64,000 bases of DNA from Bradyrhizobium sp. Its GTDB lineage: Bacteria; Pseudomonadota; Gammaproteobacteria; Burkholderiales; Burkholderiaceae_D. The stretch spans positions 2,322 to 66,321 of the forward strand of contig JBLHMB010000015.1 in NCBI GenBank assembly GCA_047621665.1. The letters are read 5' to 3'. Shown here in pieces: positions 1-64,000 of this stretch. The notes under the pieces were generated by a model, which saw nothing but the letters and a program-made list of their open reading frames with translations, was not told the origin of the DNA and ran no database searches. The number at the start of each line of letters is the position of its first letter. The first letter of the stretch is position 1. The position numbers and the translations under genes were made by a program.

Positions 1-2
1 CC

Positions 3-566
3 TTAAAAAGTGCTTCCGTATTGGATGGTATTGAACTTTCGATTGCTCAACTGGCATTAGACAAGGCACGTTCGAACTCGATGCTACTGAAAAAAAATAA
101 TGTCCTTCTGGAGAGCCTGCACAAAGCCGAGACGGATGCGGCTTCACTGCGAAATATCACGGCCCTGTTAAATCAGGGAGAGAGTAGCAACATGGTCGGT
201 AATGCCGTCGGCAATACAACAGGTTATTCGGCGACCATGCAAGCATTAGCCAGGCAAATCGGCAACGGTATCTGGTTGACTGGCTTCACCATTACCAAGG
301 CCGGTGCAGAAGTCAGTTTGCAAGGAAAGGTACTGGCACCGGAATTGGTGCCGGCTTATCTTGATCGTTTGAAACAGGAGCCGGCTGTGCACGGACTGCA
401 ATTTTCGGCTTTGGAAATGCGCTTGCCAAAATCTACTGGTGACAAGAAAAGCGAGTTGTCTCCATCATTGCCTCCCGTGTTGGAATTTAGTCTGCGATCG
501 GCTGTCGCGGGTGGATTGTTACCAGCTCCGGCAGCTACTGCTGTCGTCACGAGGAATGCGCAATGA
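3..566 (+). CDS. MSHA pilus biogenesis protein, MshI/PilN-like (5'-truncated by window edge)
   Basis: Frame open to the window start. PilN-like C-terminal segment (GIWLTGFTI...SLQGKVLAPELVPAYLDRLKQEP). First of four overlapping genes ending in a secretin. Confidence 0.7.
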   Translation, partial: LKSASVLDGIELSIAQLALDKARSNSMLLKKNNVLLESLHKAETDAASLRNITALLNQGESSNMVGNAVGNTTGYSATMQALARQIGNGIWLTGFTITKAGAEVSLQGKVLAPELVPAYLDRLKQEPAVHGLQFSALEMRLPKSTGDKKSELSPSLPPVLEFSLRSAVAGGLLPAPAATAVVTRNAQ

Positions 567-1294
567 GCGCGCTATCGTCATTTAAAACAAGAGGTATCGA
601 TTTTTTTCTATGGATAAACAACCGTAGCCTGCGCGAAAGAATATTGATTTGTTGTGCCGTACAACTCATCGTTCTGGCCATTATCGGATTCGGATTATTA
701 GTCCCCCGATGGCAGCTAAGAAATGTGTTGGTACATGAAATAGATCTACGGATAACCCGTCTATCGGCGATATCGGCGGAGGCAGACAGTTTGAAAACGG
801 CAGAGAAAATCGATCCTGATCAGAGTAATCGGGAATTATTAAAAAAAATAAATGTGCAATCTGATGAGTTAAGGACAGATTTAACAAAGCTATACGACAT
901 TCTCGTCAAGCCAGAAGACATGGCATTGCGATTGCAGACGATGATTAATATTAACGGCAAGTTACAACTGGTCTCACTGGATACGCTTCCAGTCGATAAT
1001 TTGATGCAAGGAAAAAAAATACCAGAGATAAATCCGGAAAAAACTCCCGTCTTATCCGAGTCAAATCCGGCCGCAGATAATCCGTTAGCTATGGACGGCA
1101 TCTATCGGCATGGCGTTGTCATCGTTGTGCGTGGCAGTTATCCGGATATTGTCGATTATCTGGTGGGGCTTGAATCGAGTCCATCCGGATTTTATTGGGG
1201 AAATATGGAAATGCATGCCGATAACTATCCGCAAGTGACCATGCACATTACCCTATTCACCTTGAGTCTGGATAAAAAATGGTTAAGTTTGTAA
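563..1294 (+). CDS. mshJ: MSHA biogenesis protein MshJ-like
   Basis: N-terminal TM helix, coiled coil, C-terminal 'IYRHGVVIVVRGSYPDIVDYLVGLE...FYW' typical of MshJ/PilO-like proteins. ATGA overlap with the upstream gene. Confidence 0.75.
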   Translation: MSALSSFKTRGIDFFLWINNRSLRERILICCAVQLIVLAIIGFGLLVPRWQLRNVLVHEIDLRITRLSAISAEADSLKTAEKIDPDQSNRELLKKINVQSDELRTDLTKLYDILVKPEDMALRLQTMININGKLQLVSLDTLPVDNLMQGKKIPEINPEKTPVLSESNPAADNPLAMDGIYRHGVVIVVRGSYPDIVDYLVGLESSPSGFYWGNMEMHADNYPQVTMHITLFTLSLDKKWLSL

Positions 1295-1659
1295 TTTTAG
1301 TCATGCTGTCGGGGGCTGTCATTGCCTCGTTACAGGCCCGCACTTTGCCTGATCCGACCCGTCCGCCTGACGTGATGCTGGTAGTGCCGGATCGGGCATC
1401 AGAAAAAATGGCGGTGGAGCCAATACTGCAATCGGTATTAATTTCGCCGTCACGAAAAATCGCTGTCATCAGCGGACAGATCATGCTCTTGAATGATGTC
1501 TTCGGAGAATTTAAGTTAGTCAGCATTAATCCATCGAGTGTTCTTCTGAAAAATGGAAAATCTGAGAAGAGACTGTTCTTATTGTCGCCGGAAGAACTGC
1601 AATTCGCCAATGCGCGCTTTATAAAAAAAATTCCTGAACAGGTGCAACACAAGCCATGA
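1279..1659 (+). CDS. mshK: MSHA biogenesis protein MshK-like
   Basis: Signal peptide followed by 'LPDPTRPP' and 'LQSVLISPSRKIAVISGQ', in the position between mshJ and mshL. Start uncertain. Confidence 0.7.
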   Translation: MVKFVILVMLSGAVIASLQARTLPDPTRPPDVMLVVPDRASEKMAVEPILQSVLISPSRKIAVISGQIMLLNDVFGEFKLVSINPSSVLLKNGKSEKRLFLLSPEELQFANARFIKKIPEQVQHKP

Positions 1660-3386
1660 AGATATTAATGTACGGATGCCTGATTATCGGATTAACGGCT
1701 TGCGCGGCACCCGTCGCACAGCGTGATACCTATGACATGATTACTCTGCAGTTGAAAAAAGCCACGGAGTTGAATGCGCTGCTTACGCAGCGTGAGGACG
1801 CCGTTATCGCTCAGGCCCGAGTTCCGGTTGCGGCTCTCCCGAGCGTGCGCGCCATTCCTGAGGAGCGCTTTAATTTATCGTTCAATGAAGTGCCGGCGCA
1901 GCAATTTTTCCGTGCCATCGTGACGGGGACGCGTTACAGCATGCTGGTCCATCCCGGCGTAACCGGCACCATCTCGGCCAACCTCAAGGAGGTCACGCTT
2001 GGTGAGGTGATGGAAGCGATGCGCGAGCTCTACGGCTACGGCTACAAAATCGAAGGCAACCGGATTGTTGTCAAGCCGTTGAGCTTGCAGACCAGTATTT
2101 TTCAGGTCAACTATCTCAACAGCAATCGTAAAGGCTCGTCCGATATCCGCGTGACTTCAGGTTCGGTCAGTGACGTGACATCCAATGCGAGTGGGCAGGG
2201 TGGTAATAATTTACCGACGCAACAACGAGCGACCTCGCATGGCATCGACAGCAGCAAGATCAGTACCTCATCAAATACCGATTTCTGGGCCGAGCTGAAG
2301 GCCTCACTCGATGCCATCATCGGCGCCAAGGAAGGACGTAGCGTGGTCATCAGTGCGCAATCCGGGGTGGTAGTGATCCGCGCCATGTCCGATGAGTTGC
2401 GTAATGTTGCGGCTTTTCTGAAAGCCACGCAGCTCTCGGTCGATCGCCAGGTCATCCTCGAAGCCAAGATCATGGAAGTCGAGCTCAACGACAGCTTCCA
2501 GTCGGGAATCAATTGGGCGGCGTTTGCGGCACCGTCTGGCAGCAACCGGCGCGCAACGCTGGGGTTTGTGGCGCCAGGATCAACACTTAATCCCGCACCA
2601 CAAAATGGTGTCACGCCGGCCAGCATCACCAGCGGTGGCAATAATGCACTGACGGCGATCACTGGCAGCGCACTATCCGCTGCCGGCACTGCAGCGGGCT
2701 CGTTGTTCGGCTTGGCATTTCAGACCAGTAACTTTGCCGCCCTGATCTCTTTTCTGGAGTCTCAAGGCACGGTGCATGTACTGTCGAGCCCGCGCATCGC
2801 GACGATGAACAATCAGAAAGCGGTGCTGAAAGTCGGCACCGATGAATTTTTTGTGACCCGCCTGACAACCACGCCCGGCCTCAGTGCAGGAAATGTCACT
2901 ACCGCCGCAACGACCACCGTGGAGGTCCAGCCGTTCTTTTCAGGCGTATCGCTCGATGTGACACCGCAGATCGACGACAGCGGCAATATCACGTTGCACG
3001 TGCACCCGTCGGTGAGCAAGGTCACAACAGTCGACAAGATCGTCAATCTCGGCGCCAATAATGGCACGTTGAGTTTGCCGCTGGCATCGAGCGCGATCTC
3101 CGAAACCGATAGCGTCGTGCGCGGCCAGGACGGGCGGGTGATTGCGATCGGCGGGTTGATGCGGCAATCGTCGACGTCGGATAATTCGCAGGTGCCCGGA
3201 GCCGGCGATGTGCCGGTGCTGGGCAACCTGTTCCGCAGCACGGCGCGGGTCGCGCAAAAACGCGAACTGGTCATCCTGATCAGGCCAACTGTCATTCAAA
3301 GCAATAGCGATTGGGCGCAAGACATGCTCGACAGTCAGCGTCGGATCGAACAGTTGGCACCGCGCACCGGCGCGCGCCCGGACTAA
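1656..3386 (+). CDS. mshL: MSHA-type pilus secretin MshL
   Basis: Lipobox LTAC; secretin motifs 'QVILEAKIMEVELND', 'VLSSPRIATMNNQKAVLKVG' and 'VPVLGNLF'. Confidence 0.9.
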   Translation: MKILMYGCLIIGLTACAAPVAQRDTYDMITLQLKKATELNALLTQREDAVIAQARVPVAALPSVRAIPEERFNLSFNEVPAQQFFRAIVTGTRYSMLVHPGVTGTISANLKEVTLGEVMEAMRELYGYGYKIEGNRIVVKPLSLQTSIFQVNYLNSNRKGSSDIRVTSGSVSDVTSNASGQGGNNLPTQQRATSHGIDSSKISTSSNTDFWAELKASLDAIIGAKEGRSVVISAQSGVVVIRAMSDELRNVAAFLKATQLSVDRQVILEAKIMEVELNDSFQSGINWAAFAAPSGSNRRATLGFVAPGSTLNPAPQNGVTPASITSGGNNALTAITGSALSAAGTAAGSLFGLAFQTSNFAALISFLESQGTVHVLSSPRIATMNNQKAVLKVGTDEFFVTRLTTTPGLSAGNVTTAATTTVEVQPFFSGVSLDVTPQIDDSGNITLHVHPSVSKVTTVDKIVNLGANNGTLSLPLASSAISETDSVVRGQDGRVIAIGGLMRQSSTSDNSQVPGAGDVPVLGNLFRSTARVAQKRELVILIRPTVIQSNSDWAQDMLDSQRRIEQLAPRTGARPD

Positions 3387-3442
3387 TCCTGTTGTGCGGG
3401 TGCTGGCGGTCGATCACGACGAGGAAAAAAACGCCTGTCAAA

Positions 3443-3462
3443 AATAAGACGACCGTTCTTTT
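3443..3462. promoter_or_regulatory. Candidate TetR-family (FadP-like) operator upstream of the fatty-acid oxidation gene
   Basis: Quasi-palindrome AATAAGACGACCGTTCTTTT just upstream of a TATAGT -10-like hexamer (3468-3473). Resembles, from memory, the ACGAYCGT-core FadP site of Burkholderiales. Confidence 0.45.
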
Positions 3463-3551
3463 CAGGGTATAGTGCAGGTCGAAAAAGACGGATCGTTACG
3501 CTGCAGGCATTCCGGTGTTGCGCCGGGTTCACCCATTAAAAAGGAAGAGAC

Positions 3552-5630
3552 ATGACAGCCGAATACCAGGTCCATGGCGCAGTTGCCATCATCACGCTCA
3601 ACAATCCCCCGGTTAACGGATTAGGTCTGTCGACCCGCACGGCAGTCGTTGCCGGCGTCCGGAAAGCCCTCGCCGATGCGGCCGTCAAGGCCATTATCCT
3701 GACCGGTGCCGGCAAGGCCTTTTCAGGCGGTGCCGATATCAAGGAATTCAATTCGCCGAGCGCGTTTGCCGAGCCATCTCTGCATACCCTGATTAATGTT
3801 GTCGAGTCCGCCGGCAAGCCGGTCATCGCTGCGATCCATAGTGTGTGCATGGGCGGCGGACTGGAACTGGCGCTGGGTTGTCATTACCGGGTCGCGATTC
3901 CAGGCGCGCAGATCGCGTTGCCGGAAGTCAAGCTCGGGATATTGCCGGGCGCTGGCGGTACGCAACGTTTGCCACGTGTTGTCGGGCTGGAGCTGGCGCT
4001 GAACATGATCGTATCGGGTACGCCGATCGCCTCCGAAAAATTGGCGACTACGGCGTTGTTCAGCAAGCTCATCGAAGGCGACCTGATCGAAGGCGCGTTG
4101 GCCTTTGCCGCCAGCATCGCCGATGTCCGGCCGCTGCCGAAGGTGCGCGACATCAAGGTCGACTATCCGAACTACGAAGCGTTCCTGCAGTTTTCACGCA
4201 ATACCGTCAAGGCCATGTCAGGCCCGTATCCGGCACCGCTGAAATGCGTCGAGGCCGTGGCCGCATCGGTGACGATGAAATTCGACGATGGCATCAAGTT
4301 TGAACGTGACCTGTTCATCGAACTGGTCCAGACCACCGAATCGAAAGCGCTGCGCCATGCGTTCTTCGGCGAACGTGCTGCCAGCAAGATCCCGGATGTA
4401 CCGGCTGACACCCCGGTACGGTCGATCAAGTCGGCGGCAGTGATCGGTGCCGGCACGATGGGTGGCGGTATTGCGATGAACTTCGTCAATGCCGGCATTC
4501 CGGTGATGCTGCTGGAAACCAGGCAGGAAGCGCTCGATAAGGGCATTGCGACGATCCGCAAGAATTACGAAAACACGATGAAGAAGGGCAAGCTGACGCA
4601 AGAGAAGTTTGATCAGCGCGTCGGCATGATCAGCGGCACGCTGAACTACGCTGATATCGGGCAGGCCGACATCGTTGTCGAAGCCGTGTTCGAAGACATG
4701 GGCGTCAAGGAAACCGTATTCCGCAAGCTCGATGAAGTGATGAAGCAAGGCGCGATTCTGGCCTCGAACACGTCGACGCTCGATGTCGATCAGATCGCGT
4801 CGTTCACGAAACGCCCGCAAGACGTGATCGGCACCCACTTTTTCAGTCCGGCCAACGTCATGAAGCTGCTCGAAATCGTGCGCGGCAAAGCAACCGCCAA
4901 GGATGTGCTGGCGACCACGCTGGCGCTGTCGAAAAAGATCAAGAAAACCGGTGTTGTGTCGGGTGTCTGCGATGGCTTCATCGGCAACCGGATGATCGAG
5001 CAATACAGTCGGCAAGCCGGCTTCCTGATCGAAGAGGGCGCGTTGCCGGAGCAAGTCGACAAGGCCGTCGAGAAGTTCGGCTTTGCGATGGGGCCGTTCC
5101 GCATGGGCGACCTGGCCGGCAATGATATCGGCTGGTATATCCGCAAGCGGCGGTATGTTGAAAAGCCAGAAATCATCTATTCGAAAACGGCTGACCTGCT
5201 GTGCGAACTGGGTCGTTATGGTCAAAAGACCGGGGCCGGCTGGTACGACTACAAAGCCGGAGACCGCAAGGCCTATGCCTCGTCACTGGTCAATGACATG
5301 ATCATCCAGCATTCGGCCGATATCGGTGTCGAGCGGCGCAAGATCAGCGATCAGGAAATCATCGAACGACTGGTGTATGCGCTGGTCAATGAAGCCGCGC
5401 ATATTCTCGAAGAGGGCATTGCGATGCGGGCCTCGGACATCGACATGGTCTATCTGACCGGTTATGGCTTCCCGGTGTTTCGTGGCGGGCCGATGTTCTA
5501 CGCCGACACGGTCGGTTTGCCGAATGTACTGATGGCAATGGAAAAGCTGGCCAAGGGTCGTCATGGCGACGCCTGGACGCCGGCACCCTTGCTGGTGAAA
5601 CTGGCGGCCGGGGGCAAGACGTTCAACTGA
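3552..5630 (+). CDS. Enoyl-CoA hydratase / 3-hydroxyacyl-CoA dehydrogenase (FadB-like multifunctional enzyme)
   Basis: Crotonase motifs 'FSGGADIKEF' and 'GGGLELALGCHYR...LPEVKLGILPGAGGTQRLPR'; NAD-binding 'GAGTMGGGIA'; 'HFFSPA' and 'DGFIGNR'. AAGGAAG RBS. Confidence 0.95.
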   Translation: MTAEYQVHGAVAIITLNNPPVNGLGLSTRTAVVAGVRKALADAAVKAIILTGAGKAFSGGADIKEFNSPSAFAEPSLHTLINVVESAGKPVIAAIHSVCMGGGLELALGCHYRVAIPGAQIALPEVKLGILPGAGGTQRLPRVVGLELALNMIVSGTPIASEKLATTALFSKLIEGDLIEGALAFAASIADVRPLPKVRDIKVDYPNYEAFLQFSRNTVKAMSGPYPAPLKCVEAVAASVTMKFDDGIKFERDLFIELVQTTESKALRHAFFGERAASKIPDVPADTPVRSIKSAAVIGAGTMGGGIAMNFVNAGIPVMLLETRQEALDKGIATIRKNYENTMKKGKLTQEKFDQRVGMISGTLNYADIGQADIVVEAVFEDMGVKETVFRKLDEVMKQGAILASNTSTLDVDQIASFTKRPQDVIGTHFFSPANVMKLLEIVRGKATAKDVLATTLALSKKIKKTGVVSGVCDGFIGNRMIEQYSRQAGFLIEEGALPEQVDKAVEKFGFAMGPFRMGDLAGNDIGWYIRKRRYVEKPEIIYSKTADLLCELGRYGQKTGAGWYDYKAGDRKAYASSLVNDMIIQHSADIGVERRKISDQEIIERLVYALVNEAAHILEEGIAMRASDIDMVYLTGYGFPVFRGGPMFYADTVGLPNVLMAMEKLAKGRHGDAWTPAPLLVKLAAGGKTFN

Positions 5631-5649
5631 GGTCAGGCTGACTGTCCGG

Positions 5650-5677
5650 AAAAGCCTCGCTGCGGCGAGGCTTTTTT
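5650..5677 (+). terminator. Rho-independent terminator
   Basis: AAAAGCCTCGC-TGCG-GCGAGGCTTTTTT. Confidence 0.85.
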
Positions 5678-5785
5678 ACTTCAGGTAGCGAACACTGCAT
5701 TACTGAAAAAATAGTGGTCTGCCTGTTAAAGTTGAGATGCCAGCGTGCCGTTATTGGCTCACTGTAGCAACAACTGGAGAACATC

Positions 5786-5986
5786 ATGAACGTCAGCGCC
5801 ATAGGTAGTCAGTCCACCAATTTGTCCACCGCCAAAACCGAACAAGCGATCGGTATCGCTGTCCTCAAGAAAGCGCTCGATAGCGAAACGTCTACCGCAA
5901 GTGCATTACTCGATGCTTTGCCTACCGTTAAAAGTGCCAGCAATTTGCCCGCCAATCTGGGGCGCAATATCAATACCACCGCCTGA
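5786..5986 (+). CDS. YjfB-family small protein (putative motility protein)
   Basis: 66 aa with 'GIAVLKKALD...ALLDAL...LPANLGRNINTTA'; GGAGA RBS. Confidence 0.8.
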   Translation: MNVSAIGSQSTNLSTAKTEQAIGIAVLKKALDSETSTASALLDALPTVKSASNLPANLGRNINTTA

Positions 5987-6228
5987 TTTAGGGGAGCGAA
6001 ACAGGATTCTGTGTGATCCTTGTTTGTGGAGTCGGGACATTGCCTGCCGCGCTGCGGCAGCAACGATGCCAAGCCTGACCCGATTCCCTGCTGTATGAAA
6101 AGGTAACTACGACGGTTGGTAAAAAAAACTGGTCTATACTTTCGCTCATTGAAGTACGGACCGCAGTTTGCGTCCATCCCTTTTCACTGCTTTTCTACCT
6201 GACCGGCTCCCACCGTGTCCATATTCCC

Positions 6229-8610
6229 TTGACCCGACCTGCTCCCCGACGTTCTCCCAAACGCACGACCCGATCCATAAAATATTATCTGCTCATCGCC
6301 TTTTTAGGCCTGTGCGGGTTAGGCGCCCTGGGCGTTTCTCTGCTGCTCGGTTACGCGTTTCTGATCGTTGCTCCAAACATGCCATCACTCGATAGAGTGA
6401 CCGATTACCAACCCAAGATTCCGCTGCGGGTATTTACGGCCGACAAGGTGCTGATCGGTGAATTCGGTGAAGAGCATCGCAATTTCCTGCCGATTAAACA
6501 GATCCCGGCACAAATGAAAAATGCTGTGCTGGCGATTGAAGACAGTCGTTTTTACGAGCATGGTGGCGTCGATTTCTTTGGTTTGATGCGTGCCGTCGTC
6601 AATGACCTCGGTGGTGGTGCGGCGCAGGGTGCTTCGACTATCACGATGCAGGTCGCGCGTAATTTTTTCCTGACCCGCGACAAGACACTGAGCCGCAAGA
6701 TGAACGAAATCATGTTGTCGTACAAAATCGAGCGGACCTTGTCGAAAGACGAGATCCTCGAGTTGTACTTGAACGAAATCTACCTTGGCCAACGCTCCTA
6801 CGGTTTCGGTAGTGCGGCGCAAACGTATTTCGGTAAGCCTCTGGACCAACTCAGCATCGCCCAGTTCGCGATGCTGGCCGGTTTGCCAAAAGCGCCGTCG
6901 GCCTACAATCCTGTGGTCAATCCCAAGCGCGCCCACATCCGTCAGCGCTACATTTTGCAGCGCATGCGTGAGCTCAACTTCATCACCGTAGCGCAATATC
7001 AGCAGGCGATTGACGAAGACATCAAGGTTCGCCAAAGCGGCAAGTCCTATGCGATTCATGCGGAGTACGCTGCCGAAATGGTGCGCAAGGTTCTGTATGC
7101 GGAGTACAAGGACGAGATTTATACGAGTGGCTTCGACGTGGTGACCACACTGCGTTCCAAGGATCAGGAAGCGGCTTACCTGGCATTACGGCGCGGCGTG
7201 ATGGACTACGAGCGCCGTCACGGTTATCGCGGTCCGGAAGCGCTGATCACTCTGCCATCGGATGCCGAGGAGCGCCAGGACGCCATTGATGGCGTGCTGG
7301 ACAAACATCCGGACAGCGACGAATTGCGCGCTGCAGTGGTGACGGCAGCAACGCCAAAACTGGTCCGCGCGACCCTGCTGTCAGGCGACAACATCGAGAT
7401 CAGCGGTGATGGTTTGCGTTTCGCTGCAGCGGGACTCAATACCAAATCGGCGGCGGCCCTGCGCATTGTTCCGGGTGCGGTGATTCGCATCAGTGAGGAT
7501 GACAAACAGCGCTGGAGCATCGTCCAGTTACCCAATGTCTCCGCCGCATTCGTTGCGCTCGATCCGCAAACGGGTGCCTATCGGGCGTTGGTGGGTGGTT
7601 TTGATTTCAACTTGAGCAAGTTCGATCACGTCACACAGGCATGGCGACAGCCGGGTTCGAGTATCAAGCCGTTCATCTATTCGGCTGCTCTGGAAAAAGG
7701 CTACGGTCCCGGTACGCTGATCAACGATGCGCCGCTCTCCATTCCCGCCGAAGCCGGAGCGCCGTTGTGGGAGCCGCAAAATGACGACAATGTCTACGAT
7801 GGTCCGGTCACGATGCGTATGGGACTGGCCAAGTCAAAAAACGTGGTGTCGATCCGTGTGCTGCGCGCTATCACTGCGCAGGCGGCACGGGACCATATGG
7901 GCCGTTTCGGCTTTGATGTCGACAAGCAGCCCAACAACCTGACGCTGGCACTGGGCACCGGGCTGGTCACACCGGGTCAGATGGCCGGTGCTTACGCGGT
8001 ATTTGCCAACGGCGGCTATCAGGTCACGCCTTACCTGATCCAGTCCGTTACCGATGCCCGCGGCAAGTTGGTGTCGCAGGCCAAACCGGTTCTGGTGGGC
8101 GAGGAGTCGGTCCGGGTACTCGATGCCCGCAACGCGTTCATCATGGATAGCATGCTGCGTGACGTGACGCGCTACGGTACGGCCGCCGCAGCGGCACGCC
8201 TCGGACGCACTGACCTGGCCGGTAAGACCGGTACCACCAATGATTCTATCGACGGCTGGTTTGCCGGCTACGGTGGTGATATGGTTGCGGTAGCCTGGAT
8301 GGGCTATGACAATCCGAAATCGCTCGGCAATCGCGAATTTGGTTCGACGCTGGCATTACCTGTGTGGATGAGCTTCATGCAGTCCGAATTGCGCGGTAAA
8401 CCGATGACACAGCAAGTGGTACCGGCGGGCCTCAATCGCGACTATGGTGATTGGGCTTACAACGAATATGCGCAGGGTGGCGGGGTGCGCTCGCTCGGTC
8501 TGGACGAACCGGGGGCAACGCCGCCGCCCTTCGAAACCGGTATCTTTGGCGAGCGGATTATTCCGCCCGATCCGTCAGCGACCCGCATGAAAGAGCTTTA
8601 CGGTTTCTGA
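6229..8610 (+). CDS. mrcA: Penicillin-binding protein 1A (transglycosylase/transpeptidase)
   Basis: Transglycosylase motifs EDSRFYEH and GASTITMQ; transpeptidase motifs SxxK (GSSIKP), SKN and KTG. Start is an uncertain TTG. Confidence 0.93.
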   Translation: MTRPAPRRSPKRTTRSIKYYLLIAFLGLCGLGALGVSLLLGYAFLIVAPNMPSLDRVTDYQPKIPLRVFTADKVLIGEFGEEHRNFLPIKQIPAQMKNAVLAIEDSRFYEHGGVDFFGLMRAVVNDLGGGAAQGASTITMQVARNFFLTRDKTLSRKMNEIMLSYKIERTLSKDEILELYLNEIYLGQRSYGFGSAAQTYFGKPLDQLSIAQFAMLAGLPKAPSAYNPVVNPKRAHIRQRYILQRMRELNFITVAQYQQAIDEDIKVRQSGKSYAIHAEYAAEMVRKVLYAEYKDEIYTSGFDVVTTLRSKDQEAAYLALRRGVMDYERRHGYRGPEALITLPSDAEERQDAIDGVLDKHPDSDELRAAVVTAATPKLVRATLLSGDNIEISGDGLRFAAAGLNTKSAAALRIVPGAVIRISEDDKQRWSIVQLPNVSAAFVALDPQTGAYRALVGGFDFNLSKFDHVTQAWRQPGSSIKPFIYSAALEKGYGPGTLINDAPLSIPAEAGAPLWEPQNDDNVYDGPVTMRMGLAKSKNVVSIRVLRAITAQAARDHMGRFGFDVDKQPNNLTLALGTGLVTPGQMAGAYAVFANGGYQVTPYLIQSVTDARGKLVSQAKPVLVGEESVRVLDARNAFIMDSMLRDVTRYGTAAAAARLGRTDLAGKTGTTNDSIDGWFAGYGGDMVAVAWMGYDNPKSLGNREFGSTLALPVWMSFMQSELRGKPMTQQVVPAGLNRDYGDWAYNEYAQGGGVRSLGLDEPGATPPPFETGIFGERIIPPDPSATRMKELYGF

Positions 8611-9839
8611 TGCAGCCATTGCAATGCACCGCGCGCCGCATGGCGTCCGGTGCCGAGGCAGGCGGTGAGCAGGTAGCCGCCGGTCGGCGCTTCCCAGTCA
8701 AGCATTTCGCCGGCACAAAATACGCCCGGCATCGCCTGCGTCATCAAGCCGGCATCCAGCCCTTCAAAGCGCACGCCACCGGCACTACTGATGGCTTCGT
8801 CGATAGGACGCACTGCCGTCAGTGTCAGTGGTAGCGACTTGATCGCGCCAGCCAGTGCGACTGGATTATTGAATGCCGGCTTGTCCAGCAGTTCGCGTAG
8901 CAAACCCATCTTAACCCCCGCCAGTCCGACCCGGCTTTGCAGGTGACTGGCCAGAGAACGTGATCCGCGCGGATGATCAACTTCAGCCAGTACCCGCTCA
9001 GCATCCTTGCCCGGCGTCAGATCGAGCCGGATTGTGACCGCACCGTTGGCGCCGATCTGGTCGCGCAAGGTCGCCGAAATCGCATACACCAGGCTTCCTT
9101 CGATGCCACTGGCGCTAATCATGCATTCGCCGGCGCGGGAGTGGGCAATACCTGCGCCATCGGTCCAGTGGATGACGATGGACTTGAGTGGATAACCGGC
9201 GAATTTATTCGTAAAGTGGGAGGACCAGCCGACGTCAAAGCCACAGTTAGACGCTTGCAGTGGTGCGACAGAGACCCCCCGTGCGCCCAGCCAGGGCACC
9301 CAGGCACCGGTCGAGCCGAGACGCTTCCAGCTGCCGCCACCGAGTGCCAGCACGACCGCATCCGGCTGACACGTCAGCACGCCATCAGGGTGATCAAATA
9401 TCAGTGCGCCATCGGCATCCCAGCCACGCCACGCGTGACGCATATGGAAACGTACGCCGGCGTTGCGCAACCGGTGCAGCCAGGCGCGCAGAAGCGGTGC
9501 GGCTTTCATGTCAACCGGAAAAATGCGTCCCGACGAGCCAACAAAGGTGGCGATGCCCAGTGCGTCGCACCACGCGCGCAAAGCGGTCGCATCGAAGGCG
9601 TCCAGCGCCGGTTGCAGCACAGAGCCGCGCCCGGCATAACGGGACTGGAATGCTGCGGCCGGTTCGGCGTGGGTCAGGTTCAGGCCGCCTTTTCCTGCCA
9701 GCAGGAATTTGCGGCCGACCGATGGCATGGCGTCGTACAGATCGACGTTGACACCGGCTTCGACCAGCGTTTCAGCGGCCATCAGTCCGGCCGGTCCGCC
9801 GCCGATGATCACGGCGTGGCGTGTTTGATAATGCGTCAT
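8598..9839 (-). CDS. HI0933/BaiN-like NAD(P)/FAD-dependent flavoprotein
   Basis: GGGPAGLMAA dinucleotide fold, 'GRKFLLAGKGGLNLTH', C-terminal 'GEMLDWEAPTGGYLLTA'. Confidence 0.9.
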   Translation of the reverse strand: MTHYQTRHAVIIGGGPAGLMAAETLVEAGVNVDLYDAMPSVGRKFLLAGKGGLNLTHAEPAAAFQSRYAGRGSVLQPALDAFDATALRAWCDALGIATFVGSSGRIFPVDMKAAPLLRAWLHRLRNAGVRFHMRHAWRGWDADGALIFDHPDGVLTCQPDAVVLALGGGSWKRLGSTGAWVPWLGARGVSVAPLQASNCGFDVGWSSHFTNKFAGYPLKSIVIHWTDGAGIAHSRAGECMISASGIEGSLVYAISATLRDQIGANGAVTIRLDLTPGKDAERVLAEVDHPRGSRSLASHLQSRVGLAGVKMGLLRELLDKPAFNNPVALAGAIKSLPLTLTAVRPIDEAISSAGGVRFEGLDAGLMTQAMPGVFCAGEMLDWEAPTGGYLLTACLGTGRHAARGALQWLHQKP

Positions 9840-9840
9840 G

Positions 9841-10737
9841 TCAGTTTTCAGTTATTGCAGGGGGCTTGCGCGTGCGCCAGGTGCGCCAGACACTTTCGCC
9901 GGAATACACTACGAGCGCCGACCAGATCGCGGCAAAGCCAATCAGTCGATCGCTGCTAAACGACTCGTTATAGAGCAACACGCCGAGTGCCAGTTGCAGG
10001 CTGGGGCCGATATATTGCAGCAGACCCAGCGTCGCCATCGGAATCCGGCGTGCACCGGCGGCAAACAGCAGCAATGGAATCGCCGTAATCGGCCCTGCCG
10101 CCATCAGTAGCCATTGTGATTGCGTGGGTGCCTCGAAGAACGCATTCTGTTGATTCAGGGTCAGCCACACCAGCGCAGCCAGCGCAAACGGAAACAGTAA
10201 CAAGGTTTCCAGTGACAAGCCTTCAAGCGGCCCGAGCTTTGCCGTTTTGCGCATCAACCCGTAGAAACCGAACGACAATGCCAGTATCAGCCCGATCCAC
10301 GGTGGCTGGCCGGTGATCCACGTCAGCCAGGCGACACCGCAGGCGGCCAACCCGATAGCGAGCCACTGGACTGCGCGCAAGCGTTCGCCCAGCACCACGT
10401 AACCAAGCAGGACGTTGACCAGCGGGTTGATGAAATAGCCCAGACTGGAATCGATGATGCGGCCATTATTGACGGCCCAGATATACGTGAACCAGTTGGT
10501 CGACAGCAGTACTGCGCTGAGCATGAAGGCCGCCAGCACCTTGGGCTGGCGCAGGGCGTCGCCCAGCCATGACCATTGCTTACGCAAGGCCAGCACGCAT
10601 AGCAGGAAAAGCAGCGACCAGACCATCCGGTGCAACATAATTTGTGTCGGGGCGATGCTTTGCAGGGCTTTAAAGTAAAGCGGAAGCAAGCCCCAGATCA
10701 CGTAGGCGGTGGCGGCGAAAAGCATGCCTTTGCGCAT
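9841..10737 (-). CDS. rarD: EamA-family transporter RarD
   Basis: 'YVIWGLLPLYFK', 'SLGYFINPLVNVLLG', 'LGLLQYIGPSLQ'; about 10 TM segments. Start taken at MRKG. Confidence 0.9.
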   Translation of the reverse strand: MRKGMLFAATAYVIWGLLPLYFKALQSIAPTQIMLHRMVWSLLFLLCVLALRKQWSWLGDALRQPKVLAAFMLSAVLLSTNWFTYIWAVNNGRIIDSSLGYFINPLVNVLLGYVVLGERLRAVQWLAIGLAACGVAWLTWITGQPPWIGLILALSFGFYGLMRKTAKLGPLEGLSLETLLLFPFALAALVWLTLNQQNAFFEAPTQSQWLLMAAGPITAIPLLLFAAGARRIPMATLGLLQYIGPSLQLALGVLLYNESFSSDRLIGFAAIWSALVVYSGESVWRTWRTRKPPAITEN

Positions 10738-10890
10738 GGGTGGAAACCTCGGTAGGGGAGCGCGCAGCATTGCGTGCAGGGGCGCAATTATGCCACCGGA
10801 TACACCTTTCCGGTCGCAATACTGGCTTGGGGCGCTCCGGCATACACCGGTACAATGCGGCTTCATTTTTAACGCTGAACCGAGCTTCCC

Positions 10891-11616
10891 ATGACAGACA
10901 CAATCCGCTTGGCCAAACGCGTCGCCGAAGAACTCGGTTGCTCCCGCACCGAAGCCGGGCAATTCATTGAAGGCGGCTGGATTACGGTGGATGGCGTGCT
11001 CACCGAAGAGGCCGGTGCACGGGTCACCGATGAGCAGGCAATCGTGCTCTTGCCCGGTGCAGTGCCGGTACCGCTGGACCCGGTGACGATCTTGCTGCAT
11101 AAGCCGGCCGGTCTGCGCACCGTTGACGCGATTGATCCCGAGCAAGACTGGATCACACCGCAGACGCTAGGCCCGGATGATCGCTCCGGCCTGCGTTTCC
11201 TGCGACGTCACACCAGGGCATTGACGCTGACAAATCCGCTCGAAGACAGTGCCAGCGGTTTGCTGGTGCTGACACAGGACTGGCGTATCGAGCGGGCGCT
11301 GGTGCAGGAAGCTAACCGCATCGAGCAGGAGTTTGTCGTCGAAGTGACCGGTACTCTTGATGACGCCGCAATGGAACTGCTGCAGCACGGTCTGAAATGG
11401 AATGGCAAACCGATGACCTCCATGAATGTGAGTTGGCAAAGCGAACACAAATTGCGTTTTGCGATCAAGGCTGCCGAGCGGGGCCAGATTGCCTACTTGT
11501 GTGAAAAGGTCGGTTTGCAGGTGGTGTCGATCAAGCGACTGCGCATCGGACGGATGTCGATGGCGGCTCTGCCGGTGGGGCAGTGGCGGTATTTGCTGGG
11601 GTATGAACGGTTCTGA
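10891..11616 (+). CDS. S4-domain RsuA/RluF-like pseudouridine synthase homolog with a degenerate catalytic motif
   Basis: S4 domain (IRLAKRVAEELGCSRTEA), 'LLHKPAG' and 'LKRLRIG...LPVGQWRYL'-type C-terminus. RLD motif replaced by PLE. Confidence 0.8.
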   Translation: MTDTIRLAKRVAEELGCSRTEAGQFIEGGWITVDGVLTEEAGARVTDEQAIVLLPGAVPVPLDPVTILLHKPAGLRTVDAIDPEQDWITPQTLGPDDRSGLRFLRRHTRALTLTNPLEDSASGLLVLTQDWRIERALVQEANRIEQEFVVEVTGTLDDAAMELLQHGLKWNGKPMTSMNVSWQSEHKLRFAIKAAERGQIAYLCEKVGLQVVSIKRLRIGRMSMAALPVGQWRYLLGYERF

Positions 11617-11677
11617 GGAGCTTCACGCGGGCACGATTGCTGTCGTGCCCGTGTGAAGATGCGGGATAACCCGGTAA

Positions 11678-13927
11678 TTACTTCCGGCCGGTCCGCGCTA
11701 CCAGTGCCGGACCCTTGCGCACTGGTCTGGCCTGTGCACTCGGGGTGCGTGACACCGCGCCACCTGCACGTGGTTTGTTCTGACCGAACTTTTTCGCCAG
11801 TTTCTCCGGGCTTGGTGTTTCGCGCCGGCGCTCAATGGCCATCAATCCTGCCGTCGGTGCCGAATGACGCGGCACCAGATGTTTCTCGCCGCTGCCGATC
11901 AGCTCCGAGCGTCCCATCCGTTGCAATGCTTCGCGAATGATTTCCCAATTGTCAGGATCGTGATAGCGCAGGAATGCTTTATGCAATTTGCGAATTTTTC
12001 CGGTCCGGACTGTCTCAACTGCTTCCGAGTCAGCCGTGACCTTGCGCAGCGGATTCTTGCGTGTGTGGTACATCGTCGTCGCCAGTGCCATCGGCGTTGG
12101 CATGAAGGTCTGTACCTGATCGAGGCGGAAGTTGTTTTTCTTCAGCCAGAGCGACAGGTTCAGCATGTCTTCATCGGTGGTGCCCGGATGGGCGGCGATG
12201 AAGTACGGGATCAGGTATTGCTCCTTGCCGGCTTCTTTCGAATATTTCTCGAACAATTCCTTGAACTTGTCGTAGGCACCCATGCCCGGCTTCATCATCT
12301 TGGACAACGGGCCTTCTTCGGAATGCTCGGGCGCGATTTTCAGCAAGCCACCGACGTGATGGGTCACCAGTTCCTTGACGTATTCGGGCGAACGCACGGC
12401 GAGGTCATAGCGCACGCCGGAGCTGATCAGGATTTTCTTCACACCGGGAATCGCGCGCGCCTTGCGATACAGCTGGATCAGCTTGCTGTGATCGGTGCCG
12501 AGGTTCGAACAGATGGTCGGGTAGACGCAGGACAAGCGCCGGCACGATTCTTCGATGCTCTTTTCCTTGCAGGCCAGCCGGTACATATTGGCGGTCGGGC
12601 CGCCCATGTCGGAAATGGTACCGGTGAAGCCCTTGGTCTTGTCGCGGATCAGTTCGATTTCACGCAGGATCGATGGCTCGGAACGGCTTTGGATGATGCG
12701 GCCTTCGTGTTCGGTAATCGAGCAGAAGGTGCAGCCGCCGAAGCAGCCGCGCATAATGTTGACCGAAAACCGGATCATGTCCCAGGCCGGGATCTTGGCC
12801 TTGCCGTAGCTCGGGTGTGGTGCCCGGGCATAGTTCATGTCGTAGACACCGTCCATTTCGTCCATTGCTAACGGCAGCGGTGGCGGATTGAGCCAGACAT
12901 CGCGTTCGCCGTGAGCCTGGACCATCGCACGGGCATTGCCGGGATTGGATTCGAGATGAAAGACCCGCGAGGCGTGCGCATACAGCACAGGGTCATCCTT
13001 GATGACGTCGTAGCCGGGCAGACGGATCACGGTCTTGTCACGGATTTCTTTCAGGGCGGCCTTACGTTCTTCGCGGCTCAGAATCAGGATCGGCTTGGCT
13101 ACTACCGTTGGCTCGGCATTGGCGGTGCCACAGCTGGCCGGCTCCTTGGTTTTCATTTCGTACGGGTCCGGATGGGCCTCGATACGACCCGGCGTGTCGA
13201 CCCGGGTCGAGTTGGCTTCGGTCCAGTCATCGGCAGGCAACCAGCCGCGTGACACCATGAAGGCGGTGCCGCGCAGGTTGCGGATTTCCTTGATCGGTTC
13301 GCCTGCGGCGATGCGATGCGTCAGGTCAACCAGTGCGCGCTCGGCATTGCCGAATAGCAGGATGTCGGCTTTCGAATCCGGCAGCACCGAGCGGCGCACC
13401 TTATCCGACCAGTAATCGTAATGGGCGATGCGACGCAGGCTGGCCTCGATGCTGCCGATGACCACGTTGGCATCCGGATAGGCTTCACGGGCGCGCTGCG
13501 CATAGACCACCAGCGCCCGGTCGGGACGCTTGTTGGCTTCGCCATTGGGGGTATAGGCATCATCGGAACGGATCTTGCGGTCGGCCGTATAGCGGTTAAC
13601 CATCGAGTCCATGTTGCCGGCGGTGACGCCGAAATACAGGTTGGGCTTGCCAAGCGAACGGAAGGCATCGACAGATAACCAGTCGGGTTGTGCAATGATG
13701 CCGACGCGAAAGCCCTGCGCTTCCAGCAAACGACCGATCAACGCCATGCCAAAGCTGGGATGATCGATATAGGCATCGCCAGTTACCAGAATCACATCGC
13801 AGGAGTCCCAGCCCAGGACGTCCATTTCTGCGCGCGACATCGGCAGGAAAGGGGCGGGTTTGCCAAGCGCAGGGCGGTTGGCCACACGGTGGGCGGGATA
13901 GGCGAAGAGATTTTTCGGGGATTCCAT
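11678..13927 (-). CDS. YgiQ-family radical SAM protein
   Basis: CxxxCxxC (CFGGCTFC), '[13 protein letters not shown]', '[10 protein letters not shown]'. GAGGA RBS precedes the ATG at 13927. Confidence 0.92.
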
Positions 13928-14167
13928 AAGCGATGCGTCCTCACGTGAGGGTGGCGGTGTCAATGTTGGGAAGCGCGCAGTATGACAGCTTTAGCCGGAC
14001 CCGCGTAGTCGGCAGTTTGCTGACGGGCAGGGTGCCAACTTTGTTGCTTGACGGTTTTGCAATGTTAGGTTCTACTCCTCACTGCGAACAGCGAGCCATG
14101 GCAGGTGTCGTATCGCTCCTCAAGACACTACCAGGTCACAACCACCGTTCGCCTCAGGCACCTTCGT

Positions 14168-15217
14168 ATGACGACGTCATTTTCATTTGCACGATCAGCG
14201 TGCTTAATCCTCATGCTGGCCTGGGGCCAGTTTGTCGGGAGCGCACGCGCCGAATCGGTATTGCGTGTTCTGGCTTGGCCAGGTTATGCCGATGCCGAAG
14301 TGGTCGCGTCGTTCGAAAAAAAAACCGGCGCGCGGGTTGAGGTGTCCTTCGTCAACACTGATGAAGAACTCTGGACCAGATTGTCAGCAAATAATGGCGA
14401 TGACTTCGATGTATTTGCTGTCAATACGGCAGAGCTGCAACGTTACATCGACAACGGTATGAGTGCACCACTGAACCTGGTCGCGATCCCTAATCAGGCG
14501 CGTCAGTTGCCAAGGTTTCGTCAGATATCATCGATTCCCGGCTTGATGCGCGGTCAAAATCTCTATGCAATTCCGTTCACCTATGCCGAGATGGGGTTGA
14601 TCTACAACCGCAAACTGGTGGCGAAGGAGCCGGTATCAATGGAAGCGATGTGGGACCCGCGCTATCACGGTAAGGTTCTGGCTTACGGTGGGAGCGTACA
14701 CAATTTCTCCATGGCTGCGCTGCTTGATGGCAGCAGGAGTCCGTTCCGGTTGACTCCGGATGAGTTGCGCGCTGCCAGTCGACGACTCGTGGGGTTGCGT
14801 CGTAATGTCCTGGCGTTCTATTCGTCGCCGGAAGAGGCTGTCAAGTTATACCTTGAGAATGAGGTGGCGTTAGTGTTCGCTAACTTTGGTACCCAGCAAG
14901 TCCAGGCTTTGCGTGCAGCGGGCGCCGATGTCGGTTATGTGGTGCCGAAGCAGGGCGTCCTGGCATGGCTGGATTGCTGGTCCATCACGGGGCGGGCCCG
15001 GTCACCTCAACTGGCAGCGAAGTGGATCGATGAGACCTTGCAAGCCGATGCCAGTACCCGCTTCAGCGAGCGGCATGGTCTCGCCAACACAGTCACGACG
15101 ACGTCGTTGAGCAGTCCCGGCGACAAACTGTTCTGGTTGCAACCTCCTGAAGATACAGACGAACGGCAAGCTCTCTGGGCCCGCATTCTGTCTGGTGACA
15201 TCTTGCGGAAGTTTTGA
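14168..15217 (+). CDS. Periplasmic solute-binding protein, PotD/PotF (polyamine)-like
   Basis: Signal peptide ending ARA; 'LRVLAWPGYAD', 'YAIPFTYAEMGLIYN' and 'AWLDCWSI' resemble polyamine-binding SBPs. Confidence 0.75.
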   Translation: MTTSFSFARSACLILMLAWGQFVGSARAESVLRVLAWPGYADAEVVASFEKKTGARVEVSFVNTDEELWTRLSANNGDDFDVFAVNTAELQRYIDNGMSAPLNLVAIPNQARQLPRFRQISSIPGLMRGQNLYAIPFTYAEMGLIYNRKLVAKEPVSMEAMWDPRYHGKVLAYGGSVHNFSMAALLDGSRSPFRLTPDELRAASRRLVGLRRNVLAFYSSPEEAVKLYLENEVALVFANFGTQQVQALRAAGADVGYVVPKQGVLAWLDCWSITGRARSPQLAAKWIDETLQADASTRFSERHGLANTVTTTSLSSPGDKLFWLQPPEDTDERQALWARILSGDILRKF

Positions 15218-16962
15218 TCATCATGCGCCCCGGAGTCGGGTTTAAATTGGGGATCTGGTTGGCGCTATTCGGTATCCTGTCGACGGCGCTGACGGGTTAT
15301 TACGCTTATTCAAAAAGTAGAGAATTGCTAATTTCGGCAGCGGAAGACAAGTTGTTGACCGCCACGGACGTCGTGGGACAGCGATTTCTCGACGCGCTGA
15401 TACCGATTACCGAAGACCTCCGCATGATCGTCTCGTTACCTGCAATGACGGCATTAGCTGATGGTGTCGCCGGCGCGGACGGTGCACAACGCAACAAGGC
15501 CAAGTTAGAAGAGGTCTTTGCCAGCATGGTTAAGTCGCGCGTCGATTATGTCCAGCTGCGGGTTATCGGCGTGGCCGGTTTCGGCAGAGAGTTGATCCGG
15601 ACAGACAGGACTAGCAGCGGGATCGAGGCGGTCAATAACGACGACCTGCAGGAGAAAGCACACTTTCCTTATATGTTTGAGGCAGTCAAGATGCCTGCGG
15701 GAGAGTTTTATTTTTCGAAGATTAATCTTAATCGCGAGCGGCATTGGCAAGACGGATTCGATACGCCGACCTTGCGGATTGCCACGCCGGTGCGCGGCCT
15801 CGATGGCAGGGTGTTTGGTATCGTGATTGTCAATGTCGATCTCAATCGTCTTTTCAACCGGTTGCGCAGCAACCTGCCGGGCAATATTGCCCTTGTCCTG
15901 ACCAACGACGAGGGCGACTATTTGATTCACCCTGATCAGCGCAAGACCTTTGGTTTTGACCATGGACGGCGCGTTCTCATTCAGGAAGATATCGGGGAGA
16001 TCAAGACCTTGCTTAAGCCAGGTCCGGTCAGGCACTTGTTGACACGTACAAGCGTGGGTTCGCACGATGTTGCCAATGCAGGTGCCTTCGTCAGGATACC
16101 GTTCGGGAGCACGAGCCAACCTTATTTCGTCCTGCTGGGACTGCAAACACCACTCAGTATCGTGCTGCGCGATAGCAAATTTCTGGGAGTGACCATCATC
16201 CAGATTACGGTGCTATGCAGTCTGGCTGCTGCGTGCCTGTCTTTCTTGCTGTCATTCGTGCTGGCCAAACCCTTAAATGCGATGGCAACAGCAGTCAAGC
16301 AATTCGAGGCTGGTAAAGTCATCACCAGTTTGCCGACCGAACGGGACGATGAAATTGGCTATCTGGCACGCAGTTTTCAGCACATGAGTAAGCGGCTCAG
16401 TAGCCAGGTAAGTGATCTGCAGGCACGCGAACAAAGTTTACAGTATCTGGCCCATCACGATCAATTGACCGGGTTGCCGAACCGGACGATGTTTCAGCAA
16501 GCGCTGGCCGCAAAGATTGACCAGGCCAATGTTGATGAGAGCCGTTTTTGCCTGATGTTCATCGATCTTGACAAGTTCAAGCAGGTGAACGACCAGTTGG
16601 GTCATGTGGTCGGTGATCAGGCCTTGCAACTGGCCGCGTTGCGGATGCGGGCATCGGTGCGCAATGAAGATGTTGTTGCACGGCTGGGTGGCGATGAATT
16701 TACTATTCTGGTGAGCGATTTCCAGCACGAGTCCGATGTCACTGTCATTGCACAAAAACTGATTCATGTATTTGATCAGTCGTTCATTGTCGATGGCCAT
16801 GAGTTTGAGATGACCTGCAGCATTGGTATCAGCATGTTCCCGCAGGATGGCAAGGATGCCGATCAGTTGCTCATTGCTGCGGACGCGGCAATGTACCGCG
16901 CCAAACTGGGTCAGCGCAGCATGCTGGAGTGGTTTAGCGATCTGCCGGATGGTGCTGCTTAA
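15214..16962 (+). CDS. Membrane diguanylate cyclase (TM - Cache-like periplasmic - TM - HAMP - GGDEF)
   Basis: Two TM helices, HAMP (DEIGYLARSF), intact RLGGDEF, RxxD I-site (RNED). Start overlaps the SBP stop (TTGA). Confidence 0.9.
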   Translation: MIIMRPGVGFKLGIWLALFGILSTALTGYYAYSKSRELLISAAEDKLLTATDVVGQRFLDALIPITEDLRMIVSLPAMTALADGVAGADGAQRNKAKLEEVFASMVKSRVDYVQLRVIGVAGFGRELIRTDRTSSGIEAVNNDDLQEKAHFPYMFEAVKMPAGEFYFSKINLNRERHWQDGFDTPTLRIATPVRGLDGRVFGIVIVNVDLNRLFNRLRSNLPGNIALVLTNDEGDYLIHPDQRKTFGFDHGRRVLIQEDIGEIKTLLKPGPVRHLLTRTSVGSHDVANAGAFVRIPFGSTSQPYFVLLGLQTPLSIVLRDSKFLGVTIIQITVLCSLAAACLSFLLSFVLAKPLNAMATAVKQFEAGKVITSLPTERDDEIGYLARSFQHMSKRLSSQVSDLQAREQSLQYLAHHDQLTGLPNRTMFQQALAAKIDQANVDESRFCLMFIDLDKFKQVNDQLGHVVGDQALQLAALRMRASVRNEDVVARLGGDEFTILVSDFQHESDVTVIAQKLIHVFDQSFIVDGHEFEMTCSIGISMFPQDGKDADQLLIAADAAMYRAKLGQRSMLEWFSDLPDGAA

Positions 16963-16973
16963 AAAATAGCAAT

Positions 16974-17004
16974 AAAAAAAGCCGCCCGGCGCAGCGAGCG
17001 GCTT
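16974..17004 (-). terminator. Rho-independent terminator between convergent genes
   Basis: AAGCCGC...GCGGCTT stem with an A7 run (T7 on the minus strand). Confidence 0.7.
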
Positions 17005-17023
17005 GTCGTTTGACTTTGGCGTA

Positions 17024-17935
17024 TCAGCTCAGCTGCTGTATGCCTGCCAGCACCCAACCGCCCTGACCATTTTGTGGCTTTGACAGATTCCAGACTTCCT
17101 GAAACGCCTCTGCAGGTGCGGCATCCGACTCCTTAATCAGGCCCGAAAACTTGACGCTGGCCAGATGGTCATCGTCGACCATCTCCATACCCAGCAATTC
17201 GGCATCGAGTTGCACCACGTCCGTGTGGCTTTTGGAGGGGCCGCGTTCCTGAATCTGCAAGCGCAACTCGGCAAACATCCCGGGTGTGGTGAATTCACGC
17301 AGATCGTTGATGTTGGCGCTGTCCCAGGCGGATTGCAGGCGTACAAAATATGTTTTTGTATGACGCAAGAAACCGTTCGTATCAAAATCTGCCGGAATAC
17401 CCCATGGTGCCGGTTGCGCAGTGTGGGCATTGCACTCCGTCGTGCTACCAAAACTTCCGCTGACCGGGTTGCCTTCAGCCGGCGCGAGACGCGAGCCAAT
17501 CTCGGGACTGAATCCGGTTTTAGCGGCGCCGGCATAGGCAGGCTGTGTATCGACCTGCCCGGATTGTCGCTTGATCATGCGGTAAATAAAGAAGCCCGCT
17601 GCGGCCAGCAAACCCACCATCAGCAGTGTGCTGATCATGCTGGCCATTGCGCCGCCCAACCCCATGCTCGATAACAGCGCGCCCAGGCCAAGGCCAAGTA
17701 AAGCGCCACCCAGCATGCCGCGCCATGGGCTCGCTGGTTTTGGCGGTGCTGCTGCCGGTGCGCCTGGTCGGGCAGTGCTGTTGGCCACTGACTGTGACGG
17801 CGCCTGACGGCTCACGCTTTGCGACTGCTTGCCAAATGATCCGCCTCCCCCCATGCGTTTTTGCGCTTCGGCTTCCGTTGCGGTGACGGATAGTGATGTC
17901 ATGACAATCATCATGGCAACAAAAAATTTCTTCAT
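17024..17935 (-). CDS. Tim44-like domain membrane protein
   Basis: Signal peptide, 'KRMGGGGSFG' Gly-rich region, TM hairpin, and C-terminal 'FVRLQSAWD...ASVKFSG...EVWNL' Tim44 domain. Confidence 0.88.
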   Translation of the reverse strand: MKKFFVAMMIVMTSLSVTATEAEAQKRMGGGGSFGKQSQSVSRQAPSQSVANSTARPGAPAAAPPKPASPWRGMLGGALLGLGLGALLSSMGLGGAMASMISTLLMVGLLAAAGFFIYRMIKRQSGQVDTQPAYAGAAKTGFSPEIGSRLAPAEGNPVSGSFGSTTECNAHTAQPAPWGIPADFDTNGFLRHTKTYFVRLQSAWDSANINDLREFTTPGMFAELRLQIQERGPSKSHTDVVQLDAELLGMEMVDDDHLASVKFSGLIKESDAAPAEAFQEVWNLSKPQNGQGGWVLAGIQQLS

Positions 17936-18197
17936 GATTCCTCCGGAAAATGATGCGCTGTAAAGAGTGCGGTCACAGCGGCCGTGTTTGAACTCAGGCC
18001 GATTGTAGTGGGGGGAGGAGAATTGAAAAAGAGGATATAACTGAACTATTTGTTCTGGAAAACTATTTTATTTCTTGCTGGATGTCCGTTGCGGACTGCG
18101 CTTCTTGCCATCCGACTGTGTTCCGATTTTTGATGCCGCATTGTGCTGCGCTGCGAAGCGTCGCCGGGCAGTGCAAGGCGACGCGCTCAGTCTGGAT

Positions 18198-18860
18198 TCA
18201 GTTCCAGCTGCGCAGCAGTCCGACTGCCAATCCTTCAAGGGAAAAATCATCCCGCTCAGGATCGACACGGATGGATTTGAAATCGGCATTCTCGGGCAGC
18301 AGTTCAATCTCCTCCCCGGTCTTGTGGTAACGCTTGATCGTTACATCGTCGCCAAGGCGCGCGACGACAATCTGTCCGTTGCGGGCGCTGTCGGATTTTT
18401 TAACGGCGATCAGGTCGCCGTCGAGGATGCCGGCATCTCGCATCGACATGCCGCGTACCTTCAGCAAGTAGTCAGGTTTGGCGCTAAACAGGGAAGGGTC
18501 GACCTGATAGGTGGCTTCGACATGCTCCAGCGCCAGAATGGGTGATCCGGCGGCAACCCGGCCAATGAGTGGCAAACTCAGTTGCATCAGCGCCGGATGA
18601 GGCAATACAAGTTGACGCGGCTGGCGGTCGCTGGCAAGCTCGGCGGCCGACTTGATCAGCCGGATACCGCGCGAGGTGCCCGGTGAAATTTCGATGGCGC
18701 CTTTGCGAGCCAGTGCTTGCAAATGCTCTTCGGCGGCATTGACCGAGCGAAAGCCAAGCTCTCTGGCGATTTCCGCTCTTGTCGGCGGAAATCCGGTGTT
18801 GGTGATCGCATCGCGGATCAGGTTCAAAATTTGTTCCTGCCGCGCGGTAAGTTTGATCAT
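18198..18860 (-). CDS. lexA: SOS repressor LexA
   Basis: 'LTARQEQIL...PPTRAEIA' winged helix, 'GRVAAG' Ala-Gly cleavage site, 'GMSM' Ser and 'TIKR' Lys. Confidence 0.96.
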
Positions 18861-18876
18861 GGTGATGACAGCTTTG

Positions 18877-18892
18877 CTGTGTGAATAAACAG
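18877..18892. promoter_or_regulatory. LexA (SOS) box
   Basis: CTGT-GTGAATAA-ACAG (CTGT-N8-ACAG) 17 bp upstream of the lexA ATG. An adjacent CTGT-N7-ACAG lies at 18894-18908. Confidence 0.85.
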
Positions 18893-19080
18893 CCTGTAGT
18901 TTTATACAGTGGGCAGCCAAATGCAAGTCATTACAAGAGCGACAGGCGCCATTTCCAGGCAAAGAGGCGTAATCATTGAGTTTTGTCAGCTTTGCGGGTA
19001 TCCTTGCCGACTTTCCTCTTCCCACACTCGTCTTGACGCCGGGGTGGGCGTTATTTTCAATCCGTCCAACAGGAGATTGC

Positions 19081-19449
19081 ATGCGTCATTATGAAATAGT
19101 ATTTATTGTCCATCCGGATCAGAGCGAGCAAGTGCCCGCCATGATCGAGCGCTACAAGGCTGTTGTTGCAGCCCACAGTGGCGTTGTTCACCGCGTTGAA
19201 GATTGGGGTCGTCGTCAGATGGCTTACCTGATCCAGAAGCTCGCTAAAGCACACTATGTTTGCATGAACATCGAATGCGACAACGAGACACTGGTCGAAA
19301 TCGAAACCGGTTTCAAATTCAATGATGCAGTCCTGCGTCACCTGACCGTCAAGATGAAGCGTGCAGAGACCGCACCTTCGCCAATGATGAAGGCAGTACA
19401 AAAGGAAGATGCGGCCAAGAGCCATCGTTCCGAGGCACCTGCAGCGTAA
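19081..19449 (+). CDS. rpsF: 30S ribosomal protein S6
   Basis: [25 protein letters not shown]; GGAG RBS. Confidence 0.98.
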
Positions 19450-19464
19450 TTGTTACCAGGAAGA

Positions 19465-19785
19465 GTGAACCAGCTTCAGTTTGTTGCCAGTATTGCCGAG
19501 CGTGAATTACTACGCTACACACCGGCAGGCATACCGATCGTGTCCGCAAAATTGCAGCACGCCTCAAAGCAAATCGAAGCCCGGGTAGAACGACAAGTCG
19601 AGTTCGAAATTTCTGCCATTGCAGCAGGCGAAATTTCAGGCCGGTTTGATCAAGCCAGACTAGGCGCGATGTTCCACTTCACCGGTTTCCTGGCTCGCAA
19701 GAACCGCAACAGCAAAAGTCTCGTGTTTCACATCATTGATTTCGAACCAACCTCAGATACAGGAGCCTCAAATGGCATTCGGTAA
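19465..19785 (+). CDS. priB: Primosomal replication protein N
   Basis: 'LRYTPAGIP...LQHAS' and position between rpsF and rpsR; GTG start. Confidence 0.92.
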
Positions 19786-20062
19786 AAAATTCGACAAGAA
19801 CAAGCTCAAGCTTAAAGAAAAACGCAAACAACAGAATCCATTGTTCAAGCGTAAGAAATTCTGCCGCTTCACCGCTGCACACGTGGAACAGGTCGACTAC
19901 AAAGACGTCGATACGCTCAAGGATTTCGTTCAGGAAAACGGCAAGATCATGCCAGCCCGCCTGACCGGTACCCGTGCTCACTATCAACGCCAAGTCGATA
20001 CCGCAATCAAGCGCGCACGTTTCCTCGCGCTGTTGCCGTACACCGACCTGCATCACGCGTAA
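19772..20062 (+). CDS. rpsR: 30S ribosomal protein S18
   Basis: 'FCRFT...DYKD...IMPARLTGT...[13 protein letters not shown]'. Confidence 0.98.
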
Positions 20063-20099
20063 TTGACGCAAACGTCAATTACCCAATTCGGAGAAAAAT

Positions 20100-20552
20100 A
20101 TGCAAATCATTTTGTTAGAAAAAGTCATTAACCTTGGCAATCTTGGCGAAGTCGTCAAGGTCAAGGATGGTTATGCCCGTAACTTCCTGATCCCGCAACG
20201 CATGGCGCGTCGTGCAACCACCAGCGCTGTCGCTGAATTCGAAGTCAAGCGCGCAGAACTGGAAAAAATCGCCGCAGAGAAATTTGCCGAAGCCCAAGCA
20301 CATGGTGAGAAACTGGCCGGCATGACCGTACAGATCTCGCAAAAGTCGGGTGTCGATGGTCGTTTGTTTGGTTCGGTAACCAATGCAGACATCGCTGATG
20401 CGTTGACCAAGCAAGGTTTCGCTGTCGAGAAATCGCAAGTGCGTCTGGCAACAGGCCCATTGAAGACCACCGGTGATCATCCGATCGCGGTTGCCTTGCA
20501 CACCGATGTGCTGGTTGAAGTGATCGTTTCAGTACTTGGTCAGCACGCTTAA
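20100..20552 (+). CDS. rplI: 50S ribosomal protein L9
   Basis: '[17 protein letters not shown]', 'GRLFGSVT'. Confidence 0.98.
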
Positions 20553-20573
20553 TTCTTGCGTTCAGATACTTGC

Positions 20574-20602
20574 AAAAAAGCCGGATTCGTCCGGCTTTTT
20601 TT
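20574..20602 (+). terminator. Rho-independent terminator
   Basis: AAAAAAGCCGGA-TTCG-TCCGGCTTTTTTT. Confidence 0.9.
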
Positions 20603-20683
20603 ACGCCTGTCCGGGTCGTTGTCGCGGTAATATTGCGCGAATGCAGCCCGGAGCAGGCTTGCTCAACGGGTATAATCCGGAGC

Positions 20684-22135
20684 ATGAACAAACGTGAACG
20701 CTCCGACTCCCGCCCCGATTCAGGGCCGGACTCCCGCCCTGATTTTCGCTCCGGTTCGCGCCCGGACGCACAGCTTGATGCCTTACGCGTTCCGCCGCAT
20801 TCGATCGAAGCCGAACAGTCTGTGCTGGGCGGTCTGTTGCTCGACAACGCCGCCTGGGACAGGATTGCTGATTTTGTCCATCAGGACGATTTCTATCGCT
20901 ATGACCACCGGCTGATTTTTCAACATATCGTCAAGTTGATCAATGGCTCCAAACCAGCCGACGTGATCACTGTCTTCGAGTCACTCACCAGCACCGGCAA
21001 GGCAGAAGAAGTCGGTGGCCTGTCCTATCTGAACGCGTTGGCGCAGAACACGCCATCGGCCGCCAATATCCGGCGCTATGCCGAGATCGTGCGCGACCGT
21101 GGCGTGCTACGCAAGCTGATCACCGTGGCGGATGAAATTTCCGGCCAGGCGTTCAATCCGCAAGGCAAGGAAGTCAAGCAGATGCTTGACGAGGCCGAAT
21201 CCAAGATTTTTGCGATTGCTGAAGAAGGCTCGCGCGGCGCGCAGGGTTTCCAGGAAATCCAGCCGCTGCTGACCCAAGTTGTCGAGCGCATCGACGAGCT
21301 CTACAACCGTGACAATCAAAGCGATATTACCGGCGTACCAACCGGATTTGCCGACCTCGACAAGATGACCTCCGGTCTGCAACCAGGCGACCTGATCATC
21401 GTCGCCGGTCGTCCGTCGATGGGCAAGACCGCGTTCTCGATCAACATCGGCGAGAACGTCGCGATCGATACCGGCTTGCCGGTCGCCGTGTTCTCGATGG
21501 AAATGGGCGGCACCCAGTTGGCGATGCGGATGCTGGGCTCGGTTGGTCGTCTCGACCAGCACCGTTTGCGTACCGGAAAACTGGCCGACGAAGACTGGCC
21601 GCGTCTGACCCATGCGATCCAGAAGATGAATGATGCCCAGCTCTACATCGACGAAACGCCGGCCTTGAATTCGATCGAGTTGCGCGCACGTTCACGGCGG
21701 CTGTCACGCCAGTGCGGCAAGCTCGGCCTGATCATCATCGACTACCTGCAACTGATGTCGGGCAACACCGCCGGCGAAAACCGTGCGACCGAAATTTCCG
21801 AAATTTCGCGCAGTCTGAAAGGCCTGGCCAAGGAATTAAATTGCCCGGTGATCGCGTTATCACAGCTCAACCGTTCGCTCGAACAGCGCCCCAACAAGCG
21901 CCCGGTCATGTCCGACTTGCGCGAATCCGGCGCCATCGAGCAGGACGCTGACGTGATTCTGTTTATTTATCGTGATGAAGTCTATAACCCGGACTCGCCC
22001 GACAAAGGCACTGCTGAAATCATTATCGGCAAACAGCGTAACGGGCCGATTGGCAGTATCCGTCTGACCTTCCAGGGGCAGTACACCAAATTCGACAACT
22101 ACACCGGCAATGCGCCGTTGTATGGCGGCGATTAA
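20684..22135 (+). CDS. dnaB: Replicative DNA helicase DnaB
   Basis: 'PPHSIEAEQSVLG', Walker A 'GRPSMGKT', 'IIDYLQL', 'SDLRESGAIEQDAD'. No intein. Confidence 0.97.
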   Translation: MNKRERSDSRPDSGPDSRPDFRSGSRPDAQLDALRVPPHSIEAEQSVLGGLLLDNAAWDRIADFVHQDDFYRYDHRLIFQHIVKLINGSKPADVITVFESLTSTGKAEEVGGLSYLNALAQNTPSAANIRRYAEIVRDRGVLRKLITVADEISGQAFNPQGKEVKQMLDEAESKIFAIAEEGSRGAQGFQEIQPLLTQVVERIDELYNRDNQSDITGVPTGFADLDKMTSGLQPGDLIIVAGRPSMGKTAFSINIGENVAIDTGLPVAVFSMEMGGTQLAMRMLGSVGRLDQHRLRTGKLADEDWPRLTHAIQKMNDAQLYIDETPALNSIELRARSRRLSRQCGKLGLIIIDYLQLMSGNTAGENRATEISEISRSLKGLAKELNCPVIALSQLNRSLEQRPNKRPVMSDLRESGAIEQDADVILFIYRDEVYNPDSPDKGTAEIIIGKQRNGPIGSIRLTFQGQYTKFDNYTGNAPLYGGD

Positions 22136-22156
22136 ACCCTTTTCGAGAGACAGACC

Positions 22157-22783
22157 ATGTTCGGACGACTGATGCCCACGGAGGGCAAATTCTTTGAGTT
22201 GTTCAACCAGCACGCCGACTTGTGCGTCAAGGGCGCCCGTGAAATGGTTGGCCTGATGACCAATTTCGATGACCTCGAAATCCGCGTACACGCGATCGAA
22301 GCGATCGAGAAAGAGGCCGACAAGGTCACGCACAATACGATCGAAATGCTGCACATGACCTTCGTCACGCCGCTCGATCGTGATGACATCCACCAGCTGA
22401 TCACGCGCATGGATGACATCCTCGACTTGCTCGAGGATGCGGCCCAGACCATCTCGCTCTACGACATCAAAGCCATCACGCCGGAAGCCAAACGGCTGGC
22501 TGAACTGTGTCTGAGTTGTGCGGAAAAAGTCCAGGCGGCGGTGGCACTGCTGCCCAACATGGATAACTCGCGGGCGATCATGGACTTGTGTACCGAGATC
22601 GACCGGCTCGAGTCCGATGCGGACCATGTCATGCGTGCCGCGATGTCAAAACTGTTTCGCGACGAACCGGACGTGCGCAACCTGATCAAGCTGAAAGCGA
22701 TCTACGAGATCCTCGAAACCGTCACCGACCGTTGCGAAGATGTCGCCAACATCATCGAAGGCATTGTCCTTGAAAATGCCTGA
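22157..22783 (+). CDS. DUF47-family phosphate transport regulator
   Basis: 'IEKEADKVTH...FVTPLDRDDI', 'TDRCEDVANIIEGIVLENA'; directly upstream of PiT. Confidence 0.9.
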   Translation: MFGRLMPTEGKFFELFNQHADLCVKGAREMVGLMTNFDDLEIRVHAIEAIEKEADKVTHNTIEMLHMTFVTPLDRDDIHQLITRMDDILDLLEDAAQTISLYDIKAITPEAKRLAELCLSCAEKVQAAVALLPNMDNSRAIMDLCTEIDRLESDADHVMRAAMSKLFRDEPDVRNLIKLKAIYEILETVTDRCEDVANIIEGIVLENA

Positions 22784-22827
22784 TGGGCTCGACCGTTCGA
22801 TGACGGTTCGTTTTTAGAAAAGACTGC

Positions 22828-23835
22828 ATGCAGACCCTCCATATCAGTATCACGACGCTTGGTTTTCTGATCGCCTTAGCCTTGCTGTTTGGTTTCATGA
22901 ATGGCTTCAATGATGCGGCCAACGCAATCGCCACCGTCGTCTCAACCGGGGTCCTGAAGCCGCAACAAGCGGTGGTGATGGCGGCGATTTTCAATTTCAT
23001 TGCGATCCTGGTATTTCAGCTGCAGGTGGCAGACACGGTGGGGAAGGGCACGATTGAGGCGTCGGTGGTCGACCACTACGTGGTGTTCGGCGCACTGGCG
23101 GGCGCGATTACGTGGAGTTTCATCACCTGGTATCACGGTATTCCGTCGTCGTCGTCGCATGCATTGATCGGCGGGCTGATCGGCGCCGCCGTGGCCAAGG
23201 CCGGTACCGGCGCGCTGATTGAATCGGGCCTGGTCAAGACCATCGCGTTCGTCGTCTTGTCACCGCTGCTCGGATTTATTCTTGGATCGTTCATGATGCT
23301 GCTGGTGTCGTGGGTGTTCGTGCGCTCGACGCCGCGCAAGGCGGACAAATGGTTTCGTCGCCTGCAGTTCGGCTCGGCGGCGATGTACAGCCTCGGTCAC
23401 GGTGGCAACGATGCGCAAAAAACCATGGGCATCATCTGGATGCTGCTGATCAGTTCCGGTTACTCGACCAGCAGCGATGCGTTGCCGTGGTGGGTGGTCG
23501 TCAGTTGCTACTGCGCGATCAGTTTTGGCACGTTGTTTGGCGGTTGGCGCATCGTCAAAACGATGGGCCAGCGCATCACCAAACTCAAACCGGTGGGGGG
23601 ATTTTGTGCCGAAAGTGGCGGAGCGCTAATGCTATTTGCAACGACGGCGATGGGCATCCCGATCTCGACGACGCATACGATTACCGGTGCGATTGTCGGC
23701 GTCGGTTCGGTTCAAAAAATGTCGGCGGTCCGCTGGGGCGTTGCCGGCAATATTGTCTGGGCTTGGATCTTCACGATACCGGCGACCGCATTCATGGCGG
23801 CGGTGGCATGGTGGATCGGCACGCTAATTCTGTAG
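22828..23835 (+). CDS. Inorganic phosphate transporter, PiT family
   Basis: 'GFNDAANAIAT', 'SSSHALIGG', 'HGGNDAQK', 'PISTTH'. Confidence 0.93.
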   Translation: MQTLHISITTLGFLIALALLFGFMNGFNDAANAIATVVSTGVLKPQQAVVMAAIFNFIAILVFQLQVADTVGKGTIEASVVDHYVVFGALAGAITWSFITWYHGIPSSSSHALIGGLIGAAVAKAGTGALIESGLVKTIAFVVLSPLLGFILGSFMMLLVSWVFVRSTPRKADKWFRRLQFGSAAMYSLGHGGNDAQKTMGIIWMLLISSGYSTSSDALPWWVVVSCYCAISFGTLFGGWRIVKTMGQRITKLKPVGGFCAESGGALMLFATTAMGIPISTTHTITGAIVGVGSVQKMSAVRWGVAGNIVWAWIFTIPATAFMAAVAWWIGTLIL

Positions 23836-23850
23836 GCCTTGCGTGCATCC

Positions 23851-23886
23851 AAAAAAAACGGCATCCGAACTTCCGGATGCCGTTTT
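23851..23886. terminator. Bidirectional terminator between pit and phoH
   Basis: A-run + CGGCATCCG stem / CGGATGCCG + T-run. Confidence 0.8.
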
Positions 23887-23908
23887 GCTGTGCAGTCGCG
23901 TTCTGTCG

Positions 23909-25603
23909 TTACAGCACTTCGCTCGCATGATCAGCCAACCGTGAGCGCTCGCCGCGTGCCAGCGTCACATGCCCGCTGTGCGCCCAACCCTTGAAGCGAT
24001 CGACCACGTACGTCAGACCGCTCGACCCTTCGGTCAGGTACGGCGTATCAATTTGCGCGATATTACCGAGGCAGATGATCTTGGTACCGGGACCGGCGCG
24101 GGTGACCAGGGTTTTCATTTGCTTGGGTGTCAGGTTTTGCGCTTCGTCGATGATCAGGAACTTGTTGACGAAAGTGCGACCGCGCATGAAGTTCAGTGAC
24201 TTGATCTTGATGCGTGAGCGGATCAGGTCCTGCGTCGCGGCACGGCCCCATTCACCGGCATCCGAATCAGACTTGTTGAGTACTTCAAGGTTGTCGTCGA
24301 AGGCACCCATCCATGGCGACATCTTTTCTTCCTCGGTACCTGGCAGGAAGCCGATGTCTTCGCCCACCGGCACCGTCACGCGAGTGACGATGATTTCGTT
24401 GTAGAGCTTGGTTTCCAGTACTTGCGCCAAGCCCGCTGCGAGGGCCAGCAAGGTCTTGCCGGTACCGGCCTGACCCAGCAGTGTGACGAAATCGCATTCC
24501 GGATTCATCAGCAAGTTGAGGGCGAAGTTTTGCTCGCGGTTGCGGGCAGTGACACCCCAGACGTTGTTCTTGTTGTGGGCATAGTCACGCAGCGTTTGCA
24601 GCACAGCCGTTTTGCCATTGATCTCGCGAACCTTGCCGTAGAACGCCGGTTCGCCATTCATCGGCTCCATGTACACGAACTGGTTCATCAGCATTGCCGG
24701 AACCAGCGGACCGGTCAACCGGTAGTACGTGGTGCCGGTGCCGTTCTTGTTTTCCTGCCAGGATTCGATGCCTTTGCCGTGCTTGTTCCAGAAATCGTCC
24801 GGCAAGTGCAGGATGCCCGAGTACAGCAGATCGGTGTCTTCCAGGACGTGATCGTTAAAGTATTCTTCGGCCGGCAAACCGAGTGCACAGGCCTTGATGC
24901 GCATGTTGATGTCTTTCGACACCAGCACGATGGCCCGGCCCGGAAATTGCGCTTCGAGGGCGCGTACGACACCGAGGATCTGGTTGTCCGCTTTGCCGAC
25001 CGGCAGACCTTCGGGTAGTACGATGTTTTGCAATTTGGTCTGGAAAAACAGGCGGCCCTTTGCGTCCTTGTTGCCGAGCTTTGACAACGGAATGCCATCC
25101 TCGATGCTGGCGCCATTCATGTTACCAACCAGCGCATCAAGCGAACGCGATACCTGCCGCGCATTGCGTGCCACTTCGGTCATGCCCTTCTTGTGATCGT
25201 CGAGTTCTTCGAGCGTCATCATCGGCAGATAAACGTCGTGTTCCTCGAAACGGAACAACGAGCTAGGGTCATGCATCAACACATTTGTGTCGAGTACAAA
25301 CAGCTTTGAAATGCCGCTCTTGTCAGCCCGGCGGCTGATCCCTGACTTGGGCTTGGCGACGGCGGTTTTGGCGGGCTTGAGGGCACTAATTTTCGCTTTG
25401 ACAGCGGGCGTCGCAGGCAGTCCCGGCGCCACAGGAGCCGCAGGAGTACGTGCAGTCGGTCGCGTCAGGGCCTCCATTTTACGAGGAGTGGTAACGGTCG
25501 GCATCGTGAACGGTTTGACGATTGTTGACTTGTCCGCCTTGGGATAGTCCGTCGGCGACAGCAGGGCAGCAGGTTTGGTCGGTAATTTTGGCAGTGGCAT
25601 CAT
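23909..25603 (-). CDS. PhoH-family protein (PIN + PhoH ATPase)
   Basis: PIN 'FVLDTNVLMHDP', 'VSKDINMRIKA'; Walker A 'GQAGTGKT'; 'RGRT', 'IIDEAQN'. Pro/Ala/Lys-rich N-terminus. Confidence 0.93.
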   Translation of the reverse strand: MMPLPKLPTKPAALLSPTDYPKADKSTIVKPFTMPTVTTPRKMEALTRPTARTPAAPVAPGLPATPAVKAKISALKPAKTAVAKPKSGISRRADKSGISKLFVLDTNVLMHDPSSLFRFEEHDVYLPMMTLEELDDHKKGMTEVARNARQVSRSLDALVGNMNGASIEDGIPLSKLGNKDAKGRLFFQTKLQNIVLPEGLPVGKADNQILGVVRALEAQFPGRAIVLVSKDINMRIKACALGLPAEEYFNDHVLEDTDLLYSGILHLPDDFWNKHGKGIESWQENKNGTGTTYYRLTGPLVPAMLMNQFVYMEPMNGEPAFYGKVREINGKTAVLQTLRDYAHNKNNVWGVTARNREQNFALNLLMNPECDFVTLLGQAGTGKTLLALAAGLAQVLETKLYNEIIVTRVTVPVGEDIGFLPGTEEEKMSPWMGAFDDNLEVLNKSDSDAGEWGRAATQDLIRSRIKIKSLNFMRGRTFVNKFLIIDEAQNLTPKQMKTLVTRAGPGTKIICLGNIAQIDTPYLTEGSSGLTYVVDRFKGWAHSGHVTLARGERSRLADHASEVL

Positions 25604-25734
25604 GACCTCGATCTAAATACGGTTAAGCGATACGCATACCTTGTGGCATGGCGAACGGGGTCTAACGGTAGTAACAGCGGGAATGGCAAGCGTAAAGAAA
25701 ACGGCAAGCGAACAACGGGCAGGCGAACAAAGTG

Positions 25735-25782
25735 CAAAAAGCCGTTTGAGGCCAAGACGGTGGTCCTGGTCTCAAACGGCTT
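25735..25782 (-). terminator. Long hairpin/terminator downstream of bcp
   Basis: AAAAAGCCGTTTGAG...CTCAAACGGCTTT inverted repeat, followed by T5 on the minus strand. Confidence 0.6.
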
Positions 25783-25830
25783 TCGAAAAGCGGATTCTTT
25801 AATTGAATTCAATGGTTATCGGCTCTCGGT

Positions 25831-26307
25831 CTAGGCTAAGGCCTTCACAAATTCCAGTACATCATCGACGTGTCCGGGTACCTTCACTCCCCGCCATTCT
25901 TTCACCAATTCGCCGGCACCGTCAATGATAAATGTGCTGCGTTCGACACCACGTACCGTCTTGCCGTACATGCTTTTCGATTTCATCACATTGAACTGCA
26001 GGCACACAACTTCTTCGGGATCAGAGATCAGTTCGAACGGCATGCCGAGCTTGGCTTTGAAACCTTCGTGCGAGCGCAGGCTGTCGCGGCTGATGCCGAA
26101 CACGATGGCATTGGCTGCTTCGAATTCCGGATACAGATCACGAAAGCGCATGCTCTCGGCGGTGCATCCCGGTGTGTTGTCCTTCGGGTAAAAAAACAGG
26201 ATGACGGTCTTGCCGGCGTGCTCCGACAAGCGGAACGGCTGCGTGCCGGTTACCAGTGCGGAAAAGTCTTCAACGATCTTGGTTGCTACAGAGGGGCTAT
26301 CAGCCAC
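25831..26307 (-). CDS. bcp: Peroxiredoxin (BCP)
   Basis: 'FYPKDNTPGCTAE', 'RSTFIID'. Confidence 0.92.
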   Translation of the reverse strand: MADSPSVATKIVEDFSALVTGTQPFRLSEHAGKTVILFFYPKDNTPGCTAESMRFRDLYPEFEAANAIVFGISRDSLRSHEGFKAKLGMPFELISDPEEVVCLQFNVMKSKSMYGKTVRGVERSTFIIDGAGELVKEWRGVKVPGHVDDVLEFVKALA

Positions 26308-26361
26308 GTGATTCTCCTGGTCGTTTCATAGTTGATGTCAAACAGTTCAGCAGATCGACGC

Positions 26362-27303
26362 TCAGGCAGCTTGCAGCAGCAAGTCACCCGAACGGCCAGG
26401 CAAGGTGCCCCAGGCAATCGGATTGACCGGCAATACGCGCTGGCCAATGGCTTGGTGGTAATCGCGCATCGCCGCCAGTTCATAACCTTGCGCGCGCCAT
26501 CCGCTGAGTAGTTGTTCAAATATGGGGGCGAGTTTTTGTCCTTCAAGTTCGGCATGCAAGGTGTAGACATGATCGCGTGGCGATGCGGTCAGGCGTAACA
26601 GCACGGCGGCAATATTAGCCGTCGTGACCAGTTCGCCATCGATGGTCCGGCCCAGCAGTTCATCAAGAGTCGGCAGCGTGGTCGGCATCTGGATGCATGA
26701 CAATGTCCCGCCGTCGATGCTAAGCCGGTGCGGTCCCGCATCGGCATGCAGCAGACGGCCATCGTCATGAAGTTGTGCCCGCTCGTCGGAGGCGTACGCA
26801 ATGCCGAACGCATCGAGCTGCCTGAACGCGTGCGGATTCATTTGCCAGCCGGCGGCGCCGTGGGTCTGCGCTGCAAAACCGAAGACATCGGTGAAGCGAT
26901 CGTAAGAACGTTGCATCAGGCCTTGCGTCCATGTCGCATCCTGCTGGCGGACATGATCCTGCCAGACCACGTGGTCCCAGGTGTGGATACCGCATTCGAA
27001 GCCGGCTTGATGCACTGCTCGCAATTGATTTGCACACAATTGACCAATGTCCGGTGCCGGCAACAGCACGCCGTACATCAGGGTTTTCAGGCCATAGTGT
27101 TCCAGCACCGAGGTACGTGATACCTTCTGGAAAAAGCCGGGACGGAAGGCCCGCCGCAAGGCCCAGCCGGTATGGTCCGGTCCCAGCGAGAACAGAAAGG
27201 TGGCGCGTGCATCGTGCTTTTGCAACATGCGCACCAGATTCGGCACCCCTTCGCGGGTGCCGCGAAAGGTGTCGACATCGATCTTGAGTGTAATCAGAGG
27301 CAA
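26362..27303 (-). CDS. arnD: ArnD-like polysaccharide deacetylase (Ara4FN deformylase)
   Basis: 'LKIDVDTFRGT', 'GIHTWDH', 'TLHAELEG'; last gene of the arn operon. Confidence 0.8.
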   Translation of the reverse strand: MPLITLKIDVDTFRGTREGVPNLVRMLQKHDARATFLFSLGPDHTGWALRRAFRPGFFQKVSRTSVLEHYGLKTLMYGVLLPAPDIGQLCANQLRAVHQAGFECGIHTWDHVVWQDHVRQQDATWTQGLMQRSYDRFTDVFGFAAQTHGAAGWQMNPHAFRQLDAFGIAYASDERAQLHDDGRLLHADAGPHRLSIDGGTLSCIQMPTTLPTLDELLGRTIDGELVTTANIAAVLLRLTASPRDHVYTLHAELEGQKLAPIFEQLLSGWRAQGYELAAMRDYHQAIGQRVLPVNPIAWGTLPGRSGDLLLQAA

Positions 27304-27309
27304 GGGATA

Positions 27310-28368
27310 TTAATCCATCAATGCGCGGGCAGCGGCGACTTGTCCGCGGTAGGCGTCAAAAATATTACGCAGCGTATCGGCCATCGTGGTGGTTGGATAC
27401 CAGTCCAGTTCTTCGCAGGTATTGGTGATTTTCGGCACGCGATTCTGCACGTCCTGATAGCCCTTGCCGTAGTAAGCCGCTGAGGTGGTCTCGATCAGTT
27501 CGACATTCTTGGCGGAATCGGCATATTCCGGATAGTCGGCTGCCAGCTTTAACATCATCGCTGCGAGGTCGCGGATCGAGTAATTATTGACCGGGTTGCC
27601 GATGTTGTAGATCTTGCCGGTGGCGATGCCATCCTTGTTGGCGATGATCTTGATCAGCGCATCAATGCCGTCGTCGATATACGTGAACGCGCGCTTTTGC
27701 TCGCCGCCATCGACCAGCGAAATATTTTCACCGCGCACGATGTGACCAAAGAATTGGGTGACCACGCGCGAGCTGCCTTCTTTCGGCGTATGGATCGAAT
27801 CGAGTCCGGCACCGATCCAGTTGAATGGACGGAACAGCGTGAAGTTCAGGCCTTCCATGCCATAGCCCCAGATCACGCGATCCATCAGCTGCTTCGAGCA
27901 GGAATAAATCCAGCGCGGTTTGTTGATCGGGCCACAGATCAGTTCGGATTCTTCCGGATCGAATTCATCGTCATGGCACATGCCATAGACTTCCGAGGTC
28001 GACGGGAATACCAGATGCTTGCCGTATTTGGCGGCCGAGCGAACGATCGGCAGGTTGGCTTCGAAGTCGAGTTCGAACACGCGCAGCGGTTGCTTGACAT
28101 AGGTTGATGGCGTGGCGATTGCCACCAGTGGCAGGATCACATCGCACTTCTTGACGTGGTACTCGACCCATTCCTTGTTGATCGTGATGTCGCCGTCAAA
28201 GAAATGCATGCGTGACTTGAAGTCCGGATTGTCCAGCAGGTCGGTGATGCGGTCGCTCATCATGTCCATGCCATAGACGTGCCAGTCGGTGGTTTCGAGG
28301 ATGCGTTTGGACAGATGGTGACCAATGAAACCATTGACGCCGAGGATGAGGACTTTTTTCATGTTCAC
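27310..28368 (-). CDS. UDP-glucuronate oxidase/decarboxylase (standalone ArnA C-terminal domain)
   Basis: 'GVNGFIG', 'STSEVYG', 'RWIYSCSKQ', 'FRPFNW'. Confidence 0.92.
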   Translation of the reverse strand: MNMKKVLILGVNGFIGHHLSKRILETTDWHVYGMDMMSDRITDLLDNPDFKSRMHFFDGDITINKEWVEYHVKKCDVILPLVAIATPSTYVKQPLRVFELDFEANLPIVRSAAKYGKHLVFPSTSEVYGMCHDDEFDPEESELICGPINKPRWIYSCSKQLMDRVIWGYGMEGLNFTLFRPFNWIGAGLDSIHTPKEGSSRVVTQFFGHIVRGENISLVDGGEQKRAFTYIDDGIDALIKIIANKDGIATGKIYNIGNPVNNYSIRDLAAMMLKLAADYPEYADSAKNVELIETTSAAYYGKGYQDVQNRVPKITNTCEELDWYPTTTMADTLRNIFDAYRGQVAAARALMD

Positions 28369-28386
28369 TGCTTTCGTAAATGTTTT

Positions 28387-29295
28387 TTAGTTCGTGTTGC
28401 CGGACATGTTTTGCTGTAATTGTGCCGGCGTCAGCGGGACGTCGTTGACCAGCAAGGTAGAAATTGCCAGTGCATGACCGTCACCACAAATTCCCAGAAT
28501 GCGATTATCCACTACCGCAAGGCCAGGTGCCAAATCGGGAAAAGTCTGCGTCGAAAGCCGCGCCTTGCCGATCACGTAAGTGACATCATCCTGCACCGTC
28601 CAGGCCCCCGGATACGGCGGTGCCACGGCGCGATGCAGGTTGTAGACCTGCTGCGCGGATTGCTGCCAGTCGATGCGGCCGTCAGCCGGTTTGCGCCCGC
28701 CAAAGTAGCTGCCCTGTGCGATGTCGTTGGGCAGGCGCGGAATGCGACCCGCGAGCATTTCCGGCAGCACATCCCAGAGCGTTTTTTCGGCGGCAACGAC
28801 GACCTTGCCGAACACCTCATGCGCGGTATCGTCGGGCAGAATCGGCACACTGGTCTGCGCGACGATGGCGCCGGCGTCGGGTTTTTCGGCCATCTCATGG
28901 AGCGTGGCACCGGTGCTGTCTTCACCATGCAGCACGGCCCAGTTGATCGGCACGCGGCCGCGATATTTCGGCAGCAGAGAGCCATGCATGTTGAATGCAC
29001 CCAGGCGTGCCAGCGCCAGCAATGGCACTGGCAACATGTGGCGGTAATAAAAACTGAAAATGAAATCCGGTGCGATGGCACTTACCTGTTCAAACAGGGC
29101 AGGGCTGGCCGGATCGTCCGGTGTGGTCACCGCGATGGCGTGTTCGGCGCACAGCGCAGCGACCGACTCGAACCAGATGGTTTCGGCCGGATTGTCCTGA
29201 TGCGTGACGACCAGCGCGATCTCGACGCCGCGCGCCAGCAAGACCTGCAGGCAGCGCACGCCGACATTGTGATAGGCAAAAACGACCGCGCGCAT
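28387..29295 (-). CDS. UDP-Ara4N formyltransferase (standalone ArnA N-terminal domain)
   Basis: 'MRAVVFAYHNVG', 'NMHGSLLPKYRGRVPINWA'. Confidence 0.92.
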   Translation of the reverse strand: MRAVVFAYHNVGVRCLQVLLARGVEIALVVTHQDNPAETIWFESVAALCAEHAIAVTTPDDPASPALFEQVSAIAPDFIFSFYYRHMLPVPLLALARLGAFNMHGSLLPKYRGRVPINWAVLHGEDSTGATLHEMAEKPDAGAIVAQTSVPILPDDTAHEVFGKVVVAAEKTLWDVLPEMLAGRIPRLPNDIAQGSYFGGRKPADGRIDWQQSAQQVYNLHRAVAPPYPGAWTVQDDVTYVIGKARLSTQTFPDLAPGLAVVDNRILGICGDGHALAISTLLVNDVPLTPAQLQQNMSGNTN

Positions 29296-30269
29296 CAGTG
29301 GCCCTGCGTTCCGGAGGGGGTCTTGACAGGGTGTTCAACGGTTTCCTGCAAGACTGCCTGAATCACGTAACGCGGACGTCCGCGCACCTGCTCGTAAATC
29401 CGACCGACATACTCGCCGACCAGACCGATACCGAACAGCACCACGCCGATCATGAAGAACACAATCGCGAACAGCGTGAACACGCCTTCGACTTCGGCGC
29501 CGAGTGCAAAGCGGCGCACCAGCAGAATCACGAACAGAATCGCCGACAGGAACGACAGGCCGATACCGAAGATCGAAAAAAATTGCAGGGGCATCAGCGA
29601 AAATCCGGTAATCAAATCGAAATTAAGGCGTATCAGGCTGTACAGCGAATACTTCGATTCGCCGGCCGAGCGTTCCTCGTGCTCGACGACGATTTCAGTC
29701 GGGTGGCGTGCGAACGTGTAGGCCAGCGCCGGTACGAAGGTATTGACCTCGCTGCACTGGTTGATCAGGTCGATGACATTGCGGCCATAGGCGCGCAGCA
29801 TGTTGCCCTGATCGGTCATCTGAATGTGCGTCAGTGTTTCGCGCAGCCGGTTCATGGCGCGCGAGGCGTAGGTGCGGAACGCCGAGTCCTGCCGGTCGCG
29901 CCGGATCGAACCGACATAGTCGAAACCTTCGCGCATCTTGTTGACGAGGTTGGCAATTTCTTCGGGCGGATTTTGCAGGTCGGCGTCGAGCGTGACGGTG
30001 ATCTCGCCACGGGTCGCCTGGAAGCCGGCCAGGATCGCCATGTGCTGGCCGTAATTACCATTGAACAGCACGACGCGGGTGACGTCGGGACGCAAACGGA
30101 ACTGGTCCGCCAGCAGCGCGGCAGAGGCGTCGCGGCTGCCATCGTTGACGAAGATGACTTCGTAGCTATAACCGAGCGCATCGAGAGCCGGATACAGGCG
30201 CGCAAACAATTTGGCGATGCCGGCTTCTTCGTTGTAGATCGGGATAACGACGGACAGTTGAGGTTTCAT
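29295..30269 (-). CDS. arnC: Undecaprenyl-phosphate Ara4FN transferase, GT2 family
   Basis: 'VNDGSRD', 'NYGQHMA', 'DADLQNPPEE'; two C-terminal TM helices. Confidence 0.9.
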   Translation of the reverse strand: MKPQLSVVIPIYNEEAGIAKLFARLYPALDALGYSYEVIFVNDGSRDASAALLADQFRLRPDVTRVVLFNGNYGQHMAILAGFQATRGEITVTLDADLQNPPEEIANLVNKMREGFDYVGSIRRDRQDSAFRTYASRAMNRLRETLTHIQMTDQGNMLRAYGRNVIDLINQCSEVNTFVPALAYTFARHPTEIVVEHEERSAGESKYSLYSLIRLNFDLITGFSLMPLQFFSIFGIGLSFLSAILFVILLVRRFALGAEVEGVFTLFAIVFFMIGVVLFGIGLVGEYVGRIYEQVRGRPRYVIQAVLQETVEHPVKTPSGTQGH

Positions 30270-30284
30270 CAGGGATGGATAAAA

Positions 30285-31418
30285 TTATTGGAGGACGGAG
30301 AGTACCGCAGCAACCGCGCGTTCGACATCGCTTTCGGTCATCGTCGCAAACATCGGCAGCGAGACGATGCGCTGACCGACCCGTTCGGCCACTGGGAACA
30401 TGCCTTCGGTAAAGCCACGTGCGCGGTACAGCGACAGTAAGTGAATCGCCGGATAGTGATAACCGATACCGATCTGCAGCGCCATCATCCGTTCCATGAA
30501 ATCAGCGCGGGTGAGGCGCCCGGGCAGCACCAGCTGGAACATGTGCCAGTTCGAATTGTCGAAGTCGGCCACCGGCAACTGGGCACCGGTGCGCTCCTCG
30601 AAGTCGCTGCCGAACAGCGTGAAGTAATGGCGCGCCAGACGACGGCGTGTCGCGGTGATCGCCTCGATGTGCGCGAACTGACCCAGACCGATGGTGGCGG
30701 CGATATCGGTCATGTTGAATTTGCCGCCGAGGACATCGACATCGAGGCCATCGAAACCGCTGCGGGTGACGCCTTGCAAGCGGTATTTTTCAGCCAGCCG
30801 TGCTTCGGCCGCGTCATTCAACACCAGGCAACCGCCTTCGGAGGTGGTGATGTTCTTGTTGGCCTGAAAGCTGAACGAGACGAAGTCGCCTATGGCACCG
30901 ATGCGCTGGCCGTTCCAGCTCGACGCAATCGCTTGCGCGGCATCTTCGATCACGCGCAGGTTGTGTTTTTTTGCGATCGCATACAGACGGTCCATGTCGA
31001 CCGGCAGGCCGGACAGGTAGACCGGAATGATTGCGCGGGTGCGTGGCGTGATTGCGGCTTCGACTAGATCGAGGTCGATGTTGCGGGTGACCGGATCGAT
31101 ATCGGCAAACACCGGCGTGGCACCGACTTCGATGATCACGTTGGCGGTGGCAACCCACGAGATCGGCGTCGTGATGACTTCGTCGCCGGGACCGATGCCG
31201 GCGATACGCAGCGCGATCTCCATTGTGCAGGTGCCGGAATTGAACGTACGCACTGGTCGACCGCCGAAGTAGGCCGACAGTTGTGCTTCGAAGGCTTGCA
31301 CTTTCGGCCCGCTGGTAATCCAGCCCGAGCGCAGCACATCACCGACGGCGGCAATGGTGGCTTCATCAATCGTTGGCCGGGAAAACGGCAGGAACGGCAG
31401 GGTCAGGGGAGAGTTCAT
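30285..31418 (-). CDS. arnB: UDP-4-keto-pentose aminotransferase (DegT/DnrJ/EryC1/StrS)
   Basis: 'LRSGWITSGPKV', 'IEDAAQA', 'SFQANKNITTSEGG'. Confidence 0.9.
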   Translation of the reverse strand: MNSPLTLPFLPFSRPTIDEATIAAVGDVLRSGWITSGPKVQAFEAQLSAYFGGRPVRTFNSGTCTMEIALRIAGIGPGDEVITTPISWVATANVIIEVGATPVFADIDPVTRNIDLDLVEAAITPRTRAIIPVYLSGLPVDMDRLYAIAKKHNLRVIEDAAQAIASSWNGQRIGAIGDFVSFSFQANKNITTSEGGCLVLNDAAEARLAEKYRLQGVTRSGFDGLDVDVLGGKFNMTDIAATIGLGQFAHIEAITATRRRLARHYFTLFGSDFEERTGAQLPVADFDNSNWHMFQLVLPGRLTRADFMERMMALQIGIGYHYPAIHLLSLYRARGFTEGMFPVAERVGQRIVSLPMFATMTESDVERAVAAVLSVLQ

Positions 31419-31493
31419 GGGATGCGATTGCCTATAAAAACGGGTTGCGCCGGAGGTCTGGCGCGAATACAAAACGGATCAACAAGACAGGTA

Positions 31494-31868
31494 TTAAGAA
31501 CGCGCCAGCAGAATCACGCCAACGATGATCACGCCGATGCCGAGAAGTCGCTGCATTGACACGATCTCGCCGAGGAAATACCACGCGCCCAGCGCATTAA
31601 TGATGTAGCCCAGCGAGAGCATCGGATAGGCGATCGTCACATCCACGCGGGACAGACCAATAATCCAGACCAGCACCGACACGACATAGCAGGTCAGGCC
31701 GCCGAGGATAGGCAATTGGGTGGCCAGCTTGATGCCGGTCGGGAACCAGTTATCGGCGGTCAGATGGATCGCACCGACCGCGTTGGTACCGGCCTTGAGC
31801 AGCAACTGCGCGATCGCGTTGAGACAGATGCCGGTCAGGATAAAACCGAAGGTAGGAAGATTCATCAT
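31494..31868 (-). CDS. SMR/EamA-type Ara4N-lipid flippase subunit (ArnE/F/G-like)
   Basis: About 124 aa with four TM helices; 'IAYPMLSLGYI'; lies between arnT and arnB. Confidence 0.8.
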   Translation of the reverse strand: MMNLPTFGFILTGICLNAIAQLLLKAGTNAVGAIHLTADNWFPTGIKLATQLPILGGLTCYVVSVLVWIIGLSRVDVTIAYPMLSLGYIINALGAWYFLGEIVSMQRLLGIGVIIVGVILLARS

Positions 31869-31878
31869 GCAGGGGCGA

Positions 31879-33537
31879 TCAAGGCTGGAGCTGGTTGGAA
31901 ACAATGACGCGGCGCGGATCGCTGGCGATGACACGCATCGGCATGCCACGTTGCTTGAGGTCGCGATAGGTGTCCGGGTGAATGATCGCGATTTCGCGGG
32001 CACGGGTACCGAAGCGCGCGGTCCATTGCGCGACGAAGACCTCGAGGTCGGGGATCCACAGTTCCGGTTGCTGGCTCAGGCCGAACTCCATCTCGTCGGC
32101 ATGCGCGACCAGCGTCATGGTCCGCTCCAGATAGAACGGCAGTGCCTGTTCGTAACGGTTGACCATGTACATGTGGGTTTGCGGTGTCATCTCGGCTTGC
32201 ACGGCCGGTACCAGATCGATGCCGGCCGCAAAGCGGCCAAGCGGATCATGACCTAGCATCACGCACTGGCCGGCCAGATAGCCGGTGAGGGCGATCACCA
32301 GCACCGAGCGCTCAGTATGACGGCGGGCGAAGAAGGCCAGTGCGCCGCCAACAACAGCGATGGCCGCCGCAGCGGCAACCCACGGTGCGTAAGCGGTGTA
32401 GAGCGGTAACTCGAACGCCGATTTTGCCAGTGGCGGGATGCGGTTGAATGTCGCCAGACCCGCCAATCCGATCGCGATCAGGATGCCGGCATTGATGGCC
32501 AGTGCCCGCTGCGTGACGTTGCGCAAAGTGCAGGCGATCAGCAAGGCAATCGCCGGGAAAATCGGCAAAATGTACGACGGCAGTTTCGAGCTGGACACGC
32601 TGAAAAAGAAAAAGATGAAAGCGGCCCAGACCAGCAGCATTTTTTCAGGCTGGAAGCCGCTGCCGCGATTGCGCACGCCTTGCCAGAAACCCTGCAGCAG
32701 CAAACCCAGCCACGGCACCATGCCTAGCACCAGCAGCGGTACGAAATAATAAATGGGTCCGGCGCGGTGATGAATCTTGCTGAAAAAGCGCTGGAAATGT
32801 TCGTGGATGAAAAAGAATTGCAGGAACTCCGGATTGTCGATCGACACCAGCACGAACCACGGTGTCGTGATCACAAAAAAGACCACCAGACCCCAGCCCG
32901 CATGCAGGCGCTTCCAGATCATCCAGTCGCGCGAGACAAAGGTATAAATGAACAGCACGGCGCCCGGCAGGACCACGCCGATCAGGCCTTTCGACATGAC
33001 CGCCAGCGCCATGCCGGCCCAGCACACCAGCATGCCGTTGCGTTGTTCGTTGCCGGTGGCGTCATTGTGCTGCGCTACCAGCAGGCCGCACAGTGCCAGC
33101 GCCATCATCGCCGATAAACCCATGTCGAGCGTGTTGATGTGGCCCAGCATGGCCCACAGCAGACTTGATCCGAGTATCAGCGCCGCATCGAAACCGACGC
33201 GCCCGCCAAACACCTTGCGGCCGGTGTAGCCGACCGCGGCGATACCGATCAGTCCGCACAGACCTGTCCAGAAACGCGCCTGCCATTCACCGAGACCGAA
33301 CAGCTCGAAGGTCAGCGCGGTCATCCAGACTTGCAATGGCGGCTTTTCAAAATACTTGATGCCGTTCAGGCGGGTCGTAACCCAGTCACCGGTGGCCACC
33401 ATCTCGCGCGCCATTTCGGCATAGCGGCCCTCATCGGTCGGCACCAGAATACGGGCATCGAGCGCGTAGAACCAGATGAAGCAGAAGAAGAGCGCGAGGG
33501 TCCAGACAAAAGCACGGGACTTGTAAAGATCGGTCAT
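31879..33537 (-). CDS. arnT: Lipid A Ara4N transferase (GT-C fold)
   Basis: 'DEGRYAEMAREM', 'YFEKPPL', 'SKLPSYILP'; multi-TM protein. Confidence 0.92.
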   Translation of the reverse strand: MTDLYKSRAFVWTLALFFCFIWFYALDARILVPTDEGRYAEMAREMVATGDWVTTRLNGIKYFEKPPLQVWMTALTFELFGLGEWQARFWTGLCGLIGIAAVGYTGRKVFGGRVGFDAALILGSSLLWAMLGHINTLDMGLSAMMALALCGLLVAQHNDATGNEQRNGMLVCWAGMALAVMSKGLIGVVLPGAVLFIYTFVSRDWMIWKRLHAGWGLVVFFVITTPWFVLVSIDNPEFLQFFFIHEHFQRFFSKIHHRAGPIYYFVPLLVLGMVPWLGLLLQGFWQGVRNRGSGFQPEKMLLVWAAFIFFFFSVSSSKLPSYILPIFPAIALLIACTLRNVTQRALAINAGILIAIGLAGLATFNRIPPLAKSAFELPLYTAYAPWVAAAAAIAVVGGALAFFARRHTERSVLVIALTGYLAGQCVMLGHDPLGRFAAGIDLVPAVQAEMTPQTHMYMVNRYEQALPFYLERTMTLVAHADEMEFGLSQQPELWIPDLEVFVAQWTARFGTRAREIAIIHPDTYRDLKQRGMPMRVIASDPRRVIVSNQLQP

Positions 33538-33920
33538 CCGGCGACAGGTGCTTCGAAGATCAGCGCCAGCGCCACCTTGCGGCCTTCTGCCATCAAGATA
33601 TTGTAGGTGCGGCACGCGGCCTTGTTATCCATGCATTCGACGCCGATGCGGCGCTCGGTCAGCGAAACACTCAGACGTGGATGGATAAAACGCTGGTGCG
33701 TTCCGGTGCCGAGAATGACGACATCCGGCTGCAGCGAGTTGATGTGCTCAAAGTGTTCGGACGTGAGTGCCTCGAAATTTGGTGCCGGCCAGTCGATTGG
33801 CGCCATTTCGGGCATGACCAGCAAGCTGGTCGTGTAATGACTCAGATTGATATCGACGCCATCGGCGTCGTACGAGGTCACAGTTTGATATTGCTGGGTA
33901 GTGGTGTGGTGAAGCTTCAT
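33534..33920 (-). CDS. Mth938/DUF498 (NDUFAF3-like) domain protein
   Basis: 'VILGTG...GVECMDNKAACRTYNILMAEGRKVALAL'. ATGA overlap with arnT. Confidence 0.9.
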   Translation of the reverse strand: MKLHHTTTQQYQTVTSYDADGVDINLSHYTTSLLVMPEMAPIDWPAPNFEALTSEHFEHINSLQPDVVILGTGTHQRFIHPRLSVSLTERRIGVECMDNKAACRTYNILMAEGRKVALALIFEAPVAG

Positions 33921-34124
33921 GCGGTACGGCCCCGTCGGAAGGTTAACGTTCGGAGGCTGCATTGTAGCGGCAGACGTGGCATAAATGTTCCGGCTCGTAC
34001 TCAATGCAGGGCCGAATGTCCGGATTTCCCGGTGTTAGCGATTGATAAATGCCGGCGCATTCGGCAAAATAGCTTTTTTTTCGCAATGCAACAAACACTG
34101 CCACCCGTTGAAGGAACCGTTACC

Positions 34125-35354
34125 GTGCGACCGATTCAGAAATCCAGAAAACTGGCAGACGTCTGTTATGACATCCGTGGTCCCGTGCTGGAAAAAGCCA
34201 AGCAAATGGAAGACGAAGGCCACAAGATCATCAAGCTCAACATCGGCAATCTGGCCGTGTTCGGTTTCGATGCCCCGGACGAGATCGTGCAGGACATGAT
34301 TCGCAACATGCAGAACGCGTCGGGCTATACCGATTCCAAAGGCTTGTTCGCACCGCGCAAAGCGATCATGCACTACACGCAGGAAAAAAATATCGCCGGC
34401 GTGACCATCGAGGATGTGTACCTCGGCAATGGCGCCTCCGAGCTGATCGTCATGAGCATGAATGCGCTGCTCAATACCGGCGACGAAGTGCTGGTGCCGG
34501 CTCCCGATTATCCGCTCTGGACCGCTGCGGTCAGCCTGTCGGGCGGCAATCCGGTGCATTACGTTTGCGACGAGCAGGCCGGCTGGTTTCCTGACATTGA
34601 AGACATCAAGCGCAAGATCAACGCCAATACGCGCGCCATCGTCGTCATCAATCCGAACAATCCGACCGGTGCACTGTATCCCGATGCGCTGCTTTTGCAG
34701 ATCGTCGAACTGGCACGCCAGCATCAGCTGATTATTTTTGCCGACGAGATTTACGACAAGGTGCTGTACGACGGCGTCACGCATACCTCGATGGCTTCGC
34801 TGGCCGATGACGTGCTGTTCATCACCTTCAACGGACTGTCGAAAAACTATCGTTCGTGCGGTTATCGTGCCGGCTGGATGGTCGTCTCCGGCCAGAAAAA
34901 ACATGCCCGCGATTACATCGAGGGTCTCAACATGCTGACCTCGATGCGCCTGTGTGCGAATGCGCCGGGGCAGTACGCGATCCAGACCGCGCTGGGTGGT
35001 TACCAGAGCATCAACGATCTGGTCGGTCCGGGCGGACGCTTGCTGCGTCAGCGTGATCTTGCACACAAGTTATTGACAGCCATACCGGGCGTTACCTGCG
35101 TCAAGCCCAAGTCCGCGTTGTACATGTTCCCGCGTCTGGATCCGGCCATGTATCCTATTGCCAACGATCAGGATTTCGCGTACCAGCTGTTGGCTGAGGA
35201 GCGGGTCCTGATCGTGCAGGGCACAGGTTTCAATTGCCCGACACCCGATCACTTCCGGGTCGTGTTCCTGCCCAATACCGATGATTTGACCGACGCGATG
35301 GGACGCATTGCGCGTTTCCTTGACGGCTATCGAAAAAGTCACGGCACTTCCTAA
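34125..35354 (+). CDS. alaA: PLP-dependent alanine aminotransferase (class I)
   Basis: 'YDIRGPV', 'LNIGN', 'INPNNPTGA', 'NGLSKNYRSCGYRAGW'. GTG start after an AAGGAA RBS. Confidence 0.88.
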   Translation: MRPIQKSRKLADVCYDIRGPVLEKAKQMEDEGHKIIKLNIGNLAVFGFDAPDEIVQDMIRNMQNASGYTDSKGLFAPRKAIMHYTQEKNIAGVTIEDVYLGNGASELIVMSMNALLNTGDEVLVPAPDYPLWTAAVSLSGGNPVHYVCDEQAGWFPDIEDIKRKINANTRAIVVINPNNPTGALYPDALLLQIVELARQHQLIIFADEIYDKVLYDGVTHTSMASLADDVLFITFNGLSKNYRSCGYRAGWMVVSGQKKHARDYIEGLNMLTSMRLCANAPGQYAIQTALGGYQSINDLVGPGGRLLRQRDLAHKLLTAIPGVTCVKPKSALYMFPRLDPAMYPIANDQDFAYQLLAEERVLIVQGTGFNCPTPDHFRVVFLPNTDDLTDAMGRIARFLDGYRKSHGTS

Positions 35355-35399
35355 TCCAACAAGGCCGGCGATGGCGCCGGCTGCACCATGAGCATAATT

Positions 35400-36710
35400 A
35401 TGAAACCCATCAAAGTAGGCCTGCTAGGCATCGGTACCGTCGGTGCCGGCACATTCACTGTCCTCAAGCGCAATGCCGAAGAAATCAGCCGGCGTGCCGG
35501 ACGCCGCATTGAGATCACCATGGTTGCGGATCTCGACGTCACGCGCGCGCACGCACTGACCAATGGCGAATGCGAAGTCGTCAATGACGCCAGCCTGATC
35601 ATCAATCATCCCGAGATTGATATCGTCATCGAACTGATCGGTGGCGCGGGTATCGCCAGAACACTGGTGTTGCAGGCGATTGCCAATGGCAAGCATGTGG
35701 TCACTGCCAACAAGGCGTTGCTGGCGCTGCACGGCAACGAAATTTTCAAGGCAGCGCAGGAGAAGGGCGTCATCGTCGCCTTCGAAGCGGCGGTCGCCGG
35801 TGGCATTCCGATCATCAAGGTACTGCGTGAAAGCCTGACTGCCAACCGGATTGAATGGGTGGCCGGCATCATCAACGGCACCACCAATTTCATCCTCTCG
35901 GAGATGCGCGACAAGGGAATTGACTTCACCACCGCGCTCAGTGGCGCCATGCAGCTCGGTTATGCCGAAGCCGACCCGACCGTCGATATCGAAGGCATCG
36001 ACGCCGGCCACAAGGCCACGTTGATGGCGTCGATCGCGTTCGGTATTCCGGTCCAGTTCGGCAAGGCGCATGTCGAAGGCATCACGCAATTGCAGAGCGT
36101 CGATATCGGCTACGCCGAACAGCTCGGTTACCGCATCAAGCTGCTGGCCATCGCCAAGCGCACGCCGCTCGGTATCGAATTGCGCGTGCATCCGACGCTG
36201 ATCCCGACCCGGCGTCTGATCGCCAATGTCGAAGGCGCGATGAATGCGGTGCTGGTGCAAGCCGATGCAGTCGGCGCGACCATGTATTACGGCAAGGGTG
36301 CCGGTGCCGAGCCGACTGCCTCGGCCGTCATTGCTGACCTGATCGACATCAGCCGGCTGTTCACGGCGCAGCCGGGCCATCGGGTGCCGCATCTGGCCTT
36401 TCAGCCGGATGCGATGACCGATACGCCGATTCTGCCGATGGCCGAGATCACCACCAGCTACTACCTGCGCATGCATGTGGCCGACCAGCTTGGCGTGCTG
36501 GCGACCGTCACGCGCATCCTGGCCGACTCGGATATTTCGATCGACGCGATGCTGCAAAAAGAACCGGCAGGAGGGGCCAGCGAAACCGACATCATCATCC
36601 TGACGCATCTGACTCAGGAAAAATGCGTCGATGCCGCAATCGCGCGGATCGAAGCATTGGCGACGGTGATCGGGAAAGTCACGCGGATCCGGCTGGAAGA
36701 GCTGGAGTAA
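35400..36710 (+). CDS. hom: Homoserine dehydrogenase with C-terminal ACT domain
   Basis: 'GIGTVG', 'VVTANK', 'GIINGTTNFIL', 'GYAEADPT'. Confidence 0.95.
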   Translation: MKPIKVGLLGIGTVGAGTFTVLKRNAEEISRRAGRRIEITMVADLDVTRAHALTNGECEVVNDASLIINHPEIDIVIELIGGAGIARTLVLQAIANGKHVVTANKALLALHGNEIFKAAQEKGVIVAFEAAVAGGIPIIKVLRESLTANRIEWVAGIINGTTNFILSEMRDKGIDFTTALSGAMQLGYAEADPTVDIEGIDAGHKATLMASIAFGIPVQFGKAHVEGITQLQSVDIGYAEQLGYRIKLLAIAKRTPLGIELRVHPTLIPTRRLIANVEGAMNAVLVQADAVGATMYYGKGAGAEPTASAVIADLIDISRLFTAQPGHRVPHLAFQPDAMTDTPILPMAEITTSYYLRMHVADQLGVLATVTRILADSDISIDAMLQKEPAGGASETDIIILTHLTQEKCVDAAIARIEALATVIGKVTRIRLEELE

Positions 36711-36731
36711 CTGCGGCACGAATCAGTCGGG

Positions 36732-36766
36732 AATGCCCTGCGGCAGAGTAACCGCAGGGCAGTGCA
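36732..36766. repeat. Hairpin built from the REP core found at 47171
   Basis: TGCCCTGCGG / CCGCAGGGCA inverted repeat. TAACCGCAGGGCA(G/T)TGCAC is shared with 47182-47200. Confidence 0.6.
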
Positions 36767-36792
36767 CAACACGCACCGCCACCATCACCACC

Positions 36793-38487
36793 TCAATGCC
36801 GCTCGCTCGCCATCTTCTCCAGCACGCAACGCATCATCCCCGCCGCCAGCTCCTCCTCACCGATCAGCACCTTGCCGACTTGTTCCTTGCGCAGCAGCTC
36901 GGCTTCCGCGACGCTGTGAGTGCGTACTATGCATTCGATCATCGGGTTGAGCATGCGGGCGGTCTGGATCATCTTGCGGACATGGAAAGTATCCGGCGTC
37001 GCGATGACCAGGAAGCTGGCGCGGGCAATATGGGCCTGGATCAGCACCGCGGGTTCGGCGGCATTGCCGGCGACGGCGGCGATATCCTGTTCACGCAATT
37101 GCTCGACGATGTCGCGGTTTTGTTCCGCCACCACAAAGTCGATGCGCTGTTCTGCCAGCTGCGCGGCGATGCGCCGGCCAACCCGGCCATAACCGACCAG
37201 CACGACCTGACCGCTCAGTTTGTGGTGCGCCGTCGTGGTCGGCAACTCTGCCAGCGGATCCATCGTGCGCTCCAGTTTACGCGCCAGGCTGGAGCGCTTG
37301 CGTAGCCATTTTTGCGCCGGCTCGATGGTTGCAAACAGCACCGGATTGAGCGCAATCGAAATGATTGCGCCGGCCAGAATCAGGCTCTGTCCTTCCTGCG
37401 GCAGCAAGCCCAACGAGACGCCCAGCGCCACCAGAATGAACGAGAACTCGCCGATCTGGGCCAGGCTGGCCGATACCGTCAGCGCGGTATTGAGCGGATA
37501 GCGCATCACCAGTACCAGTCCCAGCGCGACGATGGACTTGCCAAACATGATGATGGCGACCGTGACCACGACATGCCAAGGACTATGGATCAACACCATC
37601 GGATCGAACAGCATCCCCACCGAGACAAAGAACAGCACCGAAAACGCATCGCGCAATGGCAAGGTTTCGGTGGCAGCGCGCTGACTCAGTTCGGATTCAC
37701 GCAGCACCATGCCGGCAAAGAAAGCACCCAGTGCAAACGACACGCCGAACAGCTTGGTCGCGCCAAAGGCAATGCCGACGGCCGCTGCGATCACGCACAA
37801 GGTGAACAGTTCACGCGAGCCGGTCTTCGCTACCTGCCACAGGATCCACGGAAAGACCCGGCGTCCGACCACCAGCATGAAGATCAGAAAAGCCACCACC
37901 AGCCCAAGTGTCCTGGCCAGCGTCGGCCACAGGTCACCGGCGTCCGGCGCAACGTGACCACCCAGCGAACCCGATAAGGCGGGCAGCAACACCAGCGCCA
38001 GCACCATCACCAGATCTTCGACCACCAGCCAGCCAATCGCAATGCGGCCATTGAACGAGGCAAGCACGCCGCGATCCTCCAGCGCGCGCAGCAGTACGAC
38101 GGTGCTGGCCACCGACAAGGCCAGACCAAACACCAGTCCGGCACCGATGCTCCAGCCCCATAGATGCGCGACGGCCATGCCCATTCCCGTTGCCACCGCG
38201 ATCTGCAGGATCGCCCCGGGGATGGCTATGCCGCGCACTTCCAGCAGATCGTTCATCGAAAAATGCAGACCGACACCAAACATCAGCAGCATCACGCCGA
38301 TCTCGGCGAGTTGTCCGGCCAGCGCCATATCGGCGACGAAGCCGGGTGTCGCCGGCCCGATCGCCATACCGGCGACCAGATAACCGATCAGGGCCGGGAG
38401 TTTCAGGCGGACAGCAATCATGCCAAACACCAGTCCGAGGACGAGCGCGTAAGCAATGGTGGAAATGAGGGCGGTATCGTGAGGCAT
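36793..38487 (-). CDS. ybaL: YbaL-family CPA2 cation:proton antiporter with C-terminal RCK/TrkA-N domain
   Basis: 'LAEIGVMLLMFGVGLHFS', 'LSVASTVVLLRALE', 'LPLRDAFSVLFFVSVG', 'VGYGRVG'. Confidence 0.9.
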   Translation of the reverse strand: MPHDTALISTIAYALVLGLVFGMIAVRLKLPALIGYLVAGMAIGPATPGFVADMALAGQLAEIGVMLLMFGVGLHFSMNDLLEVRGIAIPGAILQIAVATGMGMAVAHLWGWSIGAGLVFGLALSVASTVVLLRALEDRGVLASFNGRIAIGWLVVEDLVMVLALVLLPALSGSLGGHVAPDAGDLWPTLARTLGLVVAFLIFMLVVGRRVFPWILWQVAKTGSRELFTLCVIAAAVGIAFGATKLFGVSFALGAFFAGMVLRESELSQRAATETLPLRDAFSVLFFVSVGMLFDPMVLIHSPWHVVVTVAIIMFGKSIVALGLVLVMRYPLNTALTVSASLAQIGEFSFILVALGVSLGLLPQEGQSLILAGAIISIALNPVLFATIEPAQKWLRKRSSLARKLERTMDPLAELPTTTAHHKLSGQVVLVGYGRVGRRIAAQLAEQRIDFVVAEQNRDIVEQLREQDIAAVAGNAAEPAVLIQAHIARASFLVIATPDTFHVRKMIQTARMLNPMIECIVRTHSVAEAELLRKEQVGKVLIGEEELAAGMMRCVLEKMASERH

Positions 38488-38637
38488 GGTCGGGGTTTTT
38501 CCTGTAATCCGGTAAAAACCGAGGACGTGGCGGGAAACGGCGGGCGCGTTCGGTGAGCAACCGGCTTGCCAAACACGCCCGGAACGCCGCGATTATCGCA
38601 TTGCCGTGCGCGGCAGCCGGTATGGCGAATGAAAAAA

Positions 38638-39357
38638 CTACCTGTTGGTATTTTTTTCTGATACCGGCCAGCCCGTCAGTAATCCGGCTTCAAGATGCGG
38701 TGACGCGTCGGCTGCCGAGGCATGCGGACCCAATCCCGGCAGCACGCCCAGTAGCGGCGCGTCGAGGCGTGCCACCAGTGCTGCGATGTTATCCGTCAGG
38801 TATTCCATGTCGGGTTCGATCAGGTTGGCGACCCAGCCGGCCAGGTTCAGTCCACGTGAGCGGATTGCTTCGGCCGTCAGCAAGGCGTGACTGAGACAGC
38901 CCAGTCGCATGCCCACCACCAGCACCACCGGCAAGCCCAGTCGCTGTGCCAGATCAGCGGTGTCGGCCTCATCGGACAGGGGCACGCAAAAACCACCGAC
39001 GCCTTCGACCACCACGGTCTCGGCACTGGCTGCCAGCTGGTGGTAGCAATCAAGCAGGTGTTCCAGCGAAACCGTCACGCCATCCCGGGCGGCGGCGATG
39101 TGCGGTGCTGCGGCGGCGTGCAGGATGTACGGTGCACGCAGGGCAGCCGGTAACGACAGGTTGCCGGCTGCAGCGAGTTGTTCGACATCGTCATTGACGA
39201 GCCGGCCGTCGACCAGGACGGCACCGGCGGCGACCGGCTTCATGCCGACCGCACCGAATCCGCCTTCGACCAGCAAATGCAGCAATGCGGCGCTGACCAG
39301 CGACTTGCCGACGCCGGTATCGGTGCCGGTGACAAAACATGCGAAGCGCGCGCTCAT
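38638..39357 (-). CDS. bioD: Dethiobiotin synthase
   Basis: '[12 protein letters not shown]', 'KPVAAG', 'VEGVGG'. Confidence 0.95.
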
Positions 39358-40535
39358 GCTTGCAACGCGTTGAGTGCCGCGACCAGTTGTGCGACTTCTG
39401 CCCGCGAGTGGGCGGCCGACAGCGTGATACGCAACCGTCCGGTGCCGACCGGCACCGTCGGTGGCCGGATCGCACCGACCCAGAGACCTTGTTCATACAG
39501 GCGGGTAGCGGCGGCCATCGTGTCGTCGTTGCTGCCGATGATGACTGGCTGTATCGGCGTTTCCGACAACAGGCAATGCCAGTGCTGCAACTGTAATTGG
39601 CTGCGGAATTCGCCGATCAGATTCGCCAGATGGGTACGCCGCAGCGCACCCTCGGCACCACTGATCAGGTCGATGCTGGTCAGCAGCGCATGCGCCAGCG
39701 CCGGTGGCGTCGCCGTACTGTAAATATAGGGCCGGGCGCGCTGCAGCAGCCATTCGATGACACTTTCGTGCGCTGCAACGAAGGCACCACCGACACCGGC
39801 GGCCTTGCCCAGCGTCCCCATGTAGATCAATCGTGGCGAGCGGATACCGGCCTGCTCGAGCGCGCCACGGCCGTGCCGGCCCAGTACGCCAAAGCCATGT
39901 GCATCATCGACCAGCAACCAGGCGTCATGCTTTTCGCATACGGCCAGCAATTCGGCCAGCGGGGCCAGGTCGCCATCCATGCTGAAGACGCTGTCAGTCA
40001 CCACCATCTTGCCGGGGCTGCGACTGGCGGCCAGCATCAGCGCCAGCTGGTCGACCGCGCCGTGCGGATAGACCTGCACGCTGGCACGCGACAGGCGTGC
40101 ACCATCGATCAATGACGCGTGATTCAATTGTTCGCAAAACAAATCGGTATCGCGATCGGTCAGGGCGGACAGGATGGCCAGATTGGCCATGTAGCCGGTG
40201 CAGAAAGTCAGCGTACGGACTGCCTCGATATCGGGTGCCATGAATTCGGCCAGCCGTTCTTCGAGTAGCGCGTGGGCACGCGAGTGACCGCTGATCAGAT
40301 GCGATGCGCCGCTGCCTGCACCGTAGCGACTGGCTCCTTCGCGCAAGGCGGCAATGATGAGCGGATGGGAGGCCAGTCCGAGGTAATCATTGCTGCAGAA
40401 CGCCAGCTTGGTAACACCGTCGACCTGCACCTGCGGTGCGCAAGGTGAGTCGGTGGTGCGGCGGCGCCGGCGCAGGCCGCGTGCGTCGAGTTGTTTCAGC
40501 TTTTGTTGCAGCGACGTGATCAGGTGCGTTGTCAT
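39354..40535 (-). CDS. bioF: 8-amino-7-oxononanoate synthase
   Basis: '[10 protein letters not shown]', 'DSVFSMDGD', 'DDAHG', 'TLGKA'. Confidence 0.95.
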
Positions 40536-41899
40536 GACTGTTGCGCTCCTTGCATCACTTGTTCGAAGACTGCGTGCGTGCGACTGGCCAGCAAGTCGAT
40601 TTCAGCGCTATCGAGAATATACGGCGGCATCAGATAGACCGTGTTGCCGATCGGACGCAGCAGTAGTTCATGTTCCAGCGCAGCACTGAAAAACCGTCGC
40701 GAAAACTCGCCGGCCGGCAGCGTGCTGACCGCATCAAATGCCCAGATCATGCCGCGCTGGCGGAAATGGCTGACCTGCGGATGGGCTGCCAGCGGAGCCA
40801 GTGCGGCAGTCAGGTTCGCAGCGAGTCGCCGGTTGGCAGCAATCACATGATCGTCGTGAAAGATCGCCAGCGTTGCCAGTGCCGCGCGGCAGGCCAACGG
40901 GTTGCCGGTGTACGAATGCGAATGCAGGAAGCCGCGCGCCATCGCCGGATCATAGAATTGCTCGAAAATGTCGTCGCGCGTCATCACCACCGAGAGCGGC
41001 AGATAGCCACCGCTGATACCCTTCGACAGGCACAGGAAATCCGGCCAGATGTCGGCTTGTTCGCAGGCAAAAAAAGTGCCGGTGCGACCGCAACCGACCG
41101 CAATTTCATCGGCGATCAGGTGGACCTCGTAACGTTCGCACAAGGCCCGTACCGTGCGCAGGTAGACCGGGTCATGCATTGCCATGCCGGTGGCACATTG
41201 CACCAGCGGTTCGACGATGATCGCGCAGATGTGCTCACCGCGCTCCTGCAGCAACTGTTCAAACGCGGCAGCGGCAGCCAGTGCAACGTCCGCAGCGCTT
41301 TGGCCGGGTTCAGCCTTGCGCGCATCGGGGCTGGGTACAACGTGGACTGGCTGCAGCATCGGGCCATAGGCGGTACGAAACAGCGGCACGTCGGTGACCG
41401 CCAGCGCGCCTATGGTTTCACCGTGATAGCTGCCGGCCAGGCAAACGAATTCGCGCTTGTTGGTGCGTCCGCGGTTTTGCCAGTAATGGAACGACATCTT
41501 GAGCGCGATCTCGACGGCTGACGCGCCATCGGACGCATAGAAACAATGGCCCAGCCGGTTACCGGTCAGTGCAGATAATTGCTCCGACAGGGCAACCACC
41601 GGCTCATGGGTGAAGCCGGCCAGCATCACATGCTCGAGTTCATCGAGTTGCAGCTTGAGTGCCGTGTTGATGCGCGCATTGGCGTGACCGAACAGATTGA
41701 CCCACCAGGAACTGATGCCGTCGAGATAGCGTTTGCCTTCCATGTCAATGAGCCATGCGCCACGGCCGCGACTGATTGGAATGAGCGGCATCGCATCGAG
41801 ATGCTGCATCTGAGTACAAGGATGCCAGACGCTGTGGCGGCTTCGGCCGACCCAGTCAGTGGCCGGAAAAGAGGGAGACTTCGTTTCGAAAGGGGTCAA
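40532..41899 (-). CDS. bioA: Adenosylmethionine-8-amino-7-oxononanoate aminotransferase
   Basis: 'VWHPCTQM', 'DGISSWW', 'ADEIAVG', '[12 protein letters not shown]', 'HSHSYTGNP'. TTG start after GGAG inferred. Confidence 0.93.
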
Positions 41900-42171
41900 T
41901 GAGAGTGCTCCATGCGTTACTCCGTAATGCGAAAAGGCTAAAAGTGTACGTTCGCTGGGGTACAAGAAGAGCCTGATGTGGTGATTGTTTGAGAAATATC
42001 AACCCTAGGAATCCTTTCGTGATGGATCTTTGTCATGATTGCAGATCATTGGAAATTAACAATAATTCTTTAGTTCACTGCTAATAAGATGCCAATAAAT
42101 CATCGCTTTGTGAGTTAAAAAAGCCGTGCCACAATGCACGCGGCAATAAGTGCCGGCTCTGGAAGGAAGCA

Positions 42172-44925
42172 ATGGAAATTTCTGACGATCAGATGGCTAC
42201 CTACAACGACAAATCGTCTCCCGATATGCAGCAACGCATGCTGCTGATGCTGTCGTCTTGCGCTGACCTGATTGCCCGGTCATCGAGCGAACATCAGCTG
42301 CTCGATGGATTTAGTACGTTGATGACCGCGGCTGGTGGCTACCGGTTTTGCTGGATCGGCCAGGCGGTGGAGGATGATTCCCTGACGATTCATCCGATTG
42401 CCCAGTCCGGCGGCGAGCATTATCTGGACGGTATCGAAACCAGCTGGTCATCGCAATCGTCATTCGGCAACGGTCTGACCGGGCAAGTGGTGCGCACCGG
42501 CCGGATGATCGAGTGCGCCGATACGCGCACCGACGAGCGCTTGCTGGCCTGGCGGCAGGCCATCGTCTGCAGCGGATTGACCTCGATGATCTGCCTGCCA
42601 CTGAGCGACCTCAAGCATACTTTTGGCGTGCTGGCCTTGTACCGTGATTGTTGCGGTGTCTTGCCCGTCGCCGAGGTGCACCTGCTGGAGCAACTGTCGC
42701 GCCAGCTGGCGATGGCATTGCTGGGTTTGCGTTCCCGCGCCGACCACAGCGACACCGCATCGGTCATGCTGAAAACCGCAACAGCGCTGTCGTCAAGCCA
42801 TGGCGCCGAATTCCTCTGGCGCCTGGTCGCCAGCGTAACTGATGCGCTCGGGGCCGACGCCGGGTACATCGCCCGCAACTTGCCGGGTGAGGCGGGACGG
42901 TTACGCCTGCTGGCGGGGGTGCAAGATGGCCGGCGCACGGCGCTGTGTGATTTTCCGCTGGCCGGATCGCCTTGCGAGAGCTTGCTCACGCAGCAAGCCT
43001 GGATGATTTGTGACCGCGTTGCCAGCCGGTATCCGCAAGCGTCGTTCTTGAACGAGCTCGGGGCACAGGCTTACGCAGCAGCGCGGCTCGATGATTTTAA
43101 TGGCCGGCCGCTTGGCATTATTTTCGTGTTGTTTCGCCAGCCGCTACTGCGCACGAACGTAATCCGTTCAACGCTGCAAATTTTTGCGATTCGCGCCGCC
43201 GGCGAAATCGAACGGCAGGAAGCCGACAGCAAGCTGGCCGATCATGTCTCGCTGCTTGACAAGGCGCATGACGCGATCATCGTGCGTGATGTCGAACAGC
43301 GCGTGCAGTTCTGGAATGCCGGTGCACAGCGGCTGTATGGCTGGAGTGCTGACGAAGCGCATGGCAAGGCCCTGCCCGAGTCGTTGCTGTCGCTGTCTGA
43401 CATGGAGCGTATCCAGTGCCAGTTGCGCGAGAACGGTGAATGGATAGGCACGCTGCATCAGCGCCGCAAGGATGGCAGCGTGGTGCTGGTCGAAGGGCAC
43501 TGGTCGATGGCGCGCGACAGCCACAACCAGCCAAAGTCACTGCTGGCCATCGACACCGACATTACCGAGCGCACCGCCAACGAAGCCGAAATCCAGCACC
43601 TGGCGTTTTACGACAACCTGACCGGCCTGCCCAACCGGCTGTTGCTGCTCGACCGCCTGCAGCAAGTGCAGGGCAGCCGGATGCGGGCCCATCATGCCGG
43701 CGCACTGCTGTTCATCGATCTCGATAATTTCAAGACGCTCAATGACACGCTCGGGCATGACATGGGCGACCTGTTGCTGCAACAGGTCGCCCGCCGGCTG
43801 AGCAGTTGTGTGCGCGCAGAGGATACCGTGGGACGGCTGGGCGGTGACGAATTTGTCGTGATGCTGGTTGATCTTGACGACAGCCCCGGCGCTGCGGCCG
43901 GTCACGCCGCCGCCGTCAGTGAAAAAATTCTGCACGTGCTGCGCCAGCCCTACCTGATCGCCGGCTGCAGTTATCACTCGACAGCGAGCATCGGTGTCAC
44001 GCTGTTTGGTCCGGAAGACGCGCTGGTCACCGATCTGCTCAAGCGCGCTGACATGGCGATGTATCAGGCCAAGGCGGCCGGGCGCGATACGCAACGTTTC
44101 TTTGTGCCATCGATGCAAATTGCCGTTTCGGCGCGCGCGCTGCTCGAAAGCCAGTTGCGGCAGGCCGCACCGAACCACGAATTCGTGCTGCATTTTCAGG
44201 CACAGGTGCGCGGGGACGGAAAGTTGTCAGGGGTCGAAGCGCTGATCCGCTGGAAGCATCCGACCCGCGGCCTGCTGTGGCCGGCCGATTTCATCGGACT
44301 GGCCGAAGACAGCGGCCTGATTTTGCCGCTCGGTCGCTGGGTGCTGGCGGCAGGTTGCAGCCAGCTGGCGCAATGGCAGGCGCATCCGGAGACGGCTGAT
44401 TTGCAGTTGGCGATCAATGTCAGTGCACGTCAGTTCCGCCATCCGCAATTCATCAATGATGTCATCGCCGCGATCAGCGAATCCGGTGTCGATCCGCGCC
44501 AGCTCAAACTGGAAATGACCGAGAGCGTCCTGTTCGACGACATCGAGGAAAGCAGTGCGCGGATGCGGGAACTGCGCAAACTGGGCGTCGGCTTTTCGCT
44601 TGATGATTTCGGTACCGGCTATTCGTCGCTGTCGTACCTCAAAATCCTGCCGATCAACCAGCTCAAGATCGACCAGTCCTTCGTGCGCGATATTCAGACC
44701 AACAAGGGCGATGCAGCGATCGCCCGCACCATTGTCAGTCTGGCGGACAGTTTTGGTCTCGAGGTCATTGCCGAGGGCGTCGAAAATGCCGGCCAGCGCG
44801 CCTGTCTGGCCACGCTGGGTTGCCACTCCTGTCAGGGATATCTGTTCAACCCGCCTATGCCTGCTGACGAGTTTGAACAATTATTGAGGCAGGCGTTTCC
44901 ATTTGCGAGCGTGGCCAAAGCATAG
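42172..44925 (+). CDS. Cytoplasmic GAF-GAF-PAS-GGDEF-EAL c-di-GMP enzyme
   Basis: Two GAF-like regions, PAS (DAIIVRD...WNAGAQRLYGW), RLGGDEF with RAED I-site, EAL, DDFGTGYSSL. Confidence 0.9.
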   Translation: MEISDDQMATYNDKSSPDMQQRMLLMLSSCADLIARSSSEHQLLDGFSTLMTAAGGYRFCWIGQAVEDDSLTIHPIAQSGGEHYLDGIETSWSSQSSFGNGLTGQVVRTGRMIECADTRTDERLLAWRQAIVCSGLTSMICLPLSDLKHTFGVLALYRDCCGVLPVAEVHLLEQLSRQLAMALLGLRSRADHSDTASVMLKTATALSSSHGAEFLWRLVASVTDALGADAGYIARNLPGEAGRLRLLAGVQDGRRTALCDFPLAGSPCESLLTQQAWMICDRVASRYPQASFLNELGAQAYAAARLDDFNGRPLGIIFVLFRQPLLRTNVIRSTLQIFAIRAAGEIERQEADSKLADHVSLLDKAHDAIIVRDVEQRVQFWNAGAQRLYGWSADEAHGKALPESLLSLSDMERIQCQLRENGEWIGTLHQRRKDGSVVLVEGHWSMARDSHNQPKSLLAIDTDITERTANEAEIQHLAFYDNLTGLPNRLLLLDRLQQVQGSRMRAHHAGALLFIDLDNFKTLNDTLGHDMGDLLLQQVARRLSSCVRAEDTVGRLGGDEFVVMLVDLDDSPGAAAGHAAAVSEKILHVLRQPYLIAGCSYHSTASIGVTLFGPEDALVTDLLKRADMAMYQAKAAGRDTQRFFVPSMQIAVSARALLESQLRQAAPNHEFVLHFQAQVRGDGKLSGVEALIRWKHPTRGLLWPADFIGLAEDSGLILPLGRWVLAAGCSQLAQWQAHPETADLQLAINVSARQFRHPQFINDVIAAISESGVDPRQLKLEMTESVLFDDIEESSARMRELRKLGVGFSLDDFGTGYSSLSYLKILPINQLKIDQSFVRDIQTNKGDAAIARTIVSLADSFGLEVIAEGVENAGQRACLATLGCHSCQGYLFNPPMPADEFEQLLRQAFPFASVAKA

Positions 44926-44950
44926 GCCTGCGGTGAACGCGGTGCCTTTT

Positions 44951-46126
44951 TCATGCCCGCGCGGCAGGCTGGTCCAGGCGTCCTTGATACAGCGCGGCCA
45001 CCAGATCCGATTGCGTCACCATGCCGCACAGCCGGTGTTCGTCGTCGATCACGGGGATGTGATGCAGGCCCGAGTCTGACAGCAGCGGCACCAGTTCGAC
45101 GATCGGCTGGCCGGCACCGGCACTGCGCACGTTTTTGCTCATGATCTGCCCGACCACTTCGGGTTGGTTGGTATGTGTGCCGGGAATACGCCGGATCAGG
45201 TCGCGCAATTTTTCACCCAGACCGACATGCGATTGCATGTCGGCATCGCGGAAAAAATCTGCCTGCGTGACGATGCCGGTGACGCGTCTGGCCCGGTCCA
45301 GTACTGGTAAGGCCTTGATCCGGTGTTGCCGCAACAGCGCCCATGCCTGTTTCAATGGCGTACCAAATTCGACGGTGACGACATCGCGCGACATGATGTC
45401 GGCGCAGCTGAGTTCACCGAAGCGCCGCTGGTAGGCACGCATCTCGGTCTGGCGCAGCAGATTGGCGAGGTCATCGCGATTGATGTCGAGGACTTCATTG
45501 ACCTGGCTGAGTACCTGGTCCAGGTCGGCTGCGGTAAAACCGCTCCGGTTGGCCGGCAGTGCATCGCTGTTGCCCTGCGCACGCGGCAGGCCGGCATGTG
45601 GATAGCGCCGCCGGGTGAGGTTGTTATAGGCAATCGCTACCAGCAGCAGCAACAGCGAATTGACCCCGACTGGTGCCAGTACAAAATAAAAGCCCTGCGC
45701 ATGGATAGCCGGACCGCCCAATACCGCCGTCAGCGCCACCGCGCCACTGGGAGGATGCACGCACCCGAGCGCGAACATGGCCGCGATGGCCAGCGTAATT
45801 GCCAGCGCAGCCGCCCATGCCGGATCGCTGATCAGCAGTCCACACGCCACGCCGATGGTGGCAGAGACCGCGTTGCCGCCAATGATCGACCACGGTTGTG
45901 CAAGCGGGCTCGAGGGCAGCGCAAAGAGCAGTACCGCCGACGCACCCATCGGTGCAATCAATAGTCCCGCAGCACTGGCCGAACCGGGCATCAGGTGCGC
46001 CACCAGTCCTGTAATGAGGATGCCTAACAGTGCACCGCAGCAGGCCCGCAGGCGCTCGGTGCGATTGACCCTGGTCTGGATTGACACAAAGCTGCGTAAC
46101 CAGCGGGTCAGTTCCCGGTGCGTCAC
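44951..46126 (-). CDS. HPP-family membrane protein with tandem CBS domains
   Basis: 'APMGASAVLLF...SPLAQPW', 'CVHPPSGA', and a CBS pair (IMSRDVVTV; IKALPV; HHIPVID). GTG start. Confidence 0.9.
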   Translation of the reverse strand: MTHRELTRWLRSFVSIQTRVNRTERLRACCGALLGILITGLVAHLMPGSASAAGLLIAPMGASAVLLFALPSSPLAQPWSIIGGNAVSATIGVACGLLISDPAWAAALAITLAIAAMFALGCVHPPSGAVALTAVLGGPAIHAQGFYFVLAPVGVNSLLLLLVAIAYNNLTRRRYPHAGLPRAQGNSDALPANRSGFTAADLDQVLSQVNEVLDINRDDLANLLRQTEMRAYQRRFGELSCADIMSRDVVTVEFGTPLKQAWALLRQHRIKALPVLDRARRVTGIVTQADFFRDADMQSHVGLGEKLRDLIRRIPGTHTNQPEVVGQIMSKNVRSAGAGQPIVELVPLLSDSGLHHIPVIDDEHRLCGMVTQSDLVAALYQGRLDQPAARA

Positions 46127-46371
46127 TGCCCCTTGCAGATGATCGTCGTGACGTATTCTCCTGCGCGGGTTTTGCGTGCCTCGGTCCAGTCGATGACTTG
46201 CTGCGCAAGTGCCATCGTCATCACGGACGCTTTTTCCTTGTTGCGAATGAACGAGACGCCTTCGAACTGGCCGGTCTTGCCGATCATCGCTTTGGCATAG
46301 ACTGGAACGTCTTTCTCGTCGGGATTGGCTTTGCGCTGGCGGACTTGGTAACGCTGGTCGAGATCTTCCAT
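46123..46371 (-). CDS. Hypothetical 82-aa protein coupled to the HPP-CBS gene
   Basis: Last 82 codons of a long shadow ORF (MEDLDQRYQV...TTIICKGQ). It fills the gap between GST and HPP, and its TGA overlaps the HPP GTG (GTGA). Confidence 0.65.
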   Translation of the reverse strand: MEDLDQRYQVRQRKANPDEKDVPVYAKAMIGKTGQFEGVSFIRNKEKASVMTMALAQQVIDWTEARKTRAGEYVTTIICKGQ

Positions 46372-46413
46372 GGAATGCTCATGCAGAAATTGAAAACACG
46401 AAGGATACAAGAC

Positions 46414-47130
46414 ATGCAGATCGAACTCTACTATTGGCCCGACATACAAGGTCGGGGCGAATTCATCCGGCTCGCGCTCGAAGCCACCGGTGCCGATTAT
46501 GTTGATGTGGCCCGTGGCGAGGACGGCATGACGCAGCTGCTCGATACTTTGCAGAGCACGGCCATCCTGCACCCGCCTTTTGCGCCGCCCTTCATCCGCG
46601 TCGATGGTGCGGTCATCGCGCAGGTTGCGACTATCCTGCACGCGCTCGGACCGCGACTGGAGCTGGTGCCGTCCGATGAGGCCGGCCGGATCTGGGTCCA
46701 TCAATGCCAGCTGACGATTGCCGATCTGGTTGGCGAAGTTCATGACACCCATCATCCGGTCGGCGGTACCGCGTATTACGACGACCAGAAACCGGAGGCG
46801 CTGCGCCGTTCTACCGAATTTCGGCGTGAACGCCTGACGAAATTCCTGCATTACTTTGAGAGCATCCTTGAGCGCAATCCGGCGGGTGATACCTGGCTGG
46901 TGGGGGATGCAATGACTTATGCCGACCTGTCCATGTTTCAGATGCTGGCCGGATTGGGCTATGCGTTTCCGAAAGCGATGGCGCGGGTCGGGGCTGAGGT
47001 GCCGCGCTTGCTGGCATTGCAGCAGCGTGTTGCGCACGTGCCCAATGTGGCGCGCTACCTGCAGTCGAAAAGACGGCTGGCTTTTAATAATGATGATATC
47101 TGGCGGCAGTACCCGGAGCTGGATGATTGA
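46414..47130 (+). CDS. Glutathione S-transferase family protein
   Basis: 'LYYWPDIQGRGEFIRLALE', 'FAPPFI...IAQVATIL', 'LVGDAMTYADLSMFQ'. Confidence 0.9.
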   Translation: MQIELYYWPDIQGRGEFIRLALEATGADYVDVARGEDGMTQLLDTLQSTAILHPPFAPPFIRVDGAVIAQVATILHALGPRLELVPSDEAGRIWVHQCQLTIADLVGEVHDTHHPVGGTAYYDDQKPEALRRSTEFRRERLTKFLHYFESILERNPAGDTWLVGDAMTYADLSMFQMLAGLGYAFPKAMARVGAEVPRLLALQQRVAHVPNVARYLQSKRRLAFNNDDIWRQYPELDD

Positions 47131-47131
47131 G

Positions 47132-47201
47132 GTAGGGTGGCATCGAGGCTGATGCTAGCCGTAGCTAGCCGTAGGGTGCAATAACCGCAGGGCATTGCAC
47201 C
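47132..47201. repeat. Cluster of GTAG-type REP-like hairpins
   Basis: GTAG at 47132, 47161 and 47171. GTAG-GGTGCAAT-(11 nt)-ATTGCACC is a perfect 8-bp stem directly after the tetranucleotide. Confidence 0.6.
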
Positions 47202-47290
47202 GAATGCACTGGCTGCGGTAGCTTGTGTGGAATGCGCTCCGCCACAACCAAGCCGGGGGCGGCCCGGCAGCCGGACCGGCATGCGGTCCC

Positions 47291-47539
47291 TTCTTTTTGC
47301 TTCGCCAAAAAGAAGTAACCAAGAAAAAGGCGACCGCGAGACTGCTGCCCTTCGGGTTCCCAAAAGCCGGAGCCAGTCAGGGGGAGGGCCGCAAACTCGC
47401 TTCCCTTGCAGGGCGCAGATTCGCTTGCAAGCGAATCCCGTTATGCAGGCGGATCGCATGCGATCCGAAACCCCTGCTGCACCTCAGACAGTGCGGCCCT
47501 TTTATCCCCTGCCTGACTCCGGCTTTTGGCAGCTGTCTC
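47291..47539. repeat. Structured non-coding element (MITE/REPIN-like) with long nested inverted repeats
   Basis: Arms 47338-47393 and 47492-47539 are near-complementary. Internal perfect palindromes at 47418-47437 (20 bp) and 47451-47466 (16 bp). Confidence 0.6.
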
Positions 47540-47560
47540 AATGCGGAACAGGTCAAAGTC

Positions 47561-47720
<160 letters not shown>

Positions 47721-47788
47721 CCGCAGTGCAAGCGTACAAAACACTGATTGATTTTTCCCACTGCCTGTTAACCGAACACGGACATCGC

Positions 47789-49027
47789 ATGACAACTGCA
47801 CCACCTGACCACAATCAAGCCCTCGATGCCTGGATCGATCAGCACTTCGATGACGAAGTGCGCTTTCTGCAGGAACTGGTGCGCATCCCGACCGATACGC
47901 CGCCTGGCGATAACGCGCCGCATGCCGGACATACTGCCAGCCTGCTGCAGGGTTTCGGTTTCGAGGTCGAGCAGTTTCCGGTGCCGCAGGCCGAGGTCGC
48001 TGCCTGCGGCATGGCGTCGATCACCAACCTGATTGTGCGATGCCGGTATGGCGACGGCAAGACCATCGCTCTCAATGCCCATGGCGACGTGGTGCCGCCG
48101 GGCGAGGGCTGGACTGTTGGTCCATACGACGGCACCATCGTTGATGGCAAGCTGTACGGGCGCGCGGCGGCGGTCAGCAAGAGCGATTTCGCCAGTTACA
48201 CGTTTGCACTGCGCGCGCTTGATGCACTCGGTGTGCCGCTCAATGGCAGCGTCGAACTGCACTTTACCTACGACGAAGAATTTGGCGGCGAACTCGGTCC
48301 CGGCTATCTGCTGCGCCACAAGCTGACCCGCCCCGATTACCTGATCGCCGCTGGTTTCAGCTATCAGGTCATCAATGCCCACAACGGTTGCCTGCAGATG
48401 GAAGTGACGGTGCACGGCAAGATGGCGCATGCCGCGATTCCTGATTCCGGTATCGATGCGCTGCAAGGCGCAACCGCGATCCTCGCTGCACTGTACGAAC
48501 AGAACCGGCGCTACAAGGAGATCAGGTCCGCCGTTCCCGGCATCACTCATCCGTACCTCAATGTCGGCCGCATCGAAGGCGGCACCAATACCAATGTCGT
48601 TCCGGGCAAGGTCGTGCTCAAGCTGGATCGCCGCATGATTCCCGAAGAGAATCCGGGCGAGGTCGAAGCGGACGTGCGGCGCGTGATCGCCGAAGCCGCG
48701 GCCTCGGTGGCTGGCATCCGTGTCGATATCAAGCGCCTGCTGCTGGCTGAAGCGTGGCAGCCGCAAAGCGCCAATGCGGCGTTGATTGATGCGTTGCAGC
48801 GCCATGGCGAAACGGTCTTTGGCGAGCCTATCCCGACGTCGGGCACGCCGCTCTATACCGATGTCCGGCTCTACGGTGCCTATGGAATCCCGGCCGCAAT
48901 CTATGGCGCGGGACCGCGCACGGTGCTCGAATCGAATGCCAAGCGTGCCGACGAACACCTCGATCTGAACGATTTGCGGCGTGCCACCAAGGTCATTGCG
49001 CGGACGCTGGCGGAGTTGCTGGGCTGA
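47789..49027 (+). CDS. M20-family metallohydrolase (ArgE/DapE-like)
   Basis: 'LNAHGDVVPPG', 'YGRAAAVSKSD', 'TYDEE', 'GKMAHAAIP', 'GGTNTNVVP', 'ADEH'. Confidence 0.9.
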   Translation: MTTAPPDHNQALDAWIDQHFDDEVRFLQELVRIPTDTPPGDNAPHAGHTASLLQGFGFEVEQFPVPQAEVAACGMASITNLIVRCRYGDGKTIALNAHGDVVPPGEGWTVGPYDGTIVDGKLYGRAAAVSKSDFASYTFALRALDALGVPLNGSVELHFTYDEEFGGELGPGYLLRHKLTRPDYLIAAGFSYQVINAHNGCLQMEVTVHGKMAHAAIPDSGIDALQGATAILAALYEQNRRYKEIRSAVPGITHPYLNVGRIEGGTNTNVVPGKVVLKLDRRMIPEENPGEVEADVRRVIAEAAASVAGIRVDIKRLLLAEAWQPQSANAALIDALQRHGETVFGEPIPTSGTPLYTDVRLYGAYGIPAAIYGAGPRTVLESNAKRADEHLDLNDLRRATKVIARTLAELLG

Positions 49028-49055
49028 CGGTTTTATTATTCACTGACTGGCAATG

Positions 49056-49085
49056 AAAAAGCCGCTCGACATCGTGTCGAGCGGC
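49056..49085 (-). terminator. Terminator for the first PEP-CTERM gene (possibly bidirectional)
   Basis: GCCGCTCGACA / TGTCGAGCGGC stem with an A5 run. Confidence 0.8.
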
Positions 49086-49124
49086 CTTGAATTAATAGTC
49101 AACGGCATGGGGTGGCGCCAGTTT

Positions 49125-49508
49125 TCAGGCTGACTTGCGGCGATGTGCGGCGAAGCCTAGCAAGCCCAGGCCGGCGAGCATCATTGCGTAGTTCTCTGGC
49201 TCGGGAACGGACGACAGTACTTGAGTTGGTTTGGGGAGGAATTCAATGGGGAGTGGGAATGTGATCGGTTTCGGTACATTAAACGAGGGAGGTGGAGTGA
49301 ATAAAATCCCAGGATTGTTAGGGCCGATCACTGGAGGTTGTGCTGTGTTGTTGACATAGCCAAAAAGGCCGTTGGGATTGGTTGGGTCAACAGGGCCTAG
49401 TGTAATGATGACTCCATTAATATCGGTGAGTTGAAGACCAGAGATAATGGTGACTTGAGGACCAGGGACGACGTTGCCGGGCGCCGCATGTGCTGTCGAT
49501 AGCACCAT
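49125..49508 (-). CDS. PEP-CTERM sorting-domain protein, Pro/Asn-rich passenger; true start uncertain
   Basis: C-terminal VPEPENYAMMLAGLGLLGFAAHRRKSA. The frame stays open upstream, but no ATG/GTG/TTG precedes the signal-like segment. Confidence 0.85.
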   Translation of the reverse strand: MVLSTAHAAPGNVVPGPQVTIISGLQLTDINGVIITLGPVDPTNPNGLFGYVNNTAQPPVIGPNNPGILFTPPPSFNVPKPITFPLPIEFLPKPTQVLSSVPEPENYAMMLAGLGLLGFAAHRRKSA

Positions 49509-49724
49509 GAATGAAGCTATTGCAAAAGAAAAGGCCGAAGCGTAAGCGAGTGCAAATTGAGATATTTTTGTCCTGATTGTTGTTGGTGGATGATTCTTTT
49601 TATGGTCCGGTTGGTAAATTATTTTTAGTGGCCGACCATTAATTAAAAGTCTTGTTAAGGAAACTTTTTTTTTAATAAGGCAATTTTTTTAATGGGTCTC
49701 GTTGACTGTGCTATGACTTCCAAC

Positions 49725-49830
49725 TGTGCTCACTGAATGGCGCGTCGGGCTATGACCAGCACTTCTATCTGAACGATTTTCGCCGCGCTACCAAGGTCAT
49801 TTCGCGGACGCTGGCCGAGTCGACGGCTGA
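49725..49830 (+). pseudogene. Diverged duplicate of the 3' end of the M20 hydrolase gene
   Basis: Translates to DQHFYLNDFRRATKVISRTLAE versus DEHLDLNDLRRATKVIARTLAE at 48950-49015. Confidence 0.85.
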
Positions 49831-49852
49831 GCATTTGCCGCGTAACGCAAAT

Positions 49853-49885
49853 AAAAAAGCCGCGCAAGACCGTGTCGAGCGGCTT
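49853..49885 (-). terminator. Diverged copy of the 49056 terminator
   Basis: AAAAAAGCCGC...GTGTCGAGCGGCTT shares its arm with the first copy. Confidence 0.7.
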
Positions 49886-49910
49886 CGCGACTACAGCTTG
49901 TAGCCAGTTT

Positions 49911-50579
49911 TTAGACTGACTTGCGACGACGTGCCATGAAACCCAGCAGGCCCAGACCGGCGATCATCATGCCGTAGGTTTCCGGCTCGGGAACGGGCGA
50001 AACAGGAGGGGTTTCCTGACCCAAGGAAAGATAGGCACGGTAGTTGCTGATGCCGTGTGGCAGATTACTAAATGAAAATGCGGTCGTTGTGGTGAAAGGA
50101 GAATCCCAATGGAACAGCAGTTCGCCCTGGCCGTAGTGAATGGCTAGGTAGTCAAAGCTAGGTGAAATGTTGAACGATCCTGACTTGTCCTCGTTCTTAG
50201 AATTCTGCTCCTCAAAATCCCCTTCGCTCGTCAGTGAAATGGCATTCGTCAATTCAAACTTTGTCTCAATCAATGTCTTGATTGTGGCAGGGCTTTGTGA
50301 GTTGCCCGGACCCGCAGTGTTAGGCGGATTGTCACCGTCGTACACCCACACCGTTTGTGCCGCCACCGGGCCGTATTGAACGCTGTTTGTGCCAACGTCG
50401 AATCCCGCCATGGACGGATTTGCTGTTTTTATCCACATTGGTGATGTTGTTGTTGGTGGTAGTGGTGGTGGTGGTGCTGGCTTTTTATCCTCAACAAACT
50501 TCGCCTGCGCTGTCGACATCAGCATTGACGAAGTCACCATGATGGAAAAAATAAGCGTAATTTTTTTAAATTTGGTCAT
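49911..50579 (-). CDS. PEP-CTERM sorting-domain protein
   Basis: AAGGA RBS, signal peptide ending STAQA, Pro-rich linker, C-terminal VPEPETYGMMIAGLGLLGFMARRRKSV. Confidence 0.92.
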   Translation of the reverse strand: MTKFKKITLIFSIMVTSSMLMSTAQAKFVEDKKPAPPPPLPPTTTSPMWIKTANPSMAGFDVGTNSVQYGPVAAQTVWVYDGDNPPNTAGPGNSQSPATIKTLIETKFELTNAISLTSEGDFEEQNSKNEDKSGSFNISPSFDYLAIHYGQGELLFHWDSPFTTTTAFSFSNLPHGISNYRAYLSLGQETPPVSPVPEPETYGMMIAGLGLLGFMARRRKSV

Positions 50580-50849
50580 GACGTTTTCCTTGATGACGAC
50601 ATCGCAGTCGGGTGGTGTAGTTGTTTTCAAGTTAATATCTTTAAGCGACGAACTATCTCCTATAGATGTCTTTTTGTAAATACATTATTTAAAATATGAC
50701 ATTTTTTTCATTTAATTGAATATTGGTGAGTATTTGCTCTGTCTGTTATTCGGGGGCGACACCAATGCGCCGCATCGTCGCCTTGCATTGTCTGCGCTAC
50801 CCTCCGTCCGTTATAGTGCGGCCTCACTCTTTTCCCTCGTTCAACGCTG

Positions 50850-52274
50850 ATGTTCTTCCAACCCGACCGCCTGCATTTTTTTCGTCCGCTGGCCAGCAAG
50901 CATCGCGGCATTCTGGTCGATTGCGTGCATGCGCTGTACGAACGGCTGCATGGTCCCAGCGCCGACTACGCCCAGAATCTGACGCGCGAATCGCTGAGAG
51001 ACCTGTTGTTGCCAGTCGTGCAGCAAGCCCGGCTGGCGCTGGTGCCCGATGACGACGCGCCGCCCGACCTCGACTTCAGTCAGAGCACCGACAGCGATGA
51101 CGCACAAAGTACCGCCGCCGTCATTCGTGCGCTGGAGCGCGACGGCTGGCTGGAAAAATTTGGCGACCGGGCCGGTCTGGTGTCGGCCTATCGCTTCACC
51201 CGCGCCGGCAAACTGTTCGCCGAGGCATTCTGGACGCTGGACAGGCGCAGCGCCCGCACGCGTCAGCGCAATGTGCGCAGTTGCCGTAATGCGCTCGATG
51301 CCACGCTGCGTAACCTGGATGCGTATGATCTGGTTGATGCGTATGACTATGCCGAAAAAGTCATCAGCGACCTGTCCGAGAATGTCGATTATTTTCAGGA
51401 ACTGGTGCGCCGGCTGATGCAGGAAGCGGCCGAGACACCGTGGGATGGCTTCATGGAATTCCTGCAGCGCTTCGAGACCGAATTCAAGAAACAGCTCACC
51501 GCCGACAGCGTCGAACGCCATCGGCAAGTGATCCGCGACCAGCTCCAGCGCTTGCAGCAACTGCCGCCCGAACAGCATCGCAAGCTCGAAGCGCAATTGA
51601 ATGACATCGCACGCTGGGCCAGTCAGGAACGGGTCGGTACCTCGACGCTGGACTGGCTGCTCGAACGCATCGAAGAGATCGTCGAAGCGGCCTGCACCAC
51701 TAAACATCCCGAACTGATCAAGGCGATGAGCATCTACATGCAGCGTGCCGCCGCCATCGTGCAGCAGGCCGTGATGCTGCGTGGCGGTCAGCGCAAGCAG
51801 GCCTACAGCATCGCCATCACCCGGACTGCAGCGCTGGCACCGGCGGCGCAGCAGGCCTTTCTCGAACAGCTCGGACTGGTGATCGCGCCGGCTGCGCTGC
51901 GCCTGCTCGATCCGGCTGCGTTCAAGTTGCGCAGTGCCTCGCAGCGCCGGCGTGCGTTGACCGTGACTGCGCAACCGCGCATCAGTCACGCAGCGCGAAT
52001 CGAGGCGGCGATGATCCGTGCCGAAGCCGATGCGTTTGCCTTGTCGAACGAAGACGTGGTCAGTCGCATCCGTGCCGAACTGCAATTGCGCGACCGGCCG
52101 ATCCGGCTCTCGACGCTGCCGGCCGGCACGGCCATCGAGATTCTCAACAACATGCAACTGGTCGAGGCGGTGCGCGCTGCGCGCGACCCGGCTCTGCGCG
52201 TGACTAAATTGCCGGCCAAATTATTGAACGCCTTTTATGCCGGCGATGACTACCAGATCGAGATCACCCAATGA
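50850..52274 (+). CDS. JetA/MksF-like kleisin subunit (inferred)
   Basis: 474-aa helical protein, first of three ATGA-coupled genes ending in an SMC ATPase. Assignment rests mainly on size and position. Confidence 0.65.
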   Translation: MFFQPDRLHFFRPLASKHRGILVDCVHALYERLHGPSADYAQNLTRESLRDLLLPVVQQARLALVPDDDAPPDLDFSQSTDSDDAQSTAAVIRALERDGWLEKFGDRAGLVSAYRFTRAGKLFAEAFWTLDRRSARTRQRNVRSCRNALDATLRNLDAYDLVDAYDYAEKVISDLSENVDYFQELVRRLMQEAAETPWDGFMEFLQRFETEFKKQLTADSVERHRQVIRDQLQRLQQLPPEQHRKLEAQLNDIARWASQERVGTSTLDWLLERIEEIVEAACTTKHPELIKAMSIYMQRAAAIVQQAVMLRGGQRKQAYSIAITRTAALAPAAQQAFLEQLGLVIAPAALRLLDPAAFKLRSASQRRRALTVTAQPRISHAARIEAAMIRAEADAFALSNEDVVSRIRAELQLRDRPIRLSTLPAGTAIEILNNMQLVEAVRAARDPALRVTKLPAKLLNAFYAGDDYQIEITQ

Positions 52275-52966
52275 CGCAGACCGTCACCCTGAACACCACC
52301 CTCAACAACACCCTTGCGCTGCATAACCTCGACGCCGAACGCTTCCGCGATATCGTCGGCCGGCTCTATGCCGCCGGCATTATCGTGCGCGATGAAGACG
52401 GCGTCGAGCAACGCTTGTACGACGACATGCGGCGCATCGAAGCATTGCTGCACGATTATTTCGGACTGGCCGGATTCCGGCTGGTGCATGACATCAAGGG
52501 CGAATTTTTCCGGTTGTACGCGCCGGGTGCCGACGTGCCGGGCCTGCCTGCCGACGACCTCGAACCGGTGCTTGGCCTGCGCGCCCGGCTCGGTGCCGAC
52601 TTTGTCGCGGCGGCGCTGGCACTGCGATTCCAGTATCAGCAAGGATTGGCCGAAGCCGGCCGCCGGCTCACCGATGACGGCGAAGTACTGGTCACGTTTG
52701 AGGAAGTCTCGGCCACGCTGCAGACCCAGTTGAAGCGCACGTTGCCGGGCAATACGGTTGAGCGCCTGCGCTTGCTGGCAGACTTGCGGCGGCACCGGTT
52801 GATCCGCATGGCACCGAGTTTTTCGATGGATGATGAAGACGCTTTGCTGGCGATCCGCCCGACCATTCTCGGCATCATCAGCGATGACATGCTGGCGGCA
52901 GCGCTGGAAGCCGACGGTGTCGATGACGCCGCAGCATCGACCGACTCACAACAGGACGCACCATGA
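52271..52966 (+). CDS. JetB/MksE-like KITE subunit (DUF4194-like)
   Basis: 231 aa with 'ALALRFQYQQGL', 'LLADLRRHRLI' and 'LLAIRPTI', consistent with tandem winged helices. Lies directly before the SMC gene. Confidence 0.72.
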   Translation: MTQTVTLNTTLNNTLALHNLDAERFRDIVGRLYAAGIIVRDEDGVEQRLYDDMRRIEALLHDYFGLAGFRLVHDIKGEFFRLYAPGADVPGLPADDLEPVLGLRARLGADFVAAALALRFQYQQGLAEAGRRLTDDGEVLVTFEEVSATLQTQLKRTLPGNTVERLRLLADLRRHRLIRMAPSFSMDDEDALLAIRPTILGIISDDMLAAALEADGVDDAAASTDSQQDAP

Positions 52967-55900
52967 AGCTCGACAAATTGATCCTCGTGAACTGGGGCGC
53001 ACTGCGCACGCAGGAATACCCGATGGGCAACATGACCTTGCTGACCGGTCCGACCGGTTCCGGCAAATCGACCATGCTCGATGCGCTGCAAACCGTGATG
53101 ACGGCGGTCTACACCAACATCTTCAATTACAACCCCGGTCAGGACGAAACCACGCAGGGCGCGCGCAATGGCAAGACCAAACGCACGCTGTGGTCCTACA
53201 TTGTCGGTGCCGAGGACAACCTGTTCGCGCGACCGAACGGCGCGCATGGCTACATTGCGGCGGTATTCAAACCCAGCGAAGGCGAGGACGGCCGCGAGTT
53301 CACGGCGCTGATCGCGGCATCGGCCCGGCTCGATGGTGCCGGCGAGCGGCGGCAGGCCGTGGCCGAACGGCTGGTGCTGCTGATCATCGACGAGGCCGCC
53401 TTGCAACTGGGTGACCTGACCACGCTGGCTGCCGATGGCGCGATGAGCGTGATCGCGGTCGAGAAAATTGAACAGCACCTTGCCACCCGCTATCGCAATG
53501 TAATGAATTTTCGCGATAGCAAACGGGAATATCTGTGCCAGTTGTACGGCCGCTTTCGCGGCCAGAAAACCGTTCCGTTTGCCGAAGCCGAAAGCGCCGC
53601 CAAGGCCTGGAGCCAATCGATTGCGCATAAGCCGATTGGCAGCGTTGACGAACTGGTGCGGCATCAGATTCTCGAACTCGACGCGACCCAGTTGTCGCAG
53701 CGGATCGGCCAGATCAGCAAGCTGATGCGCCAGGTCAGCGAACTGCGTCACGAAGGCGAACGCCTGGCCGGCAACGTGCAGCGATTGGCCTTGCTGGGCA
53801 AGACTGCCAGCGCGACCAGTGCGGCGCATGAAGCGGCGGTGCAAGGACAATTGCTGGTCTCGACACTGGCCTTGCGCGATGACCGGCAACAGATGACCAG
53901 CGCTGATCTGGCCGTGCAAGCGACGCTGGGTGCGATCGATATCGAGAACGCCAGCATCGACCAGCTCGAACAGGACCGGCTTGGCAAGCAGCGCAGTCTG
54001 ACCCAATTGCAGGCGCAAATGATGGGCATCCCGGCCGCCGAACAGAAGCGCCGGTTGCAGCAGGATGTGCAGGCCAATGGCGCGCGCATCCACACCGCGC
54101 TGGGCGCATTGAAGCAGAACCTGCTGGCCGCGCAGCAGCTCGAACGCACCGCGCTGCTGGTCGCTGGCATGCAGATTCCACTTGGTTATTTTGAACTGGT
54201 GAAGGCGGCGCGCCAGGTTGCCGTCGCGCTGTCGGTGGCCACTGGTCCGGACTGGACGCTGCAGCTACAGGCCATTGCCCAGCTGTCGGCCAGTGCTGAG
54301 ATCGATGTCCTCAAGGCGCTGCTGCTGATGCAGGAACTGGCCGGCAGCGCGTTGCCGCTGCTCGGATTGCATACTGCGCTGGCCGGCACCGGCCAGAGCT
54401 TTGCGGCCGCGCTGCATGCGCAGATCGCGCAGTTGCGCGCCATCGAAACCGATGCGCTCAGGCGCGAAAAAGAATCGGCCTCGCGCAAGGCCAATCTGGC
54501 CGAAGGCGGTGCCGATTATCCGGCCGCGACGCGTCATGCGCTGAAAACCTTCCGTGAAGAACTCGGTGCAGCCCGAGCGCAAGTGCTGTGCGATCTGATC
54601 GAACCGCTGTCGCTGCAATGGCAACCGGCCATCGAAGGCTATCTGGGCGGTGCGCGATTTAATCTGGTGGTCGATCAGGAATGGGAAGCGCGCGCGATTG
54701 AATTCGTGCGTCACCGCAAGCTGCGCGCCAGCGTGATCCAGGGCAGCCTGTGCCTCAAACACATGCGACCGGATCGCACGCCAGCCGATTCGATCATCCA
54801 TGAATTGCGCGCCGGGCATCCGATTGCCGACGCCTATCTGCATGAGCAGTTCGGCCAAGTCGTCAAGGTCGCTGATGCGCAGGCCTTGCGTCAGGTGGCG
54901 CGCGGCCTGACGCAGGACGGCAAGGGCAGTGGCGGGCGCACGATGTTTGCCGCCGATGCCGAACAGCTGGTGTTCGGTCAGGAAGCCAAACGGCTGGCGC
55001 GCGAACGGGCGGGACAGGACCATGCCGAGGCCGAAGCCGCGCTCGATCAGGTGCGCGCCGAGCTGCGCGATTTTCAGGGCGCGCTGGCATTGATGGTGCC
55101 GCTGCAGCCGGTTTCGCTGGCGGCGCTGGCCGGGCTAGACAGCGCGGTGCGCAGCACCGATGCGTTACGTCAGGATCTGGCGCGCATCGACCTGAGCGAA
55201 GTGAGCAAACTGGAAGACGAGGTCGAGGTCCTGCAACAGGAATTGCGCCGTCTTGATGAGCGCAAGAGCCGTTGCGACAAACAGATCGGTGGTCTCGAGC
55301 GTACGTTGCAGGTACATCAGCTGACCATCAACAAGCTCGCGCTCGGCATGGAGCCCAAGCAGGAACGGGCCGATCAGGATCGCGCTGCGCTGCGTGACTT
55401 GTGTGTCGCCAATGAGCGCCTGTCGCTGACAGCGCTGGCCGATGCGGTCGCGCTGGAAGCCGGGTCCGGAACGCTCATACCAAACGAGGCGGCGGCGCGC
55501 GTGAAGCAACACGAGCTGCGGACCTGGCGCTTGCATGCCGACATGCGCGATGCGCTGGGTGACTACCATGCCCATGCGCGACCGGATGAACGCTTCGATG
55601 TGAGTGAACAGCCCGAGGAGCGCGAAGGTGATTTCGGCCGGCTGTACGCCCGCATCGTCGCGCTGTCAGCGCAGGTGCGCGACCAGCTGTTGCGCCAGCA
55701 GGAGATCGGATTGGTCCGTAATCTCGATCAGTTGCGTACCGCCGAGGCATCGTTCAACGATGTCTTCACCAAGCAGTTCTGCTACGAAATCCGCAATGCT
55801 GTCGATACCGGCGTGCGCACCCTCAAGACCCTCAACACCGAGCTCGACAAACTCAAGTTCGGCACCGACACATTTCGCATCGACTGGTCGGAATGGGTGC

Positions 55901-56571
55901 CGGAATTCAAGGAGTACTACGATTTTTTCAGTGCCACCGCCGAGCTGTCCGAGCTGCAGGAGTCGCTCGGCCTGTTCGATGAGACGCCACTCAGTGCTGC
56001 CAATTGCGCGGTACGTGACCGCTTGCTGGCCTTGTTGTTGTCGGATGAAGGCGAACGCGCGCTGAAAGAATTGCAACGCGTAGCCGACTACCGCAATTAC
56101 CGTCGCTATGAAATTTTCAAGGAGTCCGGGTCCGGCTCGCAGGTCCGCTTGTCCGAATGGGGCACCGGTTCCGGTGGCCAGCTTGAAACGCCGGCCTACA
56201 TCATTCACGCGGCGGTGGTGACCAACCGGCTGCGGCATTTCGACAAGGGCAGCAATTTGAAATTGCTGGTCAATGACGAATCGTTCTCGAAAATGGACGA
56301 GGGCAGGGCGCGCGATGTCCTGAAATTCTTGCGCGACAATCTCGGCATGCAATTGATTTGCGCGCTGCCGACCAAGCATGCCGGCGCGATCAAGCCGGAG
56401 TTTTCACGCGAGTGGAGTTTTAGCCGTACCGAAGCCGAGGATAACGGCGAGGTGGGATTTGTCTCCGAAGCGGATGAGCGCGAATTGCGCGCTGATGCGT
56501 TGCGCGGCTTGTGGGAGGAGCGCCGGGCGCAGGTGCGGGAGCAGGCGATGCTGGTGTTCGGACAAGGGTGA
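52963..56571 (+). CDS. JetC/MksB-like SMC ATPase
   Basis: N-terminal 'LILVNWG...TGPTGSGKST' Walker A, long coiled coils around a central hinge, signature 'GSGGQ', Walker B 'LLVNDESFSKMDE'. Confidence 0.9.
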   Translation: MKLDKLILVNWGALRTQEYPMGNMTLLTGPTGSGKSTMLDALQTVMTAVYTNIFNYNPGQDETTQGARNGKTKRTLWSYIVGAEDNLFARPNGAHGYIAAVFKPSEGEDGREFTALIAASARLDGAGERRQAVAERLVLLIIDEAALQLGDLTTLAADGAMSVIAVEKIEQHLATRYRNVMNFRDSKREYLCQLYGRFRGQKTVPFAEAESAAKAWSQSIAHKPIGSVDELVRHQILELDATQLSQRIGQISKLMRQVSELRHEGERLAGNVQRLALLGKTASATSAAHEAAVQGQLLVSTLALRDDRQQMTSADLAVQATLGAIDIENASIDQLEQDRLGKQRSLTQLQAQMMGIPAAEQKRRLQQDVQANGARIHTALGALKQNLLAAQQLERTALLVAGMQIPLGYFELVKAARQVAVALSVATGPDWTLQLQAIAQLSASAEIDVLKALLLMQELAGSALPLLGLHTALAGTGQSFAAALHAQIAQLRAIETDALRREKESASRKANLAEGGADYPAATRHALKTFREELGAARAQVLCDLIEPLSLQWQPAIEGYLGGARFNLVVDQEWEARAIEFVRHRKLRASVIQGSLCLKHMRPDRTPADSIIHELRAGHPIADAYLHEQFGQVVKVADAQALRQVARGLTQDGKGSGGRTMFAADAEQLVFGQEAKRLARERAGQDHAEAEAALDQVRAELRDFQGALALMVPLQPVSLAALAGLDSAVRSTDALRQDLARIDLSEVSKLEDEVEVLQQELRRLDERKSRCDKQIGGLERTLQVHQLTINKLALGMEPKQERADQDRAALRDLCVANERLSLTALADAVALEAGSGTLIPNEAAARVKQHELRTWRLHADMRDALGDYHAHARPDERFDVSEQPEEREGDFGRLYARIVALSAQVRDQLLRQQEIGLVRNLDQLRTAEASFNDVFTKQFCYEIRNAVDTGVRTLKTLNTELDKLKFGTDTFRIDWSEWVPEFKEYYDFFSATAELSELQESLGLFDETPLSAANCAVRDRLLALLLSDEGERALKELQRVADYRNYRRYEIFKESGSGSQVRLSEWGTGSGGQLETPAYIIHAAVVTNRLRHFDKGSNLKLLVNDESFSKMDEGRARDVLKFLRDNLGMQLICALPTKHAGAIKPEFSREWSFSRTEAEDNGEVGFVSEADERELRADALRGLWEERRAQVREQAMLVFGQG

Positions 56572-56768
56572 GCGGTCGTGCGGGTGGGTTTCGGTGATTG
56601 CCCGCTGCGCATTTGAGGCCGGTGGGCGGGCAAGAGGGTTTGTGTGTCCGCGCAAATGCCCCATTCAACGCGACAACAAATCCCGGCCCGCTGAGCGCAA
56701 TTAAAAGAACCCCCGTAGAATCCGGAAATTATCCAAGTTGCCATGATCACCCGAGGCCGCCTTCGCCC

Positions 56769-57311
56769 ATGAATTTTACCCCTCGCTACACGCGCACCGC
56801 CATGTTGCTGCACTGGCTGATTGCCGTGCTGATCATTGCCGGTTTCATTCTCGGTCTGGTGATGACCGATATCCCCGGTTTCACGATGGCCAAGCTCAAG
56901 TACTACTCATGGCACAAGTGGATTGGCGTGACGGTTTTCATGCTGGCTATTGGGCGCTTGGCATGGCGCAGCACGCATACGCCGCCGCCGTCCCAGGCGC
57001 TGATGCCGGCGTGGCAGGAAAAAGCTGCGCTGGTGGCGCACTGGTTGTTGTACTTCCTGATTTTTGCGGTGCCGCTGTCGGGCTATTTTTACAGTCTTGC
57101 GGCAGGTGTACCGGTTGTGTACTTCGGGGTGATTCCGCTGCCGGTGCTGATCGCTAAAAACGAAGCGCTCAGGGACGCGCTGCAACTGCTGCATGTAACC
57201 CTCAACTATACGATGGCCGGACTGGTCGGGATTCATAGTCTGGCCGCGCTGAAGCATCAATTTTTTGATCGTGACGGTACGCTGGCGCGAATGCTGCCGT
57301 TTCTGAAATAA
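56769..57311 (+). CDS. Cytochrome b561
   Basis: 'LLHWLIA', 'HKWIG', 'LHVTL', 'HSLAALKHQF'; four TM helices. Confidence 0.92.
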   Translation: MNFTPRYTRTAMLLHWLIAVLIIAGFILGLVMTDIPGFTMAKLKYYSWHKWIGVTVFMLAIGRLAWRSTHTPPPSQALMPAWQEKAALVAHWLLYFLIFAVPLSGYFYSLAAGVPVVYFGVIPLPVLIAKNEALRDALQLLHVTLNYTMAGLVGIHSLAALKHQFFDRDGTLARMLPFLK

Positions 57312-57350
57312 CGTCGATCCCTCCCTCCTTTCCCTCTAACAGGAATCTCC

Positions 57351-57905
57351 ATGCGTGCAATTGAATTGTCCACAATCGGTCTGGCGCTTGCGCTATTTTC
57401 AGCTTCGGCCATGGCACAGGTCGATCTCGCCAAAAGCACGGTATCAGCCACTGCCAAACAGATCGGCGTACCGATCGAAGGCAAGTTCAACAAAGTCAGT
57501 GCGACCATTAAATTCAATGCGGCCCAACTGGCGCAATCGAGCGCGAAAGTCGAGATCGATGTCGGCAGTTATGACATGGGATCGGCCGAGTACAACAAGG
57601 AAGTGACCGGCAAGGACTGGTTCAATGCCAGCCAGTTCCCGAAAGCGACCTTCGTATCCGGCGCCATCACGGCGGCCGGAACGGGCAAGTACAATGTGGC
57701 CGGCAAACTTACGCTCAAAGGCAAGACCATTGATGTCACCATCCCGTTCAATGTCAAGCCGGACGGTGCAACGCAAGTGTTCGACGGCGTGTTGCCGATC
57801 AAGCGCACGGTATTTAATATCGGTGACGGCGAATGGAAAGACACTTCGGTGGTCGCTGATGAAGTCGTGATCAAGTTCCATCTTGTCGTTGCCAATTCCA
57901 AGTAA
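57351..57905 (+). CDS. YceI-family lipid/polyisoprenoid-binding protein
   Basis: Signal peptide; '[12 protein letters not shown]', 'GKLTLKGKT'. Confidence 0.9.
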
Positions 57906-57931
57906 TTTTTGAGTCTCTGAAAGGACCTTCA

Positions 57932-58507
57932 ATGAAATCAGTTATTTTCGCTGCCATCGCTACGCTGGTTGCCGCTTCCGCAGTGGCCGCACCGGCTACC
58001 TACAACCTCGATCCATCGCACACCTATCCGAGTTTTGAAGCAGACCATTTCGGTGGCCTGTCTAAATGGCGTGGCAAGATTTTGAAATCGAGCGGCAAGG
58101 TGGTGCTTGACCGCGAAGCCAAGACCGGTTCGGTCGACGTCATAATGGACATGGACACGATCGATTTCGGCATGAAAAAAATGAACCAGCACGCTACCTC
58201 GGCCGAAATGTTCAATGCTGAAAAATTCCCGACCGCGATTTATGCCGGTAAGTTCACCAGGTTTGACGGCGAGAAGCCGACTGAAGTCGACGGTACGCTG
58301 ACGCTGCATGGCGTGACCAAGCCGGTCAAGCTGGTGATCTCGGAATTCAAATGCATCATGCATCCGATGCTCAAGCGCGAAGTCTGCGGTGCCGATGCGT
58401 CGGGCACGTTCAATCGTGATGACTTCGGCGTCGACTACGGCAAGGCAATGGGCTTCAAGCAGGAAGTCAAGCTGTCGATTCAGGTCGAAGGCGTGAAGTC
58501 GGAATAA
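57932..58507 (+). CDS. YceI-family lipid/polyisoprenoid-binding protein
   Basis: Signal peptide; '[18 protein letters not shown]', '[12 protein letters not shown]', 'FNRDDFGV'. Confidence 0.92.
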
Positions 58508-58605
58508 TTGGTACTGAGCACTAAGCAGTCAGTAACCGGTCATTGAGTTGACCGCCGCAATAGCGACGCAGTCCGGCCGTTCCGGCCTGCGTCAGCAGGG
58601 AATCC

Positions 58606-59112
58606 ATGAAAGAACTCAAATATCTCGCCGGTTATTCCGACGAACTACGCACGCAGGTTCACAGCCTGATCGAACGCGACAAGCTCGCTGAAGTGCTGCT
58701 GAAGAAGTACGACAAGCCGCACGATATTCGCACCGACAAGGCGCTCTACCAGTACGTGCTGGACCTCAAAAATACCAGTCTGCGCAATGCCGATGCGATC
58801 GACAAAGTTGCTTTCGATAGCAAAATTCAGGTGCTCAAGCATGCGCTCGGGACACACACCGCGATTTCACGCGTACAAGGCGGCAAGCTCAAGGCCAAGC
58901 GCGAGATTCGGGTTGCCACGTTGTTCAAGGAAGTGCCGATCGAGTTCCTGCGCATGATCACTGTGCATGAACTGGCCCATGTGAAAGAGCGCGAGCACGA
59001 CAAGGCGTTCTACAAATTGTGCTGCCACATGGAGCCGAATTATCATCAGTACGAATTTGATTTGCGACTTTATATGACCTATATGGAATTGTCAGGAAAG
59101 CAACTCTGGTAA
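58606..59112 (+). CDS. YgjP-like metallopeptidase/hydrolase
   Basis: HExxH (VHELAH) followed by 'HDKAFYKLC'; N-terminal 'LKYLAGY'. Confidence 0.85.
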   Translation: MKELKYLAGYSDELRTQVHSLIERDKLAEVLLKKYDKPHDIRTDKALYQYVLDLKNTSLRNADAIDKVAFDSKIQVLKHALGTHTAISRVQGGKLKAKREIRVATLFKEVPIEFLRMITVHELAHVKEREHDKAFYKLCCHMEPNYHQYEFDLRLYMTYMELSGKQLW

Positions 59113-59245
59113 CTTAACATTTTTTTACACTTGCCAAGGTGAACGCGAGCATTAAATGTACTATGGACGTCGCAGCTGGAATTGAACCATCACATCCGGC
59201 GCATCCCATTCGCATTTTGTTTCTAACGCGTTCCTGGAGAATCTC

Positions 59246-59581
59246 ATGACAACCAGTACCCCCGCATTTGAATTTGCGCTCGCTGTTGACGGTGCCAGCA
59301 TGCCTTATCTGGTCAGCCCGGTTCTGGCTGATGACGGCCAGTTACGCAAACTGTCGATCTGGAATAATCCCCCTGCGGCAGAAGTAGTTGCCGAAATTGA
59401 AGTCAATCCTGAATTGTTCCATCAGTTTGCCTTGCCGAATGTCGAAACGTTTTGCCGAATCGCCATTGCCCAGGCTGCTATCGAAGGCGCCTTCGAACAG
59501 GAACGCAGCGCTGCGTTTGGCGAAGGCGTAATGCTTGATTTTGCGATCGAACCGTGGGAAGGCGAGCTCGAACCAGTCTAA
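59246..59581 (+). CDS. Hypothetical acidic protein (111 aa)
   Basis: GGAGA RBS; fills an intergenic gap; no recognised family. Confidence 0.7.
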   Translation: MTTSTPAFEFALAVDGASMPYLVSPVLADDGQLRKLSIWNNPPAAEVVAEIEVNPELFHQFALPNVETFCRIAIAQAAIEGAFEQERSAAFGEGVMLDFAIEPWEGELEPV

Positions 59582-59629
59582 CCGGTCGGTGGCGCAGCGT
59601 TTGTCACCCTGCACAAGCGGCTGTGTCGA

Positions 59630-60472
59630 TCAACGATTGCAGTATGCGCAATGCCTTGGATCCGCCACGGTCATGTCTGTCCTTTTTTGTACTGACTTGT
59701 GCCGGCATTTCAGGCATGACCATGTCTCGCTGCGATAGCTGGAAGTTGGCAGGCAACAGGCAGAACACGGAAGTCCGGGCTGTCGTCCGGTAACCCAATA
59801 GCCGGGGGCACTGCACAGCGGGCAAAGGGATTCGATACGGTGCAGCAAGTCGACCGTGGCTTGCCGGATATGCTCCATGCGAGCCGGATTGGCAAAGGCG
59901 CGCAGGTCGGTTTCGATAAATACCTGCTGATTGTCCGCCTGCGCAACACAGGACTCGAAACACGACTTGAGCCGGGCCCAATCCGCAATGCCTTTCTCGA
60001 TGTGTGGATCATCCTGGTTCCGGGGTCTAAGCACCAGTTGGTGTCGTGGAAAGTCTTGATTATTGGCAAAAGATTCAACCGTCTGCCAATCACGGGCTTC
60101 GACATGCGCATTGTGCCCGGCGCCTTCTGCCATGCCGACCGCTTCAATTCCCAGGCAGTCATCGATCAGGATCACCAGCTCAATGTTCCAGGGGAACATG
60201 CCGGTATAAGGATCGGGAACGAAGCTGCCTTCACTGGCTATCCCTAGCGAGAGCCCCGATAAACTCATTCCCATGCGTGCCTTGCGTCGCGCGGCGTCGA
60301 GCTGCGTGCCGGGCCGCAGGATGTCCCGTGTGAAGGTTCCCAGCTGGTCGGTATCGAATCCGGTGACATGGTTTATCGTGCAACCCAGAACTGGTTCCAG
60401 TGCGGGAGCGATGACTTGTTCCTTGCCATGTTGTGTCAGCAGCGCGATTTTTTTTCCTGAATAAACGGACAT
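59630..60472 (-). CDS. DUF6671-like protein with Cys-rich C-terminus
   Basis: 'LLTQHGKE...DTDQLGTFT...ASEGSF', 'TDLRAFANPARM'; CxxC pairs CPLC, CSAC, CLKC and CAYC. TGATG overlap with dabA. Confidence 0.7.
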   Translation of the reverse strand: MSVYSGKKIALLTQHGKEQVIAPALEPVLGCTINHVTGFDTDQLGTFTRDILRPGTQLDAARRKARMGMSLSGLSLGIASEGSFVPDPYTGMFPWNIELVILIDDCLGIEAVGMAEGAGHNAHVEARDWQTVESFANNQDFPRHQLVLRPRNQDDPHIEKGIADWARLKSCFESCVAQADNQQVFIETDLRAFANPARMEHIRQATVDLLHRIESLCPLCSAPGYWVTGRQPGLPCSACCLPTSSYRSETWSCLKCRHKSVQKRTDMTVADPRHCAYCNR

Positions 60473-63054
60473 CAGACTGTCCCCTGATCAAGCACTTGCC
60501 AGGACCCGGTTTCGTACCGCAGTAATTGCGCCTGATCGAAGCGCCAGAGGTGTAGCCAACCATTGTCCAGCAGTTGCCTGACCACCGCGTGTTTGCTGAT
60601 GACTGCTTCAATGGCATTTTGTGGCGCGTCGATGACGACAGTGAGGCGTACCGGTTCATGCACCCAGCGTGCACCGTCGTGCAGTGACTGGCGCGACAAG
60701 CCGATACGCAGGTCGCCACCGTTACCTTCGAATACGCCAATGTTTCCGCCAACGACGTTGTGCAGCACCTTGTTGCCGCTACCGAGACGCACGGGATCGC
60801 AAGTCGATGCGTGGTATTGCCAGTTGATCCAGTGGGTAACCAGCATCGGTGCGGTCATCAGCAGTTCCAGCACGCTGCCATCGACATCCTCGCTGGCATC
60901 ATAATCATGCAGAAAACTGCGTCCCGCCAGGTCGACACCACGCGTGCGTTGGCGCGGGGCGATCAGGAAGGCCGCATTGCCCAGCAGACCCCACTCGGGA
61001 CGGGTTTGTGCACCATCATTGGCGCGACGGCGTAACTGGTTCAGCAGGGCATCGTGCGGCAGGTCCGGCTTCAGGCCCAGTTTCGGCGCGCGCTCGCGCC
61101 GGACCTGATCGCCAGCTTGCACGAGGACTTTCTGCAACAGCTCCCAGCGGGAGCGTGCTGCCAGCGGCAGGAGGTCCAGATCAAACCCATCGATATCGTC
61201 GGTGGTGGTGTTGTGTAACGCTGCGACGAACCAGGTGTGGGCGGGGATGGTAATCCCTTGCTCGCGCAGGCCGGCGCGCACCGGTACGTCGTTGAGCAAC
61301 TGCGCGAGAGTGCGGGCATTGACTTCGCCGGTTTGTCCGCAGCATGCACCGCAGTCGAGCATCGCGGCGTGGGCGTTGTTGACGGATTGACTGCCATGTC
61401 CGACCAGCAGCACCAGCGGTGCAAGCTGTTTGTCCAGACCCATCGCGTGCAGGACCCGTGCTGCCAGCGCTACTTTGGCAGCGGGATCCTGGCCGCTAAG
61501 TTGTGGCCGGCAGAGTTGGCGATAGCGCGCCGGCAGTCCGTCCAGATCGTCGCGTACTCTGGTGCGCCCGGAGGAGCGCAGCCATTGGCCGAGTTTGCCG
61601 AGGTAAGCGAATCCGGCAGCTTCGACAAATGAAAACGCGGCGCTCGGCCAGCGGCTGGCAGCATGCCACTGATCTTTCAGGGCAAAGCGTGTCAGGCGCG
61701 CGCTGCCGGCAGCGGCCAGCAGACGGGCATCCGGGGCAAGGTCCGTTGCACCGGCTGATACGATGCGATCGGTTACTTCCATCACCGGCGCGAGCAGGCC
61801 GGGAAGTTGTGGTCGCCGGGCCTGTGTTGCCAGTGGCGTATAGGCGACCGGCAGACCGAAGAAGCCGGCAAATCCGATGGTCTGGATCGTTGGTGATGCG
61901 GTTTCAAGAGCGCGACGCAGCGGCTCGCTACGCACATCGATACAAAAAGCCGCCTGCACGTCGATGTCCGGCGTCACTCCGGTCAAATCTGCGCAGCGCA
62001 GCAGTTGTTGTGCCAGCGGTCGCTGAAATCCAATTTCCAGCGCGACTTGCCAGACCTCGTCAATCAACAGCGCCGCTTCGGCTTGTTGCAATAGTGCCGG
62101 GGCTTGCTGCCATTCTGTCTGTAAAGCAGCAAAGGCCTGGTTTGCCGCGGCGTCATCCTTTCCTTCGAGCAAAGCCGCGCTCCACGCCAGCCGGATGGCG
62201 AGCAATTCCCTGTCGTGCGGCTCCTCGCGTCCCTCCAGCCGCGCCTCCCAACTCTTATAGGCACACCAGGAAGCCCAGCCGTTCACGGTGAGCATGACTG
62301 CCTCAAGGTAATCCGGCCAGACCTCCGGTGGCAGTCCAAGGCGTTGCAATACCCAGAATTCGGCATCCTGCCGGGTGGCGGGCAGGGCGGCGAGCGCGTC
62401 GCCCAGGTCCGGCAAGCCCATCAGCGTGCCGATGCCATGGTCGTGTCGCAGCGTGTAGCGCCAGAACGCGTACAAACCGTGCGTGCGCTCCGGCTGCCAA
62501 TCGGCCTGATGCCGGTCAAAGAAGGCGGCGCAGGTCTGACTGATCTGGTGGGTGATGGCTTGCCGCCAAGATAGCCGTGTGTGGCGCTTCGGATCATTGT
62601 CGAGAACATCGATGAGCACAGGCAGGTGCTTTACCTGTGGTGGCGTACGCAATGCGTCCAGACATTGCGCCGGCGTCAGTCCGGCCAACTTGGCAGCCGG
62701 CAGCTGTATCAGGGCAAGTTCGAGATCAGTCTGACTGATGCGGCCTTCATTCCAGGCCTGCTGCTGGCTCTCCCGCGATGGAAAAACCTGGATGCCACCC
62801 AGCAGTGCCATTCTGGCCGCCACCTGGCGTAACGGCATGCCAACGCGGGCCCAGTGCGGGTTCACCGCAATGGCCCGATCCAGCGGCCAGGCCGGCGCAA
62901 TCGCCTGGCATGCCTTGTCGCAGGCGGCGTCAATCTGTGTGCGTAATGCCGCTTGGCCGGCCGTTGCATTGCCGGCCTGAGCCGCGACGTCAGTCGGGCG
63001 TTGCGCATTCGTCGTCAAGGTTTCCATCCGGGTGTTCTCCTTGTGGTGGTTCAT
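60472..63054 (-). CDS. dabA: DAB inorganic carbon pump subunit A (DUF2309, beta-carbonic-anhydrase-like)
   Basis: Putative Zn ligands in 'FCIDVRSE', 'LVGHGS' and 'DCGAC'; 'RPEWGL', 'RSFLHDY', 'HEPVRL'. Start is either 63054 (ATGA overlap) or 63027 (AAGGAG RBS). Confidence 0.9.
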   Translation of the reverse strand: MNHHKENTRMETLTTNAQRPTDVAAQAGNATAGQAALRTQIDAACDKACQAIAPAWPLDRAIAVNPHWARVGMPLRQVAARMALLGGIQVFPSRESQQQAWNEGRISQTDLELALIQLPAAKLAGLTPAQCLDALRTPPQVKHLPVLIDVLDNDPKRHTRLSWRQAITHQISQTCAAFFDRHQADWQPERTHGLYAFWRYTLRHDHGIGTLMGLPDLGDALAALPATRQDAEFWVLQRLGLPPEVWPDYLEAVMLTVNGWASWCAYKSWEARLEGREEPHDRELLAIRLAWSAALLEGKDDAAANQAFAALQTEWQQAPALLQQAEAALLIDEVWQVALEIGFQRPLAQQLLRCADLTGVTPDIDVQAAFCIDVRSEPLRRALETASPTIQTIGFAGFFGLPVAYTPLATQARRPQLPGLLAPVMEVTDRIVSAGATDLAPDARLLAAAGSARLTRFALKDQWHAASRWPSAAFSFVEAAGFAYLGKLGQWLRSSGRTRVRDDLDGLPARYRQLCRPQLSGQDPAAKVALAARVLHAMGLDKQLAPLVLLVGHGSQSVNNAHAAMLDCGACCGQTGEVNARTLAQLLNDVPVRAGLREQGITIPAHTWFVAALHNTTTDDIDGFDLDLLPLAARSRWELLQKVLVQAGDQVRRERAPKLGLKPDLPHDALLNQLRRRANDGAQTRPEWGLLGNAAFLIAPRQRTRGVDLAGRSFLHDYDASEDVDGSVLELLMTAPMLVTHWINWQYHASTCDPVRLGSGNKVLHNVVGGNIGVFEGNGGDLRIGLSRQSLHDGARWVHEPVRLTVVIDAPQNAIEAVISKHAVVRQLLDNGWLHLWRFDQAQLLRYETGSWQVLDQGTV

Positions 63055-63998
63055 CGCGGCACATCCTCTGCTGCTGCTGCTGCTGCTGCCGGACATGCGC
63101 TGGCGCTGGCGGATTTTAAGGCGCGCGGGATCCAGCGGGCCGGCCAGAATTGCAAGGCCATCCGGGTGAAGGACTCGTCGAGATAAAATCCGGCATAGCT
63201 CCAGCGCCGCCATCCGCGCAGCGCCTGAGGTCGCAGCTGCAAGATCACCAGCAGGACGTAGAGCACGGCCATGCCGGTCAGCGCAATCATGCCGAGCGTG
63301 TGATCGGGGGTGTCAACGAGGCCGAAGGGCAAAGCATGGGCCAGTAATGCGGCACAGGTAAGGCCCGCGACCATCAGTAGTCCCGCGCCGCCGTGCAAGC
63401 AGATCGCCCGCGCGCTGCCAGGCTGGCCGGGTAACCACAACAAAGGTGCCCAGGCCAGACCCAGGACCGCGCTCCACCACCAGGGCCACGCCGTCATACT
63501 CACCACTGACTGGATCAGCAGCACAGTCGGCACAGCCACTACCGGAGCGAGCAAAAGACTGACCGGTATCGGTTCCACCGTGCCATGCAGTGCGTGCAAG
63601 CGGGTCTGTCTTACAACCGTCGAGGCCGACAGGAAGGCCTGTGCCTTATACAGCGAGTGGCCGAGCAGATGCAGTGCCGCGAGGGTGTACAGACCAAGGC
63701 CGCATTCGAGCACCAGGAAGCCCATTTGCGCGGTGGTAGACCAGGCCAGACGCACTTTAATACTGATGCGGGTCAACATCACCAGGCCGGCAAGTACTGC
63801 GGTTCCCAGCCCGAACGCCACTAGAATCGTGCGCGCCGGCATCGCGTGATCCAGCAGGGGCGCGAAGCGAATCAGTACAAAACCACCCAGATTGACGACG
63901 CCGGCATGCAGCAGGGCAGAAACCGGGGTGGGCGCTTCCATCACCTGGGTCAGCCATCCATGTACCGGCAACAGCGCCGTACGCAGGATGGCAGCCAG
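63051..63998 (-). CDS. dabB: DAB subunit B (NuoL/ND5-like proton-conducting membrane subunit), 5'-truncated by window edge
   Basis: 'PTPVSALLHAGVVN', 'STTAQMGF', 'HLLGHSLYKA'; directly upstream of dabA. Confidence 0.88.
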   Translation of the reverse strand: MAAILRTALLPVHGWLTQVMEAPTPVSALLHAGVVNLGGFVLIRFAPLLDHAMPARTILVAFGLGTAVLAGLVMLTRISIKVRLAWSTTAQMGFLVLECGLGLYTLAALHLLGHSLYKAQAFLSASTVVRQTRLHALHGTVEPIPVSLLLAPVVAVPTVLLIQSVVSMTAWPWWWSAVLGLAWAPLLWLPGQPGSARAICLHGGAGLLMVAGLTCAALLAHALPFGLVDTPDHTLGMIALTGMAVLYVLLVILQLRPQALRGWRRWSYAGFYLDESFTRMALQFWPARWIPRALKSASASACPAAAAAAAEDVPR

Positions 63999-64000
63999 AA

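What the first reader, a model, noticed from the sequence alone, without database searches (positions are those of the whole stretch)
50850..56571. Wadjet/MksBEF-type SMC operon with no nuclease subunit
Seen: three genes of 474, 231 and 1202 aa are joined by ATGA overlaps, and the third has intact Walker A, signature and Walker B motifs. The flanks are about 270 bp to a divergent PEP-CTERM gene and about 200 bp to cytochrome b561, leaving no room for a jetD/mksG TOPRIM nuclease, and I saw no remnant of one. There are no mobility or other defence genes nearby, and composition resembles the host. Established: Wadjet restricts plasmids through JetABC loop extrusion plus JetD cleavage, and nuclease-free MksBEF acts as an accessory condensin in Pseudomonas aeruginosa. 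The SMC N-terminus here looks JetC-like. Inference: a domesticated nuclease-free Wadjet serving chromosome organisation or non-cleaving plasmid restriction, or one that uses an effector encoded in trans.
Basis: partly seen in the sequence, partly recalled or inferred. Interest (0 to 1): 0.72.

Follow-up and report, generated by a model that had tools for sequence, protein, structure and literature searches.

The report
Wadjet SMC operon that lost its nuclease
This Actimicrobium operon is the intact DNA-looping motor (JetA, JetB, JetC) of a plasmid-cutting Wadjet system whose nuclease gene jetD was deleted, as happened repeatedly in related bacteria, and the motor genes are still kept by selection, so the finding is a fresh example of an already proposed route from defence system to nuclease-free MksBEF-like complex.

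Summary
Window 50850-56571 holds jetA (474 aa), jetB (231 aa) and jetC (1202 aa), joined by ATGA overlaps, with intact ATPase motifs and no jetD.

- **Not a partner:** the only JetD-like sequence in the genome, on another contig, is the wreck of a second, classical type I jetABCD operon that four congeners still carry intact.
- **Ancestral state:** the window's lineage (PF18982/DUF5716-type JetA) is normally a four-gene operon. A divergent jetD follows jetC in Glaciimonas, Herminiimonas, methanotrophs, Rhodocyclales and on Variovorax and Cupriavidus megaplasmids.
- **Repeated loss:** jetD was lost about nine times on the JetC tree, at least four of them within Oxalobacteraceae. Three loci keep truncated jetD stubs.
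- **Motor kept:** jetABC stays intact with dN/dS of 0.04-0.12, the same as in JetD-containing relatives. It is present in 20 of 20 Collimonas species, 16 of which have no JetD-like gene at all.
- **Not a replacement:** the host also has Smc and ScpA.

Best reading: a nuclease-free, Wadjet-derived SMC complex with a selected JetD-independent role, most likely as an MksBEF-like accessory condensin. That role is untested. It is a new member of a known kind and of moderate interest.

The parts
50788..50817 (+). Candidate sigma-70-like promoter (TTGTCT-18 nt-TATAGT), 33 bp upstream of the jetA start
   Evidence: Consensus scan only. This is weak evidence.
50850..52274 (+). jetA: kleisin subunit, 474 aa, PF18982 (DUF5716)-type JetA
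   Evidence: PADLOC PDLC00462 at E=4.5e-205 over the full length. Pfam PF18982 at E=8.9e-9. Identity to the Actimicrobium sp. CCI2.3 orthologue is 96%. dN/dS is 0.04-0.11.
52271..52966 (+). jetB: KITE subunit (MukE/MksE-like), 231 aa, DUF4194
   Evidence: PADLOC PDLC00470 at E=7e-87. Pfam DUF4194 at E=2.4e-17. ATGA overlap with jetA. The protein is conserved across JetD+ and JetD- loci.
52963..56571 (+). jetC: SMC-like ABC ATPase, 1202 aa, with coiled coil and hinge
   Evidence: PADLOC PDLC00507 at E=0 over 1-1200. Pfam AAA_29 and SbcC_Walker_B. Walker A, signature, Walker B and H-loop are intact. A subfamily profile hits the hinge region of JetC structures 8as8 and 8dk2 at E about 1e-8.
56572..56743 (.). 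Spacer between the jetC stop and the likely cytochrome b561 start. This is where jetD sits in JetD-containing relatives; no remnant is left.
   Evidence: Sequence read directly. tblastn with 16 cognate JetD proteins gives no hit in the window at E<=1e-3. In JetD+ loci jetD starts about 20-50 bp after jetC.

Best explanation
**Shown**
- The locus is a jetD-deleted derivative of a four-gene type I Wadjet lineage whose JetA is of the PF18982/DUF5716 type and whose JetD is divergent (PADLOC PDLC00527).
- JetA (kleisin), JetB (KITE dimer) and JetC (SMC-like ATPase) are complete and carry all ATPase motifs.
- The nuclease gene that follows jetC in sister lineages is absent here and in all congeners. 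No cognate JetD exists elsewhere in the genome.
- All three genes are kept under purifying selection as strong as in JetD-containing relatives.

**Inferred**
- The three proteins should still assemble into the ATP-driven, DNA loop-extruding dimer-of-dimers known for Wadjet.
- The complex still loads on DNA and extrudes loops but cannot cleave. It is retained for a JetD-independent role.
- That role is most likely an accessory, non-essential condensin acting beside Smc-ScpAB, as MksBEF does in Pseudomonas aeruginosa.
- The recurrent loss of jetD suggests that JetABC of this lineage already had such a role, and that shedding the nuclease is tolerated or favoured, for example by removing a barrier to plasmids.
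For: 1. **Identity and integrity:**
2. **Four-gene ancestry:** an unbiased clustering of flanking genes in 53 loci found a roughly 378-aa gene directly after jetC in 17 loci. It is JetD by PADLOC PDLC00527 at E about 1e-127. Variovorax and Cupriavidus megaplasmid relatives are annotated jetABCD.
3. **Loss by deletion:** jetD stubs of 45-62 codons follow jetC in two loci. A third relative has a 140-codon fragment with a stop codon.
4. **Recurrent loss:**
   - On the JetC tree, JetD+ Glaciimonas nests among JetD- Oxalobacteraceae (100/100 for the clade, 97/85 and 99/97 within it).
   - An AU test rejects a single JetD- clade at p=0.0076.
   - The JetD tree is congruent with the JetC tree.
5. **No JetD of any kind available:**
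   - tblastn and a max-sensitivity HMM search of the own genome give a best E of 2.8.
   - 16 of 21 JetA-positive Oxalobacteraceae genomes have no cognate JetD.
   - 16 of 20 Collimonas have no JetD_C match at all.
6. **Selection:**
   - dN/dS is 0.04-0.12 for jetA, jetB and jetC in most JetD- pairs, up to dS about 0.8 (the Noviherbaspirillum pair is higher, 0.25-0.31). JetD+ pairs give mostly 0.04-0.11 (one value 0.21).
   - JetD- branches are no longer than the Glaciimonas JetD+ branch.
7. **Internal control:** the classical jetABCD at another locus is intact in four congeners. It is shredded in this genome and in three others, while the JetD-less trio is intact wherever it is assembled.
8. 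**Core-like status:** the trio is in 20 of 20 Collimonas species, intact in 18. Neighbourhoods are housekeeping and differ between genera.
9. **Not a replacement for Smc:** Smc (1087 bits) and ScpA are present.
Against: - No functional data exist for this lineage, with or without JetD.
- Only 6 of 11 Actimicrobium species carry the trio. It is absent at the same site in two high-quality genomes, so it is dispensable and behaves partly like an accessory gene set.
- No JetD-minus-specific substitutions or relaxed surface were found. The 16 apparent fixed differences are phylogenetic. There is therefore no sequence sign of re-specialisation.
- Low dN/dS also fits a retained non-cleaving defence role.
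- The own assembly is a 93%-complete draft.
Confidence: 0.6

Rival explanations
1. This is a non-cleaving defence system. JetABC without JetD still recognises small circular DNA by total extrusion. It then interferes with plasmids through compaction, silencing or mis-segregation rather than cutting.
For: - The proteins are nearly indistinguishable from those of JetD+ sisters, with no re-specialisation.
- The patchy presence in Actimicrobium (6 of 11) is typical of defence genes.
- Purifying selection fits this reading equally well.
- The review notes that Smc5/6 restricts episomes by compaction.
Against: [quoted passage not shown]
- The loci are not in defence islands.
- The trio is fixed in all 20 Collimonas species, which is unusual for a defence system.
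Confidence: 0.2
2. This is a disabled defence system on its way to decay. jetD loss inactivated it, and jetABC is intact only because too little time has passed.
For: - jetD stubs in three relatives show ongoing erosion.
- The operon has decayed in one reduced Collimonas genome, G196/L086.
- It is absent from some congeners.
Against: - dN/dS is about 0.1 across dS of about 0.75 between Actimicrobium species.
- All scorable JetD- loci in four genera keep full-length genes.
- In the same genomes a truly unneeded Wadjet was shredded within a much shorter divergence, dS about 0.3.
Confidence: 0.08
3. This is a split system. JetABC works with a nuclease encoded elsewhere, either the JetD of the second Wadjet or an unrelated effector.
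For: - Four congeners carry a complete second jetABCD about 1 Mb away.
- Another window in this scan was read as a split Wadjet (an unchecked note).
Against: - The second system's JetD is broken in this genome and in A. antarcticum, yet the trio stays constrained there.
- 16 of 20 Collimonas and the Noviherbaspirillum-type genome G031 have no JetD-like gene.
- The second system is only remotely related. Its JetC hits PDB JetC at 1e-62, against 1e-8 for a profile of the window's lineage.
- No neighbour is conserved across genera.
Confidence: 0.07

Closest known systems
Four-gene Wadjet of the same lineage (e.g. Glaciimonas sp. PCH181; Herminiimonas fonticola S-94; Variovorax sp. SRS16 plasmid 2, NZ_LR594667.1; Cupriavidus taiwanensis plasmid NZ_CP016951.1)
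   Same: - Same gene order and sizes, and the same PADLOC sub-models for JetA, JetB and JetC.
- For Glaciimonas, 72% JetA, 72% JetB and 68% JetC identity.
- The megaplasmid copies share 40-52% JetA identity.
   Different: Those operons carry a 375-396-aa JetD (PDLC00527) directly after jetC. The window's operon ends at jetC. None of these relatives has been studied experimentally, as far as I could find.
Characterised type I Wadjet / JetABCD (E. coli GF4-3, PDB 8as8/8bfn; P. aeruginosa PA14, PDB 8dk2; C. glutamicum MksBEFG)
   Same: Same architecture of kleisin, KITE and SMC-like ATPase, and the same family-level models. A loop-extruding motor is presumed.
   Different: - There is no JetD.
- Sequence similarity is very remote. 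phmmer of JetC or JetA against PDB finds nothing. A subfamily profile reaches only E about 1e-8, over the hinge.
- JetA is PF18982-type, not DUF3375-type.
- The decayed second system in this genus is the classical kind.
Pseudomonas aeruginosa MksBEF (nuclease-free Muk-like condensin)
   Same: - A three-gene kleisin-KITE-SMC operon without a nuclease.
- It coexists with Smc-ScpAB.
- It is fixed across a genus: all Pseudomonas, compared with 20 of 20 Collimonas here.
[quoted passage not shown]
   Different: - It is not the same clade. Lioy et al. report no sequence similarity between PA MksBEF and MksBEFG, whereas this trio scores E=0 on Wadjet models and has JetD+ sisters at about 70% identity.
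- No Pseudomonas locus was among the 53 loci found with lineage-specific motifs.
- A direct comparison could not be run, because the PA sequences were not retrievable with these tools.
- A chromosomal role is shown for PA MksBEF and only inferred here.
MukBEF (Enterobacterales)
   Same: An SMC-kleisin-KITE complex of the same broad superfamily that forms a dimer of dimers.
   Different: - The MukB N-terminal Pfam hit is below cut-off (E=0.009, 16 bits against a cut-off of 23).
- There are no MukE or MukF hits.
- MukBEF replaces Smc-ScpAB, whereas this host keeps Smc and ScpA.

Membership tests
Type I Wadjet (JetABCD) | JetA kleisin subunit | tested here: met
   PADLOC JetA1 PDLC00462 at E=4.5e-205. 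Pfam PF18982 at 34.8 bits, above the cut-off of 26.2.
Type I Wadjet (JetABCD) | JetB KITE subunit (DUF4194) | tested here: met
   PF13835 at E=2.4e-17. PADLOC JetB1 at E=7e-87.
Type I Wadjet (JetABCD) | JetC SMC-like ABC ATPase with intact nucleotide-binding motifs | tested here: met
   PADLOC JetC1 at E=0. Walker A, signature, Walker B and H-loop are intact.
Type I Wadjet (JetABCD) | JetD Toprim/CAP nuclease encoded with the operon | tested here: not met
   No gene or scar follows jetC. No cognate JetD exists in the genome. The only JetD-like sequence is a frameshifted remnant of another system.
Type I Wadjet (JetABCD) | ATP-dependent cleavage or restriction of small circular DNA | not testable with these tools
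   This needs plasmid transformation and stability assays or in vitro reconstitution.
MksBEF-type nuclease-free condensin | Three-gene kleisin-KITE-SMC operon lacking MksG/JetD | tested here: met
   The same state holds in five congeners.
MksBEF-type nuclease-free condensin | Sequence membership in the characterised P. aeruginosa MksBEF clade | tested here: inconclusive
   The PA sequences could not be fetched. Indirect evidence is negative: there is no Pseudomonas among the 53 lineage loci, and the literature reports no similarity between PA MksBEF and MksBEFG.
MksBEF-type nuclease-free condensin | Contribution to chromosome organisation or segregation | not testable with these tools
   This needs a knockout, Hi-C and anucleate-cell counts.
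Smc-ScpAB | Match to the bacterial SMC equivalog model above its cut-off | tested here: not met
   JetC scores 33 bits on TIGR02168 against a cut-off of 567. The true smc is at G000:C10:3017-6502 with 1087 bits, and scpA is at C2.
MukBEF | MukB, MukE and MukF family matches | tested here: not met
   The MukB N-terminal hit is 16.1 bits, below the cut-off of 23. There are no MukE or MukF hits.

The most novel reading that the evidence does not exclude
JetABC of this Wadjet lineage has a selected function that does not need the nuclease. jetD is therefore shed again and again: about nine times on the tree, and at least four times within one bacterial family.

The Oxalobacteraceae would then be a set of parallel, young 'domestications' of a plasmid-defence motor into a chromosomal SMC complex. 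JetD+ and JetD- sisters still share about 70-80% identity and occur in culturable soil bacteria. That would make the proposed Wadjet-to-MksBEF/MukBEF transition directly testable.
Probability: 0.35. Interest if true: 0.7.

Novelty: new member of a known kind. Interest (0 to 1): 0.5.

Why it matters
Reviews propose that MksBEF, and perhaps MukBEF, arose when a Wadjet plasmid-defence complex lost its nuclease. The known nuclease-free complexes are too diverged from Wadjet to show this.

Here the transition is visible at short range, and three features make it a usable system:
- **Natural comparison set:** intact four-gene operons, operons with jetD stubs, and clean three-gene operons under equal constraint sit side by side in one protein lineage and one bacterial family.
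- **Internal control:** in the same genomes, an unneeded classical Wadjet decays quickly.
- **Tractable hosts:** Collimonas, Glaciimonas and Actimicrobium isolates are non-pathogenic and culturable. They could be used to ask whether a Wadjet motor already works on the chromosome, and what, if anything, must change once the nuclease is gone.

The finding also warns annotators that calling 'Wadjet' from JetA, JetB and JetC alone will mislabel such loci as active anti-plasmid systems.

Tried and rejected
- **jetD in trans.** A JetD_C/DUF3322 hit on contig C1 looked like the missing partner. It is a composite remnant of a different, classical jetABCD: JetA2 1-162, JetB2 119-208, JetC2 1-56 and 924-990, and JetD2 48-387 with a frameshift after GDIDTHG and an in-frame TGA. 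Rejected.
- **One ancient loss in Oxalobacteraceae.** The first tree suggested this. Adding Glaciimonas (JetD+) and the G186 stub overturned it.
- **Replacement effector in cis.** Neighbours differ between genera and are housekeeping genes: cytochrome b561 and YceI, transglutaminase-like, phosphorylase, DUF2804, holB-tatD, cysS, POT transporter. None is conserved.
- **JetD-minus-specific substitutions in JetC.** Sixteen candidate positions turned out to be phylogenetic, because Glaciimonas JetD+ shares them.
- **Relaxed JetD-docking surface.** The best 25-aa window, JetC 989-1013, is a generally variable acidic loop and is not convincing.
- **JetB N-terminal 'IFDR' JetD-contact motif.** The review mentions it, but it is not recognisable in either state of this lineage.
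- **Database lookups with nothing useful.**
  - NCBIfam has no model for these proteins.
  - phmmer against PDB finds nothing for JetC or JetA.
  - The Cupriavidus necator H16 Wadjet knockout paper concerns a type III system and is not relevant.
- **Domain type of P. aeruginosa MksF.** A literature search found nothing.
Full report
**1.
- The window has three + strand ORFs: 50850-52274 (474 aa), 52271-52966 (231 aa) and 52963-56571 (1202 aa). Both junctions are ATGA stop/start overlaps.
- They match PADLOC type I JetA (E=4.5e-205), JetB (7e-87) and JetC (E=0) over their full lengths.
- They also match Pfam JetA (PF18982, formerly DUF5716), DUF4194, and AAA_29 plus SbcC_Walker_B.
- JetC has Walker A GPTGSGKST, signature GSGGQ, Walker B LLVNDE and an H-loop, all invariant across the family.
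- Upstream lies a divergent PEP-CTERM gene. Downstream lie cytochrome b561 and two YceI genes.
- The roughly 170-bp spacer after jetC has no room for, and no trace of, jetD.
- Genes within about 5 kb are a GST-like protein, an M20 peptidase, PEP-CTERM proteins, a YgjP-like protein and DUF6671. None is a mobility or defence gene.
- Operon GC is 62.3% against 57.7% for the genome. GC3 matches the neighbouring gene.

**2. The jetD elsewhere in the genome is a red herring.**
- The window is G000:C15:2322-66321 of a 4.0-Mb, 126-contig, 93%-complete assembly. By its nearest named relatives it is an Actimicrobium (Oxalobacteraceae): A. antarcticum JCM 16673 and Actimicrobium sp. CCI2.3.
- Pfam JetD_C and DUF3322 hit one place, on contig C1. 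The reading frame breaks right after the Toprim motif GDIDTHG, and an in-frame TGA follows.
- In four congeners (G005, G008, G009, G010) the syntenic site beside a GGDEF-EAL gene holds a complete, classical type I jetABCD. It has a DUF3375-type JetA of 487 aa, JetB of 208 aa, JetC of 1127 aa and JetD of 387 aa.
- That JetC matches the solved P. aeruginosa PA14 and E. coli JetC structures at E=1e-62 and 1e-58.
- In the window's genome only about 1.9 kb of fragments remain: JetA2 1-162, JetB2 119-208, JetC2 1-56 and 924-990, and JetD2 48-387. G002, G007 and G003 show independent wrecks.
- So this jetD belonged to another system and is dead.

**3. The window's lineage normally has its own jetD.**
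- A search of one genome per species with an alignment of JetA relatives gave 53 loci.
- Clustering every flanking ORF, without prior assumptions, revealed a roughly 378-aa gene immediately after jetC in 17 loci.
- It is a divergent JetD: PADLOC PDLC00527 at E about 1e-127, but only 25-30 bits on Pfam JetD_C.
- Relatives at 40-52% JetA identity on Variovorax, Cupriavidus and Ralstonia megaplasmids include annotated jetABCD operons.
- No such JetD exists in the window's genome. tblastn gives a best E of 0.1, and a filter-free HMM search of all six-frame ORFs gives a best E of 2.8. Its congeners also lack one.

**4. jetD was lost repeatedly, by deletion.**
- Two JetD-less loci keep only the first 45-62 codons of jetD after jetC. 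A third (G186) keeps codons 10-146 with a stop.
- On a careful JetC tree of 46 rows, the Oxalobacteraceae form one clade (100/100).
- Within it, JetD+ Glaciimonas nests between JetD- Paraherbaspirillum and the G186 stub plus JetD- Collimonas. JetD- Actimicrobium and Noviherbaspirillum branch further out.
- Forcing all JetD- Oxalobacteraceae into one clade costs 44 log-likelihood units (p-AU 0.0076). The group was named after seeing the tree.
- The JetD tree is congruent with the JetC tree. Glaciimonas JetD pairs with the JetD of a syntenic Collimonas-genus MAG (support 99), and that MAG groups with Collimonas by JetA. Re-acquisition of jetD is therefore unlikely.
- Counting losses only gives about nine:
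  - Noviherbaspirillum
  - Actimicrobium
  - Paraherbaspirillum
  - the Collimonas branch
  - a Gallionellales clade
  - two Methylobacter
  - two stub-bearing MAGs

**5. The nuclease-free trio is maintained.**
- Pairwise dN/dS (NG86) for jetA, jetB and jetC is 0.04-0.12 in most JetD- pairs; the Noviherbaspirillum pair is higher (0.25-0.31). Window against A. antarcticum at dS of 0.7-0.8 falls in the lower range. JetD+ pairs give mostly 0.04-0.11, with one value of 0.21.
- JetD- branches are not longer than the JetD+ Glaciimonas branch.
- In Actimicrobium the trio occupies the same site in six species and is intact wherever it is assembled.
- In a 201-genome sample of the family, 21 genomes carry this JetA:
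  - 4 have an adjacent cognate jetD
  - 1 has a jetD fragment
  - 16 have none, closed genomes included
- All 20 Collimonas species carry it, and 18 copies are intact.
- Sixteen of those 20 have no JetD-like gene of any type.
- The contrast with the shredded classical Wadjet in the same genomes argues that the trio is kept for something that does not need JetD.

**6. What it probably does.**
- The host has canonical Smc (1087 bits on TIGR02168) and ScpA, so the trio is a supernumerary SMC complex.
- Established knowledge, taken from the reviews read:
  - JetABC is a loop-extruding dimer of dimers that hands fully extruded small circles to JetD for cleavage.
  - P. aeruginosa MksBEF lacks the nuclease, promotes long-range chromosomal contacts and backs up segregation.
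  - Loss of the nuclease has been proposed to 'lock' a former Wadjet into a chromosomal role.
- By inference, this complex extrudes DNA without cutting and serves as an accessory condensin (about 0.6).
- A non-cleaving anti-plasmid role (about 0.2) cannot be excluded. The proteins show no re-specialisation, and the trio is dispensable in some Actimicrobium species.
- Decay in progress (about 0.08) and a trans-encoded effector (about 0.07) are disfavoured by sections 2 and 5.

**7. Relation to known systems and novelty.**
- The trio fails the Wadjet membership test on the one defining feature tested and not met, JetD. It meets the architectural definition of MksBEF.
- It is not close to any solved Wadjet.
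- By indirect evidence it is not in the P. aeruginosa MksBEF clade.
- Nuclease-free Mks/Wadjet-type operons are already known, and several other windows of this scan were read the same way (unchecked AI notes, not used as evidence). The kind is therefore known.
- New here:
  - the lineage itself
  - the density of independent losses
  - the coexistence of JetD+, stub and JetD- states at about 70-80% identity in culturable soil bacteria
- Interest is moderate, at 0.5.

**Limits.**
- The assembly is a draft.
- The P. aeruginosa sequences were not retrievable.
- The AU test was post hoc.
- The JetA tree is weakly resolved.
- Some loci come from MAGs whose frameshifts may be assembly errors.

Noticed in passing
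G000:C1:43957-45824 (L004 9957-11824, - strand): This is the wreck of a second, classical type I jetABCD (DUF3375-type JetA) beside a GGDEF-EAL gene. The operon is intact in congeners G005, G008, G009 and G010. It is independently degraded in this genome, G002, G007 and G003, so turnover of a canonical Wadjet is fast within one genus.
   Followed up: yes
L038 (JBLHLW010000092.1 = G008:C92): This contig is titled 'Candidatus Paceibacteria bacterium', yet it carries jetABC and flanks 92-97% identical to Actimicrobium. The likely cause is a mislabelled or contaminated MAG record.
   Followed up: no
P0002, P0019, P0020; CP063168.1 (H4): JetA proteins of this lineage are named 'ferrochelatase' in some UniRef and NCBI records. 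This looks like a propagated misannotation.
   Followed up: no
L077 10001-21414 (Deefgea chitinilytica); L067 154-8732: In Deefgea, jetA is separated from jetB-jetC by about 8.6 kb of inserted genes. In a Burkholderiales MAG the gap is about 2.6 kb. These are insertions inside the operon, of unknown content.
   Followed up: no
L071, L073, L074 about 4500-15800 (Gallionellales): The JetD-less jetABC lies directly downstream of the housekeeping holB (DNA pol III delta') and tatD-like DNase cluster, on the same strand. It is probably coincidental, but it places a DNase gene next to a nuclease-less Wadjet.
   Followed up: partly
L053 1734-8568 (Collimonas-genus MAG, = G239): This syntenic Collimonas-type locus keeps an intact jetD (380 aa), but its jetC is split into two or three ORFs and its jetA is split in two. 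It is either an alternative way of inactivating the system or MAG assembly errors.
   Followed up: partly
window 49125-50630 (- strand): Two PEP-CTERM proteins (127 and 239 aa) lie in a low-GC stretch (48-51%) just upstream of jetA. They are absent in Actimicrobium sp. CCI2.3, where jetA follows the M20 peptidase gene directly. This is a small variable insert.
   Followed up: partly
L086 (Collimonas sp. UBA1456 = G196, 1.7-Mb genome): This is the only Collimonas in which the JetD-less operon has collapsed to short JetA, JetB and JetC fragments. The genome itself is strongly reduced.
   Followed up: no
L057 (MAG titled Rhizobium sp. B91_maxbin.006): A complete jetABCD of this otherwise beta/gammaproteobacterial lineage sits in a bin labelled Rhizobium. 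The cause is either horizontal transfer or a binning error.
   Followed up: no
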